A stretch of 64,000 nt of DNA from Gaiellaceae bacterium (GTDB taxonomy: Bacteria; Actinomycetota; Thermoleophilia; Gaiellales; Gaiellaceae): contig DATBQM010000018.1 of NCBI GenBank assembly GCA_036560805.1, forward strand, positions 3,494-67,493. The letters are read 5' to 3'. A program made the position numbers and the translations under genes. This document shows positions 1-64,000 of this stretch, piece by piece; position 1 is the first letter of the stretch; every line of letters begins with the position of its first letter. The notes under the pieces are model-generated. The model was given only the letters and a program-made list of their open reading frames with translations, was not told where the DNA came from and did no database searches.

Positions 1-524
1 TCCGAGTTGCGGACGAGCCGGCGGACGCTGGTGAGGATGTCCTCGCGGGCGGCGACGCCGAGCTCGACCGGGTGGCGGGTGGCGAGCCGGAGCTCGTCGA
101 TCCCGTGCAGGTTCGCCGGATCGGCGACTGCGAGCAGGAGCGTGTCGCCGCGGAGGGCGTACGGGATGGCAACGACCCGCTCGAGCACGTGCAGCGGGAT
201 GAGCCGGGCGGCGGTCTCGTCCACCTCGGCGAGCGCCAGGTCGACGAGCGGAAGCTGATGGCGGGCCGCGAGGATGCGGGCGATGCCGTCGCTCGAGGCG
301 ACGCCCTCCTCGACGAGCGCCTGCGCGAAGGAGCCCGTCTGGCGAGCCCGGCCGCGCACGGCCGCGAGCGCGTCGACGGGGACGAGCTGCGTCGCGGACA
401 GGAGGTCGGCCACGAGCTCCGCGAGCTCGTTGACGCCGTACTCGCCGCCGAGCGGCGCGCGCAGACCGCCGCCCGTCGGCATGACGGTGCGGAGGACGGG
501 GGGTTCCTGGCGTTCGTCGCTCAT
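1..524 (-). CDS. pilB: Type IV pilus assembly ATPase, PilB/GspE family, N-terminal part only (gene runs off the left edge)
   Basis: Absent from the ORF track because it has no stop in the window. Reverse translation from ATG at 524 gives MSDERQEPP...FAQALVEEGVASSDGIARILAARHQLPLVDLALAEVDETAARLIPLHVLERVVAIPYALRGDTLLLAVADPANLHGIDELRL, the GspE/MshE N-terminal domain pattern. Divergent from the pilin operon. Confidence 0.75.
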   Translation of the reverse strand, partial: MSDERQEPPVLRTVMPTGGGLRAPLGGEYGVNELAELVADLLSATQLVPVDALAAVRGRARQTGSFAQALVEEGVASSDGIARILAARHQLPLVDLALAEVDETAARLIPLHVLERVVAIPYALRGDTLLLAVADPANLHGIDELRLATRHPVELGVAAREDILTSVRRLVRNS

Positions 525-665
525 GCGATCCCTCGAACGAGGTATCGGCACGCGACAGCGACGTCATTAGGGGGTTCGGCCGGTAGGGCGCATCCCCCGG
601 TCGAGGGTGATCCGGGGCGACCGGCCTAAAGCAAGCGCGCGCGAAGGCCGAAATCAAGAGCAGCG

Positions 666-1220
666 ATGAAAGCGATCGCGTTGCGTCTGCGCCTCCGTTC
701 CGACTCCGGCTTCTCCCTCGTGGAGCTGATCGTCACCATGGGCATCATGGGGGTCGTCCTCGGCGGCCTCGTGAACGTCTTCGTCTCCGGCGAGCGGGCG
801 AGCTCCGACGCCACCGCCCGGATGACGAGCCAGCAGGCCGTTCGCGTCGCCTTCGACCGGCTCGAGTACGACGCCCGCTGCGCGGATACCGCCACCCTCC
901 TGAACAAGTCCGGGAGCAACGGCGCCGGCGTCTACATCCACCTCCCCTCGCAGTGCGCCCACGCGACCGGAACCGTCACCTGGTGCGTGACGAGCGGATC
1001 GCTCACGCGGAACACGGGCACGACGTGTCCCGGCACCGCGCAGACCTTGGTGACGAGCGTCACGTCGGCGACGCCCTTCTCCTGCTACTCGCCGGTGTCC
1101 GGCTCGCTGCCCCAGCTCAAGGTGGCCCTGACCGTGAACTCGTCCACGCGGAACTCGAACAAGTCCGTGGCAACCGACTACATCACGATGCACAACGCCC
1201 TTTCAACTGGATGCTCGTGA
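666..1220 (+). CDS. Type IV pilin-like protein with prepilin N-terminal cleavage/methylation motif
   Basis: N-terminus MKAIALRLRLRSDSG|FSLVELIVTMGIMGVVLGG is a classic G|F-x-x-x-E prepilin site followed by a hydrophobic helix. It is the first gene of the plus-strand pilus operon. Confidence 0.8.
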   Translation: MKAIALRLRLRSDSGFSLVELIVTMGIMGVVLGGLVNVFVSGERASSDATARMTSQQAVRVAFDRLEYDARCADTATLLNKSGSNGAGVYIHLPSQCAHATGTVTWCVTSGSLTRNTGTTCPGTAQTLVTSVTSATPFSCYSPVSGSLPQLKVALTVNSSTRNSNKSVATDYITMHNALSTGCS

Positions 1221-2764
1221 TGCACCGCATCCTCCAGCGCATCGTCGGAGAGGAGCGCGGGGTCGCCCTCGTGATGGCGCTGATCATCATGGCGGCGCTC
1301 GCCGGGACGACCGCGGCGCTCGTCCTGCCCGGCGCGGTCAACCAGCGCAGCTCGCTGAAGTCCGCGGACGCACGGCAGGCGTTTGCGCTCGCCGAAACTT
1401 CACTCGCGTATGGCGAGGGCGCGGTGTACGCCGCCGTCGGCGTCATCCCGACGACGCTCCAGACCATCGCCGCCCAGCCCGGCGGAGGCACCGGCACGTG
1501 GCAGGCCACGATGGTCAACGACGGCTGCAACTGCACGTGGTCGATCACCGCAACCGGCACCGTGGATAGCGCCCACCGAACCATCACGACGATCGCGACC
1601 GACGCCTCGACGACGACGGTCACGGATTACAGCGTCTGGAACTACCTCTACTCGGACAGCACCTCGGTCTGCACGACGATCAGCGGCGGCGTGACCGTGT
1701 CGGTGCCGATCCTCACGCGCGGGAACGTCTGCCTCTCGGGCGGCGGCCACTTCACCGGCAGTCAGCTCAAGGCGGGCGGCACGCTGAGCGACACCGGTGG
1801 GTCGAACATCGGGACGGTCGGGTCGCCCGTGAGCACGGTACAGATCGGCGGCTGCACCGCCTGGAACACGGACGGAAGCTGCAAGACGACATCGGCCACC
1901 CCGTGCACCCTCCAGCCGAGCTCGACCGTCACCGTCGCGGTCGGCACGAATCCGTGCGACGGAAAGCACTCGCCGCTCTACGCGACCAGCATCAGCGGCT
2001 CGCTCGACGTCGCGCCGCAGATGCCCTGCATCGGCCAACCGACATCGTGGGACCCGCAGTGCACGGTCGCGAACGGCGACGCCGGAAACTGGGTGACGCT
2101 CGTGAACGCCTACAACGCGCAGAAGGCGCTGACGAAGACCGGCTGCCCGGCCAACCTGTTCGACAACGACAGCACGCTGAACAACAGCGACGCGTCCATC
2201 ACATCGGCGATGCTCGGAGCGACGTCGTACGACTGCAAGGTCGGGACGAACGAGATCAAGTACACGGTCAACAGCGGCAACGGCTGCGGGACCGGAACGC
2301 TGTACGTCAGCGGGACGCTGTACTTCGACGGCAGCTTGAGCATGGGCTGCGGCCTGAAGGTCGTGTACAGCGGACAGGCGACCATGTACTTCACGGGCAC
2401 CGTCACGCAGGCGGGCGGGACGCAGCTCTGCGGCATCGCCAGCTGCACGGCATCGTGGAATCCGGCGACGGCCGGAATCATCTTCATTGCCGGCTGCTGG
2501 ACGAACTCCACCGGCAGCACCTTGGCGGCCTCGAAATGCGTCTACGTCACCGGCGGCTCGAGCGCGCAATGGGGTGCCTACGCGACGACGGCGTACCAGA
2601 TCGACGGCGGCTCCGGGAACATGGGCCCCGTGCTCGCGAACTCGCTGACGGTCGGCGGCGGCAGCTCGACGCTCATCCCGTTCACCGTGATGCCGCCGGG
2701 CACCCCGCTGAACACACAGTCGCACTTCATCCCGGCGTCGATGCCGAAGAGCTGGTCGGGCTAA
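1211..2764 (+). CDS. PilX-N-like pilus-associated protein, large Cys/Thr/Gly-rich extracellular region (candidate minor pilin or tip adhesin)
   Basis: In-frame ATG at 1211 overlaps the stop of the pilin gene. The sequence ERGVALVMALIIMAALAGTTAALV resembles the PilX N-terminal anchor. The remaining ~480 aa are T/S/G-rich with 18 Cys. The 953 start in the ORF track is judged an upstream extension. Confidence 0.6.
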   Translation: MLVMHRILQRIVGEERGVALVMALIIMAALAGTTAALVLPGAVNQRSSLKSADARQAFALAETSLAYGEGAVYAAVGVIPTTLQTIAAQPGGGTGTWQATMVNDGCNCTWSITATGTVDSAHRTITTIATDASTTTVTDYSVWNYLYSDSTSVCTTISGGVTVSVPILTRGNVCLSGGGHFTGSQLKAGGTLSDTGGSNIGTVGSPVSTVQIGGCTAWNTDGSCKTTSATPCTLQPSSTVTVAVGTNPCDGKHSPLYATSISGSLDVAPQMPCIGQPTSWDPQCTVANGDAGNWVTLVNAYNAQKALTKTGCPANLFDNDSTLNNSDASITSAMLGATSYDCKVGTNEIKYTVNSGNGCGTGTLYVSGTLYFDGSLSMGCGLKVVYSGQATMYFTGTVTQAGGTQLCGIASCTASWNPATAGIIFIAGCWTNSTGSTLAASKCVYVTGGSSAQWGAYATTAYQIDGGSGNMGPVLANSLTVGGGSSTLIPFTVMPPGTPLNTQSHFIPASMPKSWSG

Positions 2765-2796
2765 AGCCGAAGCTCCTCGATTCCGATCTCTCGGGC

Positions 2797-3984
2797 GTGG
2801 ACCTGAACGGCCTGCTCAGGCACGCGGTCGAGCTCGGGGCGAGCGACATTCACCTCAAGCTCGGGCGGCCTCCCGTCCTTCGTCGGGACGGCGGCCTCGC
2901 CGCGCTCGATGTTCCGCCCCTCGACGAGGCGGCCCTCGCCTCGATCCTGGAGACGGTCGGGACGCGCTCCCCGGAGCGGCTCGCGGCCTTCCACACGAAC
3001 GGCGACCTCGACATCGCCTACCAGGACGAAGACCTCCCGCGCTTCCGAGTCAACGCGTACCGCCAGCGCGGCGCGACGAGCTTCGCGTTCCGCGTCATCC
3101 CGAAGAACGTGCCGACGCTCGAGTCGCTCGGGATCCCGCCCGTTGTGCAGACCCTCGCCGAGGAGCACCGCGGCCTCATCCTCGTCACCGGCGCCACCGG
3201 CTCGGGGAAGACGACGACGCTCGCGGCCATGATCGACCACATGAACAAGACGCGGTCGCAGCACATCATCACGATCGAGGACCCGATCGAGATCCTCCAT
3301 CCCGACCAGGGCTGCATCGTCAACCAGCGGGAGATCGGCCTCGACACCACTGACTTCGGCCAGGCGCTGCGCCGCGCTCTCCGCCAGGACCCCGACGTGA
3401 TCCTCATCGGCGAGCTGCGCGACGCGGAGACGGCCCAGACCGCTCTCCAGGCCGCGGAATCGGGCCACCTCGTGCTCTCGACGCTGCACACGATCGACGC
3501 CGCCGAGACGGTCGGCCGCATGGTCGAGTTCTTTCCGCCCGAGAAGCAGGTCGTGATCCGCGCGATCATGGCCGGCGTTCTGCGCGGCGTGATCAGTCAG
3601 CGACTTCTCCCGCGCGAAGGGGGCGGGCGCGTCGCCGCGATCGAGGCCATGGTCATGAACGCGCGCATCGCAGACCTCATTCGCGAGGGCCGCGCAGACG
3701 AGATCACGGACGCGGTCGCCGAGGGTGAGTACTTCGGCATGCAGACCTTCACTCAGGCGCTCATCCAGCACGTGCTCTCCGGCGCGGTCGATCGCGAAGT
3801 CGCCGCGAACGCCGCCACGCATCGGCACGACTTCCTCGTCTCCCTCGAGCGGGCGGAGAAGGTGCAGCGGGCAGCCCAAGCGGTCGACGCGGCGGCTCCC
3901 GCCCCGGTGACGGAGACGCCGGAGCTCGAAGAGCCCCAGCCGGAGCTGCTCGACACCGGCCTGCGCATCGTTCCCGCGGGGTGA
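2797..3984 (+). CDS. pilT: Twitching-motility (pilus retraction) ATPase PilT
   Basis: VDLNGLLRHAVELGASDIHLKLG..., Walker A GATGSGKTTT, ...ITIEDPIE, DPDVILIGELRD and HLVLSTLHT together form the PilT signature. The start is set at GTG 2797, so the ORF-track start at 1903 is an off-target extension. There is a ~45-aa acidic/Pro C-terminal tail. Confidence 0.9.
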   Translation: MDLNGLLRHAVELGASDIHLKLGRPPVLRRDGGLAALDVPPLDEAALASILETVGTRSPERLAAFHTNGDLDIAYQDEDLPRFRVNAYRQRGATSFAFRVIPKNVPTLESLGIPPVVQTLAEEHRGLILVTGATGSGKTTTLAAMIDHMNKTRSQHIITIEDPIEILHPDQGCIVNQREIGLDTTDFGQALRRALRQDPDVILIGELRDAETAQTALQAAESGHLVLSTLHTIDAAETVGRMVEFFPPEKQVVIRAIMAGVLRGVISQRLLPREGGGRVAAIEAMVMNARIADLIREGRADEITDAVAEGEYFGMQTFTQALIQHVLSGAVDREVAANAATHRHDFLVSLERAEKVQRAAQAVDAAAPAPVTETPELEEPQPELLDTGLRIVPAG

Positions 3985-5309
3985 CCGTGAAGCGCGTCGC
4001 GCTCCTCGCACTCGTCGTCCTCGCCGCCGTCCTCGCCGCCGGTGCGCGCGCCGACACGTTCACGGTGGTGCCGACGCCGCTCGTCACGCCGCTCGCGCCC
4101 GACGCCGGCGCGACGCTGGCGCCGCTCCCGTACGCGCAGCTGCTCTCGCTCTGGCAGCAGGCCGGGGCGGAGTACGACGTGCCGTGGCAGGTGCTTGCGG
4201 CGATCAACAAGATCGAGTCGAATTTCGGCCGGAACATGGGCCCGAGCTCGGCCGGCGCGATCGGCTGGATGCAGTTCATGCCGTCCACGTGGATGCGCTG
4301 GGGCGTGGACGCGAACGGCGACGGCGTCGCCGACCCGTGGAACGCGACGGACGCGATCTACTCGGCCGCGCGCTATCTCAGCGCCGCGGGAGCCTCCAGC
4401 GACCTGTACCGGGCCGTGTTCGCGTACAACCACGCGGACTGGTACGTGAACGAGGTGCTCTCCCTCGCCGATCTGTACCAGGCGAACGGCGCGACCGCGT
4501 TCTCGCTCGACCGGATGCAGCAGAACCTCGACGCCGCGCGGCAGGCGGTCGTCGACGCCGCGACGCAGCTGGGACGCCTGCAGGTGCGCGAGAACCGCAT
4601 TTCGCTCCTCTCCGACCGGCTCGCGTTCGAGCCGCGCGTCGCGAAGGCGGCTGCCGCGCTCGCCGATGCCCGGCGAGCGCTGTCGAGCGCGCAGCAATCC
4701 TCGGCCGCCGCGTCGTTCGCGCCGGCCGCTTCGACCCTTCTCTCCGGCCCGACGTACGACTCCGGTTGGGCGTTTCCGGTCGGGGGCGGCCCCGGCGTCG
4801 TCTCCGCCTCGCACACGCACCACGACTATCCCGCGGTCGACATCGCCGCCCCGCTCGGCTCCCCCGTGTACGCCATCGCGAGTGCGACGGTGATCCGGGC
4901 GTGGAGCTACGACGATCCGAAGTGCGGCATCGGTCTGACCCTCCAGACCGACGACGGCCAGATCTGGACGTACTGCCACATGGCCGTCATCGACCCCGCC
5001 GTCGTCCCCGGGGCGAGGCTCGCGAGCGGTCAGCAGGTCGGCCTCGTCGGGGCCACCGGCGACGCAAGCGGCCCGCATCTCCACCTCCAGCTGCAGCCCC
5101 CGACCGCCTGGCCCCAGCAGGAGGCCTGGTTCCAGGCTTTCGCCGGGACCGCCTTCACCTGGAATGACGCGCCGACGACCGGTGCCCTGCGGACGCCGGC
5201 CATCGTCGGCGCCGCCGAGGTCGCGACCTCTCCGGCGGCCGGAAACCGGGTCTTCCAGGTCGTCCAGCCGGCCGCGCCGGCCCCGGTTGTCCTCTTCAGC
5301 CGCGGCTGA
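3981..5309 (+). CDS. Secreted cell-wall hydrolase fusion: lytic transglycosylase (SLT/MltB-like) + coiled coil + M23 peptidase
   Basis: Signal peptide MTVKRVALLALVVLAAVLAAGARA. SLT motif: AAINKIESNFG...GWMQFMPSTW...DPWNATDAIYSAARYL. M23 motifs: HHDYPAVDIAAPLGSPVYA and GATGDASGPHLHLQ. The GTG start overlaps the pilT stop (GTGA). Confidence 0.85.
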   Translation: MTVKRVALLALVVLAAVLAAGARADTFTVVPTPLVTPLAPDAGATLAPLPYAQLLSLWQQAGAEYDVPWQVLAAINKIESNFGRNMGPSSAGAIGWMQFMPSTWMRWGVDANGDGVADPWNATDAIYSAARYLSAAGASSDLYRAVFAYNHADWYVNEVLSLADLYQANGATAFSLDRMQQNLDAARQAVVDAATQLGRLQVRENRISLLSDRLAFEPRVAKAAAALADARRALSSAQQSSAAASFAPAASTLLSGPTYDSGWAFPVGGGPGVVSASHTHHDYPAVDIAAPLGSPVYAIASATVIRAWSYDDPKCGIGLTLQTDDGQIWTYCHMAVIDPAVVPGARLASGQQVGLVGATGDASGPHLHLQLQPPTAWPQQEAWFQAFAGTAFTWNDAPTTGALRTPAIVGAAEVATSPAAGNRVFQVVQPAAPAPVVLFSRG

Positions 5310-5329
5310 GATCTGCCGAAAAGAACAGT

Positions 5330-5737
5330 ATGCGCCGGCTCCTGTTCATCGCCGCCGTCCTCGGCGCCCTCGCCGTGACGGCGATCAGCTTCGCCGCCGC
5401 CGGCCGCCGGCTGGCGTATGTGCCGACGAGCGCCAAACGGCTGCCGTCCACGCCCCTGACGGTCGTCGTGCCGGACGTGCGGCGCGAGGCGTTCGTCTTC
5501 GCCAAGGGCGAGCTCCAGGACGCAGGCTTCGCCTGGAAGGTGAACGGCGGCGTGCCCGGCTACCCGGCGAACATCGTCGTCTCGCAGTCGCCGGCTCCGG
5601 GCACGAAGCTCGTCGACACCGGCTCCCCGCTCATCACGATCACGCTCGAGCGGAACAAGCAGTACGGGTCGAAGGGCGAACCGGAGAACGTCTCGCCGTA
5701 TGCGCCTACCGTGATCCGTCTGGCGGGCTCGAGCTGA
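5330..5737 (+). CDS. Membrane-anchored single PASTA-domain protein
   Basis: N-terminal TM/signal sequence, then VPDVRREAFVFAKGELQDAGFAWKVNGGVPGYPANIVVSQSPAPGTKLVDTGSPLITITL, which fits the PASTA fold pattern. Confidence 0.7.
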   Translation: MRRLLFIAAVLGALAVTAISFAAAGRRLAYVPTSAKRLPSTPLTVVVPDVRREAFVFAKGELQDAGFAWKVNGGVPGYPANIVVSQSPAPGTKLVDTGSPLITITLERNKQYGSKGEPENVSPYAPTVIRLAGSS

Positions 5738-5738
5738 C

Positions 5739-6476
5739 GTGACGTTCGCCGCGCTCGCACTCGCTCCCGGCCTCGCCCTCGGCTCGTTCCTCAACGTCGT
5801 CGCCGCCCGCGTCCCGCTGCGGCGCTCGATCGTCAGCCCCGGCTCGGCATGCATGTCGTGCGAGCACGAGCTGTCGTGGTACGAGAACGTGCCTCTTCTC
5901 TCCTACGCAGCGCTGCGTGGACGCTGTCGGTCCTGCGGCGAGCACATCCCGCTGCGCTACCCGGCTGTCGAGCTCACCGCCGCGCTCCTCGTGGCCGGCT
6001 GCGTGTGGAAGTTCGGCGTGCACGCTGAGGCGCTCGTCGCCTCGTTCTTCTGCCTTGCCCTCGTCGCCGTCTCGGCCACCGACCTCGAGCATCGCATCAT
6101 CCCGAACCGGATCGTCGTTCCCGCCGCCGCGATCGTCCTGGTCGCGCAGACTGCGCTGAGGCTGAGCCCGGAATGGGCGATCGCCGCGTTCGGCGCGTCC
6201 GGCTTCCTCTTTCTCGCGGCGCTCGTCTACCCGTCGGGCATGGGGATGGGCGATGTGAAGCTCGCTCTGCTGCTCGGCGCGATGCTCGGCCGCACCGTGC
6301 CCGTCGCCATCCTGCTTGGGATGGTCGCGGCGCTCGTTCCGGCGGTCGTGCTCCTCGCGCGCCACGGCTCTGCGGCCCGGAAGATGGGCATTCCGCTCGG
6401 CCCCTTCCTCGCCCTCGGCGCCGTCGTCGCGCTGTTCGCAGGCCACCCGCTCCTTCATCTGTATCTGCACCGGTAG
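5739..6476 (+). CDS. pilD: Prepilin peptidase (A24 family)
   Basis: Zn-finger-like CMSCEHEL...CRSCGEHI, polytopic membrane profile, and the catalytic-Asp context GMGMGDVKL. Confidence 0.9.
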   Translation: MTFAALALAPGLALGSFLNVVAARVPLRRSIVSPGSACMSCEHELSWYENVPLLSYAALRGRCRSCGEHIPLRYPAVELTAALLVAGCVWKFGVHAEALVASFFCLALVAVSATDLEHRIIPNRIVVPAAAIVLVAQTALRLSPEWAIAAFGASGFLFLAALVYPSGMGMGDVKLALLLGAMLGRTVPVAILLGMVAALVPAVVLLARHGSAARKMGIPLGPFLALGAVVALFAGHPLLHLYLHR

Positions 6477-6483
6477 GCCGGCG

Positions 6484-7062
6484 ATGCCGACGCGCCTGCA
6501 CCAAGAGCAAGGCCAGGGCATGATCGAGATGATCCTGGCCATCACCGTGATCACCATCGCGGTGCTCGCGCTGATGGCGTCCTACGACGAAGCGTTCTTC
6601 TCGCTCCACTCGTCCGCCCGGAAGACGGCCGCAGCGAGCCTCGCGGAGTCGCAGCTCGAGCTGTACAGCGCGCTGTACAGCAGCCAGAGCGCGTTCTCCT
6701 CGATCGGGCTCAGCTCGACCGAGGTGACGACGGCGAAGGCGAGTGATACCTACTACTCGACGGATGAATCCTCGCTCACCCCGTCCAATACGACCGAGGT
6801 CTCCAACGCGAGCTGCACGTCGACGTCCACGTTGCCGCAGTGCATGCCGGTGCAGACGAACGTCGTCGGCACGGACGGCAAGAAGTACCGCATCGAGACA
6901 TTCGTTCGCGACGTCTCGCAGAGCCTCACATGCACGACGACGCCCCCGTGCCCGACGACGACGGAGCGCGACGTGACCGTCATCGTCCGCGACCCGAACG
7001 TCAGCGGATCGCCGAAGGTCTACACGGTCACCGCCGCGTTCGACCAGGGCCCGCGTTCGTAA
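6484..7062 (+). CDS. Minor pilin / pseudopilin-like protein
   Basis: ATG at 6484 gives MPTRLHQEQG|QGMIEMILAITVITIAVLALMA, with G at -1, E at +5 and a hydrophobic helix. The remainder is Ser/Thr-rich with Cys residues. Confidence 0.65.
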   Translation: MPTRLHQEQGQGMIEMILAITVITIAVLALMASYDEAFFSLHSSARKTAAASLAESQLELYSALYSSQSAFSSIGLSSTEVTTAKASDTYYSTDESSLTPSNTTEVSNASCTSTSTLPQCMPVQTNVVGTDGKKYRIETFVRDVSQSLTCTTTPPCPTTTERDVTVIVRDPNVSGSPKVYTVTAAFDQGPRS

Positions 7063-7064
7063 CG

Positions 7065-8141
7065 CTACGCCGCGAGCCGCGAAACGCCGTAGACGAGCCG
7101 GATCGCGCCCCTCTCGAGGCCGCGCGCGGCGCCGGGATGACTGAGCTCGCCGCGCAGGATCTTCTCCACCGCGCGCCAGGTGACCGGAAGGCGTGCGAGG
7201 GCGAACGTCGTGCGTGGAAAGCGGTCGAAGGCGCGTTTCGCACCCCAGCCGGCGGTGGTCAGTGGGATGATGCGCCGCTCGACGGCCGCCGCGTACGACG
7301 GCAGGTCGCCGCCCAGCACCGCTTCGGCGACGAGCTTCGCGCTGAGGAACGCCTCGTACATCCCGTCGCCGGAGAACGGGTCGACGAGGCCGGCCGCATC
7401 CCCGATCGCCGCCGCGTTGCCACGCACGAACGGCGCGCCTGCTCGACGCATCGGTAGCCGGTACCCGCGCGTGTCGGCGGCGGCGTCGGGATCGATCCCG
7501 TAGGCCTCGCACATGCGGCGCAGATGCGCACGTAGTTGCGGTCCTTCGCTAGCCCAGCCGCCGACGCCGACGTTGACGTGGTCCGCCTTGGGAAAGATCC
7601 AGCCGTAGCCGCCCGGGACGGATGCGATCTCCAGCACCATCGTGCGCGCGTACCGCTCGTCGCGTGGATAGTTCGCCTCGAGCGCAACGCCGTGCACGAC
7701 GTCGGGGACGAAGCCGAGCTGCTTCGTGCTCGTCCCGTTGCAGCCGTCGGCGCAGATGACGACGCGTGCGTCGAGCCCGCGCGCGTCGACGGTCACGCCC
7801 TGGCGCACCTCCGCCCCCGCGGCTTCCGCCTGCTCGAGCAGGAAGTGATCGAGGCGCTTGCGCTGCGTCATGTACGCGAGCGGCGCATGCGCGTGACGCT
7901 CGAAGCGCGGGCCGAAGGCGAGCCGGCATTCCACGCGTTCGATCACGTCCTCGACGACGGGGTCGAGCGAGAACGGCAGCAGCCGCGCGGCGCGCACCGT
8001 GACGCCGCCGCCGCACGGCTTGTCGCGCGGAAAGCGCGCCTTGTCCACCAAGAGCACACGCGCGCCTGCGCGCGCGAGGCGGTATGCCGCCGTCGACCCT
8101 GCAGGGCCGGCACCGATCACAGCGACGTCGAAGGCGGCCAT
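7065..8141 (-). CDS. Geranylgeranyl reductase family FAD-dependent oxidoreductase
   Basis: MAAFDVAVIGAGPAGSTAAYRLARAGARVLLVDK (FAD GxGxxG motif), CGGGV, GYGWIFPK and GDAAGLVDPFSGDG. Confidence 0.85.
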   Translation of the reverse strand: MAAFDVAVIGAGPAGSTAAYRLARAGARVLLVDKARFPRDKPCGGGVTVRAARLLPFSLDPVVEDVIERVECRLAFGPRFERHAHAPLAYMTQRKRLDHFLLEQAEAAGAEVRQGVTVDARGLDARVVICADGCNGTSTKQLGFVPDVVHGVALEANYPRDERYARTMVLEIASVPGGYGWIFPKADHVNVGVGGWASEGPQLRAHLRRMCEAYGIDPDAAADTRGYRLPMRRAGAPFVRGNAAAIGDAAGLVDPFSGDGMYEAFLSAKLVAEAVLGGDLPSYAAAVERRIIPLTTAGWGAKRAFDRFPRTTFALARLPVTWRAVEKILRGELSHPGAARGLERGAIRLVYGVSRLAA

Positions 8142-8167
8142 GGACGGAGGCTACAATCGGCGATCCC

Positions 8168-8249
8168 GGGGGTGTGCCCGAGCGGCCAAAGGGAACGGGC
8201 TGTAAACCCGTCGGCTCAGCCTACGGAGGTTCGAATCCTCCCGCCCCCA
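8168..8249 (+). tRNA. tRNA-Tyr (anticodon GTA), class II long variable arm
   Basis: Acceptor stem GGGGGTG/CGCCCCC, anticodon stem-loop ACGGG-CTGTAAA-CCCGT, long variable arm CGGCTCAGCCTAC, and T-arm GGAGGTTCGAATCCTCC. No encoded CCA. Confidence 0.9.
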
Positions 8250-9006
8250 TGCCCCATTCCGCCCATGAGCCGTAATAGACGGCGACGTCGGAATGCCCGA
8301 GGAGCTCGGTGAGCGCGAACCACGCCTGCGCGGCGCGGTTGCCGATCGTGCAATAGGTGATCGCGCGCCGGTCGGGAGTGACTCCTGCTTCGGCGAAGAC
8401 GCGGCGCATCTCCTCGAGGTCGCGATACGCACCGTCGTCCGTCCGCAGCGCAGTGATGGGGACGTGCACGGCTCCCGGGACACGACCCGGGCGGCCCTTC
8501 TCCTCCGGCGCGCCGGACGGCCAGAAGCGCTCGCCGTCGTACTCCGGCTGCGAGCGGACATCGACCACGAGCGCGTCGCCCTCGAGCAGGTTGTCGCGCG
8601 AGGCTTCGAGCTCGTTTGCCGCCGGCAATGTGTATGACGCGCGCGCGTGCGCGGGAACCGCGTCGCTCCAGTCCCCCGACCACTGGTCGCGCGGGCCGTC
8701 CATGAAGCGGACGTCGCTATGGCCGCGGCTCCGCAACAACCAGTACCCGAGGTGGGCGCCGTACCCGTAGAAGACGACGGTCGTGTCGTTGGTGATTCCC
8801 GAACGCTCGAGCAGGTCGGCAAGCACGTCGTCGCCGACGAGCGTGTAGTCGGGCCGGCGCATGTGGCCGTACGCGTTCCAGAGCACCGCGCCGGGGATGT
8901 GCCCGTCGTTGTACGCGGCAGGGCTGACGTCGAGCTCGACGATGCGGACCGCGGGATCGCCGAGATGCCCGGCGATCCAGTCGGGAGCGACGCGCGGATC
9001 GCTCAC
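8221..9006 (-). CDS. Two-domain rhodanese (thiosulfate/3-mercaptopyruvate sulfurtransferase)
   Basis: The sequence VSDPRVAPDWIAGHLGDPAVRIVELD and active-site loop YCTIGNRA, ending GSWAEWG. The start is set at GTG 9006, forming a GTGA overlap with the upstream gene's stop. The ORF-track start at 9117 is possible but less likely. The 3' end overlaps tRNA-Tyr on the opposite strand. Confidence 0.8.
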   Translation of the reverse strand: MSDPRVAPDWIAGHLGDPAVRIVELDVSPAAYNDGHIPGAVLWNAYGHMRRPDYTLVGDDVLADLLERSGITNDTTVVFYGYGAHLGYWLLRSRGHSDVRFMDGPRDQWSGDWSDAVPAHARASYTLPAANELEASRDNLLEGDALVVDVRSQPEYDGERFWPSGAPEEKGRPGRVPGAVHVPITALRTDDGAYRDLEEMRRVFAEAGVTPDRRAITYCTIGNRAAQAWFALTELLGHSDVAVYYGSWAEWGMGAGGFEPP

Positions 9007-10466
9007 GAGCCCTGCGTCATCGCGATCGACGTTTCGCCGGAGGTAACGGGGATCTGCGCGAGCAGCTTCCCGACGCGTGTCCACCATGCGGAGGTGATCG
9101 TGCCGGACGCATTCCACTTGACGTGGAAGTCGGTGCCGGCGCGCGGCCGGACGAGCGGTGTCGGCGGCGTCCCGCCGGACGAGGTCTCAAAGGCAGCGCC
9201 GGTCGCGCCCGCGGGGACGGTCATCGGGCCGAGCGACTTGCCGCCGCGGATCCAGTACGCCTTCACGACGGCGCCTGTCGCAGGGGTCATGTCGAGCTCG
9301 AGCTCGTCCGCGCCGAACGGAGCCGAGACCGATCCGAGCGTCTGGCTGCCGAGCGTGAAAGTGATCGCCGGCGTCGTCGACTGGCCGCCGCCTCCGCCCG
9401 TCTGTCCCGCCGCAGCCCACGGAGGCACGGGAGCGCCGAGCGGCGTGATGCAGTCGCGGTACGCCTTCTTGCTCTTCGGCTTCGTCTGCAGATCGAAGAT
9501 CGAGCCGAGCTTGCTCTCGTAGAAGCCTGCCTCCTCCACGGTGTGCGATGTGAGGAAGTCGCACATGTGCTGCACGAACGCGTCATCGTCGAGGCCGAAC
9601 AGCCCCCACTCCGGAATCGCAAACGGGCGGTGGTGGACGAGGGACGCCTTGTAGATGTCCTCGAGCGCGTTCCACGGCGCGGTGTCGACGAGCTTCTCGT
9701 CGAAGATGTCGCCTGCGTCGAGGTCCACGTAGGCGGCGCCCGGGTAGTAGTTCTGCGGCGCGTTGCCGGGAACGCGCGGGAGGCCGCCGGCGAGCGGGTT
9801 CCACACGACGCGCAGCCGAGGGAACGGATTCGATGCAAGGTCGTGCGCGATCGGCGGCTCGCCAAGCGCTTTCAACTTCGCATTGATCGAGGAGGCGGAC
9901 CCGCCGTGGAGGATGAGGTAGAAGCGCGCAAACGCACGGCGATAGTCGGCCGGCGAATGCTGCGGCTTCGGCGTCCCGTTCTTCCGGAAGCCGGAATAGA
10001 GGTTGACGTACTCGTTCATCTCCGCCATCGGGCGGACGTAGATGCCCTTCCCCCATCGCGCGATCGCCTCGTTGAGACCAACGAGGTAGCCGTCTCCCTT
10101 TCCGGCTGCGATCTGCGCCGGCGTGATCGCCTCTTTGTGCGTCCTCGTGTCGGCGGTGCCGATGTGGATCATCGGGATCGGCGTCAGCGTGCCGAGGAAC
10201 CCGACGATGGGCGCGCCGTATGAGAGGCCTTGCCCCCAACCCAGGAACGCCTGGTGCACAGTCGACGCCTGACCCGTCTCGACCTGGAAGTTCGGCACGT
10301 TGCCGGTGATCCCGAGGAGCGGCTTCGCCTGCGCGCTCGAGGCGAACGCAAGCGCAGCCACCGCAACGGCGAGCGAGAGACCCCTACGACCCACGCTCTG
10401 AAGTATCCCGCGCGGAGCGCGGATCTGAAAGTGAATGAGGCCGCCCGGGGGGACGGCCTCACGCAT
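9003..10466 (-). CDS. Secreted glycoside hydrolase family 26-like protein with an extra C-terminal beta-rich domain
   Basis: Signal peptide RRGLSLAVAVAALAFASSAQA. GIYVRPMAEMNEY and RPFAIPEWG resemble the GH26 acid/base and nucleophile segments. A Gly linker (TGGGGGQ) precedes a ~120-aa C-terminal domain. Start taken at ATG 10466. Confidence 0.6.
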   Translation of the reverse strand: MREAVPPGGLIHFQIRAPRGILQSVGRRGLSLAVAVAALAFASSAQAKPLLGITGNVPNFQVETGQASTVHQAFLGWGQGLSYGAPIVGFLGTLTPIPMIHIGTADTRTHKEAITPAQIAAGKGDGYLVGLNEAIARWGKGIYVRPMAEMNEYVNLYSGFRKNGTPKPQHSPADYRRAFARFYLILHGGSASSINAKLKALGEPPIAHDLASNPFPRLRVVWNPLAGGLPRVPGNAPQNYYPGAAYVDLDAGDIFDEKLVDTAPWNALEDIYKASLVHHRPFAIPEWGLFGLDDDAFVQHMCDFLTSHTVEEAGFYESKLGSIFDLQTKPKSKKAYRDCITPLGAPVPPWAAAGQTGGGGGQSTTPAITFTLGSQTLGSVSAPFGADELELDMTPATGAVVKAYWIRGGKSLGPMTVPAGATGAAFETSSGGTPPTPLVRPRAGTDFHVKWNASGTITSAWWTRVGKLLAQIPVTSGETSIAMTQGS

Positions 10467-10663
10467 GACGCCTAGCTCTTCCCCCGTCTCGGGCGAAGGT
10501 CGGCGAAGTCCCAACGAATCATCGCTATCCCTTCCGAGCATCGAGGACCGCAGAACAGACTTGCTCCGACAGTGTTGACGGGAATCAACGGCCGAGCATG
10601 CTCCGAACGGGGGATTCCAACGGAACCCGGACTACTTGGGCGCTGGATACGATCTGCCCGCCA

Positions 10664-10736
10664 GCCCTCTTAGCTCAGTTGGTAGAGCACCTCCATGGTA
10701 AGGAGGGGGTCGACGGTTCGAGTCCGTCAGAGGGCT
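10664..10736 (+). tRNA. tRNA-Thr (anticodon GGT)
   Basis: GCCCTCT-TA-GCTC-AGTTGGTA-GAGC-A-CCTCC-ATGGTAA-GGAGG-GGGTC-GACGG-TTCGAGT-CCGTC-AGAGGGC-T forms a canonical cloverleaf. Confidence 0.9.
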
Positions 10737-10738
10737 TC
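10695..10738 (+). repeat. att copy 1 (inside tRNA-Thr, from the anticodon loop to 2 nt past the 3' end)
   Basis: The 44-nt ATGGTAAGGAGGGGGTCGACGGTTCGAGTCCGTCAGAGGGCTTC is identical to 15439-15482. Confidence 0.85.
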
Positions 10739-11954
10739 ACGAAGTTCCTGCTGATCAGCTCCTTTCGTTGTCGGGTGGGGCGGCGCGAACGAGCCTCGGC
10801 GTCCACCGAGCGTCCACGCGCCGAGGATTTCTGTTGGACGAGACCTCGCATTGCTGTTGCTTAGCGCGTTTGCGCGCCTCCCGGTCGACGTCCACGCAGC
10901 GTCCACCGACCGCTCGAGCGCAAGCGCATCGAGCAGCGAGACGGCATGCACATGACTGTCGCGGGCGAGGTGGCCGTAGTGGCGGTCGATCATCGCGATG
11001 CTCGAGCCGATGAAGCGCGAGACCGCGAACGCCGGCCCGGAGGGCGAAGGTGGCGTACGTGTGGCGCAGGTCGTAGAGCCCACGGATCGGTTCGATGCCG
11101 ACGGCGATCTGTGCGGGCCGCCAGTGGCGCCGGCCGAAGACGCGGAAGTCGATCCGGCCACCGCGTGCGTTCGGGAACAGGATCGGGTTGACCGAGGCCG
11201 GCAGCCGGTCGAGCGCCTCAACCGCCTTCGCCTGCAGCGGAACCGCGCGTGTGCTCAGCCGGGTCTTGGTGTGCTTGATCCGGCCGTTGGCGAACGCGCG
11301 CCGCACGTAGACGACGCCGGCCTCGCGGTCGACGTCGTGCTGCTCGAGCCCGAACAGCTCTGAGGGCCGCAGCCCGGTCGCGGCCGCGAAGACGACCATC
11401 GGTCCGTACACGGAGCCGAGTCGTGCGGCGACAGCCTCGATCTGCGCCCACGACTCGAACGGCCGCTTCTCCTTCGGTCGCCGCTGCGGGTTCGGAACAC
11501 CCCGCTTCGCCGGGTTGAAGTCGAGCAGTCCCCAGGCAACCGCCCGATTGAGGACCTGGCGGAGCGCCTGCGTCGCCTCGAAGCGATGCCCCTCCGGAAG
11601 GGTCGACCGCCACGCATAGACCTCCCTCGGCGACAGATCCGCGATCGGCTTGTCGCCAAGGCTGATAGTCGCTTTCCGGAGCAGCCAGCGGAGCTTCTCA
11701 ATCGTCACAGGCTCTGCCTGATGCAGCTCCAGGTACTCCTCGATGAGCTCGGCGAGCGTGATCGCGCCCCCTCGTCCGGGACCGACGCGATCGAGCGCTT
11801 TCTGCAGCGCCTTCTGCGCTTCCATCCGGCTCGCGAACCCGCCTACCTGGGGCCGCATCGACGCCCGTCCGTCCATGCGATACCGGTACGCCCACAGCGG
11901 CTGGCCGCCGGCGGCCTTCGTCTTCAACTTGAACACCTGACCTTGCTGGATCAT
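10727..11954 (-). pseudogene. int: Tyrosine recombinase (phage-type integrase), reading frame broken near 11026-11033
   Basis: Frame 1 (ATG 11954) gives MIQQGQVFKLKTK...WAYRYRMDG...LRPSELFGLEQHDVD...YDLRHTYATFALRAG and then nonsense. The expected continuation, FAVSRFIGSSIAMIDRHYGHLARD with the catalytic Tyr, lies in another frame (ORF 10727..11221). The gene abuts tRNA-Thr. Confidence 0.75.
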
Positions 11955-12121
11955 CACGAGCCTCCTCGATCGAGAGCGGAATCGAGGAATCTGGCGCAGA
12001 CCACCTCTCAACTCGAGAGGTGGTCGAGGGTTCGGTTACGACGACGGGCGATCGGAGATGTCGCGCTGGGCAAAGGAACCGCGCTGCGCCATCGATCGAG
12101 TGGCCTGGACATGCTGATAGC

Positions 12122-12148
12122 TAACTGTTATCTTATGGCTAACGGTTA
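12122..12148. promoter_or_regulatory. Two 9-bp palindromes, TAACTGTTA (12122-12130) and TAACGGTTA (12140-12148); candidate PadR operator
   Basis: They lie in the only AT-rich patch upstream of padR. The second palindrome overlaps the annotated ATG. Confidence 0.3.
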
Positions 12149-12723
12149 TGCGTGAACCCACTCTTTCGCTGAAGCAGGAGCTGCAGCCCGGTTATCAGCT
12201 GCGGGTTGTTCAGGAGGTGCTTTTGGCTCTGCTGGCGGCCGAGGCTTCGTACGGCTACCAGTTGCGGGGTCGGCTTCAGTTGGCGCTCGGTCCGCTAGCG
12301 GATGCCCTGAACGCAGGGCAGGTGTACGTCACGTTGGGCCGGCTGGAGAAGGCGGGGCTGATCGAGTCGGAGCGTGTGGGGCAGTCCGATCGGCCCGACC
12401 GGAAGGTATTCCGGCTCACCGCTTCTGGGCGTGAGCGTCTCGGCGAGTGGCTGGAGGACACGAGTTGGCCGAAGCCTGCGCCGGCGGAGTTCCATTTGAA
12501 GCTGGTGGCTGCCGCCGCGGCAGGTCTTGCGGATCCGGTGCGTCTAGTGGACGCGCAGCGCCATGCGCTCTTCGACTCGCTGGCGTCGGCGCAGCGGGCG
12601 GCGATGGCCGAACCCGCCGACTCGGTTCCCGGCCTGCTGCTGGAGGGAGTCGTTTTGCGCTTGCAGGCGGACCTGCGTTGGCTCGAGGCGTGTGCCCGCT
12701 ATTGGAGCGGGGTGAGGCGATGA
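12148..12723 (+). CDS. PadR family transcriptional regulator
   Basis: LLALLAAEASYGYQLRGRL...GQVYVTLGRLEKAGLIESERV...RKVFRLTASGRERLGEWL fits the PadR winged helix, with a C-terminal dimerisation helix region. Confidence 0.85.
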   Translation: MREPTLSLKQELQPGYQLRVVQEVLLALLAAEASYGYQLRGRLQLALGPLADALNAGQVYVTLGRLEKAGLIESERVGQSDRPDRKVFRLTASGRERLGEWLEDTSWPKPAPAEFHLKLVAAAAAGLADPVRLVDAQRHALFDSLASAQRAAMAEPADSVPGLLLEGVVLRLQADLRWLEACARYWSGVRR

Positions 12724-13466
12724 GCGGCGCGACTGTCGGTTCGATCCTTCGCTGCCGCTCGCTTTCGCGCGAGTACGGCGCGGGCGATGCGACCGTGCAC
12801 GCCGTCTGCGATGTCGACCTCGACGTTCCCGTTGGTGAGACGCTGGCGGTGATGGGGCCGAGCGGCTGTGGCAAGTCGACGCTGCTGCATCTGCTTGGCG
12901 GACTTGAGCGGCCCTCGGGAGGCGAGATCTGGTTTGCTGGCGACCGTATCGACCAGCTCAGCGAGAAGGCGCTCGCGCGTCTGCGGCGCCGCTCGGTCGG
13001 GTTTGTCTTTCAGGCGTTCCATTTGCTCGAGGAGCTAACGGCCCGGGAGAACGTCGAGCTGCCGGTGCTGCTAAGCGGGTCCTCAGCCGCAGCGGCACGC
13101 CGCCGCGCCGAGGCGCTGCTGGAACAGATGGGGCTTTCCGACCGTCGTGACCATCTCCCGTCAGAGCTCTCCGGCGGTCAGCAGCAGCGGGTCGCGCTTG
13201 CGCGCGCACTTGCGAACGAGCCGCAGGTCGTGCTCGCAGACGAGCCGACCGGCAACCTCGACAGCGCCGCGACGGTGGAGGTGTTGCGTGTGCTCGACGA
13301 GTTGCGCACCGCCGGTCAGACGGTCGTAATCGTCACGCATGACGAGCGCGTCGCCGCAACCGCAGACAGGCTGGTCACGATGCGCGACGGCGTGTTCGTC
13401 GAAGAGACGAAGTTGACGCACGGTACGCCCGACCGCCTTCGCGAGCTGACGACGTTCACGGACTGA
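12720..13466 (+). CDS. ABC transporter ATP-binding protein (MacB/LolD-type)
   Basis: Walker A GPSGCGKST, Q-loop, signature LSGGQQQRVALARAL, and Walker [17 protein letters not shown] overlap with padR. Confidence 0.9.
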   Translation: MSGATVGSILRCRSLSREYGAGDATVHAVCDVDLDVPVGETLAVMGPSGCGKSTLLHLLGGLERPSGGEIWFAGDRIDQLSEKALARLRRRSVGFVFQAFHLLEELTARENVELPVLLSGSSAAAARRRAEALLEQMGLSDRRDHLPSELSGGQQQRVALARALANEPQVVLADEPTGNLDSAATVEVLRVLDELRTAGQTVVIVTHDERVAATADRLVTMRDGVFVEETKLTHGTPDRLRELTTFTD

Positions 13467-13470
13467 CGGG

Positions 13471-15276
13471 ATGCGTCGGCTGCATCTGATCGGTCGGCTT
13501 GCTGCCCGCGATGCGCGGCGGCATCCCGCACAGTCCGTGCTCCTGCTCGTCGTGATGACGGCTTCGATGGCGATCCTCGCGCTCGGGCTCATGCTGCACG
13601 GACTGACAAACCAGCCCTACCAGCAAACGAGAACCGCAACGGCGGGCCCCGACATTGTCTTGAGCTTCCTGAACGGGCCTCACGATGCCGGTCTGCGTGT
13701 CGAACACGCCGAGTTCCTGCACACGTTTCATGTTCGGGGCGTCATCAGCCATGGCGGCCCGTACCCGGTCTCGTGGCCTGTTCTGCGATCCGGCGGACTG
13801 AGAGCCGGCGTGATGGCCGAGGGTCGGGATCCGACCGCAGCCATGATCGACCAGCCGAAGCTGACTGCCGGGACCTGGATACGGCCAGGGGGAGTCGTCG
13901 TCGAGCGAACCTTCGCCGAGGCGCTCAACCTCGCTGTCGGCGACGAGATCACGCTCAATCACCGGTCGTTTCACGTCGACGGCATCGCCGTTACGGCCGC
14001 AGACGCCGCATACCCGAACGCGGACTTCGCCACCTTTGGCGGACCATTCGCGCACCCCGGGCTGATCTGGGTCACACGCACCACAGCGCAAAGCTTCGCG
14101 ACGCGGCCGATGCCGCTGTCCTACCTCGCGTATCTGAAGCTCGCCCACCCGGGAAACGCTTCAGCATTCAAAAGCGCGCACACATCGACTGATAAGGGAG
14201 CGCCCGGCGTTTGGACGTGGCAGGACATCGACACCGTCGATGGCCGCTTGATCCGCAACGAGCGACTCGCGCTGCTGGTCGGAAGCTGGCTCCTCGCGCT
14301 TCTTGCTGTCGCGAGTGTCGCCGTGCTCGTCGCCGGTCGCCTCGCCGACCAGACCCGCCGAGTTGGCATCCTCAAAGCCATCGGAGGAACACCCCGGCTG
14401 ATCGCGGTCGTGCTCCTTGCCGAGCATCTCGGACTCGCGTTGATCGGCGCCGCCGCCGGACTCGCCGTCGGCTGGTCGACCGCTCCGCTCCTCGGAACCG
14501 CAGGCGCCGCCTTGATCGGAACCGCCAGCACGCCCACGATCTCCGTCAGCGACGTCGCGATCGTGATCGCGGTCGCACTGCTAGTCGCGCTCGCAGCCAC
14601 GCTCGTCCCCGCGATCCGCTCAGCCCGGACCAGCACCGTCGACGCTCTCGCCGACTCGAGCCGTCGGCCGAAACGCCGCCCGATCCTCCTCGCCATCTCC
14701 CGAAGGCTGCCGGTAACCATGCTGCTCGGTCTTCGCCTCGTCGCCCGCCGTCCACGTCGCGCCCTACTCAGCGCGACCAGCGTGCTGATCACGACCACGA
14801 CACTCGTGGCCGCCCTCACCGTCAAGGCGCACCAACCCCAACAACTCAACCCAGGCCTCTCTTCACTGCCCGACCCCCGCACCGCCGCCATCAACGAAGT
14901 ACTCGGCGCCATCACCCTCGTCCTCGTGATACTCGCCGCCATCAACGCCGTCTTCATCGCGTCGACAACCGCAGCCGACGCACGCCGCGCACTTGCGATC
15001 GCGCGCGCGCTCGGCGCAACCCGAAGCCAGATCAGCGCCAGCATCATCGCCGCTGAACTCCTCCCCGCGCTGCCAGCCAGCATCCTCGGAATCCCAGCCG
15101 GCATCGCACTCGTTCACGCAGTCGGCCACGGCACCAGACAAACCACCCCACCAACACTCTGGCTCCTTGGCGCCGTCGCCTGCACGCTCATCGCCATCGC
15201 GGTCCTCACCCTCATCCCCGCCCGCCTCAGCGCACGCCGACCAATCGCCGGCGTCCTCCAAGCAGAACTCGCCTAA
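13471..15276 (+). CDS. ABC transporter permease, double FtsX-domain type
   Basis: 601 aa. N-terminal TM helix, a large extracytoplasmic domain, and two blocks of FtsX-like helices (GILKAIGGTPRLI..., ARALGATRSQI...). Confidence 0.85.
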   Translation: MRRLHLIGRLAARDARRHPAQSVLLLVVMTASMAILALGLMLHGLTNQPYQQTRTATAGPDIVLSFLNGPHDAGLRVEHAEFLHTFHVRGVISHGGPYPVSWPVLRSGGLRAGVMAEGRDPTAAMIDQPKLTAGTWIRPGGVVVERTFAEALNLAVGDEITLNHRSFHVDGIAVTAADAAYPNADFATFGGPFAHPGLIWVTRTTAQSFATRPMPLSYLAYLKLAHPGNASAFKSAHTSTDKGAPGVWTWQDIDTVDGRLIRNERLALLVGSWLLALLAVASVAVLVAGRLADQTRRVGILKAIGGTPRLIAVVLLAEHLGLALIGAAAGLAVGWSTAPLLGTAGAALIGTASTPTISVSDVAIVIAVALLVALAATLVPAIRSARTSTVDALADSSRRPKRRPILLAISRRLPVTMLLGLRLVARRPRRALLSATSVLITTTTLVAALTVKAHQPQQLNPGLSSLPDPRTAAINEVLGAITLVLVILAAINAVFIASTTAADARRALAIARALGATRSQISASIIAAELLPALPASILGIPAGIALVHAVGHGTRQTTPPTLWLLGAVACTLIAIAVLTLIPARLSARRPIAGVLQAELA

Positions 15277-15438
15277 CGGCTCGTTCTCCCAATCGAACGG
15301 CATCCATTCGGATGGAGCATTTATGGAGCAGAGCGGACGCAACTGAGGGTGACGGACCGCGAATCGGGCCGGCGTGAAAACGGCTCAAACAAGCCGAATC
15401 CGTTGCCGTCGGCTGCGCTTAGTTGCGCGCACAACGAA

Positions 15439-15482
15439 ATGGTAAGGAGGGGGTCGACGGTTCGAGTCCGTCAGAGGGCTTC
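15439..15482 (+). repeat. att copy 2 (tRNA-Thr 3' half, 44/44 identical to copy 1)
   Basis: Direct sequence identity to 10695-10738. There is no 5' acceptor or D arm, so it is not a tRNA gene. Confidence 0.85.
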
Positions 15483-15483
15483 G

Positions 15484-15510
15484 AAAAGCCCCGCATAGCG
15501 GGGCTTTTTT
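15484..15510 (+). terminator. Intrinsic terminator immediately after att copy 2
   Basis: AAAAGCCCCGC-ATA-GCGGGGCTTTTTT: a GC stem plus a T6 tract. It looks like the original tRNA-Thr terminator displaced by the insertion. Confidence 0.6.
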
Positions 15511-15663
15511 CTTGGCACGATTTGCAGAGTTCGCTGAATGCTCAGTTATGGAGCACTTCATGGAGCTCTCAGCTTTCGGCCGCCCCGAGATCGTCTCCGA
15601 CAAGTCCGAGTCCGTCAGAGATCTTCGGAATGGCCCGCGAGACCGATCGGCTGAGTCTAGGAG

Positions 15664-15690
15664 GAGAGGCTCCGCATCGCGGAGCCTCTC
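15664..15690 (-). terminator. Perfect 12-bp stem hairpin 13 nt downstream of the Gly-rich/HYR gene stop
   Basis: GAGAGGCTCCGC-ATC-GCGGAGCCTCTC. There is no U tract, which is common in high-GC genomes. Confidence 0.45.
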
Positions 15691-15702
15691 CGTGGTGATT
15701 GG

Positions 15703-17361
15703 TCAGCCGATCGTGGCGATGACCTGCCGAGCCGCGGCGATGAGCTGTGCCGCTTGTGCTGGCGGGATCTTCTTACCGGATTGCGCCTGTACCTCGTTGA
15801 TGAAGGCGTTGAGTACGCCCTTGAGGTCGGCGATGTCGCCGGCCGCGAGGTAGGTCTCGGCCTGCTGGATCTTCGCGGGCAGGCTGTTACCCGGGCCGAC
15901 GCCGGCGACGGCGGCTGCGAGCTGCTGCAGCTGGCCCGCGGCCCCTACGACTGTCACCGTGAACGTCGTCGATACTGGGCTGTTCGAGTCGTCGCTGTCG
16001 GACACCGTGCACGTGATTGTCGTCGTCCCGATCGCGAAGGTCGAGCCGGACGGCGTGTCGCACGTCACCGGCGGCAGCGGCGAATCCTCATCCGCCGCGG
16101 TCGGAGGCGTGTAGTTCACGACTGCGCCGGCGGGGCTCGTCGCGTTCGCCGTCACGTTTGCCGGCGTGCCCGTGAGCGCCAGGTCGGAGTCGGTCACCGT
16201 GACGGTGAACGACGCCGAGACGGGACTGTTCGAGTCGTTGCTCTCAGACGCCGTGCAGGTCACCGTCGTTGTCCCGACCGGGAACGTCGAGCCGGAGGGC
16301 GGGTCGCACGAGACCGTCGGCAGCGGCGAGTCCTCGTCGACGACCGTCGGCGGGGCATACGTGACGACTGCGCCGGCCGAGCTCGTTGCTGCGGTCGTGA
16401 CGTCTGCCGGCACGTTGGTCAGCGCGAGGTCGGAATCGTCGGCCCACATGATGGTGACCGACGGGGAAGCGTACGAGGTTGCCGCGGTACCGCCGGCCGG
16501 CACGAGGTCGGAGCCGCCGCCACCGCCGCCGCCGGAGAGGTTGCAGCCTACACCGCCGCCACCACCGCCGAACAAACCGCCGCCGCCGCCGCCGCCGCCC
16601 GTGCTATTACCCGCGGTGCCATCGCCGCCGACGCCGCCGGTGTCGAGCGCTCCGGGGCTGCCTGTGGTGCCCATGCAGCCGAATACCGGAAGCGGGGGCG
16701 AGGAGCCACCTCCGCCGGGGTTGTTCTGCTCACCGCCGCCACCACCGCCGCCCGCGGTACAGAACGTCGATCCGCCACACGAGTCGGTGACGCCGTTCTG
16801 GCCCGACGGTTCACCGGCGCTGCCGCCGTCGTGCATGGATCGGGTGAAATTGCCGCCGCCGCCGCCGCCGCCGGCCACGATCAGCCGCGAGGCAAGCGTC
16901 CCGCCTGCGGTCCGCGTGATGGTGCGCACGTCAGTTGCCCCGCCTCCCGCGCCGGCGCAAAAGAAGAACGGCTCCGACAAGCTGCAACCCCCGCCGCCGC
17001 CACCGTTGAAGCTCCCCGAGCTGCTGCTATTGCCGCCGTTGGCGCCGACCTCGATGTACAGCGTCTGGCCGGGGCTAACCGACAGGTCGGCGCTCACCTG
17101 ACCACCCGCGCCACCCGCAGGCAAGCTGAAAGCGGCATCCGGCTCGCCGCCGCTGCCTCCCTGCGCGACGATGTGAACGGACGTGACCCCCGGCGGCACA
17201 GTGAACACCTGCTCCGCCCCCGTGCTGTTGAACGTCACCGTCGTTGTCCCCGCCGCAGCCGTAAGCGGCACCGCCAACAGCAGCGCCCCCGCAAACACAG
17301 CGCCAACCAATGCGCGCCCAGCCGAACGCCCCACCGTCCAGCACCTGGAGTGCCCAAACAT
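15703..17361 (-). CDS. Secreted glycine-rich-domain protein with two HYR (hyalin-repeat) domains and a helical C-terminal module
   Basis: Start at ATG 17361 (or 17382). The ORF-track start at 17652 reads through att copy 3. Signal peptide GAVFAGALLLAVPLTAAAG. Then FTVPPGVTSVHIVAQGGSGG...VSPGQTLYIEVGANGG...GGGATDVRT...RLIVAGGGGGGG, the bacterial Gly-rich (ALK/LTK-GRD-like) family pattern. Next come 2x ...VSCDPPSGSTFPVGTTTVTCTA... (HYR). The C-terminus is LNAFINEVQAQSGKKIPPAQAAQLIAAA. Confidence 0.8.
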   Translation of the reverse strand: MFGHSRCWTVGRSAGRALVGAVFAGALLLAVPLTAAAGTTTVTFNSTGAEQVFTVPPGVTSVHIVAQGGSGGEPDAAFSLPAGGAGGQVSADLSVSPGQTLYIEVGANGGNSSSSGSFNGGGGGGCSLSEPFFFCAGAGGGATDVRTITRTAGGTLASRLIVAGGGGGGGNFTRSMHDGGSAGEPSGQNGVTDSCGGSTFCTAGGGGGGGEQNNPGGGGSSPPLPVFGCMGTTGSPGALDTGGVGGDGTAGNSTGGGGGGGGLFGGGGGGVGCNLSGGGGGGGSDLVPAGGTAATSYASPSVTIMWADDSDLALTNVPADVTTAATSSAGAVVTYAPPTVVDEDSPLPTVSCDPPSGSTFPVGTTTVTCTASESNDSNSPVSASFTVTVTDSDLALTGTPANVTANATSPAGAVVNYTPPTAADEDSPLPPVTCDTPSGSTFAIGTTTITCTVSDSDDSNSPVSTTFTVTVVGAAGQLQQLAAAVAGVGPGNSLPAKIQQAETYLAAGDIADLKGVLNAFINEVQAQSGKKIPPAQAAQLIAAARQVIATIG

Positions 17362-17481
17362 CGCCTCGACCTCCCCGGTCATAGAGAAACCCCGCCCTCT
17401 ATCGGCGTACGATAGAACGCCGAACACCCCCGAATCAATGACCATTCGTTGCACAGCGGAAGACAACCTGTAACGGCTCGG

Positions 17482-17521
17482 ACATCCAGTCTGGTAAGGA
17501 GGGGTCGACGGTTCGAGTCCG
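17482..17521 (+). repeat. att copy 3 (tRNA-Thr 3' half, one G missing from the G-run)
   Basis: TGGTAAGGAGGGGTCGACGGTTCGAGTCCGTCAGAGGGCT matches 10696-10736 with a 1-nt deletion. Confidence 0.8.
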
Positions 17522-17526
17522 TCAGA

Positions 17527-17549
17527 GGGCTCTGCAAAAGCGCCGCATG
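17527..17549 (+). terminator. Terminator-like hairpin after att copy 3, a diverged homolog of 15484-15510
   Basis: AAAGCGCCG-CATGT-CGGCGCTTT, followed by CTCGTT. Confidence 0.35.
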
Positions 17550-17833
17550 TCGGCGCTTTCTCGTTCAGGCCGACCTGCTCCCTTGTCGAACGCGCGGTGG
17601 GTATGGAGCCGTTTATGGAGCTTTCGCGTTCGCGAGGGCGAACGAACGACAAGCGGTAGGACGACGTGCCGGCGCGGCCTCAGACTGAGGCGGCGACGAC
17701 GAACGCATGCCGGTTCGAGCGCGGGGTCGCGAAGGGCGTTTGAGGTGGTCGCCTTGAAATCGGCTTCGCCGCGCTGTGTCACTGCGAGAGGCGCCCGGTC
17801 AGAGGATCCCCGCTCCCGCCATCCCTCGGCGCA

Positions 17834-19165
17834 TCAGGTCGCCTCCGACGCGGCCTGCAGCGGCGGGGATTTCGTCGGCAAGAGGGGGTCGGGTATCCGG
17901 TTTCCGAGTCGAAGGAAGGCGGCACCCGTCACTGCTAGAGAAGCGGCGCCGCCCCACCAGATGGTGTCGGGTGACGTTCCGAGCAGCACGCCGCCTACCG
18001 CGGGGCCGAGAGCCACGCCGACCATGAAGCTGAACTGGTAGAGCGACATGTAGCGGCCGAGCAGATGCGGCGGCGCGATTTCCGCGACTAGCGGGCCGAG
18101 CACGATGAATTGAGCACACTCAGCGACCGCGATCACGATCGCCACCCCGGCCAAGACGGTGGTAGCGGCGAGCGTCGAGTGCGTGAGCGTTGCGAGCAGG
18201 ACCGCGAGCAGGCCGACTGCGAATATGGCGCTGGTGGCGAACAAAGCGTGCGTGCGGCGCATCCGCGCCACCACCCGTGTCGCCGGTACCTGCGCTACGA
18301 CGATGAAGAAGGTGTTGATGAAGACGACGACACCGATCTCACCGGCCCCGATAGGTGTGTGCGCCACCGCAAACGGCGGGAGGATGTTGGAGAAGAACGC
18401 GCCGCCGATCAGGACGAGAGCGAGGTTGCCCGCGATCAAGGCGAGCAACAGCCGATCCCGAGCAACAGCTCGGAAACCCTGTGCGCCCGCGCTCGCCGAC
18501 GGAGCATCGGCGAGGCCAGGATCCGGGATCCAGACGAGCACAACCAGCGCGAAGGCGACGAACGTGACCGCGTCGAAGAGGTAGAGACCCTGGAACGCCT
18601 GGAGGTGATGATGGGTGGCCGCGACGATGAAGCCCGCAACCGTCGCGCCGAGGCCGAGACCGAAGTTGCCTGCGACTCGTCGGAGCGCGGTCGATGCGGC
18701 GCGCTGCTCCGCCGGGATCAGGGTCAAGGTCAGGACTTGGCCGGCCGTTCCCACGAATCCGAAGCCGGCACCGCCGACGGCCGAGCAGACGAAGCCTTGC
18801 CAAGGACGGTCGACAAACGCCAATCCCCCGTAGCCGAGTGCGTTCACGACGTTGCCCGCGATCAAAATCCGTTTCGCACTGAAACGATCGAGGAGCGCAC
18901 CCGAAGGGAGCGTTACCACTGCGGCCGTGCCCATGACCGTCGCCAGCACCAGCCCCGCCGTCGCCGTCGAGAAACCGCGGACCGTGTGGAGGTAGATGAT
19001 CTCGAAGGGAAGGATCAGTCCGGTGCCGACGTAGTTGAGCGCGTTCCCGCCTTGAAGAACGAGGACACGCCTCGGAAGGCCCGTACGCCAAAAGGCGAAC
19101 ACACGTGGGAGCGCGCTGCTCACTCTGTGGCGAGTTTCTGCCTGATTCCTGAAGCGGTCGGTCAT
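17834..19165 (-). CDS. MFS transporter
   Basis: 443 aa with about 12 predicted TM helices and the typical MFS loop LLDRFSAKRILIAG. Confidence 0.85.
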   Translation of the reverse strand: MTDRFRNQAETRHRVSSALPRVFAFWRTGLPRRVLVLQGGNALNYVGTGLILPFEIIYLHTVRGFSTATAGLVLATVMGTAAVVTLPSGALLDRFSAKRILIAGNVVNALGYGGLAFVDRPWQGFVCSAVGGAGFGFVGTAGQVLTLTLIPAEQRAASTALRRVAGNFGLGLGATVAGFIVAATHHHLQAFQGLYLFDAVTFVAFALVVLVWIPDPGLADAPSASAGAQGFRAVARDRLLLALIAGNLALVLIGGAFFSNILPPFAVAHTPIGAGEIGVVVFINTFFIVVAQVPATRVVARMRRTHALFATSAIFAVGLLAVLLATLTHSTLAATTVLAGVAIVIAVAECAQFIVLGPLVAEIAPPHLLGRYMSLYQFSFMVGVALGPAVGGVLLGTSPDTIWWGGAASLAVTGAAFLRLGNRIPDPLLPTKSPPLQAASEAT

Positions 19166-19271
19166 CGATCAGCTCATCTCCGGTGGTTGTGTGGACGTCA
19201 AAGACACCGCAATGCCGCGAAACGGACCGCCGGTCCGGTCCGTTTCCGACGGACCTGGTGTCATTGACGCG

Positions 19272-20231
19272 ATGACCGTCGCTCTCGAGCGGGCCAAGGC
19301 AGGTGACGAGCATGCGTTCGCCACGCTGGTCGAGCCGTTCCGGCGTGAGCTCCAGCTGCATTGCTACCGGCTACTCGGCTCCGTGCAGGACGCCGAGGAT
19401 CTCGTCCAGGAAACGCTGCTTGCCGCTTGGCGCGGACTCGACGGCTTCGAGGAGCGGGCGTCGCTTCGCTCCTGGCTCTACCGGATCGCAACCAACCGGA
19501 GTCTCAACGCGATTCGCGAACGCGGACGCCGCCCAGCCACGGAGAACACGATGAGACCGTCAAAAACCCGCCGCGCCGTCGAGCCCAGCTGGCTCGAGCC
19601 TTACGCGGACAGTGCGCTTCCGGATCCTGCTCCCGGACCTGAAGCACGCTACGAGCAGCGCGAAGCAATCCAGCTCTCGTTCATCGTCGCGCTGCAGCAG
19701 CTGCCCGGGAAGCAGCGCGCAGCGCTCGTGCTGCGCGACGTGCTCGGCTTCCACACCGACGAAGCCGCCTCGATCCTCGAGACGACGCCGCAGTCGGTCA
19801 AGGCCGCGCTCCAACGCGCACGCGCAACGCTCGACTCGTACACCGTCGAACGCGAGCAGGCGCCGCTGTCCGACTCGCCGACCGAACGGAACCTTCTCGC
19901 CACCTTCAGCGACGCCGTCGAAGCCGGCGACACGGCGCTCCTCGTAACTCTGCTGAGCTCCGACGCTCGTGTGACCATGCCGCCGCAGCCGCTCGAGCTC
20001 ATCGGACACGAAGCGATCGGCGCGTTCCTCGACGACCGCGCCGAGGCCCGCGGCGCCCCGCTACAGCTACGCCCGACCCGCGCCAACGGCCAGCCGGCCT
20101 TCGGCTACTACGTGCGCTCGCAGTCCCGGGGCATGATGGTGCTCACCCTGAGCGGCAGCAAGGTCGATGAGATCACGTTCTTCGCCGACCCCGCGCTGCC
20201 CGGCCGCTTCGGTCTTCCCGAACACATCTAG
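19272..20231 (+). CDS. ECF-type RNA polymerase sigma-70 factor with long C-terminal (SnoaL/NTF2-like) extension
   Basis: Region 2 is DAEDLVQETLLAAWRGLDGFEERASLRSWLYRIATNRSLNAIR. Region 4 is LPGKQRAALVLRDVLGFHTDEAASILETTPQSVKAALQRAR. About 130 extra C-terminal aa follow. Start at ATG 19272. Confidence 0.85.
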   Translation: MTVALERAKAGDEHAFATLVEPFRRELQLHCYRLLGSVQDAEDLVQETLLAAWRGLDGFEERASLRSWLYRIATNRSLNAIRERGRRPATENTMRPSKTRRAVEPSWLEPYADSALPDPAPGPEARYEQREAIQLSFIVALQQLPGKQRAALVLRDVLGFHTDEAASILETTPQSVKAALQRARATLDSYTVEREQAPLSDSPTERNLLATFSDAVEAGDTALLVTLLSSDARVTMPPQPLELIGHEAIGAFLDDRAEARGAPLQLRPTRANGQPAFGYYVRSQSRGMMVLTLSGSKVDEITFFADPALPGRFGLPEHI

Positions 20232-20277
20232 CTCCGCCTTGGCTGCTGAAAGCTGGATCGACCAGGAGGGAAGACAG

Positions 20278-21444
20278 ATGCTCTACGAGCCGACTTGGTT
20301 CGATGCTCTGATCGACGAGCCGTGGGTTCCGGCGCGCGTCGAGGAGGCGATCGCTGCGATCGTCGCCGACGCGGACGCTGCGTTCGATCCGAGAGCGCTC
20401 TGGCCCGCACACGAGTGGGATGCGCGGGAGAAGCCGCTACCGCTGTCCGGCCTGTACGCCGGGGCGGCCGGCGTGATCTGGGCACTCGATGAACTTCGGA
20501 AGCGCGGCCATGCCGAGTCGTCGCGCGACCTCGCTGCTGCCATGCTGCGCGCGGTCGAGCTCGAGCGGGCGACCCCGGACTTCTCGGCGGATGAGCACTA
20601 CCGTCCTGGCGCACTCATCTCCGGGGAGACGGGAGCACTGCTCGTCGCCTTCCGGCTGACCTCCGATCCAGCGCTCGCGGACGACGTACACGCGCTCGTT
20701 CGCGGGAACGTCGACAACCCGACGGACGACATCAGCTGGGGTGCGCCCGGGACGCTCCTCGCCGCTTTGGCGATGGGCGAATGGACGGGCGAGCGTCGGT
20801 GGGATAAGGCTGCGCGCGAGTCTGCCACTGTGCTCCGGGAGCGCCGCGGCGACGACGGGCTGTGGCGCCAGGACGACGACTACCGCGGCCTGAGCACTCT
20901 CCACGGCGTCGCGGGAAACACACTCGCTCTGCTCCGCCTCGACCCCGACGATGCCGTCGCGAGCAAGAGCGCGGTCGTTCTCGCGCGACATGCATTCCGC
21001 GAGGACGGCCTCGCCAACTGGCCCGGCACGCCGCGAGCGCAGCTCGCGCGGCCACGAGACGGTCGGATCTGCCTCCAGTGGTGCACCGGCGCGCCGGGGG
21101 TCATCGCCGGCGCCTGGGACTTCCTCGACAAGGATCTCGTGCTTGCCGGCGCCGAGCTCATCTGGCGTGCGGGCGCCCACCGGGACGAGAAGGGCCACGG
21201 CCTCTGCCACGGCACGTCGGGCAACGGGTTCGCGCTCTTGAAGGCGTTCGCGCGCACCGGCGACGAGCGCTGGCTCGAGCGCGCCCGACGCTTCGCCGTC
21301 CACGCGCTCGCCCAAGCGGAACGGATCGCGACCGCGAATGGCCGCCGCCGCTACTCGCTCTTCACCGGCGACGTCGGCACCGCGCTCTTCGCCGCCGCGT
21401 GCCTCGACGGCGACACGCGCTTCCCGGTCATCGACGTCATGTAG
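20278..21444 (+). CDS. LanC-like (lanthionine synthetase C-like) protein, stand-alone
   Basis: AGGAGGG RBS before ATG 20278. GxxG repeats of the alpha-toroid. Zn-ligand motifs LQWCTGAPG and GLCHGTSGNG, plus STLHGVAGN. Confidence 0.85.
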   Translation: MLYEPTWFDALIDEPWVPARVEEAIAAIVADADAAFDPRALWPAHEWDAREKPLPLSGLYAGAAGVIWALDELRKRGHAESSRDLAAAMLRAVELERATPDFSADEHYRPGALISGETGALLVAFRLTSDPALADDVHALVRGNVDNPTDDISWGAPGTLLAALAMGEWTGERRWDKAARESATVLRERRGDDGLWRQDDDYRGLSTLHGVAGNTLALLRLDPDDAVASKSAVVLARHAFREDGLANWPGTPRAQLARPRDGRICLQWCTGAPGVIAGAWDFLDKDLVLAGAELIWRAGAHRDEKGHGLCHGTSGNGFALLKAFARTGDERWLERARRFAVHALAQAERIATANGRRRYSLFTGDVGTALFAAACLDGDTRFPVIDVM

Positions 21445-21448
21445 TTAG

Positions 21449-22186
21449 TCAGTCTGTGTATTCGTCCTTCCGCCGCGGGCTCGCGCCGGCCGGCGCGCCT
21501 TTCGGCGTCCGCTCTTCGAGGAAGCTGAAGTACGGCGCAACGAAGGGGTCGGGCGCCGACACGGTGTAGGTGTGGTAGACGGTGCCGTTGTCGCGCGCGA
21601 AGGCGATCCAGCTCGGATTCTCGCGCAGCCCGTCCTTCAGCTCCGCGCCGATGTCGCGCGACCACTCCCGCAGGAAAGCGGGCGGGTTCTCGATCAGCTC
21701 CTTGATCTGCGGAACCTGATGCGCCTGCTCCAACGTGAGTGCGAGGCCGAAGTCGAACGCAAACTCACTCTCGTACGTCGAGACCCAAGGGAACTGCCAG
21801 CCCATGCGCCGCTTGTACGCGGCTAGCCGGTCGATCGGCGCACGCGAGAAAGCGATCAGCGTCACGTCCATGTGACTCAGATGGACACGCGCGCCATCGA
21901 GGCCATCGGCGAGGCTCGTGCATCCGGGACAGGCGCCGAGCGTGTAGTCGGGGCCGTACATCACGTTGTAGGCGAGCAGCTGCGAGCGCCCCTCGAAAAG
22001 CTCGGACAGCGTCTTCTTTCCGTCCTCGGTGTCGAGCTCGTACTCCTTCTCCACCGCCACCCACGGAAGCTCCCGGCGTTTCTCCGTGATCTCCCGCGTG
22101 CGCTCGGCGTGTTCGGCCTCGAGCTTCGCGAGCTCGTCACGGGCCGCCTGCCACTCCTCGCGCGTTCCAGTCGCGTGCGTCGTCAT
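21449..22186 (-). CDS. DUF899 thioredoxin-like domain protein
   Basis: ATG at 22186 with a GGAGGAG RBS. EEWQAARDELAKLEAEH...RRELPWV...LSELFEGRSQLLAYNVMYGP...CPGCTSLAD...YKRRMGWQFPWVS matches the DUF899 pattern. The rest of the 915-aa ORF is off-frame noise. Confidence 0.8.
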   Translation of the reverse strand: MTTHATGTREEWQAARDELAKLEAEHAERTREITEKRRELPWVAVEKEYELDTEDGKKTLSELFEGRSQLLAYNVMYGPDYTLGACPGCTSLADGLDGARVHLSHMDVTLIAFSRAPIDRLAAYKRRMGWQFPWVSTYESEFAFDFGLALTLEQAHQVPQIKELIENPPAFLREWSRDIGAELKDGLRENPSWIAFARDNGTVYHTYTVSAPDPFVAPYFSFLEERTPKGAPAGASPRRKDEYTD

Positions 22187-22203
22187 CGGCTCCTCCTTCG
22201 TCG

Positions 22204-22821
22204 TTACATCGTCAGGGTCGTCGCGCCGAGGCCGACGAGCAACAGCGCGACCGGCCCGACGAGGGATGCGCCGAAGCGCGGCACCTTCTCCACGAACACG
22301 AGCCCGGCCACGACGAGCATCCACGTCACGCTCATCGCGCCGAGCGCGAGCAGGACGAGCATGAGGCCGGCGCTGCATCCGAGGCAGTGCATGCCGTAGC
22401 GCGCGCCAGCGGTAACGCCGTTCGTCTCCGAACCGACGCCATTCCGGCAGCAGGCGAGGCAGCGTCGTTTCAGCGGCGTCAGTTCGTAGACTGCCGCCGC
22501 GAACACCACGCCGGCTGCGGCGGCGTGGATCCCGCGGTAGGCCGCGAACGCGGCGATTCCCGCGATGCCCCAGACGGCCACGTAGCTCACCGCAAACGCA
22601 AGTGGCGCGACGCCGCGGAGCCCGAGCGCCACGGGGAGGGCCGACGGCAACATCATCGCGGCCATCATCACCGTCCATGTGACGGCGAAAAACGACAGCG
22701 TCCCGAGCCCCGACCCCATCTCCATCCCGGTCATCCGCCGGACGGAGATCGCCCAAGTCGCGCCGACGAGCACGAGCAGCGCGGTCGACGTGGCAGTGCG
22801 AGCGGTACGAAGACGCATCAC
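22204..22821 (-). CDS. DUF2182 predicted metal-binding integral membrane protein
   Basis: Polytopic membrane profile with the MMAAMMLPSALP motif and a Cys cluster, CLACCRNG...HCLGC. Confidence 0.7.
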   Translation of the reverse strand: MMRLRTARTATSTALLVLVGATWAISVRRMTGMEMGSGLGTLSFFAVTWTVMMAAMMLPSALPVALGLRGVAPLAFAVSYVAVWGIAGIAAFAAYRGIHAAAAGVVFAAAVYELTPLKRRCLACCRNGVGSETNGVTAGARYGMHCLGCSAGLMLVLLALGAMSVTWMLVVAGLVFVEKVPRFGASLVGPVALLLVGLGATTLTM

Positions 22822-23011
22822 GGCTACTAGGACGCCGGCGGCACCGGAGAATCATCGGCATCGCCGCGGTTGCGTAAGCGATGGAGGCAAGCCGCCTGTG
22901 GAAACGCCGACGTTTTGAAAGCTCGCAACTGGATACGCATGAGGTTCCCGTCGAGCGAGGTCTCACGGCGCGCTGCGGCGACAACGTCATACGCCCTAGG
23001 GGAGACGACCC

Positions 23012-24478
23012 ATGCGGGAACGGGTTGCAATCGTGTTCATGACGCTCAACGTCATGGGGACACTCGCCCTCGGCGGAGCGATCGCCTACGACTTCTCGCA
23101 TCGGAACGGCGCTGCCCAGCCGGCCACGGCCGGGGTCGCCGGGCAGGCCTACACGTCCCCTTCCGCCAGCAGCTCGGGCACGGGACCGCCGGTCAGTGCC
23201 CCGTCGACGCCGACGCCGACGAGTAGCGGCAGTACGCCAAGCGCACAAGTCGCGAGCCGCCGCGCAGCGCCGCAAGTCCACAGTGCCTCGGGCGGGAAGA
23301 AGAGCTCGGCCGCGAAGACCAGCTCGGGAGGCAAGAACGCTGCCCCGGCGACCAATGCGACGCAGACCCCGCAGCAAGCCGTGAACCACGGGGTCATCAC
23401 CGTCGGCGGCATCTACGACGAGACCGGGCCGATCGACGCGACGGTGGAGCGCGACACCGTCCGCTCGTACTTCGACATGGTCAATCAGGCGGGCGGGGTC
23501 AACGGCTACAAGTTCCAGCTGATCGACTGCGACTCGAAGTACGACCCGTCGTCGGCGCATCAGTGTGCGCAGAAGCTGATCAGCCAGGGCGTGCTCGCGA
23601 TCGTGGGCTGGCTGTCGCTGTCCGGCGAGCAGAACGAGACCACGTATCTGACCCAGCAAGGCGTCCCGATCATCGGCGGCCTCGGCGTGCCCTCCGAGTA
23701 CCAATCGCCGCTGTCTTACCCGACGACGCCGAGCCTCGTCACCGACGGAACCGCGCTCGGCACGCATGCCGGCCAGATCGGGCTCAAGAGGCCCGGCGTC
23801 ATCTTCCTCAACGCCAACTTCATCCAGCCGGTCGAGCAATCGTTCCTGTCCGCGATGCAGCGGCAAGGGATCTCGCCGGTCGACGTCGAGACCGTCGACG
23901 CGACCAAGGCCGACTACACCGACATCGTGCTCAAGTTCCAGGCGAGCGGCGCGCAGTCGGTGGCCGCCTTCCTGGACCCGTTCTCCTACGCGCGCCTGTT
24001 CCAGGCGATGGAGCGTCAGAACTTCCACGTGCCGCTCCTCGGAGGGGGACTGGACAAGGCGTCGGCCAACCGGCAGTACGACTCCGGCTGCGGCTCGAGC
24101 TGCGCGGTCTACGGCGCCGACTCGGTGACGCCGGTGCTCGAGTTCCTCGACCACACGAGCACCCCGGCGATCGCGCAGTACCTCAACGCCGTGCACACGT
24201 ACTACCCCGGCCAGTTCCAGGCGCTCGATGCCTACAGCACCTACCAGTGGCTCGCCGCCGAAGTGTTCGTACAGGCCGTCAAGAGCATCGGCAACAACCC
24301 CGTGACGCGACAGAGCCTCGTCAACGCCCTGAACAACCTGAGGAACCTCGACGACGGCGGCATCACCACCCCGATCTCGTACTCAGCTGGGAACAGCCAC
24401 GACCCCTTGCACTGCCTCCAGTGGCTCCACAACTACAACGGTCAGTGGAGGACGACATCGGGCTGGAACTGCTTCTGA
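23012..24478 (+). CDS. ABC transporter substrate-binding protein, branched-chain amino acid (LivJ/Peripla_BP_6) type
   Basis: N-terminal TM anchor and a Ser/Pro/Thr linker. Then ITVGGIYDETGPIDA...VNGYKFQLIDCDSKYDPS...AQKLISQGVLAIVG. Confidence 0.85.
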   Translation: MRERVAIVFMTLNVMGTLALGGAIAYDFSHRNGAAQPATAGVAGQAYTSPSASSSGTGPPVSAPSTPTPTSSGSTPSAQVASRRAAPQVHSASGGKKSSAAKTSSGGKNAAPATNATQTPQQAVNHGVITVGGIYDETGPIDATVERDTVRSYFDMVNQAGGVNGYKFQLIDCDSKYDPSSAHQCAQKLISQGVLAIVGWLSLSGEQNETTYLTQQGVPIIGGLGVPSEYQSPLSYPTTPSLVTDGTALGTHAGQIGLKRPGVIFLNANFIQPVEQSFLSAMQRQGISPVDVETVDATKADYTDIVLKFQASGAQSVAAFLDPFSYARLFQAMERQNFHVPLLGGGLDKASANRQYDSGCGSSCAVYGADSVTPVLEFLDHTSTPAIAQYLNAVHTYYPGQFQALDAYSTYQWLAAEVFVQAVKSIGNNPVTRQSLVNALNNLRNLDDGGITTPISYSAGNSHDPLHCLQWLHNYNGQWRTTSGWNCF

Positions 24479-24479
24479 G

Positions 24480-26456
24480 ATGAACGTCCTCGCGTCAGCG
24501 GACTGGGGCCTGCTTCCGGGCTACACCGTCATCGGGATAACGCTCGGAGGCATCTACGCGCTGGCGGCGATCGGTCTCGTCCTCATCTATCGCGTCTCGG
24601 GCGTGCTCAACTTCGCGCAGGGCGCGGTATCGATGTTCAGCGCCTTCGTCGCGTATCAGGTTTCCACCGTGATGGGCGCTCCGGCAGCGGTCGGCCTTCT
24701 CGCCGCGATCGTCGCCGGCGGCGCGATCGGCTACGTCATCGAGCGATTCACGATCCGTCCTCTCGCCGGCCGCTCGGCACTGAGCAAGGTCGTGGTGACG
24801 ATCGGCTGGCTGCTCGTCCTGCAGACGGCCGCCGGCCTAATTTGGGGACAGACGGCGTACCACCGCCCGGTCCAGCTCGCGCCCATCCAGGGTTTCACGT
24901 TCCCCGGCACGTCCGTCGTCGTCGGCTGGGACGAGTTCACGACCATCGTGGTCGCGCTCGGCCTCGCGTTCGGCACCGCCGCCGTGCTCCGGTGGACGAC
25001 CTTCGGCACCTCGATGCGGGCGGTCGCCGACGACCCCGACGCTGCTCGGCTGTGGGGGATCAACGTCAATCGGGTGATGGCGGTCTCGTGGGTGGCCGGC
25101 TCCGCCATGGGAGCGATCGCCGGAGTGCTGATCACGCCGCGCATCAACTTCGACCCGATCTCGCTCACGCTCGTCGTGATCGACGCATTCACTGCCGCGC
25201 TCATCGGCCGGCTAACGAGCCTGCCCTGGACGGTGATCGGTGCGATGTTCCTCGGCCTCGCCGAGACGTATCCGCGCATCTTCTCGTCGAATGCCGGCAC
25301 CGGACAAGCGGTGACGTTTGCGCTCGTCCTGTTGACGCTGGCGATCCTCTTCCGCCCCGGAACGCGCCTCGCGCAACGTGTCTCGGCCGCGAAGGAATAC
25401 GTGCCTGTCCCCGCTACGAGCAATCCCCCGGTCCTCGTCTGGGTCGTGGGGACGGCGATCGGGCTCGCGGTCATGGTCCCGGTGCTCCTTACGAGCTACT
25501 ACCAATCGCTCGCGGCGTACTCGCTCATCGTCGGGCTGATCGTGCTGTCGCTCGTCGTGCTGACGGGGCTCGTCGGTCAAGTCTCGTTCTGTCAATACTC
25601 GTTCGCCGCGATCGGCGCGTTTACCGTCGGGTCGCTCGTCGGAGGCCACGGCTGGAGCTTCTGGCCGGCGCTCGTATTGGGCGTGGTTTTCTCGATCGGC
25701 GTCGGAGTGCTCGTCGGGATCCCGGCGCTGCGATTGTCAGGCCTGTTCCTCGCGATCCTGACGATCGCGGTCGCGTTGTTCTTCGACAAGTTCCTGCTGG
25801 CGCCCGGGACGTGGGACTCGTTCTCGGGAGGGATTTCGTCATGGACGCTCGGACGACCGAGCTTCCTCGGCATCTCGCTCGCCGGCGCCTACGCCTTCTA
25901 CCTGTTCACGCTCGGCGTGTTCCTCCTCGCTGCGCTCGTGGTCTGGAACCTCAGCAGATCGAAGACCGGCCGCGTGCTGCGGGCGATCCGGAACTCGGAG
26001 ATCGCAGCCGCGACGAGCGGCGTGAACCTCACGGCGTGGAAACTTGCGGCGTTCGGGGTGTCGGCCGGCCTCGCCGGTCTGGCCGGCGGCCTGCTCGCTG
26101 CAGGCATCGGCTCGGTGAGCGCTGGGGCGTACGGATTCCAGCAGTCGCTGACGGTGGTGGCCATCGCAATCGTGGTCGGTGTCCGCTCGGTCGGCGCGGC
26201 CGCCGTCGGCGGCATTTTCCTCATCTTCGGGCCCGAGCTGCTGACCCACACGCCGCTGTCGACGCTGTGGTTCCCACTCATCGTCGGCGCGATCCTCATC
26301 GTGCAGGTCATCCTCACCCCGCAGGGCGTCGTGCCGGACTGGCAGGAGCGTTTCCGCAGGCGGTTCCCACCGCCGCCTCGGTTCCCCGCCCCGCCCGAGC
26401 CCGCGACGCGGCCCAATCTCGCCGCCAGCGAGGCGCCGACGATGGTGAGGGTCTGA
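24480..26456 (+). CDS. Fused branched-chain amino acid ABC permease (LivH-like + LivM-like halves)
   Basis: 658 aa and fully hydrophobic. The first ~290 aa are LivH-like (LNFAQGAVSMF). The second half is LivM-like (GQVSFCQYSFAAIGAF). Confidence 0.85.
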   Translation: MNVLASADWGLLPGYTVIGITLGGIYALAAIGLVLIYRVSGVLNFAQGAVSMFSAFVAYQVSTVMGAPAAVGLLAAIVAGGAIGYVIERFTIRPLAGRSALSKVVVTIGWLLVLQTAAGLIWGQTAYHRPVQLAPIQGFTFPGTSVVVGWDEFTTIVVALGLAFGTAAVLRWTTFGTSMRAVADDPDAARLWGINVNRVMAVSWVAGSAMGAIAGVLITPRINFDPISLTLVVIDAFTAALIGRLTSLPWTVIGAMFLGLAETYPRIFSSNAGTGQAVTFALVLLTLAILFRPGTRLAQRVSAAKEYVPVPATSNPPVLVWVVGTAIGLAVMVPVLLTSYYQSLAAYSLIVGLIVLSLVVLTGLVGQVSFCQYSFAAIGAFTVGSLVGGHGWSFWPALVLGVVFSIGVGVLVGIPALRLSGLFLAILTIAVALFFDKFLLAPGTWDSFSGGISSWTLGRPSFLGISLAGAYAFYLFTLGVFLLAALVVWNLSRSKTGRVLRAIRNSEIAAATSGVNLTAWKLAAFGVSAGLAGLAGGLLAAGIGSVSAGAYGFQQSLTVVAIAIVVGVRSVGAAAVGGIFLIFGPELLTHTPLSTLWFPLIVGAILIVQVILTPQGVVPDWQERFRRRFPPPPRFPAPPEPATRPNLAASEAPTMVRV

Positions 26457-27229
26457 TGGCTCCGCTGCTGCAAGTCGAAGACGTCTCGATGAGCTTCGGC
26501 GGCGTCCACGCCCTCTCCGGTGTGTCCCTCAGGCTCCAACAGGGCGAAACCCTGGGGCTGATCGGGCCGAACGGCGCCGGCAAGACGACGCTGTTCAACT
26601 GCATCACCGGCGTCGTGCCCGGCTACCGGGGCATCATCGCCTACGACGGCGGGGACTTGAGGGGTCTCAAGCCGCACCGGCGTGCGCGCCTCCGTATCGC
26701 GCGCACGTTCCAGAACCTCGAGCTGTTCGACGAGCTCAGCGCGCTGGACAACCTCGTGCTCCCGCTGGACGCCTTCTCGCACCGTGGTCTCTTCGGCGAT
26801 CTGCTGCGACTGCCGACGACGTCCTTCGATGAGCGCAAGGCGCAGGAGAAGGCGCGGGCGATCCTTCACTTCCTCGAACTCGACACCTACGCCGATGCGC
26901 CTGCCGGCGACCTGCCGATCGGTCTCCAGCGGCGTCTAGAGATCGGACGCGCGCTGTGTCTCGAGCCCCGGCTGCTGCTCCTGGACGAGCCGGGCGCCGG
27001 GCTCGACGCACGGGAGACGGTGGAGCTCGCTCGACTGCTTGCGGCCGTTCGAGATCGCTTCAAGGTGACGATGCTCGTCGTCGACCACGACATGGCGCTG
27101 ATCATGCGCATCTGCAATCGCATCTACGTGCTCGACTACGGGCAGATCATCGCGGAGGGGACGCCGGAGCAGATCCAGGCCGACCCCGAGGTCGTGCGAG
27201 CGTATCTCGGCCAGGCGGCTGCAGCATGA
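26456..27229 (+). CDS. livG: Branched-chain amino acid ABC transporter ATP-binding protein (LivG-like)
   Basis: GPNGAGKTTLFNCITG, IARTFQNLELF, and LLLLDEPGAGLD. The ATG overlaps the previous stop. Confidence 0.9.
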   Translation: MAPLLQVEDVSMSFGGVHALSGVSLRLQQGETLGLIGPNGAGKTTLFNCITGVVPGYRGIIAYDGGDLRGLKPHRRARLRIARTFQNLELFDELSALDNLVLPLDAFSHRGLFGDLLRLPTTSFDERKAQEKARAILHFLELDTYADAPAGDLPIGLQRRLEIGRALCLEPRLLLLDEPGAGLDARETVELARLLAAVRDRFKVTMLVVDHDMALIMRICNRIYVLDYGQIIAEGTPEQIQADPEVVRAYLGQAAAA

Positions 27230-28158
27230 GCGGCACGCTGCTCGAGGCCCGTGGTGTCCGCACCGGTTACGGGCGCCTGCCGGTCGTGTTCAACGTCGAC
27301 CTCGAAGTGAAGGAAGGCGAGATCGTCGCGTTGCTCGGCGCGAACGGTGCCGGCAAGACGACGACGCTGCGCGCCCTCTCCGGGATGTTGCCGCTGATGG
27401 CGGGCGAGGTCCATCTCGCCGGCACGTCGCTGAAAGGCAGACCGCCCGACGCGATCGCGCGTGACGGCATCGTCCACATCCCGCAGGGACGAGGGATCTT
27501 CCCCACCCTCAGAGTGGACGAGACGCTCCGCCTCGCGTGCGCGATGGCCGGGATCCGCCGAGCCGACGCCGACGCGCGGGTCGCCGACGCGTACGCGATC
27601 TTCGAGCGCTTGGACGAGCGCCGCACGCAGCTCGCAGGGACGTTGTCGGGCGGAGAGCAGCAGATGCTCGCCATCGCCCGCGGGCTGATCATGAGGCCGC
27701 GCCTGCTGATGATCGACGAGATGTCGCAAGGGCTCGCACCGACGATCGTGCAGGGGCTCTTCGGCATCGTCCGGTCGCTCCCCGAACAGGGCGTGTCCGT
27801 CCTGATCGTCGAGCAGTTCGTCACTCACGCGCTCGCCGTCGCGTCGCGTGCGTACGTGCTCGAGAAGGGGGAGGTGGCATTCAGCGGCAAGGCGGCCGAG
27901 CTCGCCCGGGACGAAGCCTTCGTCAAGAGCAGCTACCTCGGCGAGGGCGGGATCGATGCGATCGACGCGACAGAGCTTCGCCCGGAGGACAGCGCCGACA
28001 CGTCTGAGCTGCCCCTGCACGCGGACGGTTTGCTGCAGACGATCGAGGACCGGGCGGCGCAGCAAGGCCGCAATGCGACCGAAGTCCTTCTCGACCTGCT
28101 CCGGGATGCGCTCGAGAGCCCAGCGGCACAAGGGAACGGCAAGGGAGGAACGTCGTGA
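27226..28158 (+). CDS. livF: Branched-chain amino acid ABC transporter ATP-binding protein (LivF-like) with ~70-aa C-terminal extension
   Basis: GANGAGKTTTLRALSG, LSGGEQQMLAIARGL, and LLMIDEMSQGLAP. The core ends near SSYLGEGG (aa ~240). The extra tail is ...LPLHADGLLQTIEDRAAQQGRNATEVLLDLLRDAL. Confidence 0.9.
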   Translation: MSGTLLEARGVRTGYGRLPVVFNVDLEVKEGEIVALLGANGAGKTTTLRALSGMLPLMAGEVHLAGTSLKGRPPDAIARDGIVHIPQGRGIFPTLRVDETLRLACAMAGIRRADADARVADAYAIFERLDERRTQLAGTLSGGEQQMLAIARGLIMRPRLLMIDEMSQGLAPTIVQGLFGIVRSLPEQGVSVLIVEQFVTHALAVASRAYVLEKGEVAFSGKAAELARDEAFVKSSYLGEGGIDAIDATELRPEDSADTSELPLHADGLLQTIEDRAAQQGRNATEVLLDLLRDALESPAAQGNGKGGTS

Positions 28159-30593
28159 AGAAATCGACTCCTAGGCGCAATGCCATGGCAGGCGTCGCGC
28201 TGACACTCGTGACGTTCTCGATCGGGCTGCTGCTCGCTGTGCTCGTCGCCGGCTCGGCATCGGCGAAGACATCGCCGAAGAAGACGGCGACGAAAAGCCC
28301 GGCGGGGGCGTTGCCGACGCCGACCGTGGCACCGGCCGACAAGTTCTCCGTCATCAACGGCACGGTGAATGCCGCGAGCGATCACGAGATCGTCGGGAGC
28401 TCGGCGTTCCCGAACTTCACGACCGGCGCCGTCGACAACTACTACTCGATGGCCCACTCGCACGTGGACAACTCACCGTTCGCCGAGGGAACGGCGAGCC
28501 CCTTCGACACCGGTCCCGTCGGACAGACGGCGGCGGCCGGCAACTTCCAGCAGCCCCAGTACGCCGACGCCCGTTGGCCCGGCGGCCCCGACAAGGCGAC
28601 ATACGGCAACCAGGGCGGACCGTACGCGGCCTCCACCGCGGACAACAATCGGGCGAAAGCCGATGCCTCGGAGGCCTCGAACGCCTTGAGCGGGCCAGGG
28701 CCCCGCGGGACGAAGACCCTCGCCGTACCCAAGGGCTTCGACGACCGGCTCCGACAGGCGCTCGGGGCATGGAACACGAAATGGAGCGGCCGCCTCGGGA
28801 TGCCGACGCCGAAGGCAAAGACCCCGGCCGCACCGGTCACCGTCCCGAGCTCCCCGGTCAAGCCCCCGAGCGTCCCCGTCACGACGCCGCACCTCGGGGT
28901 CGCTCCACCGGTGACGGTGCCGTCGCCGAAGCTGCCGTCGGCCGGCGCAATGGGCGCGACCCGGTCGCCTGCTTCCCTAACGCTGCCGCGACCGCCTGCA
29001 TCCCTGCCGGGTCTGACGGCATCGGCACCGGCTCCGGGCGGCACCGAGTCGCTGCTCAGCTCGTCGAGCCTGGCCACGCTCGTCTACAAGACCGACAAGT
29101 CCGAGGCCGATACATCCGAGAACAACACCTGCAAGAGCGACACGGTCGGTACGACCGGTACGACCGGCACGACCACGACCGACACGACCACGACAGCGAA
29201 GCCGAAGAGCGGTACTTGCATATTGGTGCTGAGCGGTGAGTCGAGCATGGGACGCGTGACTCTCGGTGGCGGCCAGATCGTGATCGAGGGCATTCACGTC
29301 ACGGCGTCGATCACCAACGACGGCACTACTCCGAGCTACAAGGCCGCGGTTTCCGTCGCATCTGCGTCGATCGGAGGCATACCGGTCACGATCGACGAGA
29401 ACGGCGTGCACGTCGCCGGCCAGGGTCAAGGCCTGCCCTACAAGCAAGCGAGCGACGCGCTCAACGGCGCGTTGAACAAGGCAGGGATCCAGATCTTCCT
29501 CGTCGCGCCCGAGGTCACGAACTGCAGTCAGACGAGCACGGGCACGGGCGGCGGCACGACGACGACGACGACCACGACGTCGACTCCGACGTCGACCTCG
29601 CCCGATCAGCCGGGTGGGACGAGCTCGTGCGGCCAATCCGGCGTGAGCGCCTCGTCGTGCAATCCGTCCGGCACGAGCAATGGCGGAGGGGGCGGCCTGC
29701 CCGCGCCGCCTACGCCTACGCCCGCGCCCACGACCACGCAGTCGAGCACGACCACGACGCCGAGCCCGTGCGGTCAAAACGGCATGGGCACCTCGTGCGA
29801 TCAGACAGGCACGAGCACCGGCGGCACAGGCGGGGGCGCGAGCGGCGGCCTCCCCGGCGCGCCGGCGCCCACGACCACCACCACGACGACATCGACGACG
29901 ACGAGCACGACCACCACGCCTGGCTCATGCGACCAGTCGGGCATGACCGCCCCGGCGACCTCGTGCACCAAGGCAGGCGCGGCGACCGGCCAGACGACCG
30001 CCTCGAACGATCAGTCGACCACGACCTCGTCAACGGACGCGACCTCTCCGAACTCGACCTTCCAGTTCGGCCCCGGCCCGGGCACGAACAACGCGGGCGA
30101 GGAGACCGTCACGGCCACCGGAGTGCACATCGTGTTCACCCAGCCCGTTAGCCCGCCGGGTGTTCCCGCCCAGTTCGTGGAGCACATCCTCGGTGAGGTG
30201 TTCGTGGACTCCCTGGCGAGTCCGGCCACGCCGCTCCCGAATATCCCGTTCTCCGCCGGCTCGTCGGTCTCCTCGTCCTCCTCGTCCCCCTCGTCATGCG
30301 GCGGCGGCCACTCGGGCCTGAAGACGTCGGGGAGCGGCTTGTCGGCCGGCGGCAGCTCATCCGGCGTCGCAGGATCGACAGCGTCGGGCGCCGGCTCGCT
30401 CGGCTCCTCCGCATCCGGCTTGGGTTCGACCTCGCCGTCGAACGGGACTCCGACCGCCAACTCTATGCCGGCGCGATTCGCATCGGCGTTGCGGAAGCCG
30501 CTGTGGTTGTTGCTCGCCTACGTGGTATGGCAACTGCTCGTGATCGGCACCGGCTGGAGCTTGTGGAACTGGCGTCGAGGCGGAACGGCATGA
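28155..30593 (+). CDS. Large secreted, C-terminally membrane-anchored Thr/Ser/Pro-rich surface protein of unknown function
   Basis: The GTG start overlaps the livF stop. Signal/TM sequence VALTLVTFSIGLLLAVLVAGSASA and C-terminal TM LWLLLAYVVWQLLVIGTGWSLW. Three folded-looking segments are separated by poly-T/P linkers. Confidence 0.6.
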   Translation: MKKSTPRRNAMAGVALTLVTFSIGLLLAVLVAGSASAKTSPKKTATKSPAGALPTPTVAPADKFSVINGTVNAASDHEIVGSSAFPNFTTGAVDNYYSMAHSHVDNSPFAEGTASPFDTGPVGQTAAAGNFQQPQYADARWPGGPDKATYGNQGGPYAASTADNNRAKADASEASNALSGPGPRGTKTLAVPKGFDDRLRQALGAWNTKWSGRLGMPTPKAKTPAAPVTVPSSPVKPPSVPVTTPHLGVAPPVTVPSPKLPSAGAMGATRSPASLTLPRPPASLPGLTASAPAPGGTESLLSSSSLATLVYKTDKSEADTSENNTCKSDTVGTTGTTGTTTTDTTTTAKPKSGTCILVLSGESSMGRVTLGGGQIVIEGIHVTASITNDGTTPSYKAAVSVASASIGGIPVTIDENGVHVAGQGQGLPYKQASDALNGALNKAGIQIFLVAPEVTNCSQTSTGTGGGTTTTTTTTSTPTSTSPDQPGGTSSCGQSGVSASSCNPSGTSNGGGGGLPAPPTPTPAPTTTQSSTTTTPSPCGQNGMGTSCDQTGTSTGGTGGGASGGLPGAPAPTTTTTTTSTTTSTTTTPGSCDQSGMTAPATSCTKAGAATGQTTASNDQSTTTSSTDATSPNSTFQFGPGPGTNNAGEETVTATGVHIVFTQPVSPPGVPAQFVEHILGEVFVDSLASPATPLPNIPFSAGSSVSSSSSSPSSCGGGHSGLKTSGSGLSAGGSSSGVAGSTASGAGSLGSSASGLGSTSPSNGTPTANSMPARFASALRKPLWLLLAYVVWQLLVIGTGWSLWNWRRGGTA

Positions 30594-30871
30594 GCAGCGT
30601 CGGTAGAGCCCTGAGCGGTGCAGCCGGTCGTGTGGTCCCGCGGCCACGCGCACGCACCGATGGCTACGCCTTCTGCCCTCGGGACCGCTTCTGGTTCCGT
30701 CCCGCCTACACCGAGGGCAAGTGCCCGCTCTGCGGCGAGGTCGCTCCCGCCCCAGCATCGTCGTTGCCGCGGCTGGCGCGGGTCGACCGTTCGTGGCTCG
30801 GGGTGGGCGGACTCGCACTCGAGTCGCTCGCCATGGTGGCGCTGGTGCTGTACATGTACTTCAGGGGCTAG
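30590..30871 (+). CDS. Small membrane protein with an N-terminal Cys motif (C-x18-CPLC) and a C-terminal TM helix
   Basis: ATGA overlap with the upstream gene. YAFCPRDRFWFRPAYTEGKCPLCGE, then WLGVGGLALESLAMVALVLYMYF. Confidence 0.5.
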   Translation: MSSVGRALSGAAGRVVPRPRARTDGYAFCPRDRFWFRPAYTEGKCPLCGEVAPAPASSLPRLARVDRSWLGVGGLALESLAMVALVLYMYFRG

Positions 30872-30933
30872 ACGTGCGCGAAGGACGGAGACGTCGTAGG
30901 GATTGACCGGCGATCTTTCGAGCGCTGCGTCGG

Positions 30934-31260
30934 CTACTCGAGTTCGGCGATCGTGTCTGCCGTTTTGAGTTTGCGCCCAAAGATGGATAGCTGGATGAGC
31001 GCTGCTTTGGCGTGGCTGAATGCTGCGGGACGGTCGCCGTTGTGGAGGTCGACGAGCATGGTGGTGTAGTTGCTGCCTGCGGTTGTCGCATGCGCGAACG
31101 CGGCGAGGGCCGCAGTCTTGAATCGGCGGCCGTGGGCATCGGTGGGTGCGAATGCGCCGAGCGTGCTTCGTGCGGTGGCGGCGTCCTTGATGATCGCCTG
31201 GATGGCGGCCGCTCCCTTTGCGTGAAGTGCGAAGACGTCGGCGCCGACTCGCTGGGTCAA
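30934..31260 (-). CDS. Hypothetical protein (weak call)
   Basis: 108-aa Ala-rich helical ORF with a TTG start and no obvious RBS. Local GC is lower than the surroundings. No motif recognised. Confidence 0.3.
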   Translation of the reverse strand: MTQRVGADVFALHAKGAAAIQAIIKDAATARSTLGAFAPTDAHGRRFKTAALAAFAHATTAGSNYTTMLVDLHNGDRPAAFSHAKAALIQLSIFGRKLKTADTIAELE

Positions 31261-31296
31261 GGGAGGGTTTGCAATCAGCCTGGAAGAGGTTCATGC

Positions 31297-31764
31297 CTAC
31301 TCGTGCCTCGTCGATCCTGCGTGAGCCCTCGATTCGAGGATGTGCTTGAGTCGTTTGAGGTCGTTTTGGTTCGCGCGTCGCATCGCGGTCGCCATGATCG
31401 GTGCCGAAAGTTTGGAGAAGCCTGAGGGCTCGCCTCGGTTGCGGAGCGTCATCTTGGTGCCACCGTTGCGGCCCTCTTCCCAGGTGTAGGTGGTCTCCAT
31501 CGGGAAGGGGCCGTCCGCGGTGCTCATCACGAGTCGTTCGCCGGAAACAAGCGTCCTGATCTGGTAGGTGTAGGCGAGGCGCCGGCCGAGGAACGCGGCC
31601 ACGAACGCGACCTGGGAGCCGACGGCCAGCGGCGGCCGAGTCTTCCACTCGACCGACTTGATGTTCTTGTACCAAGCGGTCGCGTTGTTCGGGTCCGCCG
31701 CGTACGCGGCGACCTCGTTTCGGGGCTGGTCGATCTCGATCTCGGTCTTGACGTCTACCGGCAT
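31297..31764 (-). CDS. SRPBCC (START/polyketide cyclase-like) family protein
   Basis: [40 protein letters not shown]... has the typical SRPBCC N-terminus. Start at ATG 31764. Confidence 0.7.
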
Positions 31765-31769
31765 CGGCG

Positions 31770-32186
31770 TCAGGTGAAGACGGGGTTCGCGCGGCCGTTC
31801 TCGGAGTACTCCTTGAGCCTGACCATGATCTCGCCCCACGTATACGCGACGCGGCCCGCCTCAGCGTCGTCGCTGAAGCCGGCGTGGCGGAAGCTCACTG
31901 TCGCGCCGTCGTCGCGCGGCTCAACGTCCCAGCGGACGGTTGTGCCGACCCAGTGCGGCGGGAACGTCTGTGTGCGCCAGACAACGGTGGTGGCGTCGGA
32001 CCGCTCGAGCAAGAGATCGAACGGGGCCGGCGCGATCGCAAACTCGACCTTCACGATCTCCCCGACCTCGCGCGGGACTTCCGCGCGGCTCGTCCAGAAG
32101 CCCCTGATGCCCTCGCTCGTCTTCACGGCCTCGAGCACGTGCTCTGGTGGAGCGTCCACATCGAACCGGAACAGCACATCGGTCAT
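31770..32186 (-). CDS. SRPBCC/AHSA1-like domain protein
   Basis: Size (138 aa) and the pattern [24 protein letters not shown]...[10 protein letters not shown]. It lies in tandem with another SRPBCC gene. Confidence 0.7.
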
Positions 32187-32253
32187 CTGGCCTCCCTCAT
32201 TTCAGCGACGCCGCAAACGTACCATACATTTCATCACCCGCTAAAATGACAGG

Positions 32254-32553
32254 ATGGACGCGCTCAAGCTGGTCGCTGAACCCAGGCGTCAAGAGATCCT
32301 GCGCCTCGTCTGGCACGAGGAACTGCCTGTCGGCCGGATCGTCGACAAGCTCGAACTGAGCTACGCGGGCGTCTCGCAGCACCTCTCGCTCCTGCGCGAG
32401 GCCGGCTTCGTGCAGGTCCGTCGCGACGGGAAACAACGGCTGTACCGCGCCGACCACGAGCAGCTCGGGCCGCTGAAGGAGTTCCTCGAGTCCTTCTGGG
32501 CAGAACAGCTCGACCGGCTAGCAGCCCTCGCCGAAGACGCCGAACGCGCATGA
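32254..32553 (+). CDS. ArsR/SmtB family transcriptional regulator
   Basis: LKLVAEPRRQEILRLV...VGRIVDKLELSYAGVSQHLSLLREAGFVQVRRDGKQRLY. Confidence 0.85.
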   Translation: MDALKLVAEPRRQEILRLVWHEELPVGRIVDKLELSYAGVSQHLSLLREAGFVQVRRDGKQRLYRADHEQLGPLKEFLESFWAEQLDRLAALAEDAERA

Positions 32554-32984
32554 GCGATGTCACCGTCACGCGCAGGATCAACGCCACGCCGGCAACCGTC
32601 TTCTCGTTCTTCACCGACCTCGAACGATGGACCTCTTGGCAAGGCGTTGGCGGCGAAATCGATGCGCAGCCCGGCGGCGTCCTGCGTCTCCTGATGCCGG
32701 GCGGCCAAGTCGCCGCAGGGCAATTCGTCGAGGTCGTGCCGGATCAACGGCTCGTCTTCACCTGGGGCTGGGAAGGCGACGCACCGCCGGTCGCCCCCGG
32801 CTCGACGAGGGTCGTGATCGAGCTCGAGCCCGACGGGCACGGCACACTCCTCCGCCTCACGCACAGCGATCTGATTCCGCCGCCTGTAGCCGAACACCAC
32901 CGACAGGGTTGGGAACGCTACCTCGACCGTCTGCGCATCCGCGCCGAGGGAAACGACCCCGGGCCCGACGCAGCCGAGGCATAA
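32550..32984 (+). CDS. SRPBCC/AHSA1-like domain protein
   Basis: ATGA overlap with arsR. VTRRINATPATVFSFFTDLERWTSWQG...RLVFTWGWE fits the AHSA1 pattern. Confidence 0.8.
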   Translation: MSDVTVTRRINATPATVFSFFTDLERWTSWQGVGGEIDAQPGGVLRLLMPGGQVAAGQFVEVVPDQRLVFTWGWEGDAPPVAPGSTRVVIELEPDGHGTLLRLTHSDLIPPPVAEHHRQGWERYLDRLRIRAEGNDPGPDAAEA

Positions 32985-33036
32985 CGCGGCTTCGAGCAGA
33001 CCGGCGAAGCACTCAACCAGGGTGACCCGGAGCTCT

Positions 33037-33672
33037 TCAGATGAGCCTGCGTTCGGCCGCCCAGCGGGTGAGCTCGTGCCGGCTGGTCAGCTGGAGCTTG
33101 CGAAGGACGTTGGTGACGTGGCTCTCGATGGTCTTGACGGAGAGGTGCAGCCGAGCGGCGATTTCCTTGTAGCGGTACCCGCGAGCGATGAGTTGGAGGA
33201 CTTCTCGCTCGCGGGCGGTGAGCTCGTCGAGATCGGTGTCGGAATGCGTACGTTCGCCGGCACGGAATGCGTCAAGGACGAAGCCGGCGAGGCGGGGGGA
33301 AAAGACGGCGTCGCCTTCTGCGACTCTCAGGACGGCATCGGCCAGCTCGTCCGCCGAGATCGTCTTGGTCACGTAGCCGCGGGCGCCTGCGCGGATGACG
33401 GCGATGACGTCTTCGGCCGCGTCGGAGACCGAGAGTGCGAGGAACTTCACGCCCGGTCGCTCGGGAGCGACAGCGGCGATGACGCCTTCGCCGCCGCCGT
33501 CCGGGAGGTGGACGTCGAGCAGGACGACGTCGGGATCGGTGGCCTTGATCAGCGGGATCGCGTCGGCAAGGCTGCCGGCTTCGCCGACAATGTCGACTCT
33601 CGCTCCGAGCTCGCCGCGCACGCCGGCGCGCAAGAGGGCGTGGTCGTCGACGAGGACGACGCGCGGCTTCAC
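33037..33672 (-). CDS. NarL/LuxR family response regulator
   Basis: Receiver domain VVLVDDHALLR...PDVVLLDVHLPDG. LuxR HTH LTAREREVLQLIARGYRYKEIAARLHLSVKTIESHV. Confidence 0.9.
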   Translation of the reverse strand: MKPRVVLVDDHALLRAGVRGELGARVDIVGEAGSLADAIPLIKATDPDVVLLDVHLPDGGGEGVIAAVAPERPGVKFLALSVSDAAEDVIAVIRAGARGYVTKTISADELADAVLRVAEGDAVFSPRLAGFVLDAFRAGERTHSDTDLDELTAREREVLQLIARGYRYKEIAARLHLSVKTIESHVTNVLRKLQLTSRHELTRWAAERRLI

Positions 33673-34745
33673 GGCAGCTTTCGCGGGAGGAGAAGCTCGA
33701 TCTCCGTGCCGGCTCCGAGCGCCGCGACAATTCGTGCCGTCCCTCCGGCCCGAGTCATGCGGGCTTCGATCGAGTCGGCAAGACCGCGCCGGTCAGCTGG
33801 AACGGCACTCCGATCGAATCCTTTGCCACGGTCGCGCACGAAGACGCTGACGTGGGCGCCGTTGGCTTCGGCGTAGACGGAGATCTCGTCCGAGCCGGAG
33901 AACTTCGCAGCGTTTTGCATTGCTTCGCGGGCCGCCAGCACGACGGCGGCCACGTCTCCGTCGACGGCGCAATCTCCGCCGCTTGCAACTTCGACGCGGA
34001 CGCCGTGCAACTCCTCGACGTCGGCTGCCGCGGCCGTGAGCGCGCCTACGAGGGTCTCATCGGAGGAGGGGCTGTCGTACAGCCAGCTGCGCAGCTCGCG
34101 CTCCTGCCTGCGGGCTAGCGACGCGACACGTGTTTGCTCGCCCGCGTGCTTTTGAATGAGGGCCAGCGTTTGCAGCACCGAGTCGTGCACGCGCGCAGTA
34201 ACGTCGGCGCGTTCCTCGTTGCGGATACGTGCGGTCCGCTCGGCGTCGCGTTCGAGCGCCAGCTGCCACAGCCAGGGGCCGATGACGAAGAGGAAGGCGC
34301 CTACGAACGCTCCTGGTGCGAGAAACGAGATCGACGAGCTGCCGCGCAAGAACAGCAGTGCGACGCCGCCGGCGGCGAGCGCAAGCCCGGCGACAGAAAG
34401 TGGGGCGCCGGGCCTGAGCGAGCGGCCGCGTCGCCAGATCAGCGCGAGCCCGCACGAGATGAGGACGAGCGCGGCTGCCGTTTGGGCGGAGAGGCCGAGT
34501 GCGCGCAGTGCGAGTCCCGCCGCTCCGAGCAGAGCGGCCACTGCGAGCCAGCCCTTGCCGGTGAGATAGAGCCAGATCGCCACGTAGAGGACGACGCCTG
34601 CGCCGCCGGCGAAGACGAGTAACGTGAAAACGAGCCGGATGAGCGTCGGGTCGACGCCGATGGTCTCCGCGATTCCGGCGCAGACTCCGGCGAGGACGCG
34701 GTCGTCTCTGCTGCGGCGGACCGACGCGATGGTCATCGAGCTCAT
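33669..34745 (-). CDS. PspC-domain-containing sensor histidine kinase (HisKA_3 type)
   Basis: RRSRDDRVLAGVCAGIAETIGVDPTLIRLVF (PspC domain), TM helices, the H-box RVHDSVLQTL, and ATPase motifs NAAKFSG...VFVRDRGKGF. Start at ATG 34745. Confidence 0.8.
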   Translation of the reverse strand: MSSMTIASVRRSRDDRVLAGVCAGIAETIGVDPTLIRLVFTLLVFAGGAGVVLYVAIWLYLTGKGWLAVAALLGAAGLALRALGLSAQTAAALVLISCGLALIWRRGRSLRPGAPLSVAGLALAAGGVALLFLRGSSSISFLAPGAFVGAFLFVIGPWLWQLALERDAERTARIRNEERADVTARVHDSVLQTLALIQKHAGEQTRVASLARRQERELRSWLYDSPSSDETLVGALTAAAADVEELHGVRVEVASGGDCAVDGDVAAVVLAAREAMQNAAKFSGSDEISVYAEANGAHVSVFVRDRGKGFDRSAVPADRRGLADSIEARMTRAGGTARIVAALGAGTEIELLLPRKLP

Positions 34746-35656
34746 GGTAGGACGCGGTGGACATCGATCTGGCCGATGCCGACATCCGCGTCGATCACGA
34801 GCGGGGCGGCGTTGGAGCCGACGTCGTCCGTGACGTCGTGGCCGCCTTCCTGGTATCCGAGCACGTCTGCTCCGCCCCACGCGACATGACTGTTGATCCG
34901 CACCGTCATCCCCTGCGGAACGACGAGCTCGAGGTGGCCGATGCCGATGTGAGCGTGGATCCTCGTCTGCGTCGCCGGCAGCGCAGCCCGTGACAGATCG
35001 AGCCGGAGGTTGCCGATACCGACGCGGTAGTCGGTGCGCGCCGCCGCTGACAAGGGTTGATAGCTGCGGTTGCCGATTCCGTCACCGAGATGCGCGTACA
35101 CGCTTGCGAAGACGATCCCCGCCACGAGCGGTATGAGAAGCAGGAGGCCAGTCGCCAGCAGGATGTACCGCAGACGGCGGCGCGACCGGCGTTGCGTCGT
35201 GATCATCGTCGTCGCCTCTTCACCGTCGGCCTCCGTCGTCGCCGTTGGGGCGGCCGACAGCTCCCGACCCCGGTAGTGCGACGCCAGGATCAACACGCCC
35301 CCGAGCAGGACGATCGTCCAGAACACCTCGCTGTGCAGGTGGTAGGAGATGTGCGAGAGCAAGGCGATCCCCGCAGCCCCGACGAGGAGCAGACCGATTA
35401 GCGCACCCGGTCGCCGGCGATGGTTCCGCAGCGCATCGGCTGCGATGGAATCCTTGGCTCGCTCGTCCGGGATCACCAGCAGCGCGGCGCCGTAGATGAG
35501 GAACCCGGAGCCGCCCAGGAAGGTCAGGACGACGAACCCGATGCGGTAGAAGAGCGGATTGACCTCGAAGTAGTCGCCGAGGCCGCCGCAAACGCCGGCG
35601 AGCATGCGGTCAGAGCGGCTTCGCCGGAGCTGTCTGTACGACGTGGTCTCAGTCAT
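34742..35656 (-). CDS. PspC-domain membrane protein with a LiaF-like C-terminal beta-rich domain
   Basis: LRRSRSDRMLAGVCGGLGDYFEVNPLFYRIGF (PspC domain). The C-terminus GIGNLRLDL...GIGHLELVVPQGMTVRI...DADVGIGQIDV resembles the cell-wall-active antibiotic response domain. Confidence 0.75.
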   Translation of the reverse strand: MTETTSYRQLRRSRSDRMLAGVCGGLGDYFEVNPLFYRIGFVVLTFLGGSGFLIYGAALLVIPDERAKDSIAADALRNHRRRPGALIGLLLVGAAGIALLSHISYHLHSEVFWTIVLLGGVLILASHYRGRELSAAPTATTEADGEEATTMITTQRRSRRRLRYILLATGLLLLIPLVAGIVFASVYAHLGDGIGNRSYQPLSAAARTDYRVGIGNLRLDLSRAALPATQTRIHAHIGIGHLELVVPQGMTVRINSHVAWGGADVLGYQEGGHDVTDDVGSNAAPLVIDADVGIGQIDVHRVLP

Positions 35657-35800
35657 GAGTCCAGCTTCCCCCCTCCGCCCGCTCCCGTCGATCCGGCAAA
35701 CCCCTGGTCGAGCCCCGAACAAGCCCTTGCTACGGACGCTGAGATGCGCAGGATTTCGGAAGTTTTCGAGAAGCGCTGACTCCTACGATGGTGAAGCGCG

Positions 35801-36769
35801 ATGCTCACGTACATCGTTCGCAGAATCCTGTACAGCATCCCGGTGCTGTTCCTGTCGACGTTCCTGAGCTTCATCTTCGTCTCGTACGCAGGAAACCCGC
35901 TCGGCGCGCTCGAAGCGAACCCGCGCGTCTCGCAGCACACGCTCCTGCTCGTCAAGATCCACAACCACCTCGACAAGCCCGTCGTCCTGCGCTACTTCTA
36001 CTGGCTGCAGGACGTCGTCACGCACAAGCTCGGCAACTCGCTGCTGACGTTCCAGCCGATCTGGCCCGACGTCACGCGCACGCTCGGCCACACGGCGCAG
36101 GTGGTCATCATCGCCGAGTCACTGGCGATCATCCTCGGCGTCGCAGTCGGCATCTTCTCGGCGATCAAGCAGTACTCCGTCTTCGACTACACGTTCACGT
36201 CGCTGAGCTTTCTCGGCTTCGCGATGCCCGTCTTCTGGCTCGGCCTTCTGCTGCAGATCCTGTTCGTCGACATCTACCTCAAGTGGCACGTCCGGATCTT
36301 CTACACGTCCGGCCTCAACCAACCCGGAAGCAACTCCACCTGGTCGATCGACCGGCTACAGCACATCGCATTGCCGGTCGTCACTGTCTCCGCCGTCAGC
36401 TTCGCGCTGTACAGCCGGTACATGCGAGCTTCGATGCTCGATGTCATCAACAGCGACTACGTCCGTACGGCGCGTGCGAAAGGCGTCTCCGAGTTCCGCG
36501 TCATCACACGTCATGTCGTCCGTAACGCCCTCATCCCGGTCGTCACCGTCGCGGCCCTCAATCTCGGCGGCGTCCTAGGAGGCGTAATCGTCACCGAGAC
36601 GATCTTCAGCCTCGACGGCATCGGCTATTACTTCGTCCAGAGCCTGCAGAACTCGGACTACTACGCGGTGATGGCGTACCTGCTCGTGACGTCGATCGTC
36701 ATCATCGTGTTCAACCTGATCGCAGACGTGCTGTACGGCTACCTCGATCCGAGGATCCAGCTCGAGTAA
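35801..36769 (+). CDS. ABC transporter permease, oligopeptide/dipeptide (OppB/DppB) type
   Basis: MLTYIVRRILYSIPVLFLSTFLSFIFV..., and the EAA-type loop DYVRTARAKGVSEFRVITRHVVRNAL. Confidence 0.85.
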   Translation: MLTYIVRRILYSIPVLFLSTFLSFIFVSYAGNPLGALEANPRVSQHTLLLVKIHNHLDKPVVLRYFYWLQDVVTHKLGNSLLTFQPIWPDVTRTLGHTAQVVIIAESLAIILGVAVGIFSAIKQYSVFDYTFTSLSFLGFAMPVFWLGLLLQILFVDIYLKWHVRIFYTSGLNQPGSNSTWSIDRLQHIALPVVTVSAVSFALYSRYMRASMLDVINSDYVRTARAKGVSEFRVITRHVVRNALIPVVTVAALNLGGVLGGVIVTETIFSLDGIGYYFVQSLQNSDYYAVMAYLLVTSIVIIVFNLIADVLYGYLDPRIQLE

Positions 36770-37599
36770 CGGACGGTGAGAGGAATCGCCGTCGGCCTCA
36801 TTCCGAATGCTCTGTAGAAGTTGTCGCTGAAGTGGCTGAGGCTCGCGAAGCCGAGCTCCTGCGCGAGAGAGGCGAGGTCGCCGCGGCGCTGATCGATCAG
36901 ATCGAGTGCGCACCGTAGGCGCAGCTCGTTTCGATAGGCATGCAGCGTGTAACCGGTGTTTGCTCGAAAGACCCGCGCGAGGTGGAAGGGCGACACGTAC
37001 AGCTCGCGCGCGAGAGCTTCGACCGATAACCGATCGGCCATACGCACCGTGATGACACGCTTTGCTTCTTCGACCAGCTCATGGTGAGCTCGTCGCGTCG
37101 CGTCTGTCCGGCCGGCCGACGAGGCTCGAATCGCTCCCATTCCGCTCAAGGACTCGTCGAGCAACTGGTAGAGGAACTCTTCGGCCAGAAGGGCATCGTC
37201 CCGCCCTTCGGCCGCCTTCGCCGCGGCATATTGAAGAAGGTAGGCGCGGCGCTCGAGCGGACCGTCGACGATCTCATCCCGGCCTGAGCGCTCCAATGCA
37301 TCCGAGAGCGCGTCGTCTTCGATCGCGAGATAGCTGCACGACCAAGCTTGTCGGTCGACAGGGTGATGGCAGTACTCGCGGTGCGGCGAGTAGACGACGA
37401 CGTGGTTCCGATTCGCGAGAACCGTCGAGCGGCCGGAGCGGCGGATGAAGGCGCCGCCCCTGGGGAAGGCGATGTTCGTCCGCGGGCCGAGCATTTCTTC
37501 TTGCCCCCAGCCGATGCTGTTGGGCGGACAGATGAGCTCTGCGAACTTGATCCGCTCACCGTCGAACAGACTGCGAACGTGACAAGCCGGACGCTCCAA
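36739..37599 (-). CDS. AraC family transcriptional regulator
   Basis: C-terminal double HTH LSVEALARELYVSPFHLARVFR...SLAQELGFASLSHFSDNFYRAFGMRP, with an N-terminal cupin-like region. Confidence 0.8.
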   Translation of the reverse strand: MERPACHVRSLFDGERIKFAELICPPNSIGWGQEEMLGPRTNIAFPRGGAFIRRSGRSTVLANRNHVVVYSPHREYCHHPVDRQAWSCSYLAIEDDALSDALERSGRDEIVDGPLERRAYLLQYAAAKAAEGRDDALLAEEFLYQLLDESLSGMGAIRASSAGRTDATRRAHHELVEEAKRVITVRMADRLSVEALARELYVSPFHLARVFRANTGYTLHAYRNELRLRCALDLIDQRRGDLASLAQELGFASLSHFSDNFYRAFGMRPTAIPLTVRYSSWILGSR

Positions 37600-37714
37600 T
37601 CTGCCTGTTCAGACGCGTTCTGGTTGGAAAAGTTGACTCTGCCAACGCGTCGGCGTATCCGGCACGAACCGGCGTGCGTTCACTGAGGATGCAACGGTCG
37701 ACGGGGGCGCCTCG

Positions 37715-39088
37715 GTGGCGAGCGCGCTAGATCAACGTAAGCGGAGACGTCGTCGTCCCCGCACGCGCGTAGACACGACCCAGGCCGCGAGCCCGCGTCT
37801 CTTGCGGCCGTATTTTCGGGCGCTTGGGCCCGGGCTTGTGACCGGAGCCTCCGACGACGACCCCTCGGGGATCGCGACCTATTCGCAGGTCGGCGCGAGT
37901 TTCGGCTTCGGCCTGCTCTGGACGACGCTCCTGACCTTTCCGCTGATGGCGGCCGTGCAGGAGATTTGCGACCGCACGGCGCTCGCCACCGGGAAGGGGC
38001 TCGGCGAGCTTGCGACCGTGCGGCTCGGCACTCGAGCGCGAAACGTCGTGATTGCACTGGTCGGTCTGTTGATCGTGGCGAACGCTCTGAACATCGCCGC
38101 CGACCTGGTCGCGATCGGTTCCGGGATGAATCTCCTCCACGCCGGACCCACCGTCGTCTGGGCGATCATCGCGGGCGCAGGAATCACCACCCTGATCATC
38201 AGCGGCTCGTTCGAGCTGGTCGCTCGTATCTTCAAGCTCCTCTGCATCGCACTACTCAGCTACGTCGCGATGCTGTTCGTCGTCCACGTCAACTGGGCCG
38301 CTGTCGTGCGTGGAGTCTTCGTGCCGCACTTCTCACTGAGCAGCAGCTACCTCGGCCTTCTCGTCGCCGTGCTCGGAACGACGATCTCCCCGTACCTGTT
38401 CTTCTGGCAAAGCCTGCACCGGCTCGAGGAGATGCGCGAGGAGCCCGCCGGCGGTGACAAGCCGAAACCACTGTCCGGCCGGAGCAGCCGAGCGGGGCGG
38501 ATGAAAAGACGTACGAGCCGCCTCGATGTCTTCACCGGCATGGCCTTCTCGAACATCGTCATGTTCGCGATCATCGTCACCACCGCAGCAACGCTCGGAA
38601 GCCACGGAAGACACAAGATCCAAAGCGCGGCCGAGGCAGCAAGCGCGCTCCGCCCGGTCGCCGGACAAGGCGCCTCTGTGCTCTTCGCGCTCGGATTCAT
38701 CGGTGCGGGAATGCTCGCGATCCCTGTCCTCGCCGGAGCCGGCTCCGCCGGCATGGCAGGGCTGCTCGGGAAATCTGCCGGCTTCTCGCGCTCGCCGCGG
38801 CGCGCGCCCGTCTTCTACGGCCTCGTCCTGATGGGGACGCTCGGTGGCACCGCGCTCAGCCTGCTCGGCGTCAACCCGATCCGGCTGCTCGTCCTCGTCG
38901 CCGTCATCAACGGTGTCGCCGCGGCACCATTTCTGGTGCTCGTGATGCTGATCTCCGGCGACCGAAAGATCATGGGGAAGTACGTCAACGGGAAGCTCGC
39001 GCGCACCCTCGGCTGGGCGACCACGATCCTCATGGCGATGGCAGCGGTAGCGCTGTTCGCATTCGCTCACGGCGGCGGTCTCTATTAG
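37715..39088 (+). CDS. NRAMP family divalent metal cation transporter
   Basis: GPGLVTGASDDDPSGIATYSQVGASFGFGLLW carries the NRAMP DPGN-type signature variant. About 11 TM helices. The start is uncertain (GTG 37715). Confidence 0.85.
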   Translation: MASALDQRKRRRRRPRTRVDTTQAASPRLLRPYFRALGPGLVTGASDDDPSGIATYSQVGASFGFGLLWTTLLTFPLMAAVQEICDRTALATGKGLGELATVRLGTRARNVVIALVGLLIVANALNIAADLVAIGSGMNLLHAGPTVVWAIIAGAGITTLIISGSFELVARIFKLLCIALLSYVAMLFVVHVNWAAVVRGVFVPHFSLSSSYLGLLVAVLGTTISPYLFFWQSLHRLEEMREEPAGGDKPKPLSGRSSRAGRMKRRTSRLDVFTGMAFSNIVMFAIIVTTAATLGSHGRHKIQSAAEAASALRPVAGQGASVLFALGFIGAGMLAIPVLAGAGSAGMAGLLGKSAGFSRSPRRAPVFYGLVLMGTLGGTALSLLGVNPIRLLVLVAVINGVAAAPFLVLVMLISGDRKIMGKYVNGKLARTLGWATTILMAMAAVALFAFAHGGGLY

Positions 39089-39113
39089 CCGCCGGTTGTC
39101 ACCGGAGCGCGTC

Positions 39114-39653
39114 TCAGTGGTTGTGCAGCGGGAACTTGCACGCGGCCGCCGCGTGCACGAATGCCGGCGACTGCGTGTCGAGCGCGGTCGGGAACACGAA
39201 GATCACTCCGTCGATGTCGGACACCACGCGAACGCCGGCGAGGCTCGACGGGACCGATGTCCCCGGGTCCGGAAAATCGGGGACGCCGTGCCGGCGCATG
39301 CACTCCGCGGCCTTCACCATCTGCGTCAGCCACTGTGTCGTGGGGTGCGTGTGCAAGCCTGGGGCGAGTCCGCCGCCGCTGGGCAGGAATTTCGCGCACT
39401 TCGCGTGCGCCGTCGTGAATCCGGGCGACGAGGGATCGACTCCACTACCCGTGCGGAAGAGGAAACCGCCGGAGCTCGGGTCCGGGAAGTTGGGCTCGCC
39501 GTTGGTGCGCATGCACGCGGCGAACTTCAGCAAGCTCTGCTGCAACTGCGCTTGGCTCGGCGCCGCCCCGAGGCTCGGGACCGGCGTCGGCTTCGATCCG
39601 CCGCAGGCAGCCAGCCCGATGACGGCGCCCGCCGCGAGTAACGCGAGCGTCAT
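39114..39653 (-). CDS. Lipoprotein with two CMRxxG-x3-FPDP...C modules (paralog 1 of 5)
   Basis: Lipobox VIGLAAC|GG. Module 1 is FAACMRTNGEPNFPDP...AHAKCAKFLP. Module 2 is AAECMRRHGVPDFPDP...AAAACKF. Confidence 0.8.
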   Translation of the reverse strand: MTLALLAAGAVIGLAACGGSKPTPVPSLGAAPSQAQLQQSLLKFAACMRTNGEPNFPDPSSGGFLFRTGSGVDPSSPGFTTAHAKCAKFLPSGGGLAPGLHTHPTTQWLTQMVKAAECMRRHGVPDFPDPGTSVPSSLAGVRVVSDIDGVIFVFPTALDTQSPAFVHAAAACKFPLHNH

Positions 39654-39663
39654 GAGTGGCGGG

Positions 39664-40242
39664 TCAGTGGCCGGCGTTGTTGATCGCCTCTCTCACTTTC
39701 GCCGCCGTGAGCCAGCCGTGCGACGCAGGCAGGCACGCCTGCACGACATGCAGAACTGCGGGCGAGTGAACGTCGACGCCCTGCGCCTGCACCATCTCGA
39801 CCGACAATCGCCCTTGCGCGTTCGGATCGGGGAAGTTGGACAACCCGTGAGTGCGCATGCAGCGCGCGAACGACAGTTCGGCCGCGAGCTGCGCCTTCGA
39901 CGGGGGCGTGTCCGCGTTCGGTCCGCTTGGGAGCAGATGACCGCAGGCGTTCATGGCCGTCTGGACCTTCGGATTCGACCCGTAGTTGTGGACCGTCAGC
40001 TTGACGTTGCCCCCGGCGAGATGCTGCGGGTCGGGGAAGCTCGGCACGCCGTTGGACCGCATGCACTGCGAGAAGGCGAGCAGCTGGTTCTGCGACGCCG
40101 CTTCGTTGGTGCTCGTGGAGGTCGTCGTCGTCGATGCGACGCTCGCAACCCCTGACGGGCTGCTGCCGCCGCCGCAGCCGGCTGCGAACAGCGAGAACGC
40201 GGCTATCGCGCCGACGGAGACGATGAGTGGGCGAGAACGCAT
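39664..40242 (-). CDS. Lipoprotein with two CMRxxG-x3-FPDP...C modules (paralog 2 of 5)
   Basis: ATG at 40242. Lipobox SLFAAGC|GG. FSQCMRSNGVPSFPDP...MNACGHLLP and FARCMRTHGLSNFPDP...VVQACLP. The 655-aa ORF in the track is an off-target N-terminal extension. Confidence 0.8.
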   Translation of the reverse strand: MRSRPLIVSVGAIAAFSLFAAGCGGGSSPSGVASVASTTTTSTSTNEAASQNQLLAFSQCMRSNGVPSFPDPQHLAGGNVKLTVHNYGSNPKVQTAMNACGHLLPSGPNADTPPSKAQLAAELSFARCMRTHGLSNFPDPNAQGRLSVEMVQAQGVDVHSPAVLHVVQACLPASHGWLTAAKVREAINNAGH

Positions 40243-40256
40243 GTCGGTCCTTTCGG

Positions 40257-41450
40257 TCACACGGTTCGGAGGGCTTCGGTTGGAGAGAGTCGCGCGGCGC
40301 GGATGGCCGGCAGGAGCCCGGCGACTGCACCGATGAAGACGGCGGCGACGAGGCCGCCGGCCCACGCGGTCGTCGGGACGACGGTGGTCCAGTGCTTGAG
40401 GTGGGCGTAGACGGCGGTGGAGACCGCGCCTGCGGTGACGCCGACCCCGCCGCCGATGAGGGCGAGCAGGATCGCTTCGGAAAGGAACTGCGTGCGGATG
40501 TTTCTCTTCGTTGCACCGAGCGCCCGGCGAAGCCCGATCTCGCTGCGTCGCTCGAGGACGCCGATGAGCATGATGTTCGCGACGCCGACGGCGCCGACCA
40601 GCAGTGAGACGGCCCCGAGGCCGAGGAAGAGACTGTTGAGCGCGCCCTGCGTCTGGGCGCGGACCGTGAGCGCGAGCGAAGGTTGGCTGACGTTGACCTC
40701 GTTCGGCGCCTCCGGGTTCGCGGTCGCGCCGAGCACCGACTGCACGGCCGCCGTCTGGCTCGTCACCGAGCGGACATAGATGGTCGTCGGGTGCCCGTCG
40801 AAACCGAGGTAGCGCTTCGCAGCCGCGAAGCCGACGAGGACGCTCGAGTCGATCTCGGGGGCGAGCGCGGCGGAGTTGAGGATCCCGCCGAGGTAGAACC
40901 ACATGCCGCCGAGCCAGATGCGCTCGCCCGGGTAGATTCGGTCGACACCCAGCCGTTGCGCTGCGGCGTAGCCGAGCACCGCGACCGGCTGTCGCGCGGT
41001 GGCGGCGTTGAGGAAGCTGCCGGCGGCCACTGTTGCGCCGACCGTCTGCGGCAAGCCGAGGCTCGCGGCCTGGACGGACAAAGCGTTCGTGTTGACGGCG
41101 GGGATGAGCGGGCTCCTGTAGACGTTCGCGCTCGTCGACCCCGTGTACTGCACCTGGTCGACGGGGCCGATGCGCGCGATCATCCCCGGCGCAGCCAGCG
41201 GAAGCTCGGCGGTCTGCCCGAACAACGTCTGTCCGTTCTGAACCGTCAGCAGGTTGGTGCCGAGCTTGTCGATCTCCGCGAGCAGGCCCGCCTGCGACGA
41301 CGAGGAAAGACCGAGCACTGCGACGATCGCCGCGACGCCGATCGCGATTCCCAATGCGGAGAGCGCCGCGCGCATGCGACGCGTGCGCAGGCCGACGCTC
41401 GCCACGCGGGCGAGGTCGGACGGCCGAAGCCGCGGCGACTCGATGATCAA
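40257..41450 (-). CDS. ABC transporter permease, MacB/FtsX type
   Basis: N-terminal TM helix, a ~230-aa extracytoplasmic domain, and a C-terminal FtsX 3-helix bundle (ERRSEIGLRRALGATKRNI). Confidence 0.9.
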   Translation of the reverse strand: MIIESPRLRPSDLARVASVGLRTRRMRAALSALGIAIGVAAIVAVLGLSSSSQAGLLAEIDKLGTNLLTVQNGQTLFGQTAELPLAAPGMIARIGPVDQVQYTGSTSANVYRSPLIPAVNTNALSVQAASLGLPQTVGATVAAGSFLNAATARQPVAVLGYAAAQRLGVDRIYPGERIWLGGMWFYLGGILNSAALAPEIDSSVLVGFAAAKRYLGFDGHPTTIYVRSVTSQTAAVQSVLGATANPEAPNEVNVSQPSLALTVRAQTQGALNSLFLGLGAVSLLVGAVGVANIMLIGVLERRSEIGLRRALGATKRNIRTQFLSEAILLALIGGGVGVTAGAVSTAVYAHLKHWTTVVPTTAWAGGLVAAVFIGAVAGLLPAIRAARLSPTEALRTV

Positions 41451-42871
41451 CGCGGTGTGACGACGAGCGCGAACGCCGTGCTCCTCGATGTGCCGCGGAC
41501 GGCTGCCGTGACGGCGAAGCCTCCCGCGGTGCCGCCGGCGGTGAACGAAGGGGCGACCGCGATGCCGTTTGCGTTCGTCGCCACACGGGCGACGCGACTC
41601 GGATGCTTGTGCGGACGCTTGAACGAGCCACTCGCTCCCTCCGCGGGAGCCCTGAAGACCACGACGGCGCCCTTGACGGGATTGCCGTGCTTATCGGAGA
41701 CGGTGACCGCGAGCGCGACGTCGAAGCGAGTGCCGACGACCGTCGACGTGCCTGACGCCGCGCCGGCGCCGATCGTGTACGGCGACGCCGCGAGGTTCGT
41801 CAGCGTGAACGCGAGGGACGCCGCCCCGGCTGTGGAGGCGGTGGCCTCGAATTCGCCTGCCGTCTTGTCTGCGATGAGCCCCGGCGAGATCGCGCGTCCC
41901 TCCGTGTCGGTGAGCGCGGTCGCCTGCGCGTCCCCGCCGATGAAGCTCGCGCCGGCGCCGTTGTCGGCGGCCGCGATCGCGAACGTGACCGTCGCCCCCT
42001 CGACCGGCTGTCCCGTTGCGTCGACGACCCGAGCCGCCAGCCGGTCGCGGTAGCTCGCGTCCACGGTGGCTGTCGGATCCTTGGGTGTCACACGGGCGAG
42101 CGTCATCGCGGCGGCGTGGTTGTCGAGTGCGAACAGCGCCACGCTCGAGAGCCCGTCGGTCGATGCGGTGGCGGCGAACTTGCCCGGCACGCCGTTGGCC
42201 AGAAGCGGCGGCGCGGTCGCGACACCGTCGGCGTTCGTGACGGCGCTCGCCGGTCCGGCGCCAAGGAACATCGCGCCCGCGCCGGTCGCACCGGGGACGA
42301 GGGCGAAGCTCACCGTGGCGCCCTGGACGGGTGCGCCGTTCGCATCTGTGATCCGCACCTGCAGCGGCTGCGCATACTGGGAGTTCACCGCAGCCTCCTG
42401 TGTGCTCGACCCCTCCGGCGCGATCGCAGCGGGTAGGCCGTTGGCGGTGTTGCTCAGTTCGATGCCGACGGTGCCGTAATCGGAATGCGCGTCGACCGCG
42501 TAGTCGCCGACAGTGAAGTTCGCGGTGAAGGGCGGCGCGGTCGCCAGTCCCTCGGAGTCGGTGCCGACGTAGGCCTCGCGCGATCCGCTGCTGGCAAAGA
42601 TGCCGCTCGCCCCGCTGCCGGGAGCGTCGAAGTTGACCGTGACGCCGGCGAGGTTCCCCGTGAGCGGGCAACCGTTCGTGTTGGCGAGCCTCACCTGCAG
42701 GCTCTGCCCGAACTCCTTGCCGAGCTGGGCCTGCTGGCCGCTGCCGCCCGTGAGCACGAGCTCGTTCGGAGCGTTCGACGTCGGGCATGCGCTTGTGGCC
42801 CCGCGCGCGCTGCCTCCAGCGGCGGCGAATACGACCGTGACGACTGCGCCGAGAGCGAGCACGCGCTTCAT
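41447..42871 (-). CDS. Secreted protein with four Big_1-like (invasin/intimin-type Ig) repeats
   Basis: ATG at 42871 with a GGAGGAG RBS. Signal peptide [20 protein letters not shown]. Four ~100-aa repeats follow the pattern [22 protein letters not shown]...[11 protein letters not shown]...G.F.ATAS. Its ends overlap both neighbours by 4 nt. Confidence 0.75.
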
Positions 42872-43557
42872 GTCGACTCCTCCTTGCCACTGTCCGATAC
42901 GACGCGCCCGTCGAGCAGCGCGATCCGGCGGGGGAAGCGCGCTGCGATTTCGTGGTCGTGGGTGATCACGACGATCGTCGCTCCCTCGGCGTTGAGCTCG
43001 TCGATCAGCGCCATGATCCCCTGGCTCGTCGCGCTGTCGAGATTGCCGGTCGGCTCGTCGGCGAGCACGATCGCCGGCCGCCCGACGAGTGCGCGCGCGA
43101 TCGCCACGCGCTGACGCTCTCCGCCGGAGAGCTGCGTCGGCCGGGAGTGCAGACGATCGCCCAGGCCGACGCGCGTGAGCGCTTCTGCTGCGCGCTCGCG
43201 CCGCTCTTCCACGGGCACGCCCGCGTACAGGAGCCCGTCGGCGACGTTCTCGAGCGCGCTCGAGTGCTCGGCGAGGAAGAACTGCTGGAACACGAACCCG
43301 ATGCGTGTCGCGCGCACCGCGGCCAGTTCGCGATCGGACAGCTCCGCGACGTCGAGCCCGGTGATCGCGACACGGCCGGACGTCGGCCGCTCGAGCGTCC
43401 CCATGAGATGGAGCAGCGTCGACTTGCCCGAGCCCGACGGCCCGACGATCGCCACCAGCTCGCCTGCGCGCACGCGGAAGCTCACGCCCTGCAGAGCGGC
43501 GAAGGGAGGATCGGATCCATACGTCTTGGTCGCGGAGTCGAGCTCGAGCGTCGTCAT
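42868..43557 (-). CDS. ABC transporter ATP-binding protein (MacB-type)
   Basis: ATG at 43557. [30 protein letters not shown], and [12 protein letters not shown]. Confidence 0.9.
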
Positions 43558-44951
43558 TCGGCCGGCACCACCACGCGCTGCCCGGCTGCAAGCCCCGACC
43601 CGCTCACCTCGACCGTCCCCGCGGCGTCGTCGAACAGCCCGACGCTGACGCCGACGAGCTGATGCACACCCGTTGACGCGACTTCCTCCACCGCATACCC
43701 ACCGCCTGCAAGGGCCACGAGAGCGTTTACCGGGATGGCGAGCACGTTGCGAACCGTTGCCGTCGTGATCGAGACGTCGACCGGCGCCTGGTCGAGCCGT
43801 CCCGTCGCTGCCGCATGGTCGGGGGCGACGTCCACCTCGATCGTCGGCGAGCTCGAGCCCCCGCCGTTCTGGTCGTTCGCTGCAGTCGCCACGGTGCCGA
43901 CCAGAGAGACATGTCCCGGCGTCGTCGAGTTGTCCGGGAGCGTGATGAGCACCGGGTCGCCGACCTTGATGCTCGTCTGCTGCGACGCGTCGAGGGCGAT
44001 CGTCACCACGCGACGAGTCGAGCTGATGCCCAGCACGGGCCCTGCCTGCACCGGCGAGCCTTGGGTCGGAGTGACGCTCGTCACGCGTACCGGTCCCGGC
44101 TCGAACACGAGCGAGCCGAGCGGTAGCTGCCCGGTCGCCGACACGTGATGTTGCGACTGGAATCGCTCGATCGCAATCGTCGTCGACGCCGTGAACGCGT
44201 CGCCGCTCGGCGCCCCGTAGCCGCGCAGGTCTCGATTCAGCTCGGCGACGTCCGGACCGGCCGGCATCCCCGGGATGAACGCGCGCGAAGCCGGCACGCC
44301 GCCGTACAAGAGGAACGCGGGCGCAGCGTTGATCGCGTACAGCGGCTGACCGGCGTGGACGATCTGCCCGACCTTCGGCAGCATCGTGTACACCGCGTCC
44401 TGCCCGTACGTCGCCGCCGATTCCTCGCCTTGCACGAGCGTCGCCTCCGCCGCCGCGACGGCGCGCTCGTCCGCCTGCACCTTCCCGGTCGCGGCCGTGA
44501 CGCTCTGGTGGTCCGCCGTCAACGCCTGGGAGTCGCCTGCGCACGGGCCTGTGCCGCTCTCGGCGGCGTTGCCGCCGCGACAGTCGATCGCGACCTTGCG
44601 CCGGTCGGCGTCCAGGGACGCCTGAGCCTGCGCGAGCGCACGCTCGTCGTCGGACGCGGTCTGCTCGGCCGATGCCGTCGACTGCTGCGCTTGCTCGAGG
44701 GTGGCCGGCGCCGTCCCGCTCGGCACCGACACGGTCGAGGCGCCGGCGTAGCCGAGCGTGGCGCTCACCTGCGTCTGCTGGGATAGATCCATCCGCTTCA
44801 CCGTCGTGATTGCCGTCGCAGCGCCGTTGTCGGAGACCCCGCTCGCGGCCGGCGAGCTCGACGCGAAGGGATCGGCGACCGCCACCGCAACTCCGGCGAC
44901 GAGCAGCACCGCGGCGCCTCCGGCCACGAGTCGCTTGCGCGCGCGCGTCAC
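43554..44951 (-). CDS. MacA/HlyD-like periplasmic adaptor with an inserted peptidoglycan-binding (PG_binding_1-like) domain
   Basis: N-terminal TM helix and a coiled coil ([15 protein letters not shown]...). [15 protein letters not shown]...[23 protein letters not shown] is the PG-binding segment. The C-terminus has beta-barrel/MP-domain-like segments. Confidence 0.8.
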
Positions 44952-44955
44952 GGAC

Positions 44956-45558
44956 TCACGGACCCTTGAACGGCATGTACTTCCGGCAGGCCTGCTGCGC
45001 TCTCTGGAAGGTCGGGTTGTCCGGGGCGAGATCGCTGCCCGGATGGACTGCGATCTGCAGGCCGCCGTTGGACGGATCGGGGAAGTCCTTCAGCCCGTGC
45101 GCGCGCATGCACGCCGAGAAGGCGAGCAGCTGCTGCTGGCGCTGCGCGATCTGCGCCGGGGTCGGCCGGCCGCCGTTCGGGAGCAGCTTCGAGCAGGTCG
45201 CCTGGGCGGACCGAAATCCCGGCGAGCCCGGGTCGATTCCCATGCCCGAGTGAATCGTGATCAAGCCCTGGCTGTTCGGATCGGGGTAGCTCGGGAGCCC
45301 GTGCTTGCGCATGCAGGCGGAGAACTTCTCGCCGTCCGCAGCGTCGACCCTCATCGAGAGTTGGAACTGGCCACCGCCGCCGCCGGGAGGGCCGAACGGC
45401 TTGCCTCCCGATCCCGAGTTGCTCTGCGTCGTCGTCGAGGCGACAGTCGGTGAGGAGTCGGCGAGGTTCGCGACCCCTGGTGAGTGCCCACCGCCGCCGC
45501 ATCCGGCCGCGAGCAGCGCGAGAGCGCCGGTCGCGCCGATGGCTGCGAAGGAGCGCAT
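44956..45558 (-). CDS. Lipoprotein with two CMRxxG-x3-(F/Y)PDP...C modules (paralog 3 of 5)
   Basis: Lipobox ALLAAGC|GG. FSACMRKHGLPSYPDP...AQATCSKLLP and FSACMRAHGLKDFPDP...AQQACRKYMP. Confidence 0.85.
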   Translation of the reverse strand: MRSFAAIGATGALALLAAGCGGGGHSPGVANLADSSPTVASTTTQSNSGSGGKPFGPPGGGGGQFQLSMRVDAADGEKFSACMRKHGLPSYPDPNSQGLITIHSGMGIDPGSPGFRSAQATCSKLLPNGGRPTPAQIAQRQQQLLAFSACMRAHGLKDFPDPSNGGLQIAVHPGSDLAPDNPTFQRAQQACRKYMPFKGP

Positions 45559-45637
45559 GCCGAAGAAATAGCTCCGCTTCGGTTACGGCGGGGGAACAGA
45601 ACCTGTTACTTGCGCGTAACCCGCCCTCCGGCATCCT

Positions 45638-46303
45638 TTGTCGATGCGGGTTCTCGTCGTCGAAGACCACAAGGAGCTCGCCGCCACCATCGCGGTCGGG
45701 CTGCGCCGCGAGGGAATGGCGGTCGACATCGCCTTCGACGGCGAGGACGCGTTGCGGCACGCAGCGGGAGACAGCTACGAGGTGATCCTGCTCGACCGCG
45801 ACATACCCAAGATCCACGGCGATGACGTGTGTCGCGCCCTCGTCGCGCGCAGGTCGCGCTCCCGCGTGCTCATGCTCACTGCCGCCGACGCGATCGAGGA
45901 CCGGGTCGACGGACTGGGCCTCGGCGCCGACGACTACCTGCCCAAGCCGTTCGCGTTCGCGGAGCTCGTCGCACGCATCCGCGCGCTTGCCCGTCGCGAT
46001 CAGGTCGAACGCTCGCCGGTCCTCGCCCGCGGCGATCTCCGCTTCGACACGGTGCAGCGCGTCGCGACCCGCGCCGGTCGCCGGCTCGAGCTGAGCAGCA
46101 AGGAGCTCGCGGTGCTCGAGCTCCTGCTCGCCGCCGGCGGCGCACCCGTCCCGACCCGCGAGCTGCTCACGCGCGGCTGGGACGAATACGTCGACCCCGA
46201 CGGGAACGTCGTCAAGGTCACAATCAGCCGGCTGCGGCGCAAGCTCGGCGACCCGCCGATGATCGAGACCATCCCCCACACCGGTTACCGCATCAGCCCG
46301 TGA
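45638..46303 (+). CDS. OmpR/PhoB family response regulator (TCS 1)
   Basis: RVLVVEDHKEL...VILLDRDIPKIHGD...GADDYLPKPF. Winged-helix C-terminus ...VKVTISRLRRKLG...IETIPHTGYRI. The start is TTG 45638 or ATG 45644. Confidence 0.9.
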   Translation: MSMRVLVVEDHKELAATIAVGLRREGMAVDIAFDGEDALRHAAGDSYEVILLDRDIPKIHGDDVCRALVARRSRSRVLMLTAADAIEDRVDGLGLGADDYLPKPFAFAELVARIRALARRDQVERSPVLARGDLRFDTVQRVATRAGRRLELSSKELAVLELLLAAGGAPVPTRELLTRGWDEYVDPDGNVVKVTISRLRRKLGDPPMIETIPHTGYRISP

Positions 46304-47475
46304 CGATCAGGCTTCGACTCACGCTCATCTACGGCGGGCTCTTCCTCTGCTCGGCGGCCGCGCTGCTCGCGATCACGTACGTGCTCGTCAACCACCAATA
46401 CACGAGCACGTTCTTCGTCAGCTCCGGCCGACGGGCGCTGATCGCCAAGGCATTCACCGCCAAGGGCCCGCTCGGCGTCGGCCCCACGCCGAAAGGATTC
46501 GTGCTGCCGCTCGGCCCGAAGGCGGTTCTCACCAACTCGAAGCTCGCGGTCGCCGCTGCACAGGGACAGTCGGACGCCGCCGTGCACAAGCTGTTCGTCG
46601 ACTCCGCCTTCGCGCTCGCGGTGATGGCGGTGATCTCGCTCTGGCTCGGCTGGGTGATCGCCGGACGCGCCTTGCGCCCGCTGCGGACGATCACCGAGAC
46701 CGCGCGGGAGATCTCCGCGAGCAGCCTCCACCGCCGGCTCGGCCTCGCAGGGCCGGACGACGAGCTCCGGCAGCTCGGAGACACCGTCGACGGATTGCTC
46801 GGCCGCCTCGAGACGTCCTTCGAGGCGCAGCGACAGTTCGTCGCCAACGCGTCGCACGAGCTGCGCACGCCGCTCACGCTCGAGCGCACCCTGCTCGAGC
46901 TCGCGCTGAGCGATCCGAACGCGAGCATCGAGTCGTATCGGCACACGTGCGAGCAGCTCCTCGCCGTCGGCGAGCAGCAGGAACGGTTGATCGAAGCGCT
47001 GCTCACGCTCTCGCGCAGCCAACGCGGCGTCGACAGCCATCAACCCGTCGACCTCGCCGCGATCGCTTCGGCCGCCGCAGCCGCTGTTGATCACGACGGC
47101 CTCGTCCTCGACACGACGATCGAACCTGCGCACACGACCGGCAATCCACGTCTGGTCGAGCGGCTCGTGGCCAACCTCGTCGGCAACGCAATCCAGCACA
47201 ACGTGGAGAGCGGAACCGTCACTCTCACGACCGAGACTCGCGGTCGTCGCGCAGTTCTCACGATCGCGAACTCCGGCCCGAGGATTCCGCCGGGCGAGCT
47301 CGACCGGCTCTTCCTGCCCTTCCAACGACTCGAGGGGAGCCGCACCAACAGCCAGGGGCTCGGCCTCGGTCTCTCGATCGTCCGCGCGATCGCCGAGGCG
47401 CATCACGCCACCCTCACCACCGACGCCCCTGCCGACGGCGGCCTCCGCGTCCAGGTGAGCTTCCCGAGCTCATGA
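46300..47475 (+). CDS. Sensor histidine kinase (TCS 1)
   Basis: GTGA overlap with the RR gene. Two TM helices flank a ~75-aa extracytoplasmic loop. HAMP domain, H-box FVANASHELRTPL, N and G boxes NAIQHN...GLGLGLSIV. Confidence 0.9.
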   Translation: MTIRLRLTLIYGGLFLCSAAALLAITYVLVNHQYTSTFFVSSGRRALIAKAFTAKGPLGVGPTPKGFVLPLGPKAVLTNSKLAVAAAQGQSDAAVHKLFVDSAFALAVMAVISLWLGWVIAGRALRPLRTITETAREISASSLHRRLGLAGPDDELRQLGDTVDGLLGRLETSFEAQRQFVANASHELRTPLTLERTLLELALSDPNASIESYRHTCEQLLAVGEQQERLIEALLTLSRSQRGVDSHQPVDLAAIASAAAAAVDHDGLVLDTTIEPAHTTGNPRLVERLVANLVGNAIQHNVESGTVTLTTETRGRRAVLTIANSGPRIPPGELDRLFLPFQRLEGSRTNSQGLGLGLSIVRAIAEAHHATLTTDAPADGGLRVQVSFPSS

Positions 47476-47991
47476 CCCATTCGGATGCGTCCTGGCGTAC
47501 GCGTCATAGGCGGAATTCGAAGGCATGTAGGGCGGTCGGTACTTCCCGCACGCCGCGTTCGCGGCCTGGAACTTCGGCGAGCCCTGGTCGATTCCGACGG
47601 TGGCGGGATCGGGTATGCGACCGGTGCTGTCGGGATCGGGAAAGTTCGGGACGCCGTGCGCGCGCACGCACCGGGCGTAGCTCAGTCCCTGAGCCTTTTC
47701 CTGCTGGAGCTGGGCCGCGTTGGGCGGCTTCCCACCGTTCGGGAGCAGGTGCTGACAGGCGCGCTGAGCCGACTGGAATCGCGAGCTGGTAACGCCGAGC
47801 TCCTGCACGCTCTCCTTCGGGATCACGCCGCCGCTGCCGGGATCGGGGAAGTTCGACACGCCGTTCGAGCGCATGCACTGAGAGAAGACAAGCGGTCCAC
47901 GACTCCCCTGCACCGACACCGAGGGACGTCCGCCGCAGGCCGACGCCACAAGGGCAATCGACGCGGCGAGGATCGCGGACGCGATTCTCAC
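47470..47991 (-). CDS. Lipoprotein with two C(M/V)RxxG-x3-FPDP...C modules (paralog 4 of 5)
   Basis: GTG at 47991 (GTGA overlap with paralog 5). Lipobox ALVASAC|GG. FSQCMRSNGVSNFPDP...AQRACQHLLP and YARCVRAHGVPNFPDP...ANAACGKY. Confidence 0.8.
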   Translation of the reverse strand: MRIASAILAASIALVASACGGRPSVSVQGSRGPLVFSQCMRSNGVSNFPDPGSGGVIPKESVQELGVTSSRFQSAQRACQHLLPNGGKPPNAAQLQQEKAQGLSYARCVRAHGVPNFPDPDSTGRIPDPATVGIDQGSPKFQAANAACGKYRPPYMPSNSAYDAYARTHPNGS

Positions 47992-48467
47992 GGCAGGCCG
48001 AGCGCTTTCCGCGCGTGCTTCTCGCAGGTCGTCTCGACCGCCTGGAACTGCAGCGAGCTCGTGTCGATGCTCGGCGGCAGTGTCTGTCGGCCGAGATGCG
48101 TCGGATCGGGGAAGTCGGGATATCCGTGAGCGCGGACACACGCGGCGACCTGCACGCCGAACACGACCTTCTGCTGCCGCTGCTGCGGCGTCGCGGTGCC
48201 CCCGCTCGAGAGCAGGTGCTCGCATTCGTCGTTCGCCGTCGACGAGATCTGCTTCGAAACACCCGCGCTGAACGACGGGAAGTTGCCATCAGGGCCCGGG
48301 TCGGGGAAGCTCGGCACGCCGTGCGAGCGCATGCAGTGCGCAAAGCTGAGCGCCGACTTCACCGGCGGCTGCGCCGCTCGGCCCGCGGGCGAACCGCCGC
48401 ATGCGGACACGAGAAGCGTGAGGGCGACTATTCCGACCAACGCAGGGATCACGCCGTCGATGATCAC
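47988..48467 (-). CDS. Lipoprotein with two C(M/V)RxxG-x3-FPDP...C modules (paralog 5 of 5)
   Basis: GTG at 48467 (or 48452). Lipobox TLLVSAC|GG. FAHCMRSHGVPSFPDP...NDECEHLL and VAACVRAHGYPDFPDP...VETTCEKH. Confidence 0.8.
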   Translation of the reverse strand: MIIDGVIPALVGIVALTLLVSACGGSPAGRAAQPPVKSALSFAHCMRSHGVPSFPDPGPDGNFPSFSAGVSKQISSTANDECEHLLSSGGTATPQQRQQKVVFGVQVAACVRAHGYPDFPDPTHLGRQTLPPSIDTSSLQFQAVETTCEKHARKALGLP

Positions 48468-48495
48468 GCGGGCTTGACGACAGCCGCAGGAAGCG

Positions 48496-48515
48496 CCGAT
48501 GAAAATCCGATGAAA
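48496..48515. promoter_or_regulatory. Direct repeat CCGATGAAA x2 with 11-bp periodicity; candidate OmpR-type response-regulator box
   Basis: Copies at 48496-48504 and 48507-48515, in the 98-nt divergent region between lipoprotein paralog 5 and RR 2. Confidence 0.35.
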
Positions 48516-48565
48516 GCGTCCTCGCGGTTCGCTTCCGGAGGCAGGGTTGAGCGACACTGCGTCGC

Positions 48566-49252
48566 GTGAGCGACGGAGCGTCGATCCTGGTCGTCGAGGA
48601 CGACGAGCAGATCGCGGAGTTGATGCGCGACTTCCTGGAGGCCGAGGGCTTCCTGGTGCGGCACGCCGCAAGCGGACGTGAGACGAGCGAGCAGCTCGAG
48701 CGGGGTCGTCCCGACCTGGTGCTGCTGGACGTGATGCTGCCCGACGAGTCGGGCTTCGAGATCTGCCGTCGACTGCGCCGTGACTCGACCGTGCCGGTGC
48801 TCTTCCTGAGCGCCCGCGACAGCGACGCGGACAAGATCCGGGGACTCGGGCTCGGCGGCGACGACTACATCGTCAAGTCCGCCACCCCGGCAGAGGTGGT
48901 CGCCCGCGTCAAGGCGGTGCTACGGCGCACTTCCGCGTCCGACGCGCGCGAACGGCTTCGCTTCGGCGAGCTCGAGATCGACCTTGCCGCGCACGAGGTC
49001 AGTTGCGCGGGGCGGCTGGTCGAGCTGACCGCGCGCGAGTTCGATCTGCTGCGCGTCCTCGTCGAGCATCCCCGGCAGGTGTTCAGCCGCGACCAGCTGT
49101 TCGAGCTCGTCTGGGGCTCGTTCGGCGACCGCAGCGCGGTGGCGGTGTACATCGCCCGCCTGCGGCAGAAGATCGAGGCCGAACCGGCGAGGCCGCGTTA
49201 CATCGTCACCGTCTGGGGAGCCGGCTACCGGCTCGATCCCGGCGGCACATGA
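48566..49252 (+). CDS. OmpR/PhoB family response regulator (TCS 2)
   Basis: ILVVEDDEQIAELM...LVLLDVMLPDESG...GGDDYIVKS. Winged helix LTAREFDLLRVL...VYIARLRQKIE...IVTVWGAGYRL. Confidence 0.9.
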   Translation: MSDGASILVVEDDEQIAELMRDFLEAEGFLVRHAASGRETSEQLERGRPDLVLLDVMLPDESGFEICRRLRRDSTVPVLFLSARDSDADKIRGLGLGGDDYIVKSATPAEVVARVKAVLRRTSASDARERLRFGELEIDLAAHEVSCAGRLVELTAREFDLLRVLVEHPRQVFSRDQLFELVWGSFGDRSAVAVYIARLRQKIEAEPARPRYIVTVWGAGYRLDPGGT

Positions 49253-50592
49253 GACGACCACCGATCCGCATCCGGGCGTTCATCCTCGGCGCCGTCCTCG
49301 TCCTGGTGATGGCGCCGACGCTCGCCGGCGGGACAGGCTGGCTGATCGAACACGACCACCAACGGGCGGGAATCCACAAGCGGCTGAACGCCGCTGCCGG
49401 CTACCTCACCTCCCATCGCGCGACGCTGCACGAGCAGGCAACCGTCCAAGGATTCACACGACTGACCGAACGGCTCGATCTGCTCGCGCAACTGGTCATC
49501 ATCTCGACAAGCCCGCCCGAGAAGGATCCGATCTTTATCAGCCCGGCCCTCGACCTGGGAAAACAAGGCAAGCTCCCGCCCGGCCGGGACGTCGACCGCC
49601 GCCTCATACGAGCTGGATCGCCCAAGTCGCGGGCGATCTTGGTCACCGATCTCTACTATCGACCCGCCTCCCGCACCACCCCGGCTCTCGTCGCGCTCCT
49701 CAGCGGAGTCATCGCCCTCCTCGCCTCGCTCGCGCTCGTGGTCTGGCTCGCCGGCCGCTGGATGGTCGCGCCGCTGGCCGGATTGAGCGCGCAGGTCGAC
49801 AAGGTCGCCGGCGGCGAGCTGGCGATCGTCGTGCCGCGCAGCCGGATCGGCGAGGTCGCCAACGTCGCGCAGGCCGTCGAGGGAATGACGGCCGCCCTCG
49901 GCGAGAGCGCGCAACGACGAGCCGAAGCGGAGGAGGCGAGACGGTTCCTCGTCACCAGCATCGCTCACGACCTGCGCACGCCACTGTTCGCGCTCCGCGG
50001 ACACCTGCAGGCGATCGGCTCCAGGCTCGGCGACCCGGCCATGCACCTCGAGCGGGCAGAAGCGCGAGCAGACGCGCTCGAACGGCTGATCGGCAATCTC
50101 TTCGCGTACACGCGCGACGACTACGAGCAGCCCGCGCCGCGGCTCGAAGACGTCGCCGTCGGCGAGCTGCTGCAGGAGGTCGCTGCCGGGCTCGAGCACG
50201 CAGCACGGCTCGGCGACAACACGTTCGACCTCGACGGCGACGCGATACTCAGCGTCCGTGTCGACCGCGACAGAGTGAAGCGCGCCCTCACCAACATCCT
50301 CGACAACGCAATCCGCTACAGCCCTCGCGGGACGCCGATCCACGTCAGCTGGGCAGCCGTCGATGAGCCGACGGTCCGGATCACGGTTCACGACCACGGC
50401 CCCGGGATCGACCCCGTCCTCCTCCCCCACGTCTTCGAGCCCGGCATCCGCGGGACCTCGAGCGATGGAGGAGCCGGGCTCGGGCTCACGATCGCGAAGC
50501 GGCTCCTCGAACACCAGCACGCCACGCTCACCGCCCACAACGAACCAGGAGGAGGAGCAACGCTGGTCCTCACCCTCTCGCGCGGGACTTAG
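49249..50592 (+). CDS. Sensor histidine kinase (TCS 2)
   Basis: ATGA overlap with the RR gene. Two TM helices flank a ~130-aa extracytoplasmic domain. HAMP domain, H-box SIAHDLRTPL, and NAIRYSP...GAGLGLTIA. Confidence 0.9.
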   Translation: MRRPPIRIRAFILGAVLVLVMAPTLAGGTGWLIEHDHQRAGIHKRLNAAAGYLTSHRATLHEQATVQGFTRLTERLDLLAQLVIISTSPPEKDPIFISPALDLGKQGKLPPGRDVDRRLIRAGSPKSRAILVTDLYYRPASRTTPALVALLSGVIALLASLALVVWLAGRWMVAPLAGLSAQVDKVAGGELAIVVPRSRIGEVANVAQAVEGMTAALGESAQRRAEAEEARRFLVTSIAHDLRTPLFALRGHLQAIGSRLGDPAMHLERAEARADALERLIGNLFAYTRDDYEQPAPRLEDVAVGELLQEVAAGLEHAARLGDNTFDLDGDAILSVRVDRDRVKRALTNILDNAIRYSPRGTPIHVSWAAVDEPTVRITVHDHGPGIDPVLLPHVFEPGIRGTSSDGGAGLGLTIAKRLLEHQHATLTAHNEPGGGATLVLTLSRGT

Positions 50593-51512
50593 GCGTCGAG
50601 CACGGCCGCCGAGCGTGCGGCCGCCTTCAGCGCCTGCCGTTCGGGCGGAATCCTGACCACCTTCCACGCGAGCCCGCAGCGTTCGAGCGCGGAGATGAGC
50701 CAGCCGCCCGGATCGATCTCGCCGGTTCGCAGACCGTGGAACGCAGACGAGGGAAACGCGTGGTGGTTGTTGTGCCAAGACTCGCCGAACGACAGCCAGG
50801 AAAGCCACCAGACGTTGCGCGACTCGTCGGTGACTGCGAAGTGCCGGCGCCCCCAGAAGTGGCAGATCGAGTTGATCGACCAGGTCACGTGGTGGAGCAA
50901 AAGGATGCGAACCGCGCCGCCCCACACGAGACCCGCGAAGAACCCGTACCAGCCGCCGATCCACGCCCAGCCGATGAGGCCGGGCACGAGGAGCGAGAGC
51001 AGGACGACCGGCACGAACAGCCGGCTGATGATGCGCAGGCCGCGGTCCTCGAGGATGTCTTTCGCATACTTGCTCGGTGCGGCGGTTGCGTCCGCGTCGA
51101 AGAGCCACCCGGTGTGGGCATGCCACAGCCCCTTCAGACCTTCGACGAAGCCGTCTCCGTAGTCCGCGTGCGGGCTGTGCGGGTCGCCGCTCCGATCGGA
51201 GAACTGATGGTGCTTTCGATGGTTCGCGACCCAGCTGACGACGTTTCCTTCGACCGCCGCCTGACCGAGGATCGCGAAGGCGTACCGCACGCCGCGATAG
51301 GTCTGGAACGACCGGTGCGTGAACAGCCGGTGGTACCCGACCGTTATCCCGAGCCCGGCGAGCACGTACCCGACGAACAGGATCGTCAGCTCGCGGAGTC
51401 CCACCATGCGATCCCAGAGCAACGCGATCGCAATCGCGAGACCGATCAGCGGTAGCGTCGTCCCGGCGACGTTGGCCGCGATGCGAGCTCGGCTCATAGT
51501 CCGCTCGCTCAT
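50589..51512 (-). CDS. Membrane fatty acid (acyl-CoA/acyl-lipid delta-9 type) desaturase
   Basis: Three His boxes: HRLFTHRSF, HRKHHQFSD and HNNHHAFP. Confidence 0.9.
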   Translation of the reverse strand: MSERTMSRARIAANVAGTTLPLIGLAIAIALLWDRMVGLRELTILFVGYVLAGLGITVGYHRLFTHRSFQTYRGVRYAFAILGQAAVEGNVVSWVANHRKHHQFSDRSGDPHSPHADYGDGFVEGLKGLWHAHTGWLFDADATAAPSKYAKDILEDRGLRIISRLFVPVVLLSLLVPGLIGWAWIGGWYGFFAGLVWGGAVRILLLHHVTWSINSICHFWGRRHFAVTDESRNVWWLSWLSFGESWHNNHHAFPSSAFHGLRTGEIDPGGWLISALERCGLAWKVVRIPPERQALKAAARSAAVLDA

Positions 51513-52762
51513 GCCGCCTGATGCTTCCGGAAGGCGAGAACGGCATTGTGGCCGCCGAAGCCGAAGCTGTTGCTCAAAGCAACGCGAAGTGGCATGCGGC
51601 GCGACGTGTTCGGCACACAGTCGAGGTCACAGGCCGGATCGGGACTCTCGTAGTTGATCGTCGGCGGCACGGCATCGTCGCGAAGCGCGAGCACGGTCAC
51701 TGCAGCCTCGACCGCTCCCGCGGCGCCGAGGCAGTGACCGGTCGCGCCCTTGGTCGAGGAAACCGGGGTCGACCGCGCCTTGTCCTCACCCAATGCGAGC
51801 TTGATAGCCGCCCATTCTGTCGCATCGCCGACGCTCGTCGAGCTGGCATGAGCGTTGACGTAGTCGACCTCGCTTGCGTCGAGACCACCGTCCGCGAGTG
51901 CAGCCCGAACAGCACGAGCTTGGCCGACACCGCCCGGATCCGGCTCGGTCATGTGAAAGGAATCCGAGCTGACGCCGTAGCCGACGAGCTCGGCGTAGAT
52001 CGTCGCGCCTCGCGCGCGCGCGTGTTCGAGCTCCTCGAGGACGAGGACGGCTGCTCCCTCACCCATGACGAATCCGTCCCGTTCGGCATCGAAGGGCCGA
52101 CTGGCCCGAGCCGGGTCGGCGTTCCGGCGCGACAGGGCGCGCATCGCCGCGAAGCCCGCCATCGCGATCGGTGTGATGCCCGCCTCGCTCCCGCCGCAGA
52201 ACATCACCTCGGCCCGACCGAGTCTGATCGCGTCGTAGCCCTCCCCGACCGCCATCGCCGAAGCGGCGCACGCCGTGCACGGTGCCCCGACGGGACCGCG
52301 CGCTCCCAACTCCATCGAGACCCAGCCCGCGGCCATGTTCGGCATGAACGACGTCACAAGGCTTGGATGGATGCGCGCCGCATCGGCTCCGGCGCAACAC
52401 GCAGCGAGACTCGCCACACCGCCCTGTGCGGTCGCGATCGAAGCGCCGACACGGTCCGGTGCGCGACTGACGTCGATCGACGCGTCGGCCTCCGCCATGC
52501 GCGCCGCGGCGACGGCAAGCTGCGCGAAGCGATCCGTCCGGTGCAACGACCGGCGATCGAGCCATTGCCCCGGCTCGAAGCCCTGCACCTCGCAGCCGAT
52601 CGTCACCGGATGGCGCCCCGTATCGAAGGCCGTCAGCGACGCGCCGCTTCCCTCGCCCGCCAGAAGACGGCTCCACGTCGTCTCCATGTCGCCCCCGAGC
52701 GGTGTCACGGCGCCGAGACCCGTCACGGCCACCCGACGCTCGTGTTCGACGGAGACAGACAT
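51509..52762 (-). CDS. fabF: Beta-ketoacyl-ACP synthase II family (FabF/KasA-like)
   Basis: RVAVTGLGAVTPLG, active-site TACAAS, two His motifs (NAHASST, SSTKGATGHCLGAAG), and the end motif NSFGFGGHN. Start at ATG 52762. Confidence 0.9.
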   Translation of the reverse strand: MSVSVEHERRVAVTGLGAVTPLGGDMETTWSRLLAGEGSGASLTAFDTGRHPVTIGCEVQGFEPGQWLDRRSLHRTDRFAQLAVAAARMAEADASIDVSRAPDRVGASIATAQGGVASLAACCAGADAARIHPSLVTSFMPNMAAGWVSMELGARGPVGAPCTACAASAMAVGEGYDAIRLGRAEVMFCGGSEAGITPIAMAGFAAMRALSRRNADPARASRPFDAERDGFVMGEGAAVLVLEELEHARARGATIYAELVGYGVSSDSFHMTEPDPGGVGQARAVRAALADGGLDASEVDYVNAHASSTSVGDATEWAAIKLALGEDKARSTPVSSTKGATGHCLGAAGAVEAAVTVLALRDDAVPPTINYESPDPACDLDCVPNTSRRMPLRVALSNSFGFGGHNAVLAFRKHQAA

Positions 52763-52798
52763 AGCCCCTGGACCGTAGCTGCCCCCTCCAGGCACGCG

Positions 52799-53776
52799 CT
52801 AGGTGGGCAGGAGCGGGGGACGCCTACGTGCTACCCCGCGGGCTGCGACCGAGAGGGTGAGACCCGCGACCGCGGCTGCGCTGGCGCTCGTGATGAGCAG
52901 CAGCCCGGAGGCGAGTGAGAAATTGACGGCGACGTCCTTTCCCACGCCGAGGGCGAGGAGGATGCCGGCGGTGGCGCCGAGGTTCACGGCCGCGCCGCCG
53001 GCCGTGATCGGGATGACGCCTGCTGCAGCGCTCAGGCAGAGCACGCAGAGCGTCGTCGACGGCGAGAACCGGAAGCCGAGGGCGGTGAGCAGGAGCGCGC
53101 TCCCGAGCGCGCGCGTCGTCCAGCACGTGAAGAGGTATGCACCGGCGATGATCGCGTTGCGCCGTCCGCCCGGCGCTCGGTGCATCGCCACGTGATCGGA
53201 GACCGCCTGCAGGCGGCGGCTGCGACGGAGCAACGGCAGTTGCACGATGCGCGCGCTCGCCGCGAGCAGCGCACAGCAGCCGAGGCCGAAGGTGACCACG
53301 ATCAGAAGTGGTCCGCGGAAGTTCGCCGAACCAATTGCGGTCGCCGAGATCGAAAGCGGCAGCATCGCGACCGCGTCGATCATCCCGAGCGAGATGATCG
53401 ACAGCGCGATCGCCTCGAGCCCGATCCTGATTCCCGACATCTTGCGGAGCGTGCCAACCTTGACGAGATAGTCGAGGCGGAACGGCAGCACTGCACCGCT
53501 CGCGGCGGCGGCGCCGACCGATGCGAGGCAACGCGCTTGGTCCGGTCGATGCTCTCGCGGAAACAGTCGATGCCAGCCGCGCGCGCGGACGACGAAGCTC
53601 ACGAAGTAGCACGTGACGGCGATCGCGACCAGAAGCGCCCTCGCGTGAGCGAGCGGCCAGCTCGAATGCGTGAGTCGCCGTCCAACGAGAACGCAGGCGA
53701 CCACGGTCAGCGCGGAGAACGCAACTCCGACCAGGGCACGGCGATTGAGGAAGGACGATCGCAAAGGCTCGCGCAC
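52799..53776 (-). CDS. Flippase-like membrane protein (lysylphosphatidylglycerol synthase TM-region / UPF0104 family)
   Basis: 325 aa with about 8 TM helices and the family-typical ARGWHRLF segment after TM2. Assigned by pattern recognition only. Confidence 0.6.
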   Translation of the reverse strand: MREPLRSSFLNRRALVGVAFSALTVVACVLVGRRLTHSSWPLAHARALLVAIAVTCYFVSFVVRARGWHRLFPREHRPDQARCLASVGAAAASGAVLPFRLDYLVKVGTLRKMSGIRIGLEAIALSIISLGMIDAVAMLPLSISATAIGSANFRGPLLIVVTFGLGCCALLAASARIVQLPLLRRSRRLQAVSDHVAMHRAPGGRRNAIIAGAYLFTCWTTRALGSALLLTALGFRFSPSTTLCVLCLSAAAGVIPITAGGAAVNLGATAGILLALGVGKDVAVNFSLASGLLLITSASAAAVAGLTLSVAARGVARRRPPLLPT

Positions 53777-54058
53777 GATGTGCGCCTACTGGATCATAGC
53801 CCGATAATCGCCGCCTAAAACGGCTTTGCGCTACCGTATGGGGAGCGTCCACGTGTTGCGACTCCCGCACGAGCCCGCCGCTTGCTGCTTCGGGGAGTCA
53901 CGAACAGGGAGCGATATCGTGAAGAAGAGCCTGAGGCGAGTCCTCGAACGGCTGCGCGCAGCCACGAACGGCACGTTCGGAAAGCGCATGGATGAGCGCG
54001 GAAAGCTGAACGCGCCGCAGCAGATGCTGCCTGTGCCCGTTCGCAGCAGGTAACCGTC

Positions 54059-56284
54059 GTGCGCACGGCAATCGTCTCCACGTATCCGCCACGCGCGTGC
54101 GGCATCGGCACGTTCGCCGCCGACGTGCGCTCGACGCTGCTCGGCGTCGACGGCGTCGAGCGCGTCGACTTCGTCGCAGTCGTCAACGAGCCGTCGCGTC
54201 CGCAGCGACGCGGGCTGCTGTCGACCATCGGGCAGTCCGTCCGCGGCGACTACGTGCGGACGGCTCGGATGCTCAGTCGGCTCGACATCGACGCCGTACT
54301 CCTGCAGCACGAGTACGGAATCTTCGGCGGTACCGACGGCGAGTACGTGCTCTCGTTTGCAAAGGAGCTCGCGCAGCCGCTGGTCGTGACGTTGCACACG
54401 GTGCTCTCGGAGCCGACGCCGAATCAGCTCGCTGTGCTCTCGGAGCTCTGCGAGCGAGCCGAGCTGGTGATCGTCATGACCGACACGGCGGAGCGAATGC
54501 TGGTCGAGTGCGGCGCGTGCGCGGAGGAGAAGATCCGCGTCGTGCCGCACGGCGCACCGGCGCGGCTCACGGCGCGCGCGTCCGTGAGCGCGGTTGCTCC
54601 GCGTACCGACGAGCGCGTCACCCTGTCGACCTTCGGGCTGATCTCGCCCGGCAAGGGTCTGGAGATGGCGATCGAGGCATTGCCGGCGATCGTCGAGCGC
54701 CACCCCGAGATCGTCTACGTGATCGCGGGTCGTACGCATCCCGACGTCGCTCACCGCGAGGGCGAGCGCTACCGCCTCATGCTCGAGCGGCGCGTGCTCG
54801 AGCTCGATCTCGGCGAGCACGTCGAGTTCGACGACCGCTTCCTCTCGATCGACGACCTCTCGGACCTCCTCGCAGCGACCGACGTGTTCGTCACCCCATA
54901 CCGAAATCGCGAGCAGATCGCGTCGGGCGCTCTGACCTTCGCGATCGCGGCCGGCTGCGCAGTCGTCTCGACCCCGTACTGGTACGCCCAGGACATGCTC
55001 GCGTCGGGGGCGGGCCGGCTCGTGCCGTTCGACGACGCGCCGGCGCTCGCGGAAGCGGTATGCGGCTACCTCGAAGACCCCGAAGCGCTGGCGAAGGCGC
55101 GTGCCGAGGCGCAGCGGATCGGATCGTCACTCGCGTGGCCTGCGGTCGCAGAAGCGACCGCCGCCGTGCTGACCGAGGCCCATGCGCTCGCGCCGCGGCG
55201 TAAACCCGCCGGCGTCGCAGACCTCCAGCTCACGAGCTTGCGCACCGATCATGTCCACACACTCGTGGACGACGTCGGCATCGTGCAGCACGCGCACGGG
55301 ATCATCCCCAACCGCGACAGCGGCTATTGCGTCGACGACGTCGCCCGGTTGTCGGTCGTCTCGCTCACGCTCGCGCGCCGCGGCGACGAACAGGCGTGGA
55401 CGTCGACGCTCTACCGGGCGCTCGCATTCCTGCACGCTGCCGAGGGAGACGGCGGGATGCGCAACTTCATGAGCTACGACCGCCGCTGGCTCGACGAGCC
55501 GCACATGGGCGACCACGTCGGCCGCTCCGTCTGGGCGCTCGGCGACATCCTTGCGACGGCGTGGATCCCCGCCGTCGTCGAGCCCAGCCGGAACCTCCTC
55601 GACCGTCTCGTTGGATCGCTCGCCGATGATGTCTATCTGCGGACGGCCGCATATTCCGTGCTCGGCCTCGCGCGCCTCGACGCCGACCGGCTGAACCGCT
55701 CGTCGCGACGCCTGCTCGAGCGATTGGTCGAGCAGCTCGCCAGCGCATACGAGCGAAACGCGTCGGACGAGTGGAGCTGGTTCGAGGGCCAGCTCAGCTA
55801 CGACAACGCGCGCCTCTCGCAAGCGCTCATCAGCGGAGGAAGCGCACTCGGGCGAGACGACCTGATCGAGGCCGGCCTCGAGTCCCTGCGCTGGCTCGGG
55901 GACGAGTGCGGCCTCGCAAACGGCATGCTGCGCCTTCCCGGCCATCACGGGCGCCGTCAGGGAGAAGCGGCTCCCGGCTTGGGCGACGAGCAGCCGCTCG
56001 ATGCCGCCGCGCTCGTCGAAGCCGAGCTGGCCGCGTTCGCGATCACCCATGAGCCCGAGCACGGCGTCCGAGCGCGCCGCTCGTTCGAGTGGTTCCTCGG
56101 ACGCAACCGCCTCGATCGGCCGCTGTACGACTTCGCCACCGGCGGATGCAGCGACGGGCTGGGAACCGAGGAGCTGAACGCGAACGAAGGCGCCGAATCG
56201 ACGCTCGCTTTCCACCGCGCAGCACTCCTGCTGGACGCGGCCGGTGTCCCGACCGCCGTTCGCGAACCGGTCCTCGCGGCATGA
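54059..56284 (+). CDS. GT4 family glycosyltransferase fused to a ~370-aa helical C-terminal domain
   Basis: The N-terminal 370 aa follow the GT-B/GT4 pattern: MRTAIVSTYPPRACGIGTF..., GKGLEMAIEA..., VFVTPYRNREQIASGALTFAIAAGCAVVST. The C-terminal half is all-helical repeats. Confidence 0.8.
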   Translation: MRTAIVSTYPPRACGIGTFAADVRSTLLGVDGVERVDFVAVVNEPSRPQRRGLLSTIGQSVRGDYVRTARMLSRLDIDAVLLQHEYGIFGGTDGEYVLSFAKELAQPLVVTLHTVLSEPTPNQLAVLSELCERAELVIVMTDTAERMLVECGACAEEKIRVVPHGAPARLTARASVSAVAPRTDERVTLSTFGLISPGKGLEMAIEALPAIVERHPEIVYVIAGRTHPDVAHREGERYRLMLERRVLELDLGEHVEFDDRFLSIDDLSDLLAATDVFVTPYRNREQIASGALTFAIAAGCAVVSTPYWYAQDMLASGAGRLVPFDDAPALAEAVCGYLEDPEALAKARAEAQRIGSSLAWPAVAEATAAVLTEAHALAPRRKPAGVADLQLTSLRTDHVHTLVDDVGIVQHAHGIIPNRDSGYCVDDVARLSVVSLTLARRGDEQAWTSTLYRALAFLHAAEGDGGMRNFMSYDRRWLDEPHMGDHVGRSVWALGDILATAWIPAVVEPSRNLLDRLVGSLADDVYLRTAAYSVLGLARLDADRLNRSSRRLLERLVEQLASAYERNASDEWSWFEGQLSYDNARLSQALISGGSALGRDDLIEAGLESLRWLGDECGLANGMLRLPGHHGRRQGEAAPGLGDEQPLDAAALVEAELAAFAITHEPEHGVRARRSFEWFLGRNRLDRPLYDFATGGCSDGLGTEELNANEGAESTLAFHRAALLLDAAGVPTAVREPVLAA

Positions 56285-57213
56285 CCGAGCGGGAGCTCTT
56301 CCAGCGTCACCCCGACAACCCGATCCTGACCGAAAAGGATTGGCCGTATCCCGTCAATGCGGTCTTCAACCCGGCGGCTGCCGCGCTCGACGGGGAAACT
56401 GTTCTCCTCGCACGGGTCGAGGATCTCCGCGGGATCTCGCACCTCACCGTCGCACGCTCGGCCAACGGCATCGACGGATGGTCGGTCGACGCGCAACCGC
56501 TGCTCGCTCCCGCCGACGACGTCGCGACCGAGCAGTGGGGATTCGAAGACCCGCGTGTCGTGTGGGTCGCCGAGCTCGAGCGCTGGGTCATCACCTGCAC
56601 CGCCTACGGCCCGGCGGGGCCGGCGGTCTATCTCGCCACCACCGAGGACTTCGCGACGATCGAGCGCCACGGCATCGTCAGGCATCCCGAAGACAAGAAC
56701 GCGGCTCTGCTCCCTCATCGGATCGACGGTCGCTGGGTCATGCTCCACCGTCCGAAGACCGAGTTCGGCGGCGCCCACGGCGAGATCGTTCTCTCCCGCT
56801 CGGCCGATCTCGTCAGCTGGAGCGCGCCGGAACAGGTGTTGCAGCCGCGGGACGGCGCCTGGTGGGATTCGCTGCGCATCGGGATCGGGCCGCCGCCGCT
56901 CTGGACCGAGCACGGCTGGCTCCTCGTCTACCACGGCGTGAAGGACACGGTTTCCGGCCAGGTGTACCGGCTCGGACTCGCCCTGCTCGATCTCGAAGAG
57001 CCGACGCGCGTTCTGCGACGCCTGCCCAACTGGATCCTCGGGCCGCTCGCGCCGTACGAACGCACCGGCGACGTTCCCAACGTCGTCTTCCCGTGCGGCC
57101 TCCTGCACGACGCAACGAGCGGCGAATTGCGCATGTATTACGGCGCCGCCGACAACACGATCTGCCTCGCCACCGCCCAACTCGACGATCTTCTCGCCGC
57201 CGTGCTCGCGTGA
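56281..57213 (+). CDS. GH130 family glycoside phosphorylase/hydrolase (beta-mannoside-type)
   Basis: ATGA overlap with the GT4 gene. NPILT...VFNPAAA...LLARVED...GFEDPRV...DKNAALLP...WWDSLRIG...YHGV...YYGAADT-like YYGAADN fits the 5-bladed propeller family pattern. Confidence 0.8.
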   Translation: MTERELFQRHPDNPILTEKDWPYPVNAVFNPAAAALDGETVLLARVEDLRGISHLTVARSANGIDGWSVDAQPLLAPADDVATEQWGFEDPRVVWVAELERWVITCTAYGPAGPAVYLATTEDFATIERHGIVRHPEDKNAALLPHRIDGRWVMLHRPKTEFGGAHGEIVLSRSADLVSWSAPEQVLQPRDGAWWDSLRIGIGPPPLWTEHGWLLVYHGVKDTVSGQVYRLGLALLDLEEPTRVLRRLPNWILGPLAPYERTGDVPNVVFPCGLLHDATSGELRMYYGAADNTICLATAQLDDLLAAVLA

Positions 57214-57251
57214 GCGGGCGTCGTACCGCACGTCCAACAGAAGGAGCTCAG

Positions 57252-57587
57252 ATGTATGCGACCGTCCGTCGCTACGAGGGCATCGACAAGGTGCGCTCGG
57301 AAGAGATCACCCGCAAGGTCACCGACAGCCTTCTTCCGGCCCTCAGCAAGCTGCCCGGGTTCTCGGGGTACTTCCTGATCGACGCCGGCGAAGGTGTGCT
57401 CACCTCGGTCGGCCTGTTCGAGACTGCCGACCAGGCGCACGCGTCGACGCGCCTCGCCGCCACGTGGATCCGCGAGAACGACCTCATCGGAGCGCTCCCG
57501 AACACGCCGAAGATCACGGCGGGCCCGCTGATCGTCCAGGGGCGCCCGGCAGCCGCTCCCGCCAAGCCAGTCCTCGTCGAGGCGTAG
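57252..57587 (+). CDS. ABM/dimeric alpha-beta barrel-like small protein
   Basis: AAGGAG RBS. MYATVRRYEGIDKVRSEEITRKVTDSLLPALSKLPGFSGYFLIDAGEGVLTSVGLFETADQA matches the ferredoxin-like ABM pattern. Confidence 0.6.
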   Translation: MYATVRRYEGIDKVRSEEITRKVTDSLLPALSKLPGFSGYFLIDAGEGVLTSVGLFETADQAHASTRLAATWIRENDLIGALPNTPKITAGPLIVQGRPAAAPAKPVLVEA

Positions 57588-57630
57588 CCCCAGGGGAGCG
57601 ATCCGAAGCGCGTACCCTGTATGAGACGCA

Positions 57631-57885
57631 ATGACGGAGACGAACGCGATCCCAACCGACACGGTGATCATCCGCGACCCCGGCGGCGAGGAGATCAGAT
57701 GGCGGACGCAACGGATGGTCAGCCTCGGCGCCGACCCGGAGCTCGCCGCGACGATCGCGAACAGTCACGCAGACGTGCACGACATCGAGCGGCTGCTCGA
57801 GGGCGGTTGCACGCTCGCGCTCGCCTGGGAGATCACGCGCCCGGTGAGCGAACCGCAGGCTGTCGTCGACACATCAGCCGAGTAG
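57631..57885 (+). CDS. Hypothetical small protein
   Basis: 84 aa, ATG start, high third-position GC consistent with coding. No recognised motif. Confidence 0.5.
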   Translation: MTETNAIPTDTVIIRDPGGEEIRWRTQRMVSLGADPELAATIANSHADVHDIERLLEGGCTLALAWEITRPVSEPQAVVDTSAE

Positions 57886-58623
57886 CGCGCGAAGAGCCTG
57901 CAGCTCGTCCGGCAGCGCGAGCTCAGGCTCCGCGAGCTCCGGATGCCAGCGCTTCTCCCACTCGACTGTGAGCCAGCCGTCGTAGCCGTGCGCGCGGAGC
58001 ACGTCGAGGCTCGCCCGGACCGGCACGTCGCCGTCGCCGAGCGGGACGAGGTCCCAATCGTTCCCGCGCCGCCGCGCGTCCTTGACGTGCACGAGCCGGA
58101 CGGCCGGGCCGAGTGCGCGCATCACCTCGGCGGGCGATTCGCCCAGGCGCGCCGGATGGTGCAGATCCCAGATCGCGGCGAGCGACGGGCTCCCGACGAG
58201 CCCGAGCAGCTCGGCGACGCGCGCTGCGCTCGCGAAGTGATCGTGCGTCTCGAGCGCGACCGTGACGTCGGGCTCGAGCAGCGGCTCGAGCCGGCGCGCG
58301 ACGTCTTCGAGGTCGGCGACGTCGCCGCCGAAGACGCGCACCGTGTCCGTCCCCCACTCGCGCGCCAGCTCGACGGCGGCGGGCAGCGTGCGCTCGAATG
58401 CGCCTGCGAGCTCGACCGACGTGTCGAGGCAGGCGAGCGATACGTCTGCGAGAGTCGCGCCGACAGCGCGGCGCGTCGAGGAAGCGAGCGCGAGAACGTC
58501 GATCGGCTCGCCGTCGAGCAGCCGTAGCTCGAGACCGTCGTAGCCGAGCTCGTGGACTGCCTCGACCGTACGCTCGAGCGCCCAGTCGGGCGCGGCGAGG
58601 TTCGAGAACGCGATGCGGGTCAT
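57874..58623 (-). CDS. Sugar phosphate isomerase/epimerase (xylose isomerase-like TIM barrel)
   Basis: ATG at 58623 (ATGA overlap). MTRIAFSNLAAPDW...ELGYDGLELR...VALETHD...HVKD...GYDGWLTVEWE. Confidence 0.8.
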   Translation of the reverse strand: MTRIAFSNLAAPDWALERTVEAVHELGYDGLELRLLDGEPIDVLALASSTRRAVGATLADVSLACLDTSVELAGAFERTLPAAVELAREWGTDTVRVFGGDVADLEDVARRLEPLLEPDVTVALETHDHFASAARVAELLGLVGSPSLAAIWDLHHPARLGESPAEVMRALGPAVRLVHVKDARRRGNDWDLVPLGDGDVPVRASLDVLRAHGYDGWLTVEWEKRWHPELAEPELALPDELQALRALLG

Positions 58624-59696
58624 TCGCCGCGCAGCTGCGCGAGCAGCGCGGCGTACGCATCGCGGTCGACAGGCAGCGGCACGGCGCGCTCCTCGTGCGT
58701 CGAGAGGACGATGGCGTTCGCGAGCTCGAGCGAGCAGAGCGCACCGCGCGCGGGGACGCGCGGCTCGCGGCCCTCGCGCACCGCAGCGGCGAAGTCCGCG
58801 TGCACGTCGAGATGGTCGCCGCGTCCCGGCGGCAGCTCGACGGCTTCGGCGACACGCTCGGGCGCCGCGAACATCTCCGTCGCGCTGATCAGATGTTCCG
58901 AGATCGGCGGCTCGAAGCGCTCGAACGCGAGCGACTCGCCGACGATCTCGATTCGGCCGCGATCGCCGACGAGCTCGATGCGCTGCACGCCCGGCTCGAG
59001 CGTCGAGACGGCGATGGTTCCGACGGCGCCGCCTTCGTACGAGAGTAGTGCGGTCGCGATGTCCTCCGCCTCCATCGGCTGCGCACGCCGCTGCGCGACG
59101 CCCCACACCGTCTCGGGCCGCCCCGCGAGGTGGCAAAGGAGATCGAGCGTGTGCGGAGCCTGGTTCATCAGGACGCCTCCACCTTCACCCTTCCACGTGC
59201 CGCGCCAGTCTGCGGTGCGGTAGTACGCGTTCGGCCGGTACAGCGGATCGACGATCGACGCGCGCACGAGCGGCCCGAGCCTGCCCTCGTCGACCAGTCG
59301 CCGGGCGGCGGCGATCACCGGCCGGAAGCGCTGCTGGAAGCACACGCCCAGCAGCCGGCCCGCCCGGTCGGCCGCGGCGATCATCGCGTCGGCGTCCCGC
59401 ACCTCGGGTGCGAGCGGCTTCTCGCACAGGACGTGCGCGCCGGTTTCGAGGGCGGCGATCGTCAGCTCGGCGTGCGACGGATGCGGCGTGGCGACGACCA
59501 CGACGTCGAGGCCTTGCTCGAGCAGATCGTCGCTCTCGGCGTAGGCGCGGCTGTTGTACTCGCGCGCGCGTACGGCAGCCGATTCCGCGTCGTGGGCGGC
59601 GATGCCGACGAGCACGACGTCGTCGAGCGCGGCGATCGCATCGAGGTGCAGTCCGGCGACGACGCCCGCACCGATCAGGCCGTAGAGCAGCGTCAC
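58620..59696 (-). CDS. Gfo/Idh/MocA family oxidoreductase
   Basis: LIGAGVVAGLH (Rossmann fold), HVLCEKPLA, and a C-terminal alpha/beta domain. Confidence 0.85.
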   Translation of the reverse strand: MTLLYGLIGAGVVAGLHLDAIAALDDVVLVGIAAHDAESAAVRAREYNSRAYAESDDLLEQGLDVVVVATPHPSHAELTIAALETGAHVLCEKPLAPEVRDADAMIAAADRAGRLLGVCFQQRFRPVIAAARRLVDEGRLGPLVRASIVDPLYRPNAYYRTADWRGTWKGEGGGVLMNQAPHTLDLLCHLAGRPETVWGVAQRRAQPMEAEDIATALLSYEGGAVGTIAVSTLEPGVQRIELVGDRGRIEIVGESLAFERFEPPISEHLISATEMFAAPERVAEAVELPPGRGDHLDVHADFAAAVREGREPRVPARGALCSLELANAIVLSTHEERAVPLPVDRDAYAALLAQLRGE

Positions 59697-60466
59697 GCCA
59701 ACGACCTGAACGCCGCGATGCAGTCGCGCGTTGCGAGCTCGCCGCTGCCGTCGCGCACGTAGTGCGTCTCGAAGGAGAGATAGCCGACATAGCCGGCCTC
59801 TGTGAGGCAGTCGAGCTGCGCCCGAAAGTCGACGATGCCGTCACCGACCCTCGTCCACTCCCCCGCCGATGTGACGTCCTTCAGGTGGACGTGCGCGACG
59901 CGGTCGACGATCGTGTCGAGCCCGCCGCGCCCGTTCCACGCGGCCGGATCCAGCATGGCGGCGTTCCCGGGGTCCCAGATGAGGCGCAGCTGCGGCGCAT
60001 CGGCCGCCTCGAGCGCGGCGTGCGCCTCCGCGGCGGTGGCGACGTTGCACTCGTGCTCGTTCTCGAGCGCGAGCGTGACGCCCGCAGCCTGTGCCTGCGA
60101 CGTCGCGTCGTGAAGCGCGTGACCGAGGTCGGACAGCGCGGTGACCGGATCGGGCTCGCGCCAGTAGCCGAACGCGCGCACGACCGGCGCGCCCAGCGCG
60201 GTTGCGGCGCGCAGCGCTCCGGCGAGCACGGCGTCCTGGTTCTCGCCGCGGTGGCACTTGAGGAACGATGACGCGATCGCACAGACGGCGAAGCCGCGCC
60301 GGTCGAGCTCGTCCCGGATCGCCTCGAGCTCGGCGTCCGAGCGGTCGACGACCTGGACGCCGCCGAGCGTGCGCAGCTCGACAGCGTGGATCCCGAGCTC
60401 CTCGCAGACGTCGAGGGCCCGCTCGAGGCCTGGGTCGATCTCGTCGCTGATGACGCTCAACCGCAC
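59693..60466 (-). CDS. Sugar phosphate isomerase/epimerase (xylose isomerase-like TIM barrel)
   Basis: Start at GTG 60466. VRLSVISDEID...LGIHAVELR...LALENEH...HLKD...GYVGYLSFETH. The upstream part of the 503-aa ORF is off-frame. Confidence 0.8.
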   Translation of the reverse strand: MRLSVISDEIDPGLERALDVCEELGIHAVELRTLGGVQVVDRSDAELEAIRDELDRRGFAVCAIASSFLKCHRGENQDAVLAGALRAATALGAPVVRAFGYWREPDPVTALSDLGHALHDATSQAQAAGVTLALENEHECNVATAAEAHAALEAADAPQLRLIWDPGNAAMLDPAAWNGRGGLDTIVDRVAHVHLKDVTSAGEWTRVGDGIVDFRAQLDCLTEAGYVGYLSFETHYVRDGSGELATRDCIAAFRSLA

Positions 60467-60488
60467 CGACCGTGCTTGTATCACCTGG

Positions 60489-61256
60489 ATGGATTCCGAT
60501 CTCGAGGGCAGCGTCGCGGTTGTCACGGGAGCGTCCGGCGTGCTCGGCGGCGCGATCGCGCGCGGCCTCGCGGCGGCGGGCGCCCGGGTCGGGTTGCTCG
60601 CGCGCCGGCGGGAGCGGTTGGACGCGCTCGCCGCCGAGCTCGAGGGCGCGTTCGTCCTCGAGGCGGACGTGCTCGACCGCGGCTCGCTCGAGACAGCGCG
60701 CACGCAGCTCGAACGGCTCGACGTGCTCGTCAACGCCGCGGGCGGGAACGTGCCGGCGGCGACGACCGGCGAGCAGACGTTCTTCGAGTTGCCGTCGTCG
60801 GCGATCGACGAGGTCGTGAAGCTGAACTTCAACGGCACGGTCCTGCCGTGCCAGGTCTTCGGCGAGGCAATGGCGGACGGCGGATCGATCGTGAACGTCT
60901 CGTCGCTCGCCGCCCACCGCGCGCTCACGCGCGTCGTCGGATACGGCGCTGCGAAGGCGGCGGTCGAGAACCTGACGCGGTGGCTCGCCGTCGAGCTCGC
61001 GCCTCGCGGCGTGCGCGTCAATGCGATCGCGCCCGGCTTCTTCGTCGGCGAGCAGAACCGTGCGCTGCTCCTCGACGAGTCTGGTGCATTGACCGAGCGC
61101 GGCGAGCGGATCGTCGCGGCGACGCCGATGCGTCGCTTCGGCGAGCCGCGCGAGCTCGCGGGCACGGTCGTCTGGCTTGCGAGCGCCGGCTCGTCGTTCG
61201 TCACGGGCGCAGTCGTCCCGGTCGACGGCGGCTTCGACGCGTTCAGCGGCGTCTAA
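60489..61256 (+). CDS. SDR family oxidoreductase (mannonate/fructuronate reductase-like context)
   Basis: VAVVTGASGVLGGAIA, NAAG, S...YGAAKAA, and VRVNAIAPGFF. Confidence 0.85.
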   Translation: MDSDLEGSVAVVTGASGVLGGAIARGLAAAGARVGLLARRRERLDALAAELEGAFVLEADVLDRGSLETARTQLERLDVLVNAAGGNVPAATTGEQTFFELPSSAIDEVVKLNFNGTVLPCQVFGEAMADGGSIVNVSSLAAHRALTRVVGYGAAKAAVENLTRWLAVELAPRGVRVNAIAPGFFVGEQNRALLLDESGALTERGERIVAATPMRRFGEPRELAGTVVWLASAGSSFVTGAVVPVDGGFDAFSGV

Positions 61257-62574
61257 ACGCGGTACGCGCGCTTCGCGAGGTCGCACGCGAGCTCGCGTGC
61301 AATGCGGCGCGCCTCGTCCTCGGTCGCAAAGCCGCCGGCGACGCGGCGCGCGAGCCAGCCGCACGTGCGCCGACGCCAGAGGTCGTGCCGCGCCGGCAGC
61401 GCCGTGAGCGCGCGCGCGTCGTCGACGAAGCCGGCCAGGTTGCGGACGCCGGCCGTCTCGACGACGCGATCGAGGAAGCGGTCGATGCCGAGCGGGCTGT
61501 CGTGAAACCACCATGGGCAGCCGAGCAGCACGGCCGGGTAGTGGCCGGCGAGAGGAGCAAGCTCGCGGCTGTACGTGCTCTCGTCGAGCGTGAACAGGAT
61601 GAGCGTGAAGCCCGGATCGTTGCCGCAGTCCTCGAGCAGCGGCCGCAGCCCGCGCGTCCAGTCGGTCGCGATCGGGATGTCGGCGCCGAGGTCGGGGCCG
61701 AAGCTCGCAGCGAGTGGCGCGTTGTGGTTGCGGACGCTGCCCACGTGGAGCTGCATGACGAGGCCGTCGTCGAGGCTCATGCGCGCGAACTCGTTCAGCA
61801 TGTGCGCCTCGAAGCTGCGCGCCTCTGCCGCCGACACGGATCCGGTGAGCGCGCGAGCGAAGATGCGCGCTGCGTCGCCGTCCGTGAGCCGCGTCGTGTC
61901 GGCGCTCGTCGCTGCATGGTCGGTCGCGGTCGCTCCCATCTCCTTGAAGGCGGCGCGCCGCTCGACGAGCGTGTCGATGAGCGAGGGGTAGTCATCGACG
62001 CCGAGCTCGGCGACCGCCTCGCGCCAACCGGGCGCGTCGAGCGCGACGACCGCATCGGGGCGAAACGTCGGCCGGATGCGCGGCGCGAGGCCTCGGTGAT
62101 CGTCGAGCGGCGCGCCCGCAGGATCGGTCGTCGCCAGGCACTCGACACCGAAGCGGTCGAGCAGGGCCAGCGGTGCGAACGCTGCGCTCGCAAGCTGAGC
62201 CTCGATCGCGTCGTACGCATCCAGCGTGAGCTCGTGGATCCCGAACACACCCGAGAGCGTCTCGCGCAGCCAGAGCCCAGACGGCGTGAGCGCGAAGAGG
62301 TCGGCGTTGTCGACGAGGAGCTGCCAGACGTCCCGGTCTTCGCCGCGCGTCGCCTCAATTCGCACGCCCTGCGAGTAGAGCATCCGGACGACGTAGTGGT
62401 CGCTCGTGACGAAGAGGCGGCCGGGCGGATCGAGTCGCGAGCCGGCACGGGAGAAGAGCCGCGCGTCGATGTGGCCGTGCGGGCTGACGAGCGGAAGCTC
62501 GGCAACCTCGCGGTAGAGATCGTTCCCGAGCCCGCCGCCCTCGATGTAGCGGTCAGGTGCAGAGTCGACCGACA
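61253..62574 (-). CDS. uxaC: Glucuronate isomerase
   Basis: ATG at 62574. LPLVSPHGHID, VTSDHYVVRML, ATTDP, HVGSVRN, and WWFHD are UxaC hallmarks. Confidence 0.85.
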
Positions 62575-62611
62575 TGGGGCGTAAGGCTACGCCCGTCGCT
62601 ACTCTCCTCGG

Positions 62612-64000
62612 ATGGGAGGGCCTGCCAGCCCGTCGTTGTCCGGCTCGCAGCTTGCGACACTCGCGGCGGCGGGCGAAGAACGGAGTGCAGACGTCGGTGA
62701 CGCGCTGTTCCGCGTCGGCGACGCGACGTATCCGTTCATCGCCATCCGCGAGGGCGAGGTCGCAATCCTCGATGCGGCCGGCAACGAGATCGTCCGTCAC
62801 GGAACCTCCAGCTTCCTCGGCGAGATGAACCTGCTGTCCGGCCAAACGGTCTTTCTTACCGCGGTGGTGACGAAGCCGCTGCGCTACGTCGCGGTCGACC
62901 GCGATGCGCTGCGCGCGCTTCTCTTCGACGACGGACAGCTCAGCGATCTCGTCCTATCGACGTTCATCACTCGCCGCGAGGCGCTCCAGCGCGTCGAAGG
63001 GATCGGCATCGAGATCGTCGGGCCCCACTCGTCCGAGGCGACCATGCAGATGCTCGAGTTCGCGCGCGCGAACCGGCTTCCCTTCACCTGGCGCGAGACG
63101 GCGCCGCCGGACGGAACGGAACCGCCGCTCGTGCGCCTCCCAGGCGGCACCGACTTGAAGCACCCGTCGCGAGGCGAGGTGCTGCGCGCGCTCGGAATCG
63201 GGCGCGAGCTGGCGCCGCGGGAGGAGGTCGACCTGCTCGTCGTCGGCGGCGGTCCCGCCGGCCTCGCCGCCGCCGTCTACGGCGCGTCGGAAGGACTCGA
63301 GACGTTGATCGTCGAGAGCACCGCGCTCGGAGGCCAGGCCGGATCGTCGCGCAGGATCGAGAACTACCTCGGCTTTCCCGCCGGCATCAGCGGCACCGAG
63401 CTGACGAGCCGCGCCGTCAGTCAGGCACGCAAGTTCGGCGCCCGGCCCGCAACCCCGTACCGGGCAATCTCGCTCGAGCCCGGCGACGGACGACACGTCG
63501 TACGACTGGAAGAGGAGCACGAGATCGCGGCACGCGCCGTCGTGCTCGCGACCGGTGCCGCCTACCGGCGGCTTCCCCTCGACGACCTCGCCGAGTACGA
63601 GGGCTCGAGTGTCTTCTACGCCGCCGGCCCGCCCGAGGCGCAGCTGTGCGGCGCCGCGCGTGTCGCGGTCGTCGGCGGCGGCAACTCCGCCGGACAGGCC
63701 GCCGTCTGGCTCGCTCGCGGCGGCGCGCTCGTGACGCTGCTCCACCGGCGCTCCGACGTGCACCAGACGATGTCCGACTACCTGGTCCGCGAGCTCGAGC
63801 GCTACGGCGTCGCCGTCCGCGACCGCAGCGAGCTCGCTGCGCTCCACGGCACGGCGGGCCGGCTCGAAGAGGTCACGCTCAAGAGCGGCGAGCGCCTCCC
63901 ATTCGCGTTCGTCTTCTTCTTCCTCGGCGCACAACCGTGCACGGAATGGCTCGACGACACCGTTGCACGCGCTGCCGACGGCTTCATCCTCACCGGCGAC
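62612..64000 (+). CDS. Cyclic-nucleotide-binding domain fused to thioredoxin-reductase-like FAD/NAD(P) oxidoreductase (3' end beyond the window)
   Basis: Not in the ORF track (no stop). Translation from ATG 62612 gives ...FRVGDATYPFIAIREGEVAILD...FLGEMNLLSGQ (cNMP-binding domain). Then DLLVVGGGPAGLAAAVYGASEGL...GGQAGSSRRIENYLGFP...VAVVGGGNSAGQAA. Confidence 0.8.
   Translation, partial: MGGPASPSLSGSQLATLAAAGEERSADVGDALFRVGDATYPFIAIREGEVAILDAAGNEIVRHGTSSFLGEMNLLSGQTVFLTAVVTKPLRYVAVDRDALRALLFDDGQLSDLVLSTFITRREALQRVEGIGIEIVGPHSSEATMQMLEFARANRLPFTWRETAPPDGTEPPLVRLPGGTDLKHPSRGEVLRALGIGRELAPREEVDLLVVGGGPAGLAAAVYGASEGLETLIVESTALGGQAGSSRRIENYLGFPAGISGTELTSRAVSQARKFGARPATPYRAISLEPGDGRHVVRLEEEHEIAARAVVLATGAAYRRLPLDDLAEYEGSSVFYAAGPPEAQLCGAARVAVVGGGNSAGQAAVWLARGGALVTLLHRRSDVHQTMSDYLVRELERYGVAVRDRSELAALHGTAGRLEEVTLKSGERLPFAFVFFFLGAQPCTEWLDDTVARAADGFILTGD

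Follow-up and report, generated by a model that had tools for sequence, protein, structure and literature searches.

The five small lipoproteins encoded in the region studied here (LP1 to LP5) are members of an unnamed and very large family that spans the Actinomycetota, with Streptomyces and Actinomyces among its carriers. According to our best reading, they are regulator-induced, membrane-tethered, disulfide-braced binding proteins, acting with a MacAB-like pump and/or with short-loop kinases in envelope stress or resistance. Taken whole, our explanation is that an actinobacterial envelope module, widespread but hitherto undescribed, is present twice in the region, and that its lipoproteins may capture a ligand and pass it on to the pump; we put it forward tentatively, as plausible rather than probable. 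The family appears to be a piece, as yet uncharacterised, that was missing from a common module of envelope sensing and export. Features are listed in Table 1, where the window is the whole 64 kb stretch of DNA analysed.

Table 1. Genes and repeat sites of the region (window coordinates).
Feature	Position	Strand	Basis or remark
LP1, 179 aa, twin-module four-Cys lipoprotein	39114..39653	-	ORF, Cys and motif scan
LP2, 192 aa, twin-module four-Cys lipoprotein; S/T-rich tether past lipobox	39664..40242	-	
MacB-type permease (MacB_PCD extracytoplasmic domain and C-terminal FtsX)	40257..41450	-	PF12704 3e-17, PF02687 2.2e-19
Secreted Ig-like repeat protein, Big_1 x3	41447..42871	-	Pfam
ABC ATPase, MacB/LolD/FtsE type	42868..43557	-	ABC_tran 1.1e-35
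Membrane-fusion-type adaptor, inserted peptidoglycan-binding domain	43554..44951	-	HlyD_3 and PG_binding_1
LP3, 200 aa, twin-module four-Cys lipoprotein; first gene of pump operon	44956..45558	-	
Two mirrored GTnAC-N6-GTnAC-type direct-repeat sites, LP3-RR1 intergenic region	45582-45598; 45604-45620	-; +	putative RR1 sites, both divergent promoters
RR1, OmpR/PhoB-type response regulator	45638..46303	+	Response_reg and Trans_reg_C
HK1, sensor kinase, extracytoplasmic loop ~72 aa	46300..47475	+	HAMP, HisKA and HATPase_c
LP4, 173 aa, twin-module four-Cys lipoprotein	47470..47991	-	
LP5, 159 aa, twin-module four-Cys lipoprotein; opens LP5-LP4 operon	47988..48467	-	
Direct repeat CGATGAAA-N3-CGATGAAA, 11-bp period, LP5-RR2 intergenic region	48497..48515	+	putative RR2 binding site
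RR2, OmpR/PhoB-type response regulator	48566..49252	+	Response_reg and Trans_reg_C
HK2, sensor kinase, extracytoplasmic loop ~120 aa	49249..50592	+	HAMP, HisKA and HATPase_c

All five lipobox ORFs announced in the preliminary description are present on the minus strand at the coordinates it gave, and a motif scan found two motif copies in each, that is 10 modules with 20 conserved Cys. The lipobox Cys is found at LAAC17 in LP1, AAGC23 in LP2, AAGC20 in LP3, ASAC19 in LP4 and VSAC23 in LP5, and is followed in every one of them by exactly four more Cys. The module, ~55 aa long, reads C-x-R-x-x-G-x-x-x-[FY]-P-D-P and then a second Cys, with 37-54 residues between its two Cys. C, R, G, P-D-P and C do not vary among the 10 window modules; F at position -3 and F-x-x-A, also in the proposed consensus, were found in most modules, not in all. 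Module 2 of LP1 has an extra 14-aa insertion. No [FYW]PDP was found outside the 10 modules in the six-frame translation of the whole window. For LP5 (159 aa) and LP4 (173 aa), an independent gene caller had predicted identical products in public assemblies; the exact start codons of LP1 and LP5 are less certain, because the n-regions of their signal peptides carry no positive charge.

LP4 alone retrieved 2,888 homologues at E<=1e-3, and the module profile matched 9,249 clusters (50% identity), almost every one of them over two separate stretches. Of 150 diverse representatives, 144 carry two modules, the mature part contains exactly four Cys in 129, and a lipobox is present in 126; in 8 more, an N-terminal transmembrane (TM) anchor replaces the lipobox. 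Membrane tethering, by one means or the other, is conserved. As suspected, the module corresponds to no named domain: it has no match in Pfam-A, NCBIfam, PADLOC or PDB sequences, CX9C and COX17 giving weak, sub-threshold matches, and a Foldseek search of the PDB with confident all-helical AlphaFold models returned none either. In the all-helical model of LP4 (mean pLDDT 82.6), Cys 1-3 each lie in a flanking helix of their own module, and Cys 4 is one residue beyond the final helix. These four Cys are invariant among 84 homologues which, together with the count of mature-part Cys above, is consistent with the one disulfide per module proposed earlier. LP4 orthologues are highly conserved, loops included, whereas the window paralogues have only scaffold residues in common, a pattern that fits paralogue-specific partners or ligands.

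The surroundings of the lipoprotein genes were also as described, Pfam confirming the domains of a MacAB-like exporter and of two TCS. The adaptor's PG_binding_1 score, 21.7 bits, is slightly below the 23-bit cut-off; PF01471 is present in close homologues, and RefSeq relatives carry the name 'peptidoglycan-binding protein'. The best NCBIfam matches of the ATPase are LolD, MacB and FtsE, every one under its curated cut-off. For the seven minus-strand genes from LP1 to LP3, the claimed order and junctions held: genes overlap by 4 nt at FtsX/Ig, Ig/ATPase and ATPase/adaptor, and are separated by 10 nt at LP1/LP2, 14 nt at LP2/FtsX and 4 nt at adaptor/LP3. This spacing is consistent with the predicted seven-gene operon, and the order recurs in many genomes. 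Overlaps of 4 nt are also found at LP4/LP5, RR1/HK1 and RR2/HK2. Terminator-like sites in the region were not in excess over shuffled sequence; one falls within the ATPase gene, on the minus strand. An Nramp transporter gene adjoins the cluster.

Linkage was examined in two samples, both biased. The first, selected on the lipoprotein, consists of the best 80 of at least 567 matches to LP4; these 80 loci come from Acidimicrobiia, Thermoleophilia and Actinomycetes, all except one labelled Actinomycetota. Within 1 kb of the lipoprotein gene, a response regulator was found in 58 of the 80 loci, a PG-binding adaptor in 50, and both in 44. Densities per 10 kb dropped from 1.92 at <=2.5 kb to 0.15 at >6 kb for regulators, from 1.87 to 0.06 for kinases, and from 1.15 to 0 for adaptors. 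We counted 62 divergent regulator-lipoprotein units, 33 of which lead straight into adaptor and ATPase genes; 29 have no pump nearby, and the same is true of roughly a quarter of the loci. There are 1-4 lipoprotein paralogues per TCS, and up to 9 per locus. In 17 of 80 loci, the ATPase and permease genes flank one for an Ig-like protein, and in at least 8 an additional lipoprotein gene is called 3' of the FtsX-type permease gene, far from the TCS. The canonical unit reads [HK RR]<->[LP×1–4, adaptor, ATPase, (Ig), FtsX permease, (LP)], a layout also found in S. chartreusis and Nonomuraea gerenzanensis. In 30 of 36 kinases the extracytoplasmic loop is 50-87 aa long, typically ~65 aa.

The reverse test used 9 loci selected on the adaptor in a plasmid collection that is mostly Streptomyces (S. 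clavuligerus, other Streptomyces, Actinomyces oris). In all 9, the gene of a lipobox four-Cys protein immediately precedes that of the adaptor, in many cases with an overlap, and 7 of these proteins match the module HMM derived from the window (E<=2e-8). In Streptomyces and Actinomyces members, the motif reads C-[ML]-R-[EKD]-x-G. Linkage to MacB-type ABC genes, PG-binding adaptors and OmpR-type TCS is very strongly conserved among homologues. A match to a known domain and an absence of linkage in homologues had been named beforehand as grounds to abandon the description; when tested, neither was found.

Direct repeats were found in both divergent intergenic regions. The GTnAC-N6-GTnAC-type pattern has 3 matches in the window (0.05 expected), confined to the LP3-RR1 region, and such sites are kept in three loci (L002, L078 and L018). 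The CGATGAAA-N3-CGATGAAA repeat occurs once in the window, and is conserved across 8 loci with RR2-type regulators. Searching for 8-mer direct repeats matching at >=7/8 positions with an offset of exactly 11 bp, we found them in 50% of the 62 regions upstream of regulators versus 5.8% of random segments; offsets of 8-14 bp gave 5-8%. Regulators of one type have a conserved repeat sequence, and another type has another sequence. Mirrored second repeat pairs, facing the lipoprotein gene, were observed in the window itself as well as at a minimum of 8 loci, compared to 0 in the control. Such 11-bp spaced direct repeats are typical of OmpR-type regulator sites, and are putative sites of this kind.

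We propose the following scheme. Each unit consists of an OmpR-type TCS and a divergent operon headed by one or more small lipoproteins of the new family; these contain a tandem pair of helical ~55-aa modules, each apparently with a bracing disulfide of its own. Roughly every second operon runs on into a MacAB-like pump, which comprises a MacB/FtsX-type permease, an ABC ATPase, an adaptor that includes a PG-binding domain and, in some cases, an Ig-like protein. The kinase, whose loop is typically of only ~65 aa, may detect an envelope-active compound or the resulting damage; the phosphorylated regulator would then bind the 11-bp-spaced repeats between the two operons, and turn on both the lipoprotein/pump operon and its own. 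The lipoproteins, remaining tethered on the outer face of the cytoplasmic membrane, would act as paralogue-specific binders, the ligand passing to the MacB periplasmic domain and the adaptor channel and out through the wall zone. They probably also signal to the kinase, and in pump-less loci the lipoprotein alone may be a sequestering or feedback output. Protection against peptide toxins, exerted from the extracytoplasmic side, is known for adaptor-containing MacAB-like pumps of Gram-positive bacteria (review PMC5985334). Several points weigh against this scheme. Ligand binding is deduced, and the conserved C, R, G, PDP and C appear structural and indicate no ligand class. Nine paralogues, the maximum at one locus, are odd for a simple hand-off factor. 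Finally, the 29 pump-less units mean that the lipoprotein needs no pump encoded in cis.

These pump-less units also bear on another possibility, somewhat doubtful in our view, that the main role of the lipoproteins is to sense together with the kinase or to modulate it by feedback. The regulator would induce them, and they would bind the short kinase loop and so set the activity of the kinase, the pump being only one of several outputs. Precedents are CpxP/CpxA, ZraP/ZraS and MgrB/PhoQ, and the actinobacterial lipoproteins CseA, LpqB and AfsQ3; an actinobacterial kinase with an accessory lipoprotein is a well-established arrangement (PMC9739842). The pairing of TCS and lipoprotein is indeed the commonest one, most kinase loops leave no room for a canonical PDC/Cache sensor domain, divergent promoters with repeats are arranged as in cpxP-cpxRA and zraP-zraSR, and tethering is conserved. 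However, the known actinobacterial accessory lipoproteins stand 1:1 in the TCS operon, whereas here 1-4, and up to 9, paralogues per TCS lie in the divergent operon, tightly coupled to the adaptor gene (4-nt gaps or overlaps), which they precede in all 9 adaptor-selected loci, and with a further copy past the permease, distant from the TCS, in the loci noted above.

In a further reading, the lipoproteins would be structural or assembly subunits of the pump, similar to YknW, organising the PG-binding adaptor or the MacB periplasmic domain without binding a substrate. Lipoprotein-adaptor order and overlapping stop and start codons are kept across classes, the lipoprotein is found in every adaptor-selected locus, and the B. 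subtilis YknWXYZ pump has an enigmatic fourth component affecting the adaptor state (PMC5985334). We nevertheless consider this unlikely: units of TCS and lipoprotein without a pump, as well as lipoprotein-only loci, are common, a single pump is often preceded by several different paralogues, and a given subfamily has no fixed operon position.

It is very improbable that the lipoproteins are themselves cargo, extracted by the MacB-type transporter and secreted through the wall to the cell surface, as with LolCDE or Aat. The Aat system belongs to the MacB family, and its cargo is lipidated dispersin. LolCDE, a lipoprotein extractor, is a member as well (PMC5985334). Cargo genes would sit with transporter genes, and LolD is the best NCBIfam match of the ATPase, but its 228 bits fall under the 307.75 cut-off and the LolCE match reaches 31 bits out of 362; the TM anchor of 8 out of 150 representatives favours membrane retention, and an outer membrane destination is not expected in these lineages. 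Conserved tethering and the common pump-less units both argue against a substrate role. Least probable of all is that C-M-R-x-H-G binds copper or senses oxidation, with a CusRS/CopRS-like TCS and a CusF-like hand-off: the best NCBIfam matches of RR1 and HK1 include the heavy-metal subfamily cztR_silR_copR / cztS_silS_copS, CX9C and COX17 match weakly and an Nramp gene is adjacent, but the subfamily scores are far under cut-offs (177 vs 279 and 171 vs 293 bits), Met and His vary between modules (M/V, H/N) and in the Streptomyces/Actinomyces motif, structural disulfides account more simply for the four Cys, and the 80 loci have no recurrent gene for a P-type ATPase, multicopper oxidase or CopC/D.

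Returning to binding proteins serving a pump and kinases, several known systems share parts of the arrangement. In cpxP<->cpxRA and zraP<->zraSR, a TCS induces a small helical extracytoplasmic protein, which has an internal repeat motif and a divergent gene, and this protein in turn acts back on the kinase. The family described here has no LTXXQ motif or Pfam match, is lipid-anchored and Cys-paired, and its genes are often multicopy and lead into a pump operon. In cusRS<->cusCFBA, the TCS, whose subfamily RR1/HK1 resemble with scores under cut-offs, is likewise divergent from an operon that encodes a pump and its adaptor together with CusF, a small binding protein outside the cytoplasm, but the pump is RND instead of ABC, and our module has no conserved metal ligands. 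Within Actinomycetota, MtrAB-LpqB, CseABC and AfsQ1/Q2/Q3 associate an OmpR-type TCS with a lipoprotein thought to modulate the kinase externally (PMC9739842). LpqB, CseA and AfsQ3 are single-copy and inside the TCS operon, and LpqB is a large protein of the beta-propeller type.

In Firmicutes, an FtsX-domain ABC transporter is also coupled to a TCS in resistance modules of the BceRS-BceAB type, with a minimal-loop kinase and several paralogous modules per genome; the coupling is genetic and evolutionary (Dintner et al. 2011, 2014, as referenced in PMC5985334). BceB differs by its 10 TM helices and by having neither adaptor nor lipoprotein, and BceS loops are below ~25 aa, versus ~65 or ~120 aa with a HAMP domain here. 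YknWXYZ of B. subtilis, Spr0693-0695 of S. pneumoniae and AS-48EFGH of E. faecalis are likewise monoderm pumps in which a MacB-type permease is combined with an adaptor and with an ATPase that is a separate protein. In such pumps the adaptor binds or spans peptidoglycan, and YknW is a co-transcribed fourth accessory (PMC5985334). YknW, however, is a Yip1-type membrane protein whereas the accessory here is a lipoprotein of a new family, the adaptor has a PG_binding_1 insertion, and a dedicated divergent TCS is present. Finally, the logic of the proposed module may be likened to that of LanI, LanFEG and LanRK lantibiotic immunity systems (such as nisI/nisFEG/nisRK). Lan modules are from Firmicutes and LanFEG is ABC-2-type, compared to an actinobacterial MacB/FtsX-type exporter with adaptor and a ligand that is only proposed; LanI shares neither sequence nor fold with our family, which has no Pfam match and is all-helical in the model and Cys-paired. 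In both cases a membrane-anchored lipoprotein is associated with a surface-clearing ABC exporter and a TCS inducing both, LanI can occur without exporter genes, as can the lipoproteins here, and NisI is likewise a two-domain duplicate.

The five window lipoproteins encoded on the minus strand (LP1 to LP5) were recovered as the preliminary description had them, each ORF encoding a lipobox cysteine and exactly four more cysteines. Its count of ten modules was reproduced when the six-frame translation of the whole window (64 kb) was scanned by regular expression: C-x-R-x-x-G-x-x-x-[FY]-P-D-P was found ten times, two per LP ORF, and the tetrapeptide [FYW]PDP was absent outside these ORFs. The twin-module observation is confirmed, far beyond chance. 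The genes of the cluster are joined, again as reported, by 4-nt overlaps or by gaps of 4-14 nt. Alignment of the ten modules gave C, R, G, P-D-P and C as invariant columns, with pairwise identities to the first module of 23-44%. No positional signature distinguished module 1 from module 2, mean identities being near-equal (0.49, 0.49 and 0.47). GC content of the window is high (~69%), and its closest relatives are soil-metagenome Actinomycetota of the Gaiellaceae/Thermoleophilia type.

Bacterial lipoproteins (Lgt/LspA substrates) were recognised by a signal peptide ending in [LVI][ASTVI][GAS]C, with the cysteine at +1. All five window proteins fall in this class and are putatively lipidated; their lipoboxes are LAAC, AAGC, AAGC, ASAC and VSAC, with the cysteine at residues 17-23. 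The basic n-region is missing from the signal peptides of LP1 and LP5. In many family members the lipid or TM anchor is directly followed by S-P-G-V-A-x-[VL] and an S/T-rich stretch (LP2 residues 24-45, LP3 residues 21-50, and the family representatives P0130, P0177, P0185, P0223 and P0230), a region that may act as a tether or be O-glycosylated.

The family is very large. LP4 alone retrieved 2,888 cluster representatives (90% identity), all unnamed or 'hypothetical' and none with a Pfam domain. When a profile built from the ten window modules was scored against 1.84 billion 50%-identity representatives, 9,249 proteins were matched at E≤1e-3 and 4,942 at E≤1e-10, with two matched stretches in nearly all of the top 150. 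Exactly two modules were present in 144 of 150 representatives, exactly four cysteines past the anchor in 129, and a lipobox-like motif ahead of the first module in 126; in 8 more, the lipobox is replaced by an N-terminal TM helix after a charged cytoplasmic tail. On these counts membrane tethering, twin modules and four cysteines are stable features of an established architecture, and the tethering, although predicted from sequence, can be taken as established for the family. The six representatives with three modules (e.g. P0121, P0122 and P0182) contain an internal second signal peptide or lipobox, or start in mid-module, which suggests that tandem LP genes were read through or fused in gene calling.

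The four cysteines are invariant in 84 LP4-type homologues. As their number is also even in an exported actinobacterial protein, one disulfide per module is likely; in LP4 the pairs would be C39-C79 and C108-C148. LP4-type orthologues are conserved throughout, inter-cysteine loops included, whereas paralogues have only scaffold residues in common, a pattern easier to reconcile with partners or ligands specific to each paralogue than with rapid diversification.

The suspicion that the module is no named domain was borne out, since the five window proteins had no match at curated cut-offs (hmmscan with Pfam-A 2025 and NCBIfam 20.0; PADLOC 2.0). Their best profile E-values were 0.017-0.3, most weak matches falling on the signal peptide. 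Nine Streptomyces and Actinomyces members likewise belonged to no Pfam or NCBIfam family, and phmmer and hmmsearch found nothing meaningful among PDB sequences (best E 0.058, on the signal peptide only, and 0.69). The AlphaFold2 model of LP4, made from 84 homologues, is all-helical, with good confidence along the mature part (pLDDT 82.6 on average, 91-98 in blocks); it places Cys 1-3 within a flanking helix of their module and Cys 4 one residue beyond the last helix. A single module modelled on just the ten copies of the window also folds with confidence (pLDDT 84.2), as a helix, a long loop, a short helix and a helix. Foldseek gave a best E of 3.4 (TM ≤0.21) for full-length LP4 against 350,542 PDB chains, and of 6.1 for the single module against the PDB. 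Both results are noise, and a known fold was rejected as an explanation. The CHCH/twin-CX9C helical hairpin was discarded as well: it needs two CX9C on antiparallel helices, and the module has a single cysteine pair spaced 37-54 residues, the CX9C and COX17 Pfam matches being sub-threshold (12.9 vs 26.4 bits and 14.8 vs 24.9 bits). The full-text literature and reviews searched contained no description of the LP family or of the sensor-pump module.

The linkage proposed for the window, of LP genes with OmpR-type two-component systems (TCS) and a MacAB-like pump, was found to be conserved elsewhere. Scanning one genome per species (GTDB) gave at least 567 loci, and neighbourhoods were taken from the best 80 matches to LP4, 23 of which are incomplete contigs. 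Stop-to-stop ORFs were translated and searched with the module profile and the window neighbour proteins; all-against-all BLAST clustering of such ORFs in high-GC DNA collapsed into one giant single-linkage cluster. Among these best 80 of at least 567, there were 194 LP ORFs, 169 of them with two modules, and 48 loci held two to nine LP genes. Within 1 kb of an LP gene, 58 of the same 80 loci have a response regulator gene (RR) and 50 the pump adaptor gene; 44 have both and 16 have neither. Near LP genes (≤2.5 kb) compared with far from them (>6 kb), densities per 10 kb were 1.92 vs 0.15 for RR, 1.87 vs 0.06 for the histidine kinase (HK) and 1.15 vs 0 for the adaptor. The recurrent layout among the best 80 of at least 567 loci is [HK RR]<- ->[LP x1-4, adaptor, ATPase, (Ig), FtsX permease, (LP)]. 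Of 62 divergent RR<->LP units, 33 have LP genes running directly into adaptor or ATPase; the other 29 do not, like LP5-LP4 in the window.

No other gene family recurred in more than 15 of these best 80 of at least 567 loci. Candidate extra partners (MFS, SDR, ECF sigma, GAF kinase and two families without Pfam match) were set aside as lineage synteny, each being present in at most 15 loci. A rule tying subfamily to position was also rejected, as LP1- to LP5-type relatives hold no fixed place in the module. LP4-type genes lie directly upstream of the adaptor in other genomes, and RR2-type systems elsewhere face LP runs leading into the pump (e.g. locus L014); for these reasons the window arrangement looks like a composite, with the first TCS and LP3 inserted between LP4 and the pump.

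Within the best 80 of at least 567 matches, the family is restricted to Actinomycetota: Acidimicrobiia, Thermoleophilia (Gaiellales, Solirubrobacterales) and Actinomycetes, the last represented by Streptosporangiaceae, Nocardioides, Galbitalea and Acidothermaceae. The sole other label in this set is that of an Acidobacteriota MAG (L002, JAGWRZ010000081.1). Its contig keeps the entire module of the window in synteny, with both TCS types, the same repeat motifs and an LP4 63% identical, and either misbinning, a wrong taxonomic assignment or transfer is the likely reason for the label.

To avoid LP-based selection, loci were also selected through the adaptor. A protein search listed only close relatives (at least 72% identity); tblastn against a plasmid collection found 49 records, most of which are linear Streptomyces replicons of large size; nine non-redundant loci among them were examined, a Streptomyces-dominated sample. 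In all nine, a RefSeq 'hypothetical protein' of 142-227 aa is encoded directly upstream of the 'peptidoglycan-binding protein', often overlapping it, and an ABC ATPase and then a permease follow. A divergent HK-RR pair is present in seven of the nine; in L090 an RR-HK pair lies upstream on the same strand. Four cysteines in two pairs are found in all nine upstream proteins and a lipobox in eight, the ninth (L087) being annotated without signal peptide. Seven of the nine matched the module profile at E≤2e-8, with the variant motif C-[ML]-R-x-x-G-[IVL]-x-[MV]-x-D-P, and the other two, with a third paralogue, matched it weakly (E 0.004-0.013). Carriers include S. clavuligerus (on a megaplasmid; pSCL4 locus, WP_230864297.1), S. 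anthocyanicus, S. cadmiisoli and Actinomyces oris (WP_009407646.1); recomputed gene neighbourhoods showed the canonical layout in S. chartreusis and Nonomuraea gerenzanensis too. Since an LP gene was found in nine of nine adaptor-selected loci, it is a regular component of the pump/TCS module and not a peculiarity of the window. We conclude that the linkage of LP genes to OmpR-type TCS and to MacAB-like pumps with PG-binding adaptors is tight and conserved.

A divergent Streptomyces subgroup (L090 4238-4831, L091 4082-4741, L092 4064-4747) has a lipobox and two C...C pairs and no PDP motif; its motifs are Y-x-x-C-L-x-x-x-G ... C-x-x-K-[LM]-P-L-Q-P and ... C-x-x-E-A-F-G-G-K. The weakness of its match to the window-derived profile (the same E 0.004-0.013) means that the true family is wider than the profile counts suggest. 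On the S. cadmiisoli plasmid (L091 1-2934), an LP-adaptor-ATPase-permease set with no TCS beside it adjoins an S8 peptidase gene and an NRPS gene of very large size; the set is possibly a copy serving self-resistance inside a biosynthetic cluster.

Pfam confirmed the neighbours in the window: the permease combines MacB_PCD and FtsX, the repeat protein carries Big_1 domains, the ATPase is of the ABC type, PG_binding_1 is inserted in the HlyD_3 adaptor, and both RR/HK pairs are OmpR-type. The permease has the MacB/type VII organisation, with N-terminal extracytoplasmic MacB_PCD (PF12704, 64.1 bits, cut-off 27) and C-terminal FtsX domains (PF02687, 70.1 bits, cut-off 25.5). Its operon also encodes the cognate ATPase (ABC_tran, 123.6 bits) and a HlyD-type membrane-fusion adaptor (HlyD_3, 29.7 bits vs a cut-off of 22.2), their genes overlapping by 4 nt, so that the pump is MacAB-like. 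Equivalog-level identity to E. coli MacB was not reached with NCBIfam (110 and 228 bits vs a 966 cut-off). A TolC-type exit duct is not expected in a monoderm. The best NCBIfam matches of the ATPase were LolD, MacB and FtsE, all under cut-offs, and a LolCDE lipoprotein-release identity was rejected (LolD 228.4 vs 307.75 bits, lolCE 31.3 vs 362.45). The secreted Big_1 Ig-repeat protein (41447-42871) has no NCBIfam match; its gene lies between those of ATPase and permease in 17 of the best 80 of at least 567 loci.

Both TCS pairs belong by domain content to the OmpR/PhoB family, all domains scoring above Pfam cut-offs (receiver and winged-helix Trans_reg_C in the regulators, HAMP-HisKA-HATPase_c in the kinases). 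The nearest matches of RR1/HK1 are VanR-O/VanS-O and the heavy-metal subfamily, and those of RR2 are MtrA/PhoB, all well under equivalog cut-offs; membership of RR1 (177 vs 279.2 bits) and HK1 (170.8 vs 292.55) in the heavy-metal subfamily (CusRS/CopRS/CzcRS) was rejected.

The genes of HK1 and LP4 overlap convergently at their 3' ends by 6 nt (47470-47475), as do those of HK2 and a fatty-acid desaturase by 4 nt (50589-50592). No terminator-like site was seen at the 3' ends of these overlaps, so antisense read-through is possible. Directly downstream of HK2, on the minus strand (50589-53776), lie genes for the desaturase, a beta-ketoacyl synthase and an LPG_synthase_TM (MprF-like) protein; these membrane-lipid genes could be functionally related to the envelope stress module beside them. 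The LP1 end of the cluster is flanked (36739-39088) by a minus-strand gene for an AraC-family regulator and a plus-strand gene for an Nramp-type divalent metal transporter; both are probably incidental, as neither recurs in the best 80 of at least 567 related loci.

The 186 nt upstream of the 62 RR genes that face an LP gene, taken from the best 80 of at least 567 loci, were compared. An 8-mer repeat (at least 7/8 matching) at exactly 11 bp was present in 50% of these regions vs 5.8% of random segments drawn from these loci; at offsets of 8, 9, 10, 12, 13 and 14 bp the figure was 5-8%. Under strict criteria, 8 of 31 regions had a second, mirrored pair oriented towards the LP gene, vs none in the control. 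Repeats of the window are listed in the table below. That of RR1 type had three matches, all at 45582-45620, vs 0.05 expected, and that of RR2 type is carried by all RR2-type loci. Other RR subgroups have repeats of their own, one of them being GAAAC-N6-GAAAC accompanied by a TGTTTC pair in mirror image, and the specificity of repeat sites in the shared promoter regions for regulator type is established.

Shared intergenic regions of the window and the repeats within them
Feature	Position	Remark
LP3<->RR1 intergenic region	45559-45637	
RR1-type repeat TGTTACC-N4-TGTAACC (GTTAC-N6-GTAAC)	45604-45620	
Mirrored copy of the RR1-type repeat	45582-45598	
LP5<->RR2 intergenic region	48468-48565	
RR2-type repeat CGATGAAA-N3-CGATGAAA	48497-48515	Unique in the window

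The window repeats, tandem at ~11 bp near target promoters, are putative OmpR/PhoB-type binding sites. Because 11-bp periodic direct repeats are the classical site of such regulators, the simplest inference is that each RR controls its own operon and the divergent LP (and pump) operon. By eye, -10-like hexamers stand 6-9 nt ahead of the RR start codons in the 62 upstream regions, which suggests leaderless or short-leader transcripts; a consensus promoter and terminator scan gave counts no higher than in shuffled sequence.

What the lipoproteins do can be proposed only tentatively. It is quite conceivable, though far from assured, that the loci encode an inducible envelope protection module, in which the LPs would capture a ligand at the membrane surface and work with the pump; they would also be able to act alone, and might report to the kinase. 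The readings that follow are not mutually exclusive with ligand capture or with each other. The extracytoplasmic loop is ~72 aa in HK1 and ~120 aa in HK2, and among 36 kinases of related loci it measures 50-87 aa in 30 and 115-131 aa in 6. Loops of the short class leave no room for a PDC/Cache sensor; this would agree with kinases that rely on an accessory protein or on the transporter. It is rather unlikely that the LPs are pure kinase co-sensors or feedback modulators, like CpxP, ZraP or CseA. Less probable still is a role as pump assembly subunit, like YknW. That the LPs are cargo of a Lol/Aat-like extraction is very improbable, given the TM-anchored variants and the units without a pump. 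Handling of a metal or redox signal is hardly to be expected, as Met and His are not conserved and the family scores are under threshold.

A more far-reaching proposal is regarded as doubtful at present: the LPs would be the stimulus receptors of a new, Actinomycetota-wide four-component system, with paralogues recognising different envelope-active molecules and signalling to short-loop kinases and a wall-spanning MacAB-like pump. If this were true, they would form a new-fold, disulfide-braced, membrane-tethered family, and the paralogue arrays, of up to nine per locus, would be a modular recognition repertoire for antibiotic or peptide sensing in soil actinomycetes.

TCS-regulated MacB-type pumps are a main route by which Gram-positive bacteria are intrinsically resistant to peptide antibiotics. 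In Actinomycetota, such modules almost always carry the additional, unannotated LP family, which bears on how they perceive their stimulus and on the role of the adaptor in a cell without outer membrane. The role of the LPs is directly testable, since S. clavuligerus, S. chartreusis, Nonomuraea gerenzanensis and the oral Actinomyces oris are cultivable, tractable carriers. Defining the family would better annotate thousands of 'hypothetical proteins', and could reveal a new way to sense or neutralise compounds acting on the envelope in the phylum that is the main producer of antibiotics.

As concepts, TCS-regulated MacB-type pumps and accessory lipoproteins both have precedents. What is new is the LP family itself, a 'hypothetical protein' in RefSeq with no Pfam or NCBIfam model and no PDB relative, and also its near-obligatory place in the actinobacterial module. 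The proposed protection module of LP, pump and TCS would be analogous to LanI/LanFEG/LanRK. The accessory lipoproteins CseA, AfsQ3 and LpqB offer a conceptual parallel to the window LPs (PMC9739842).
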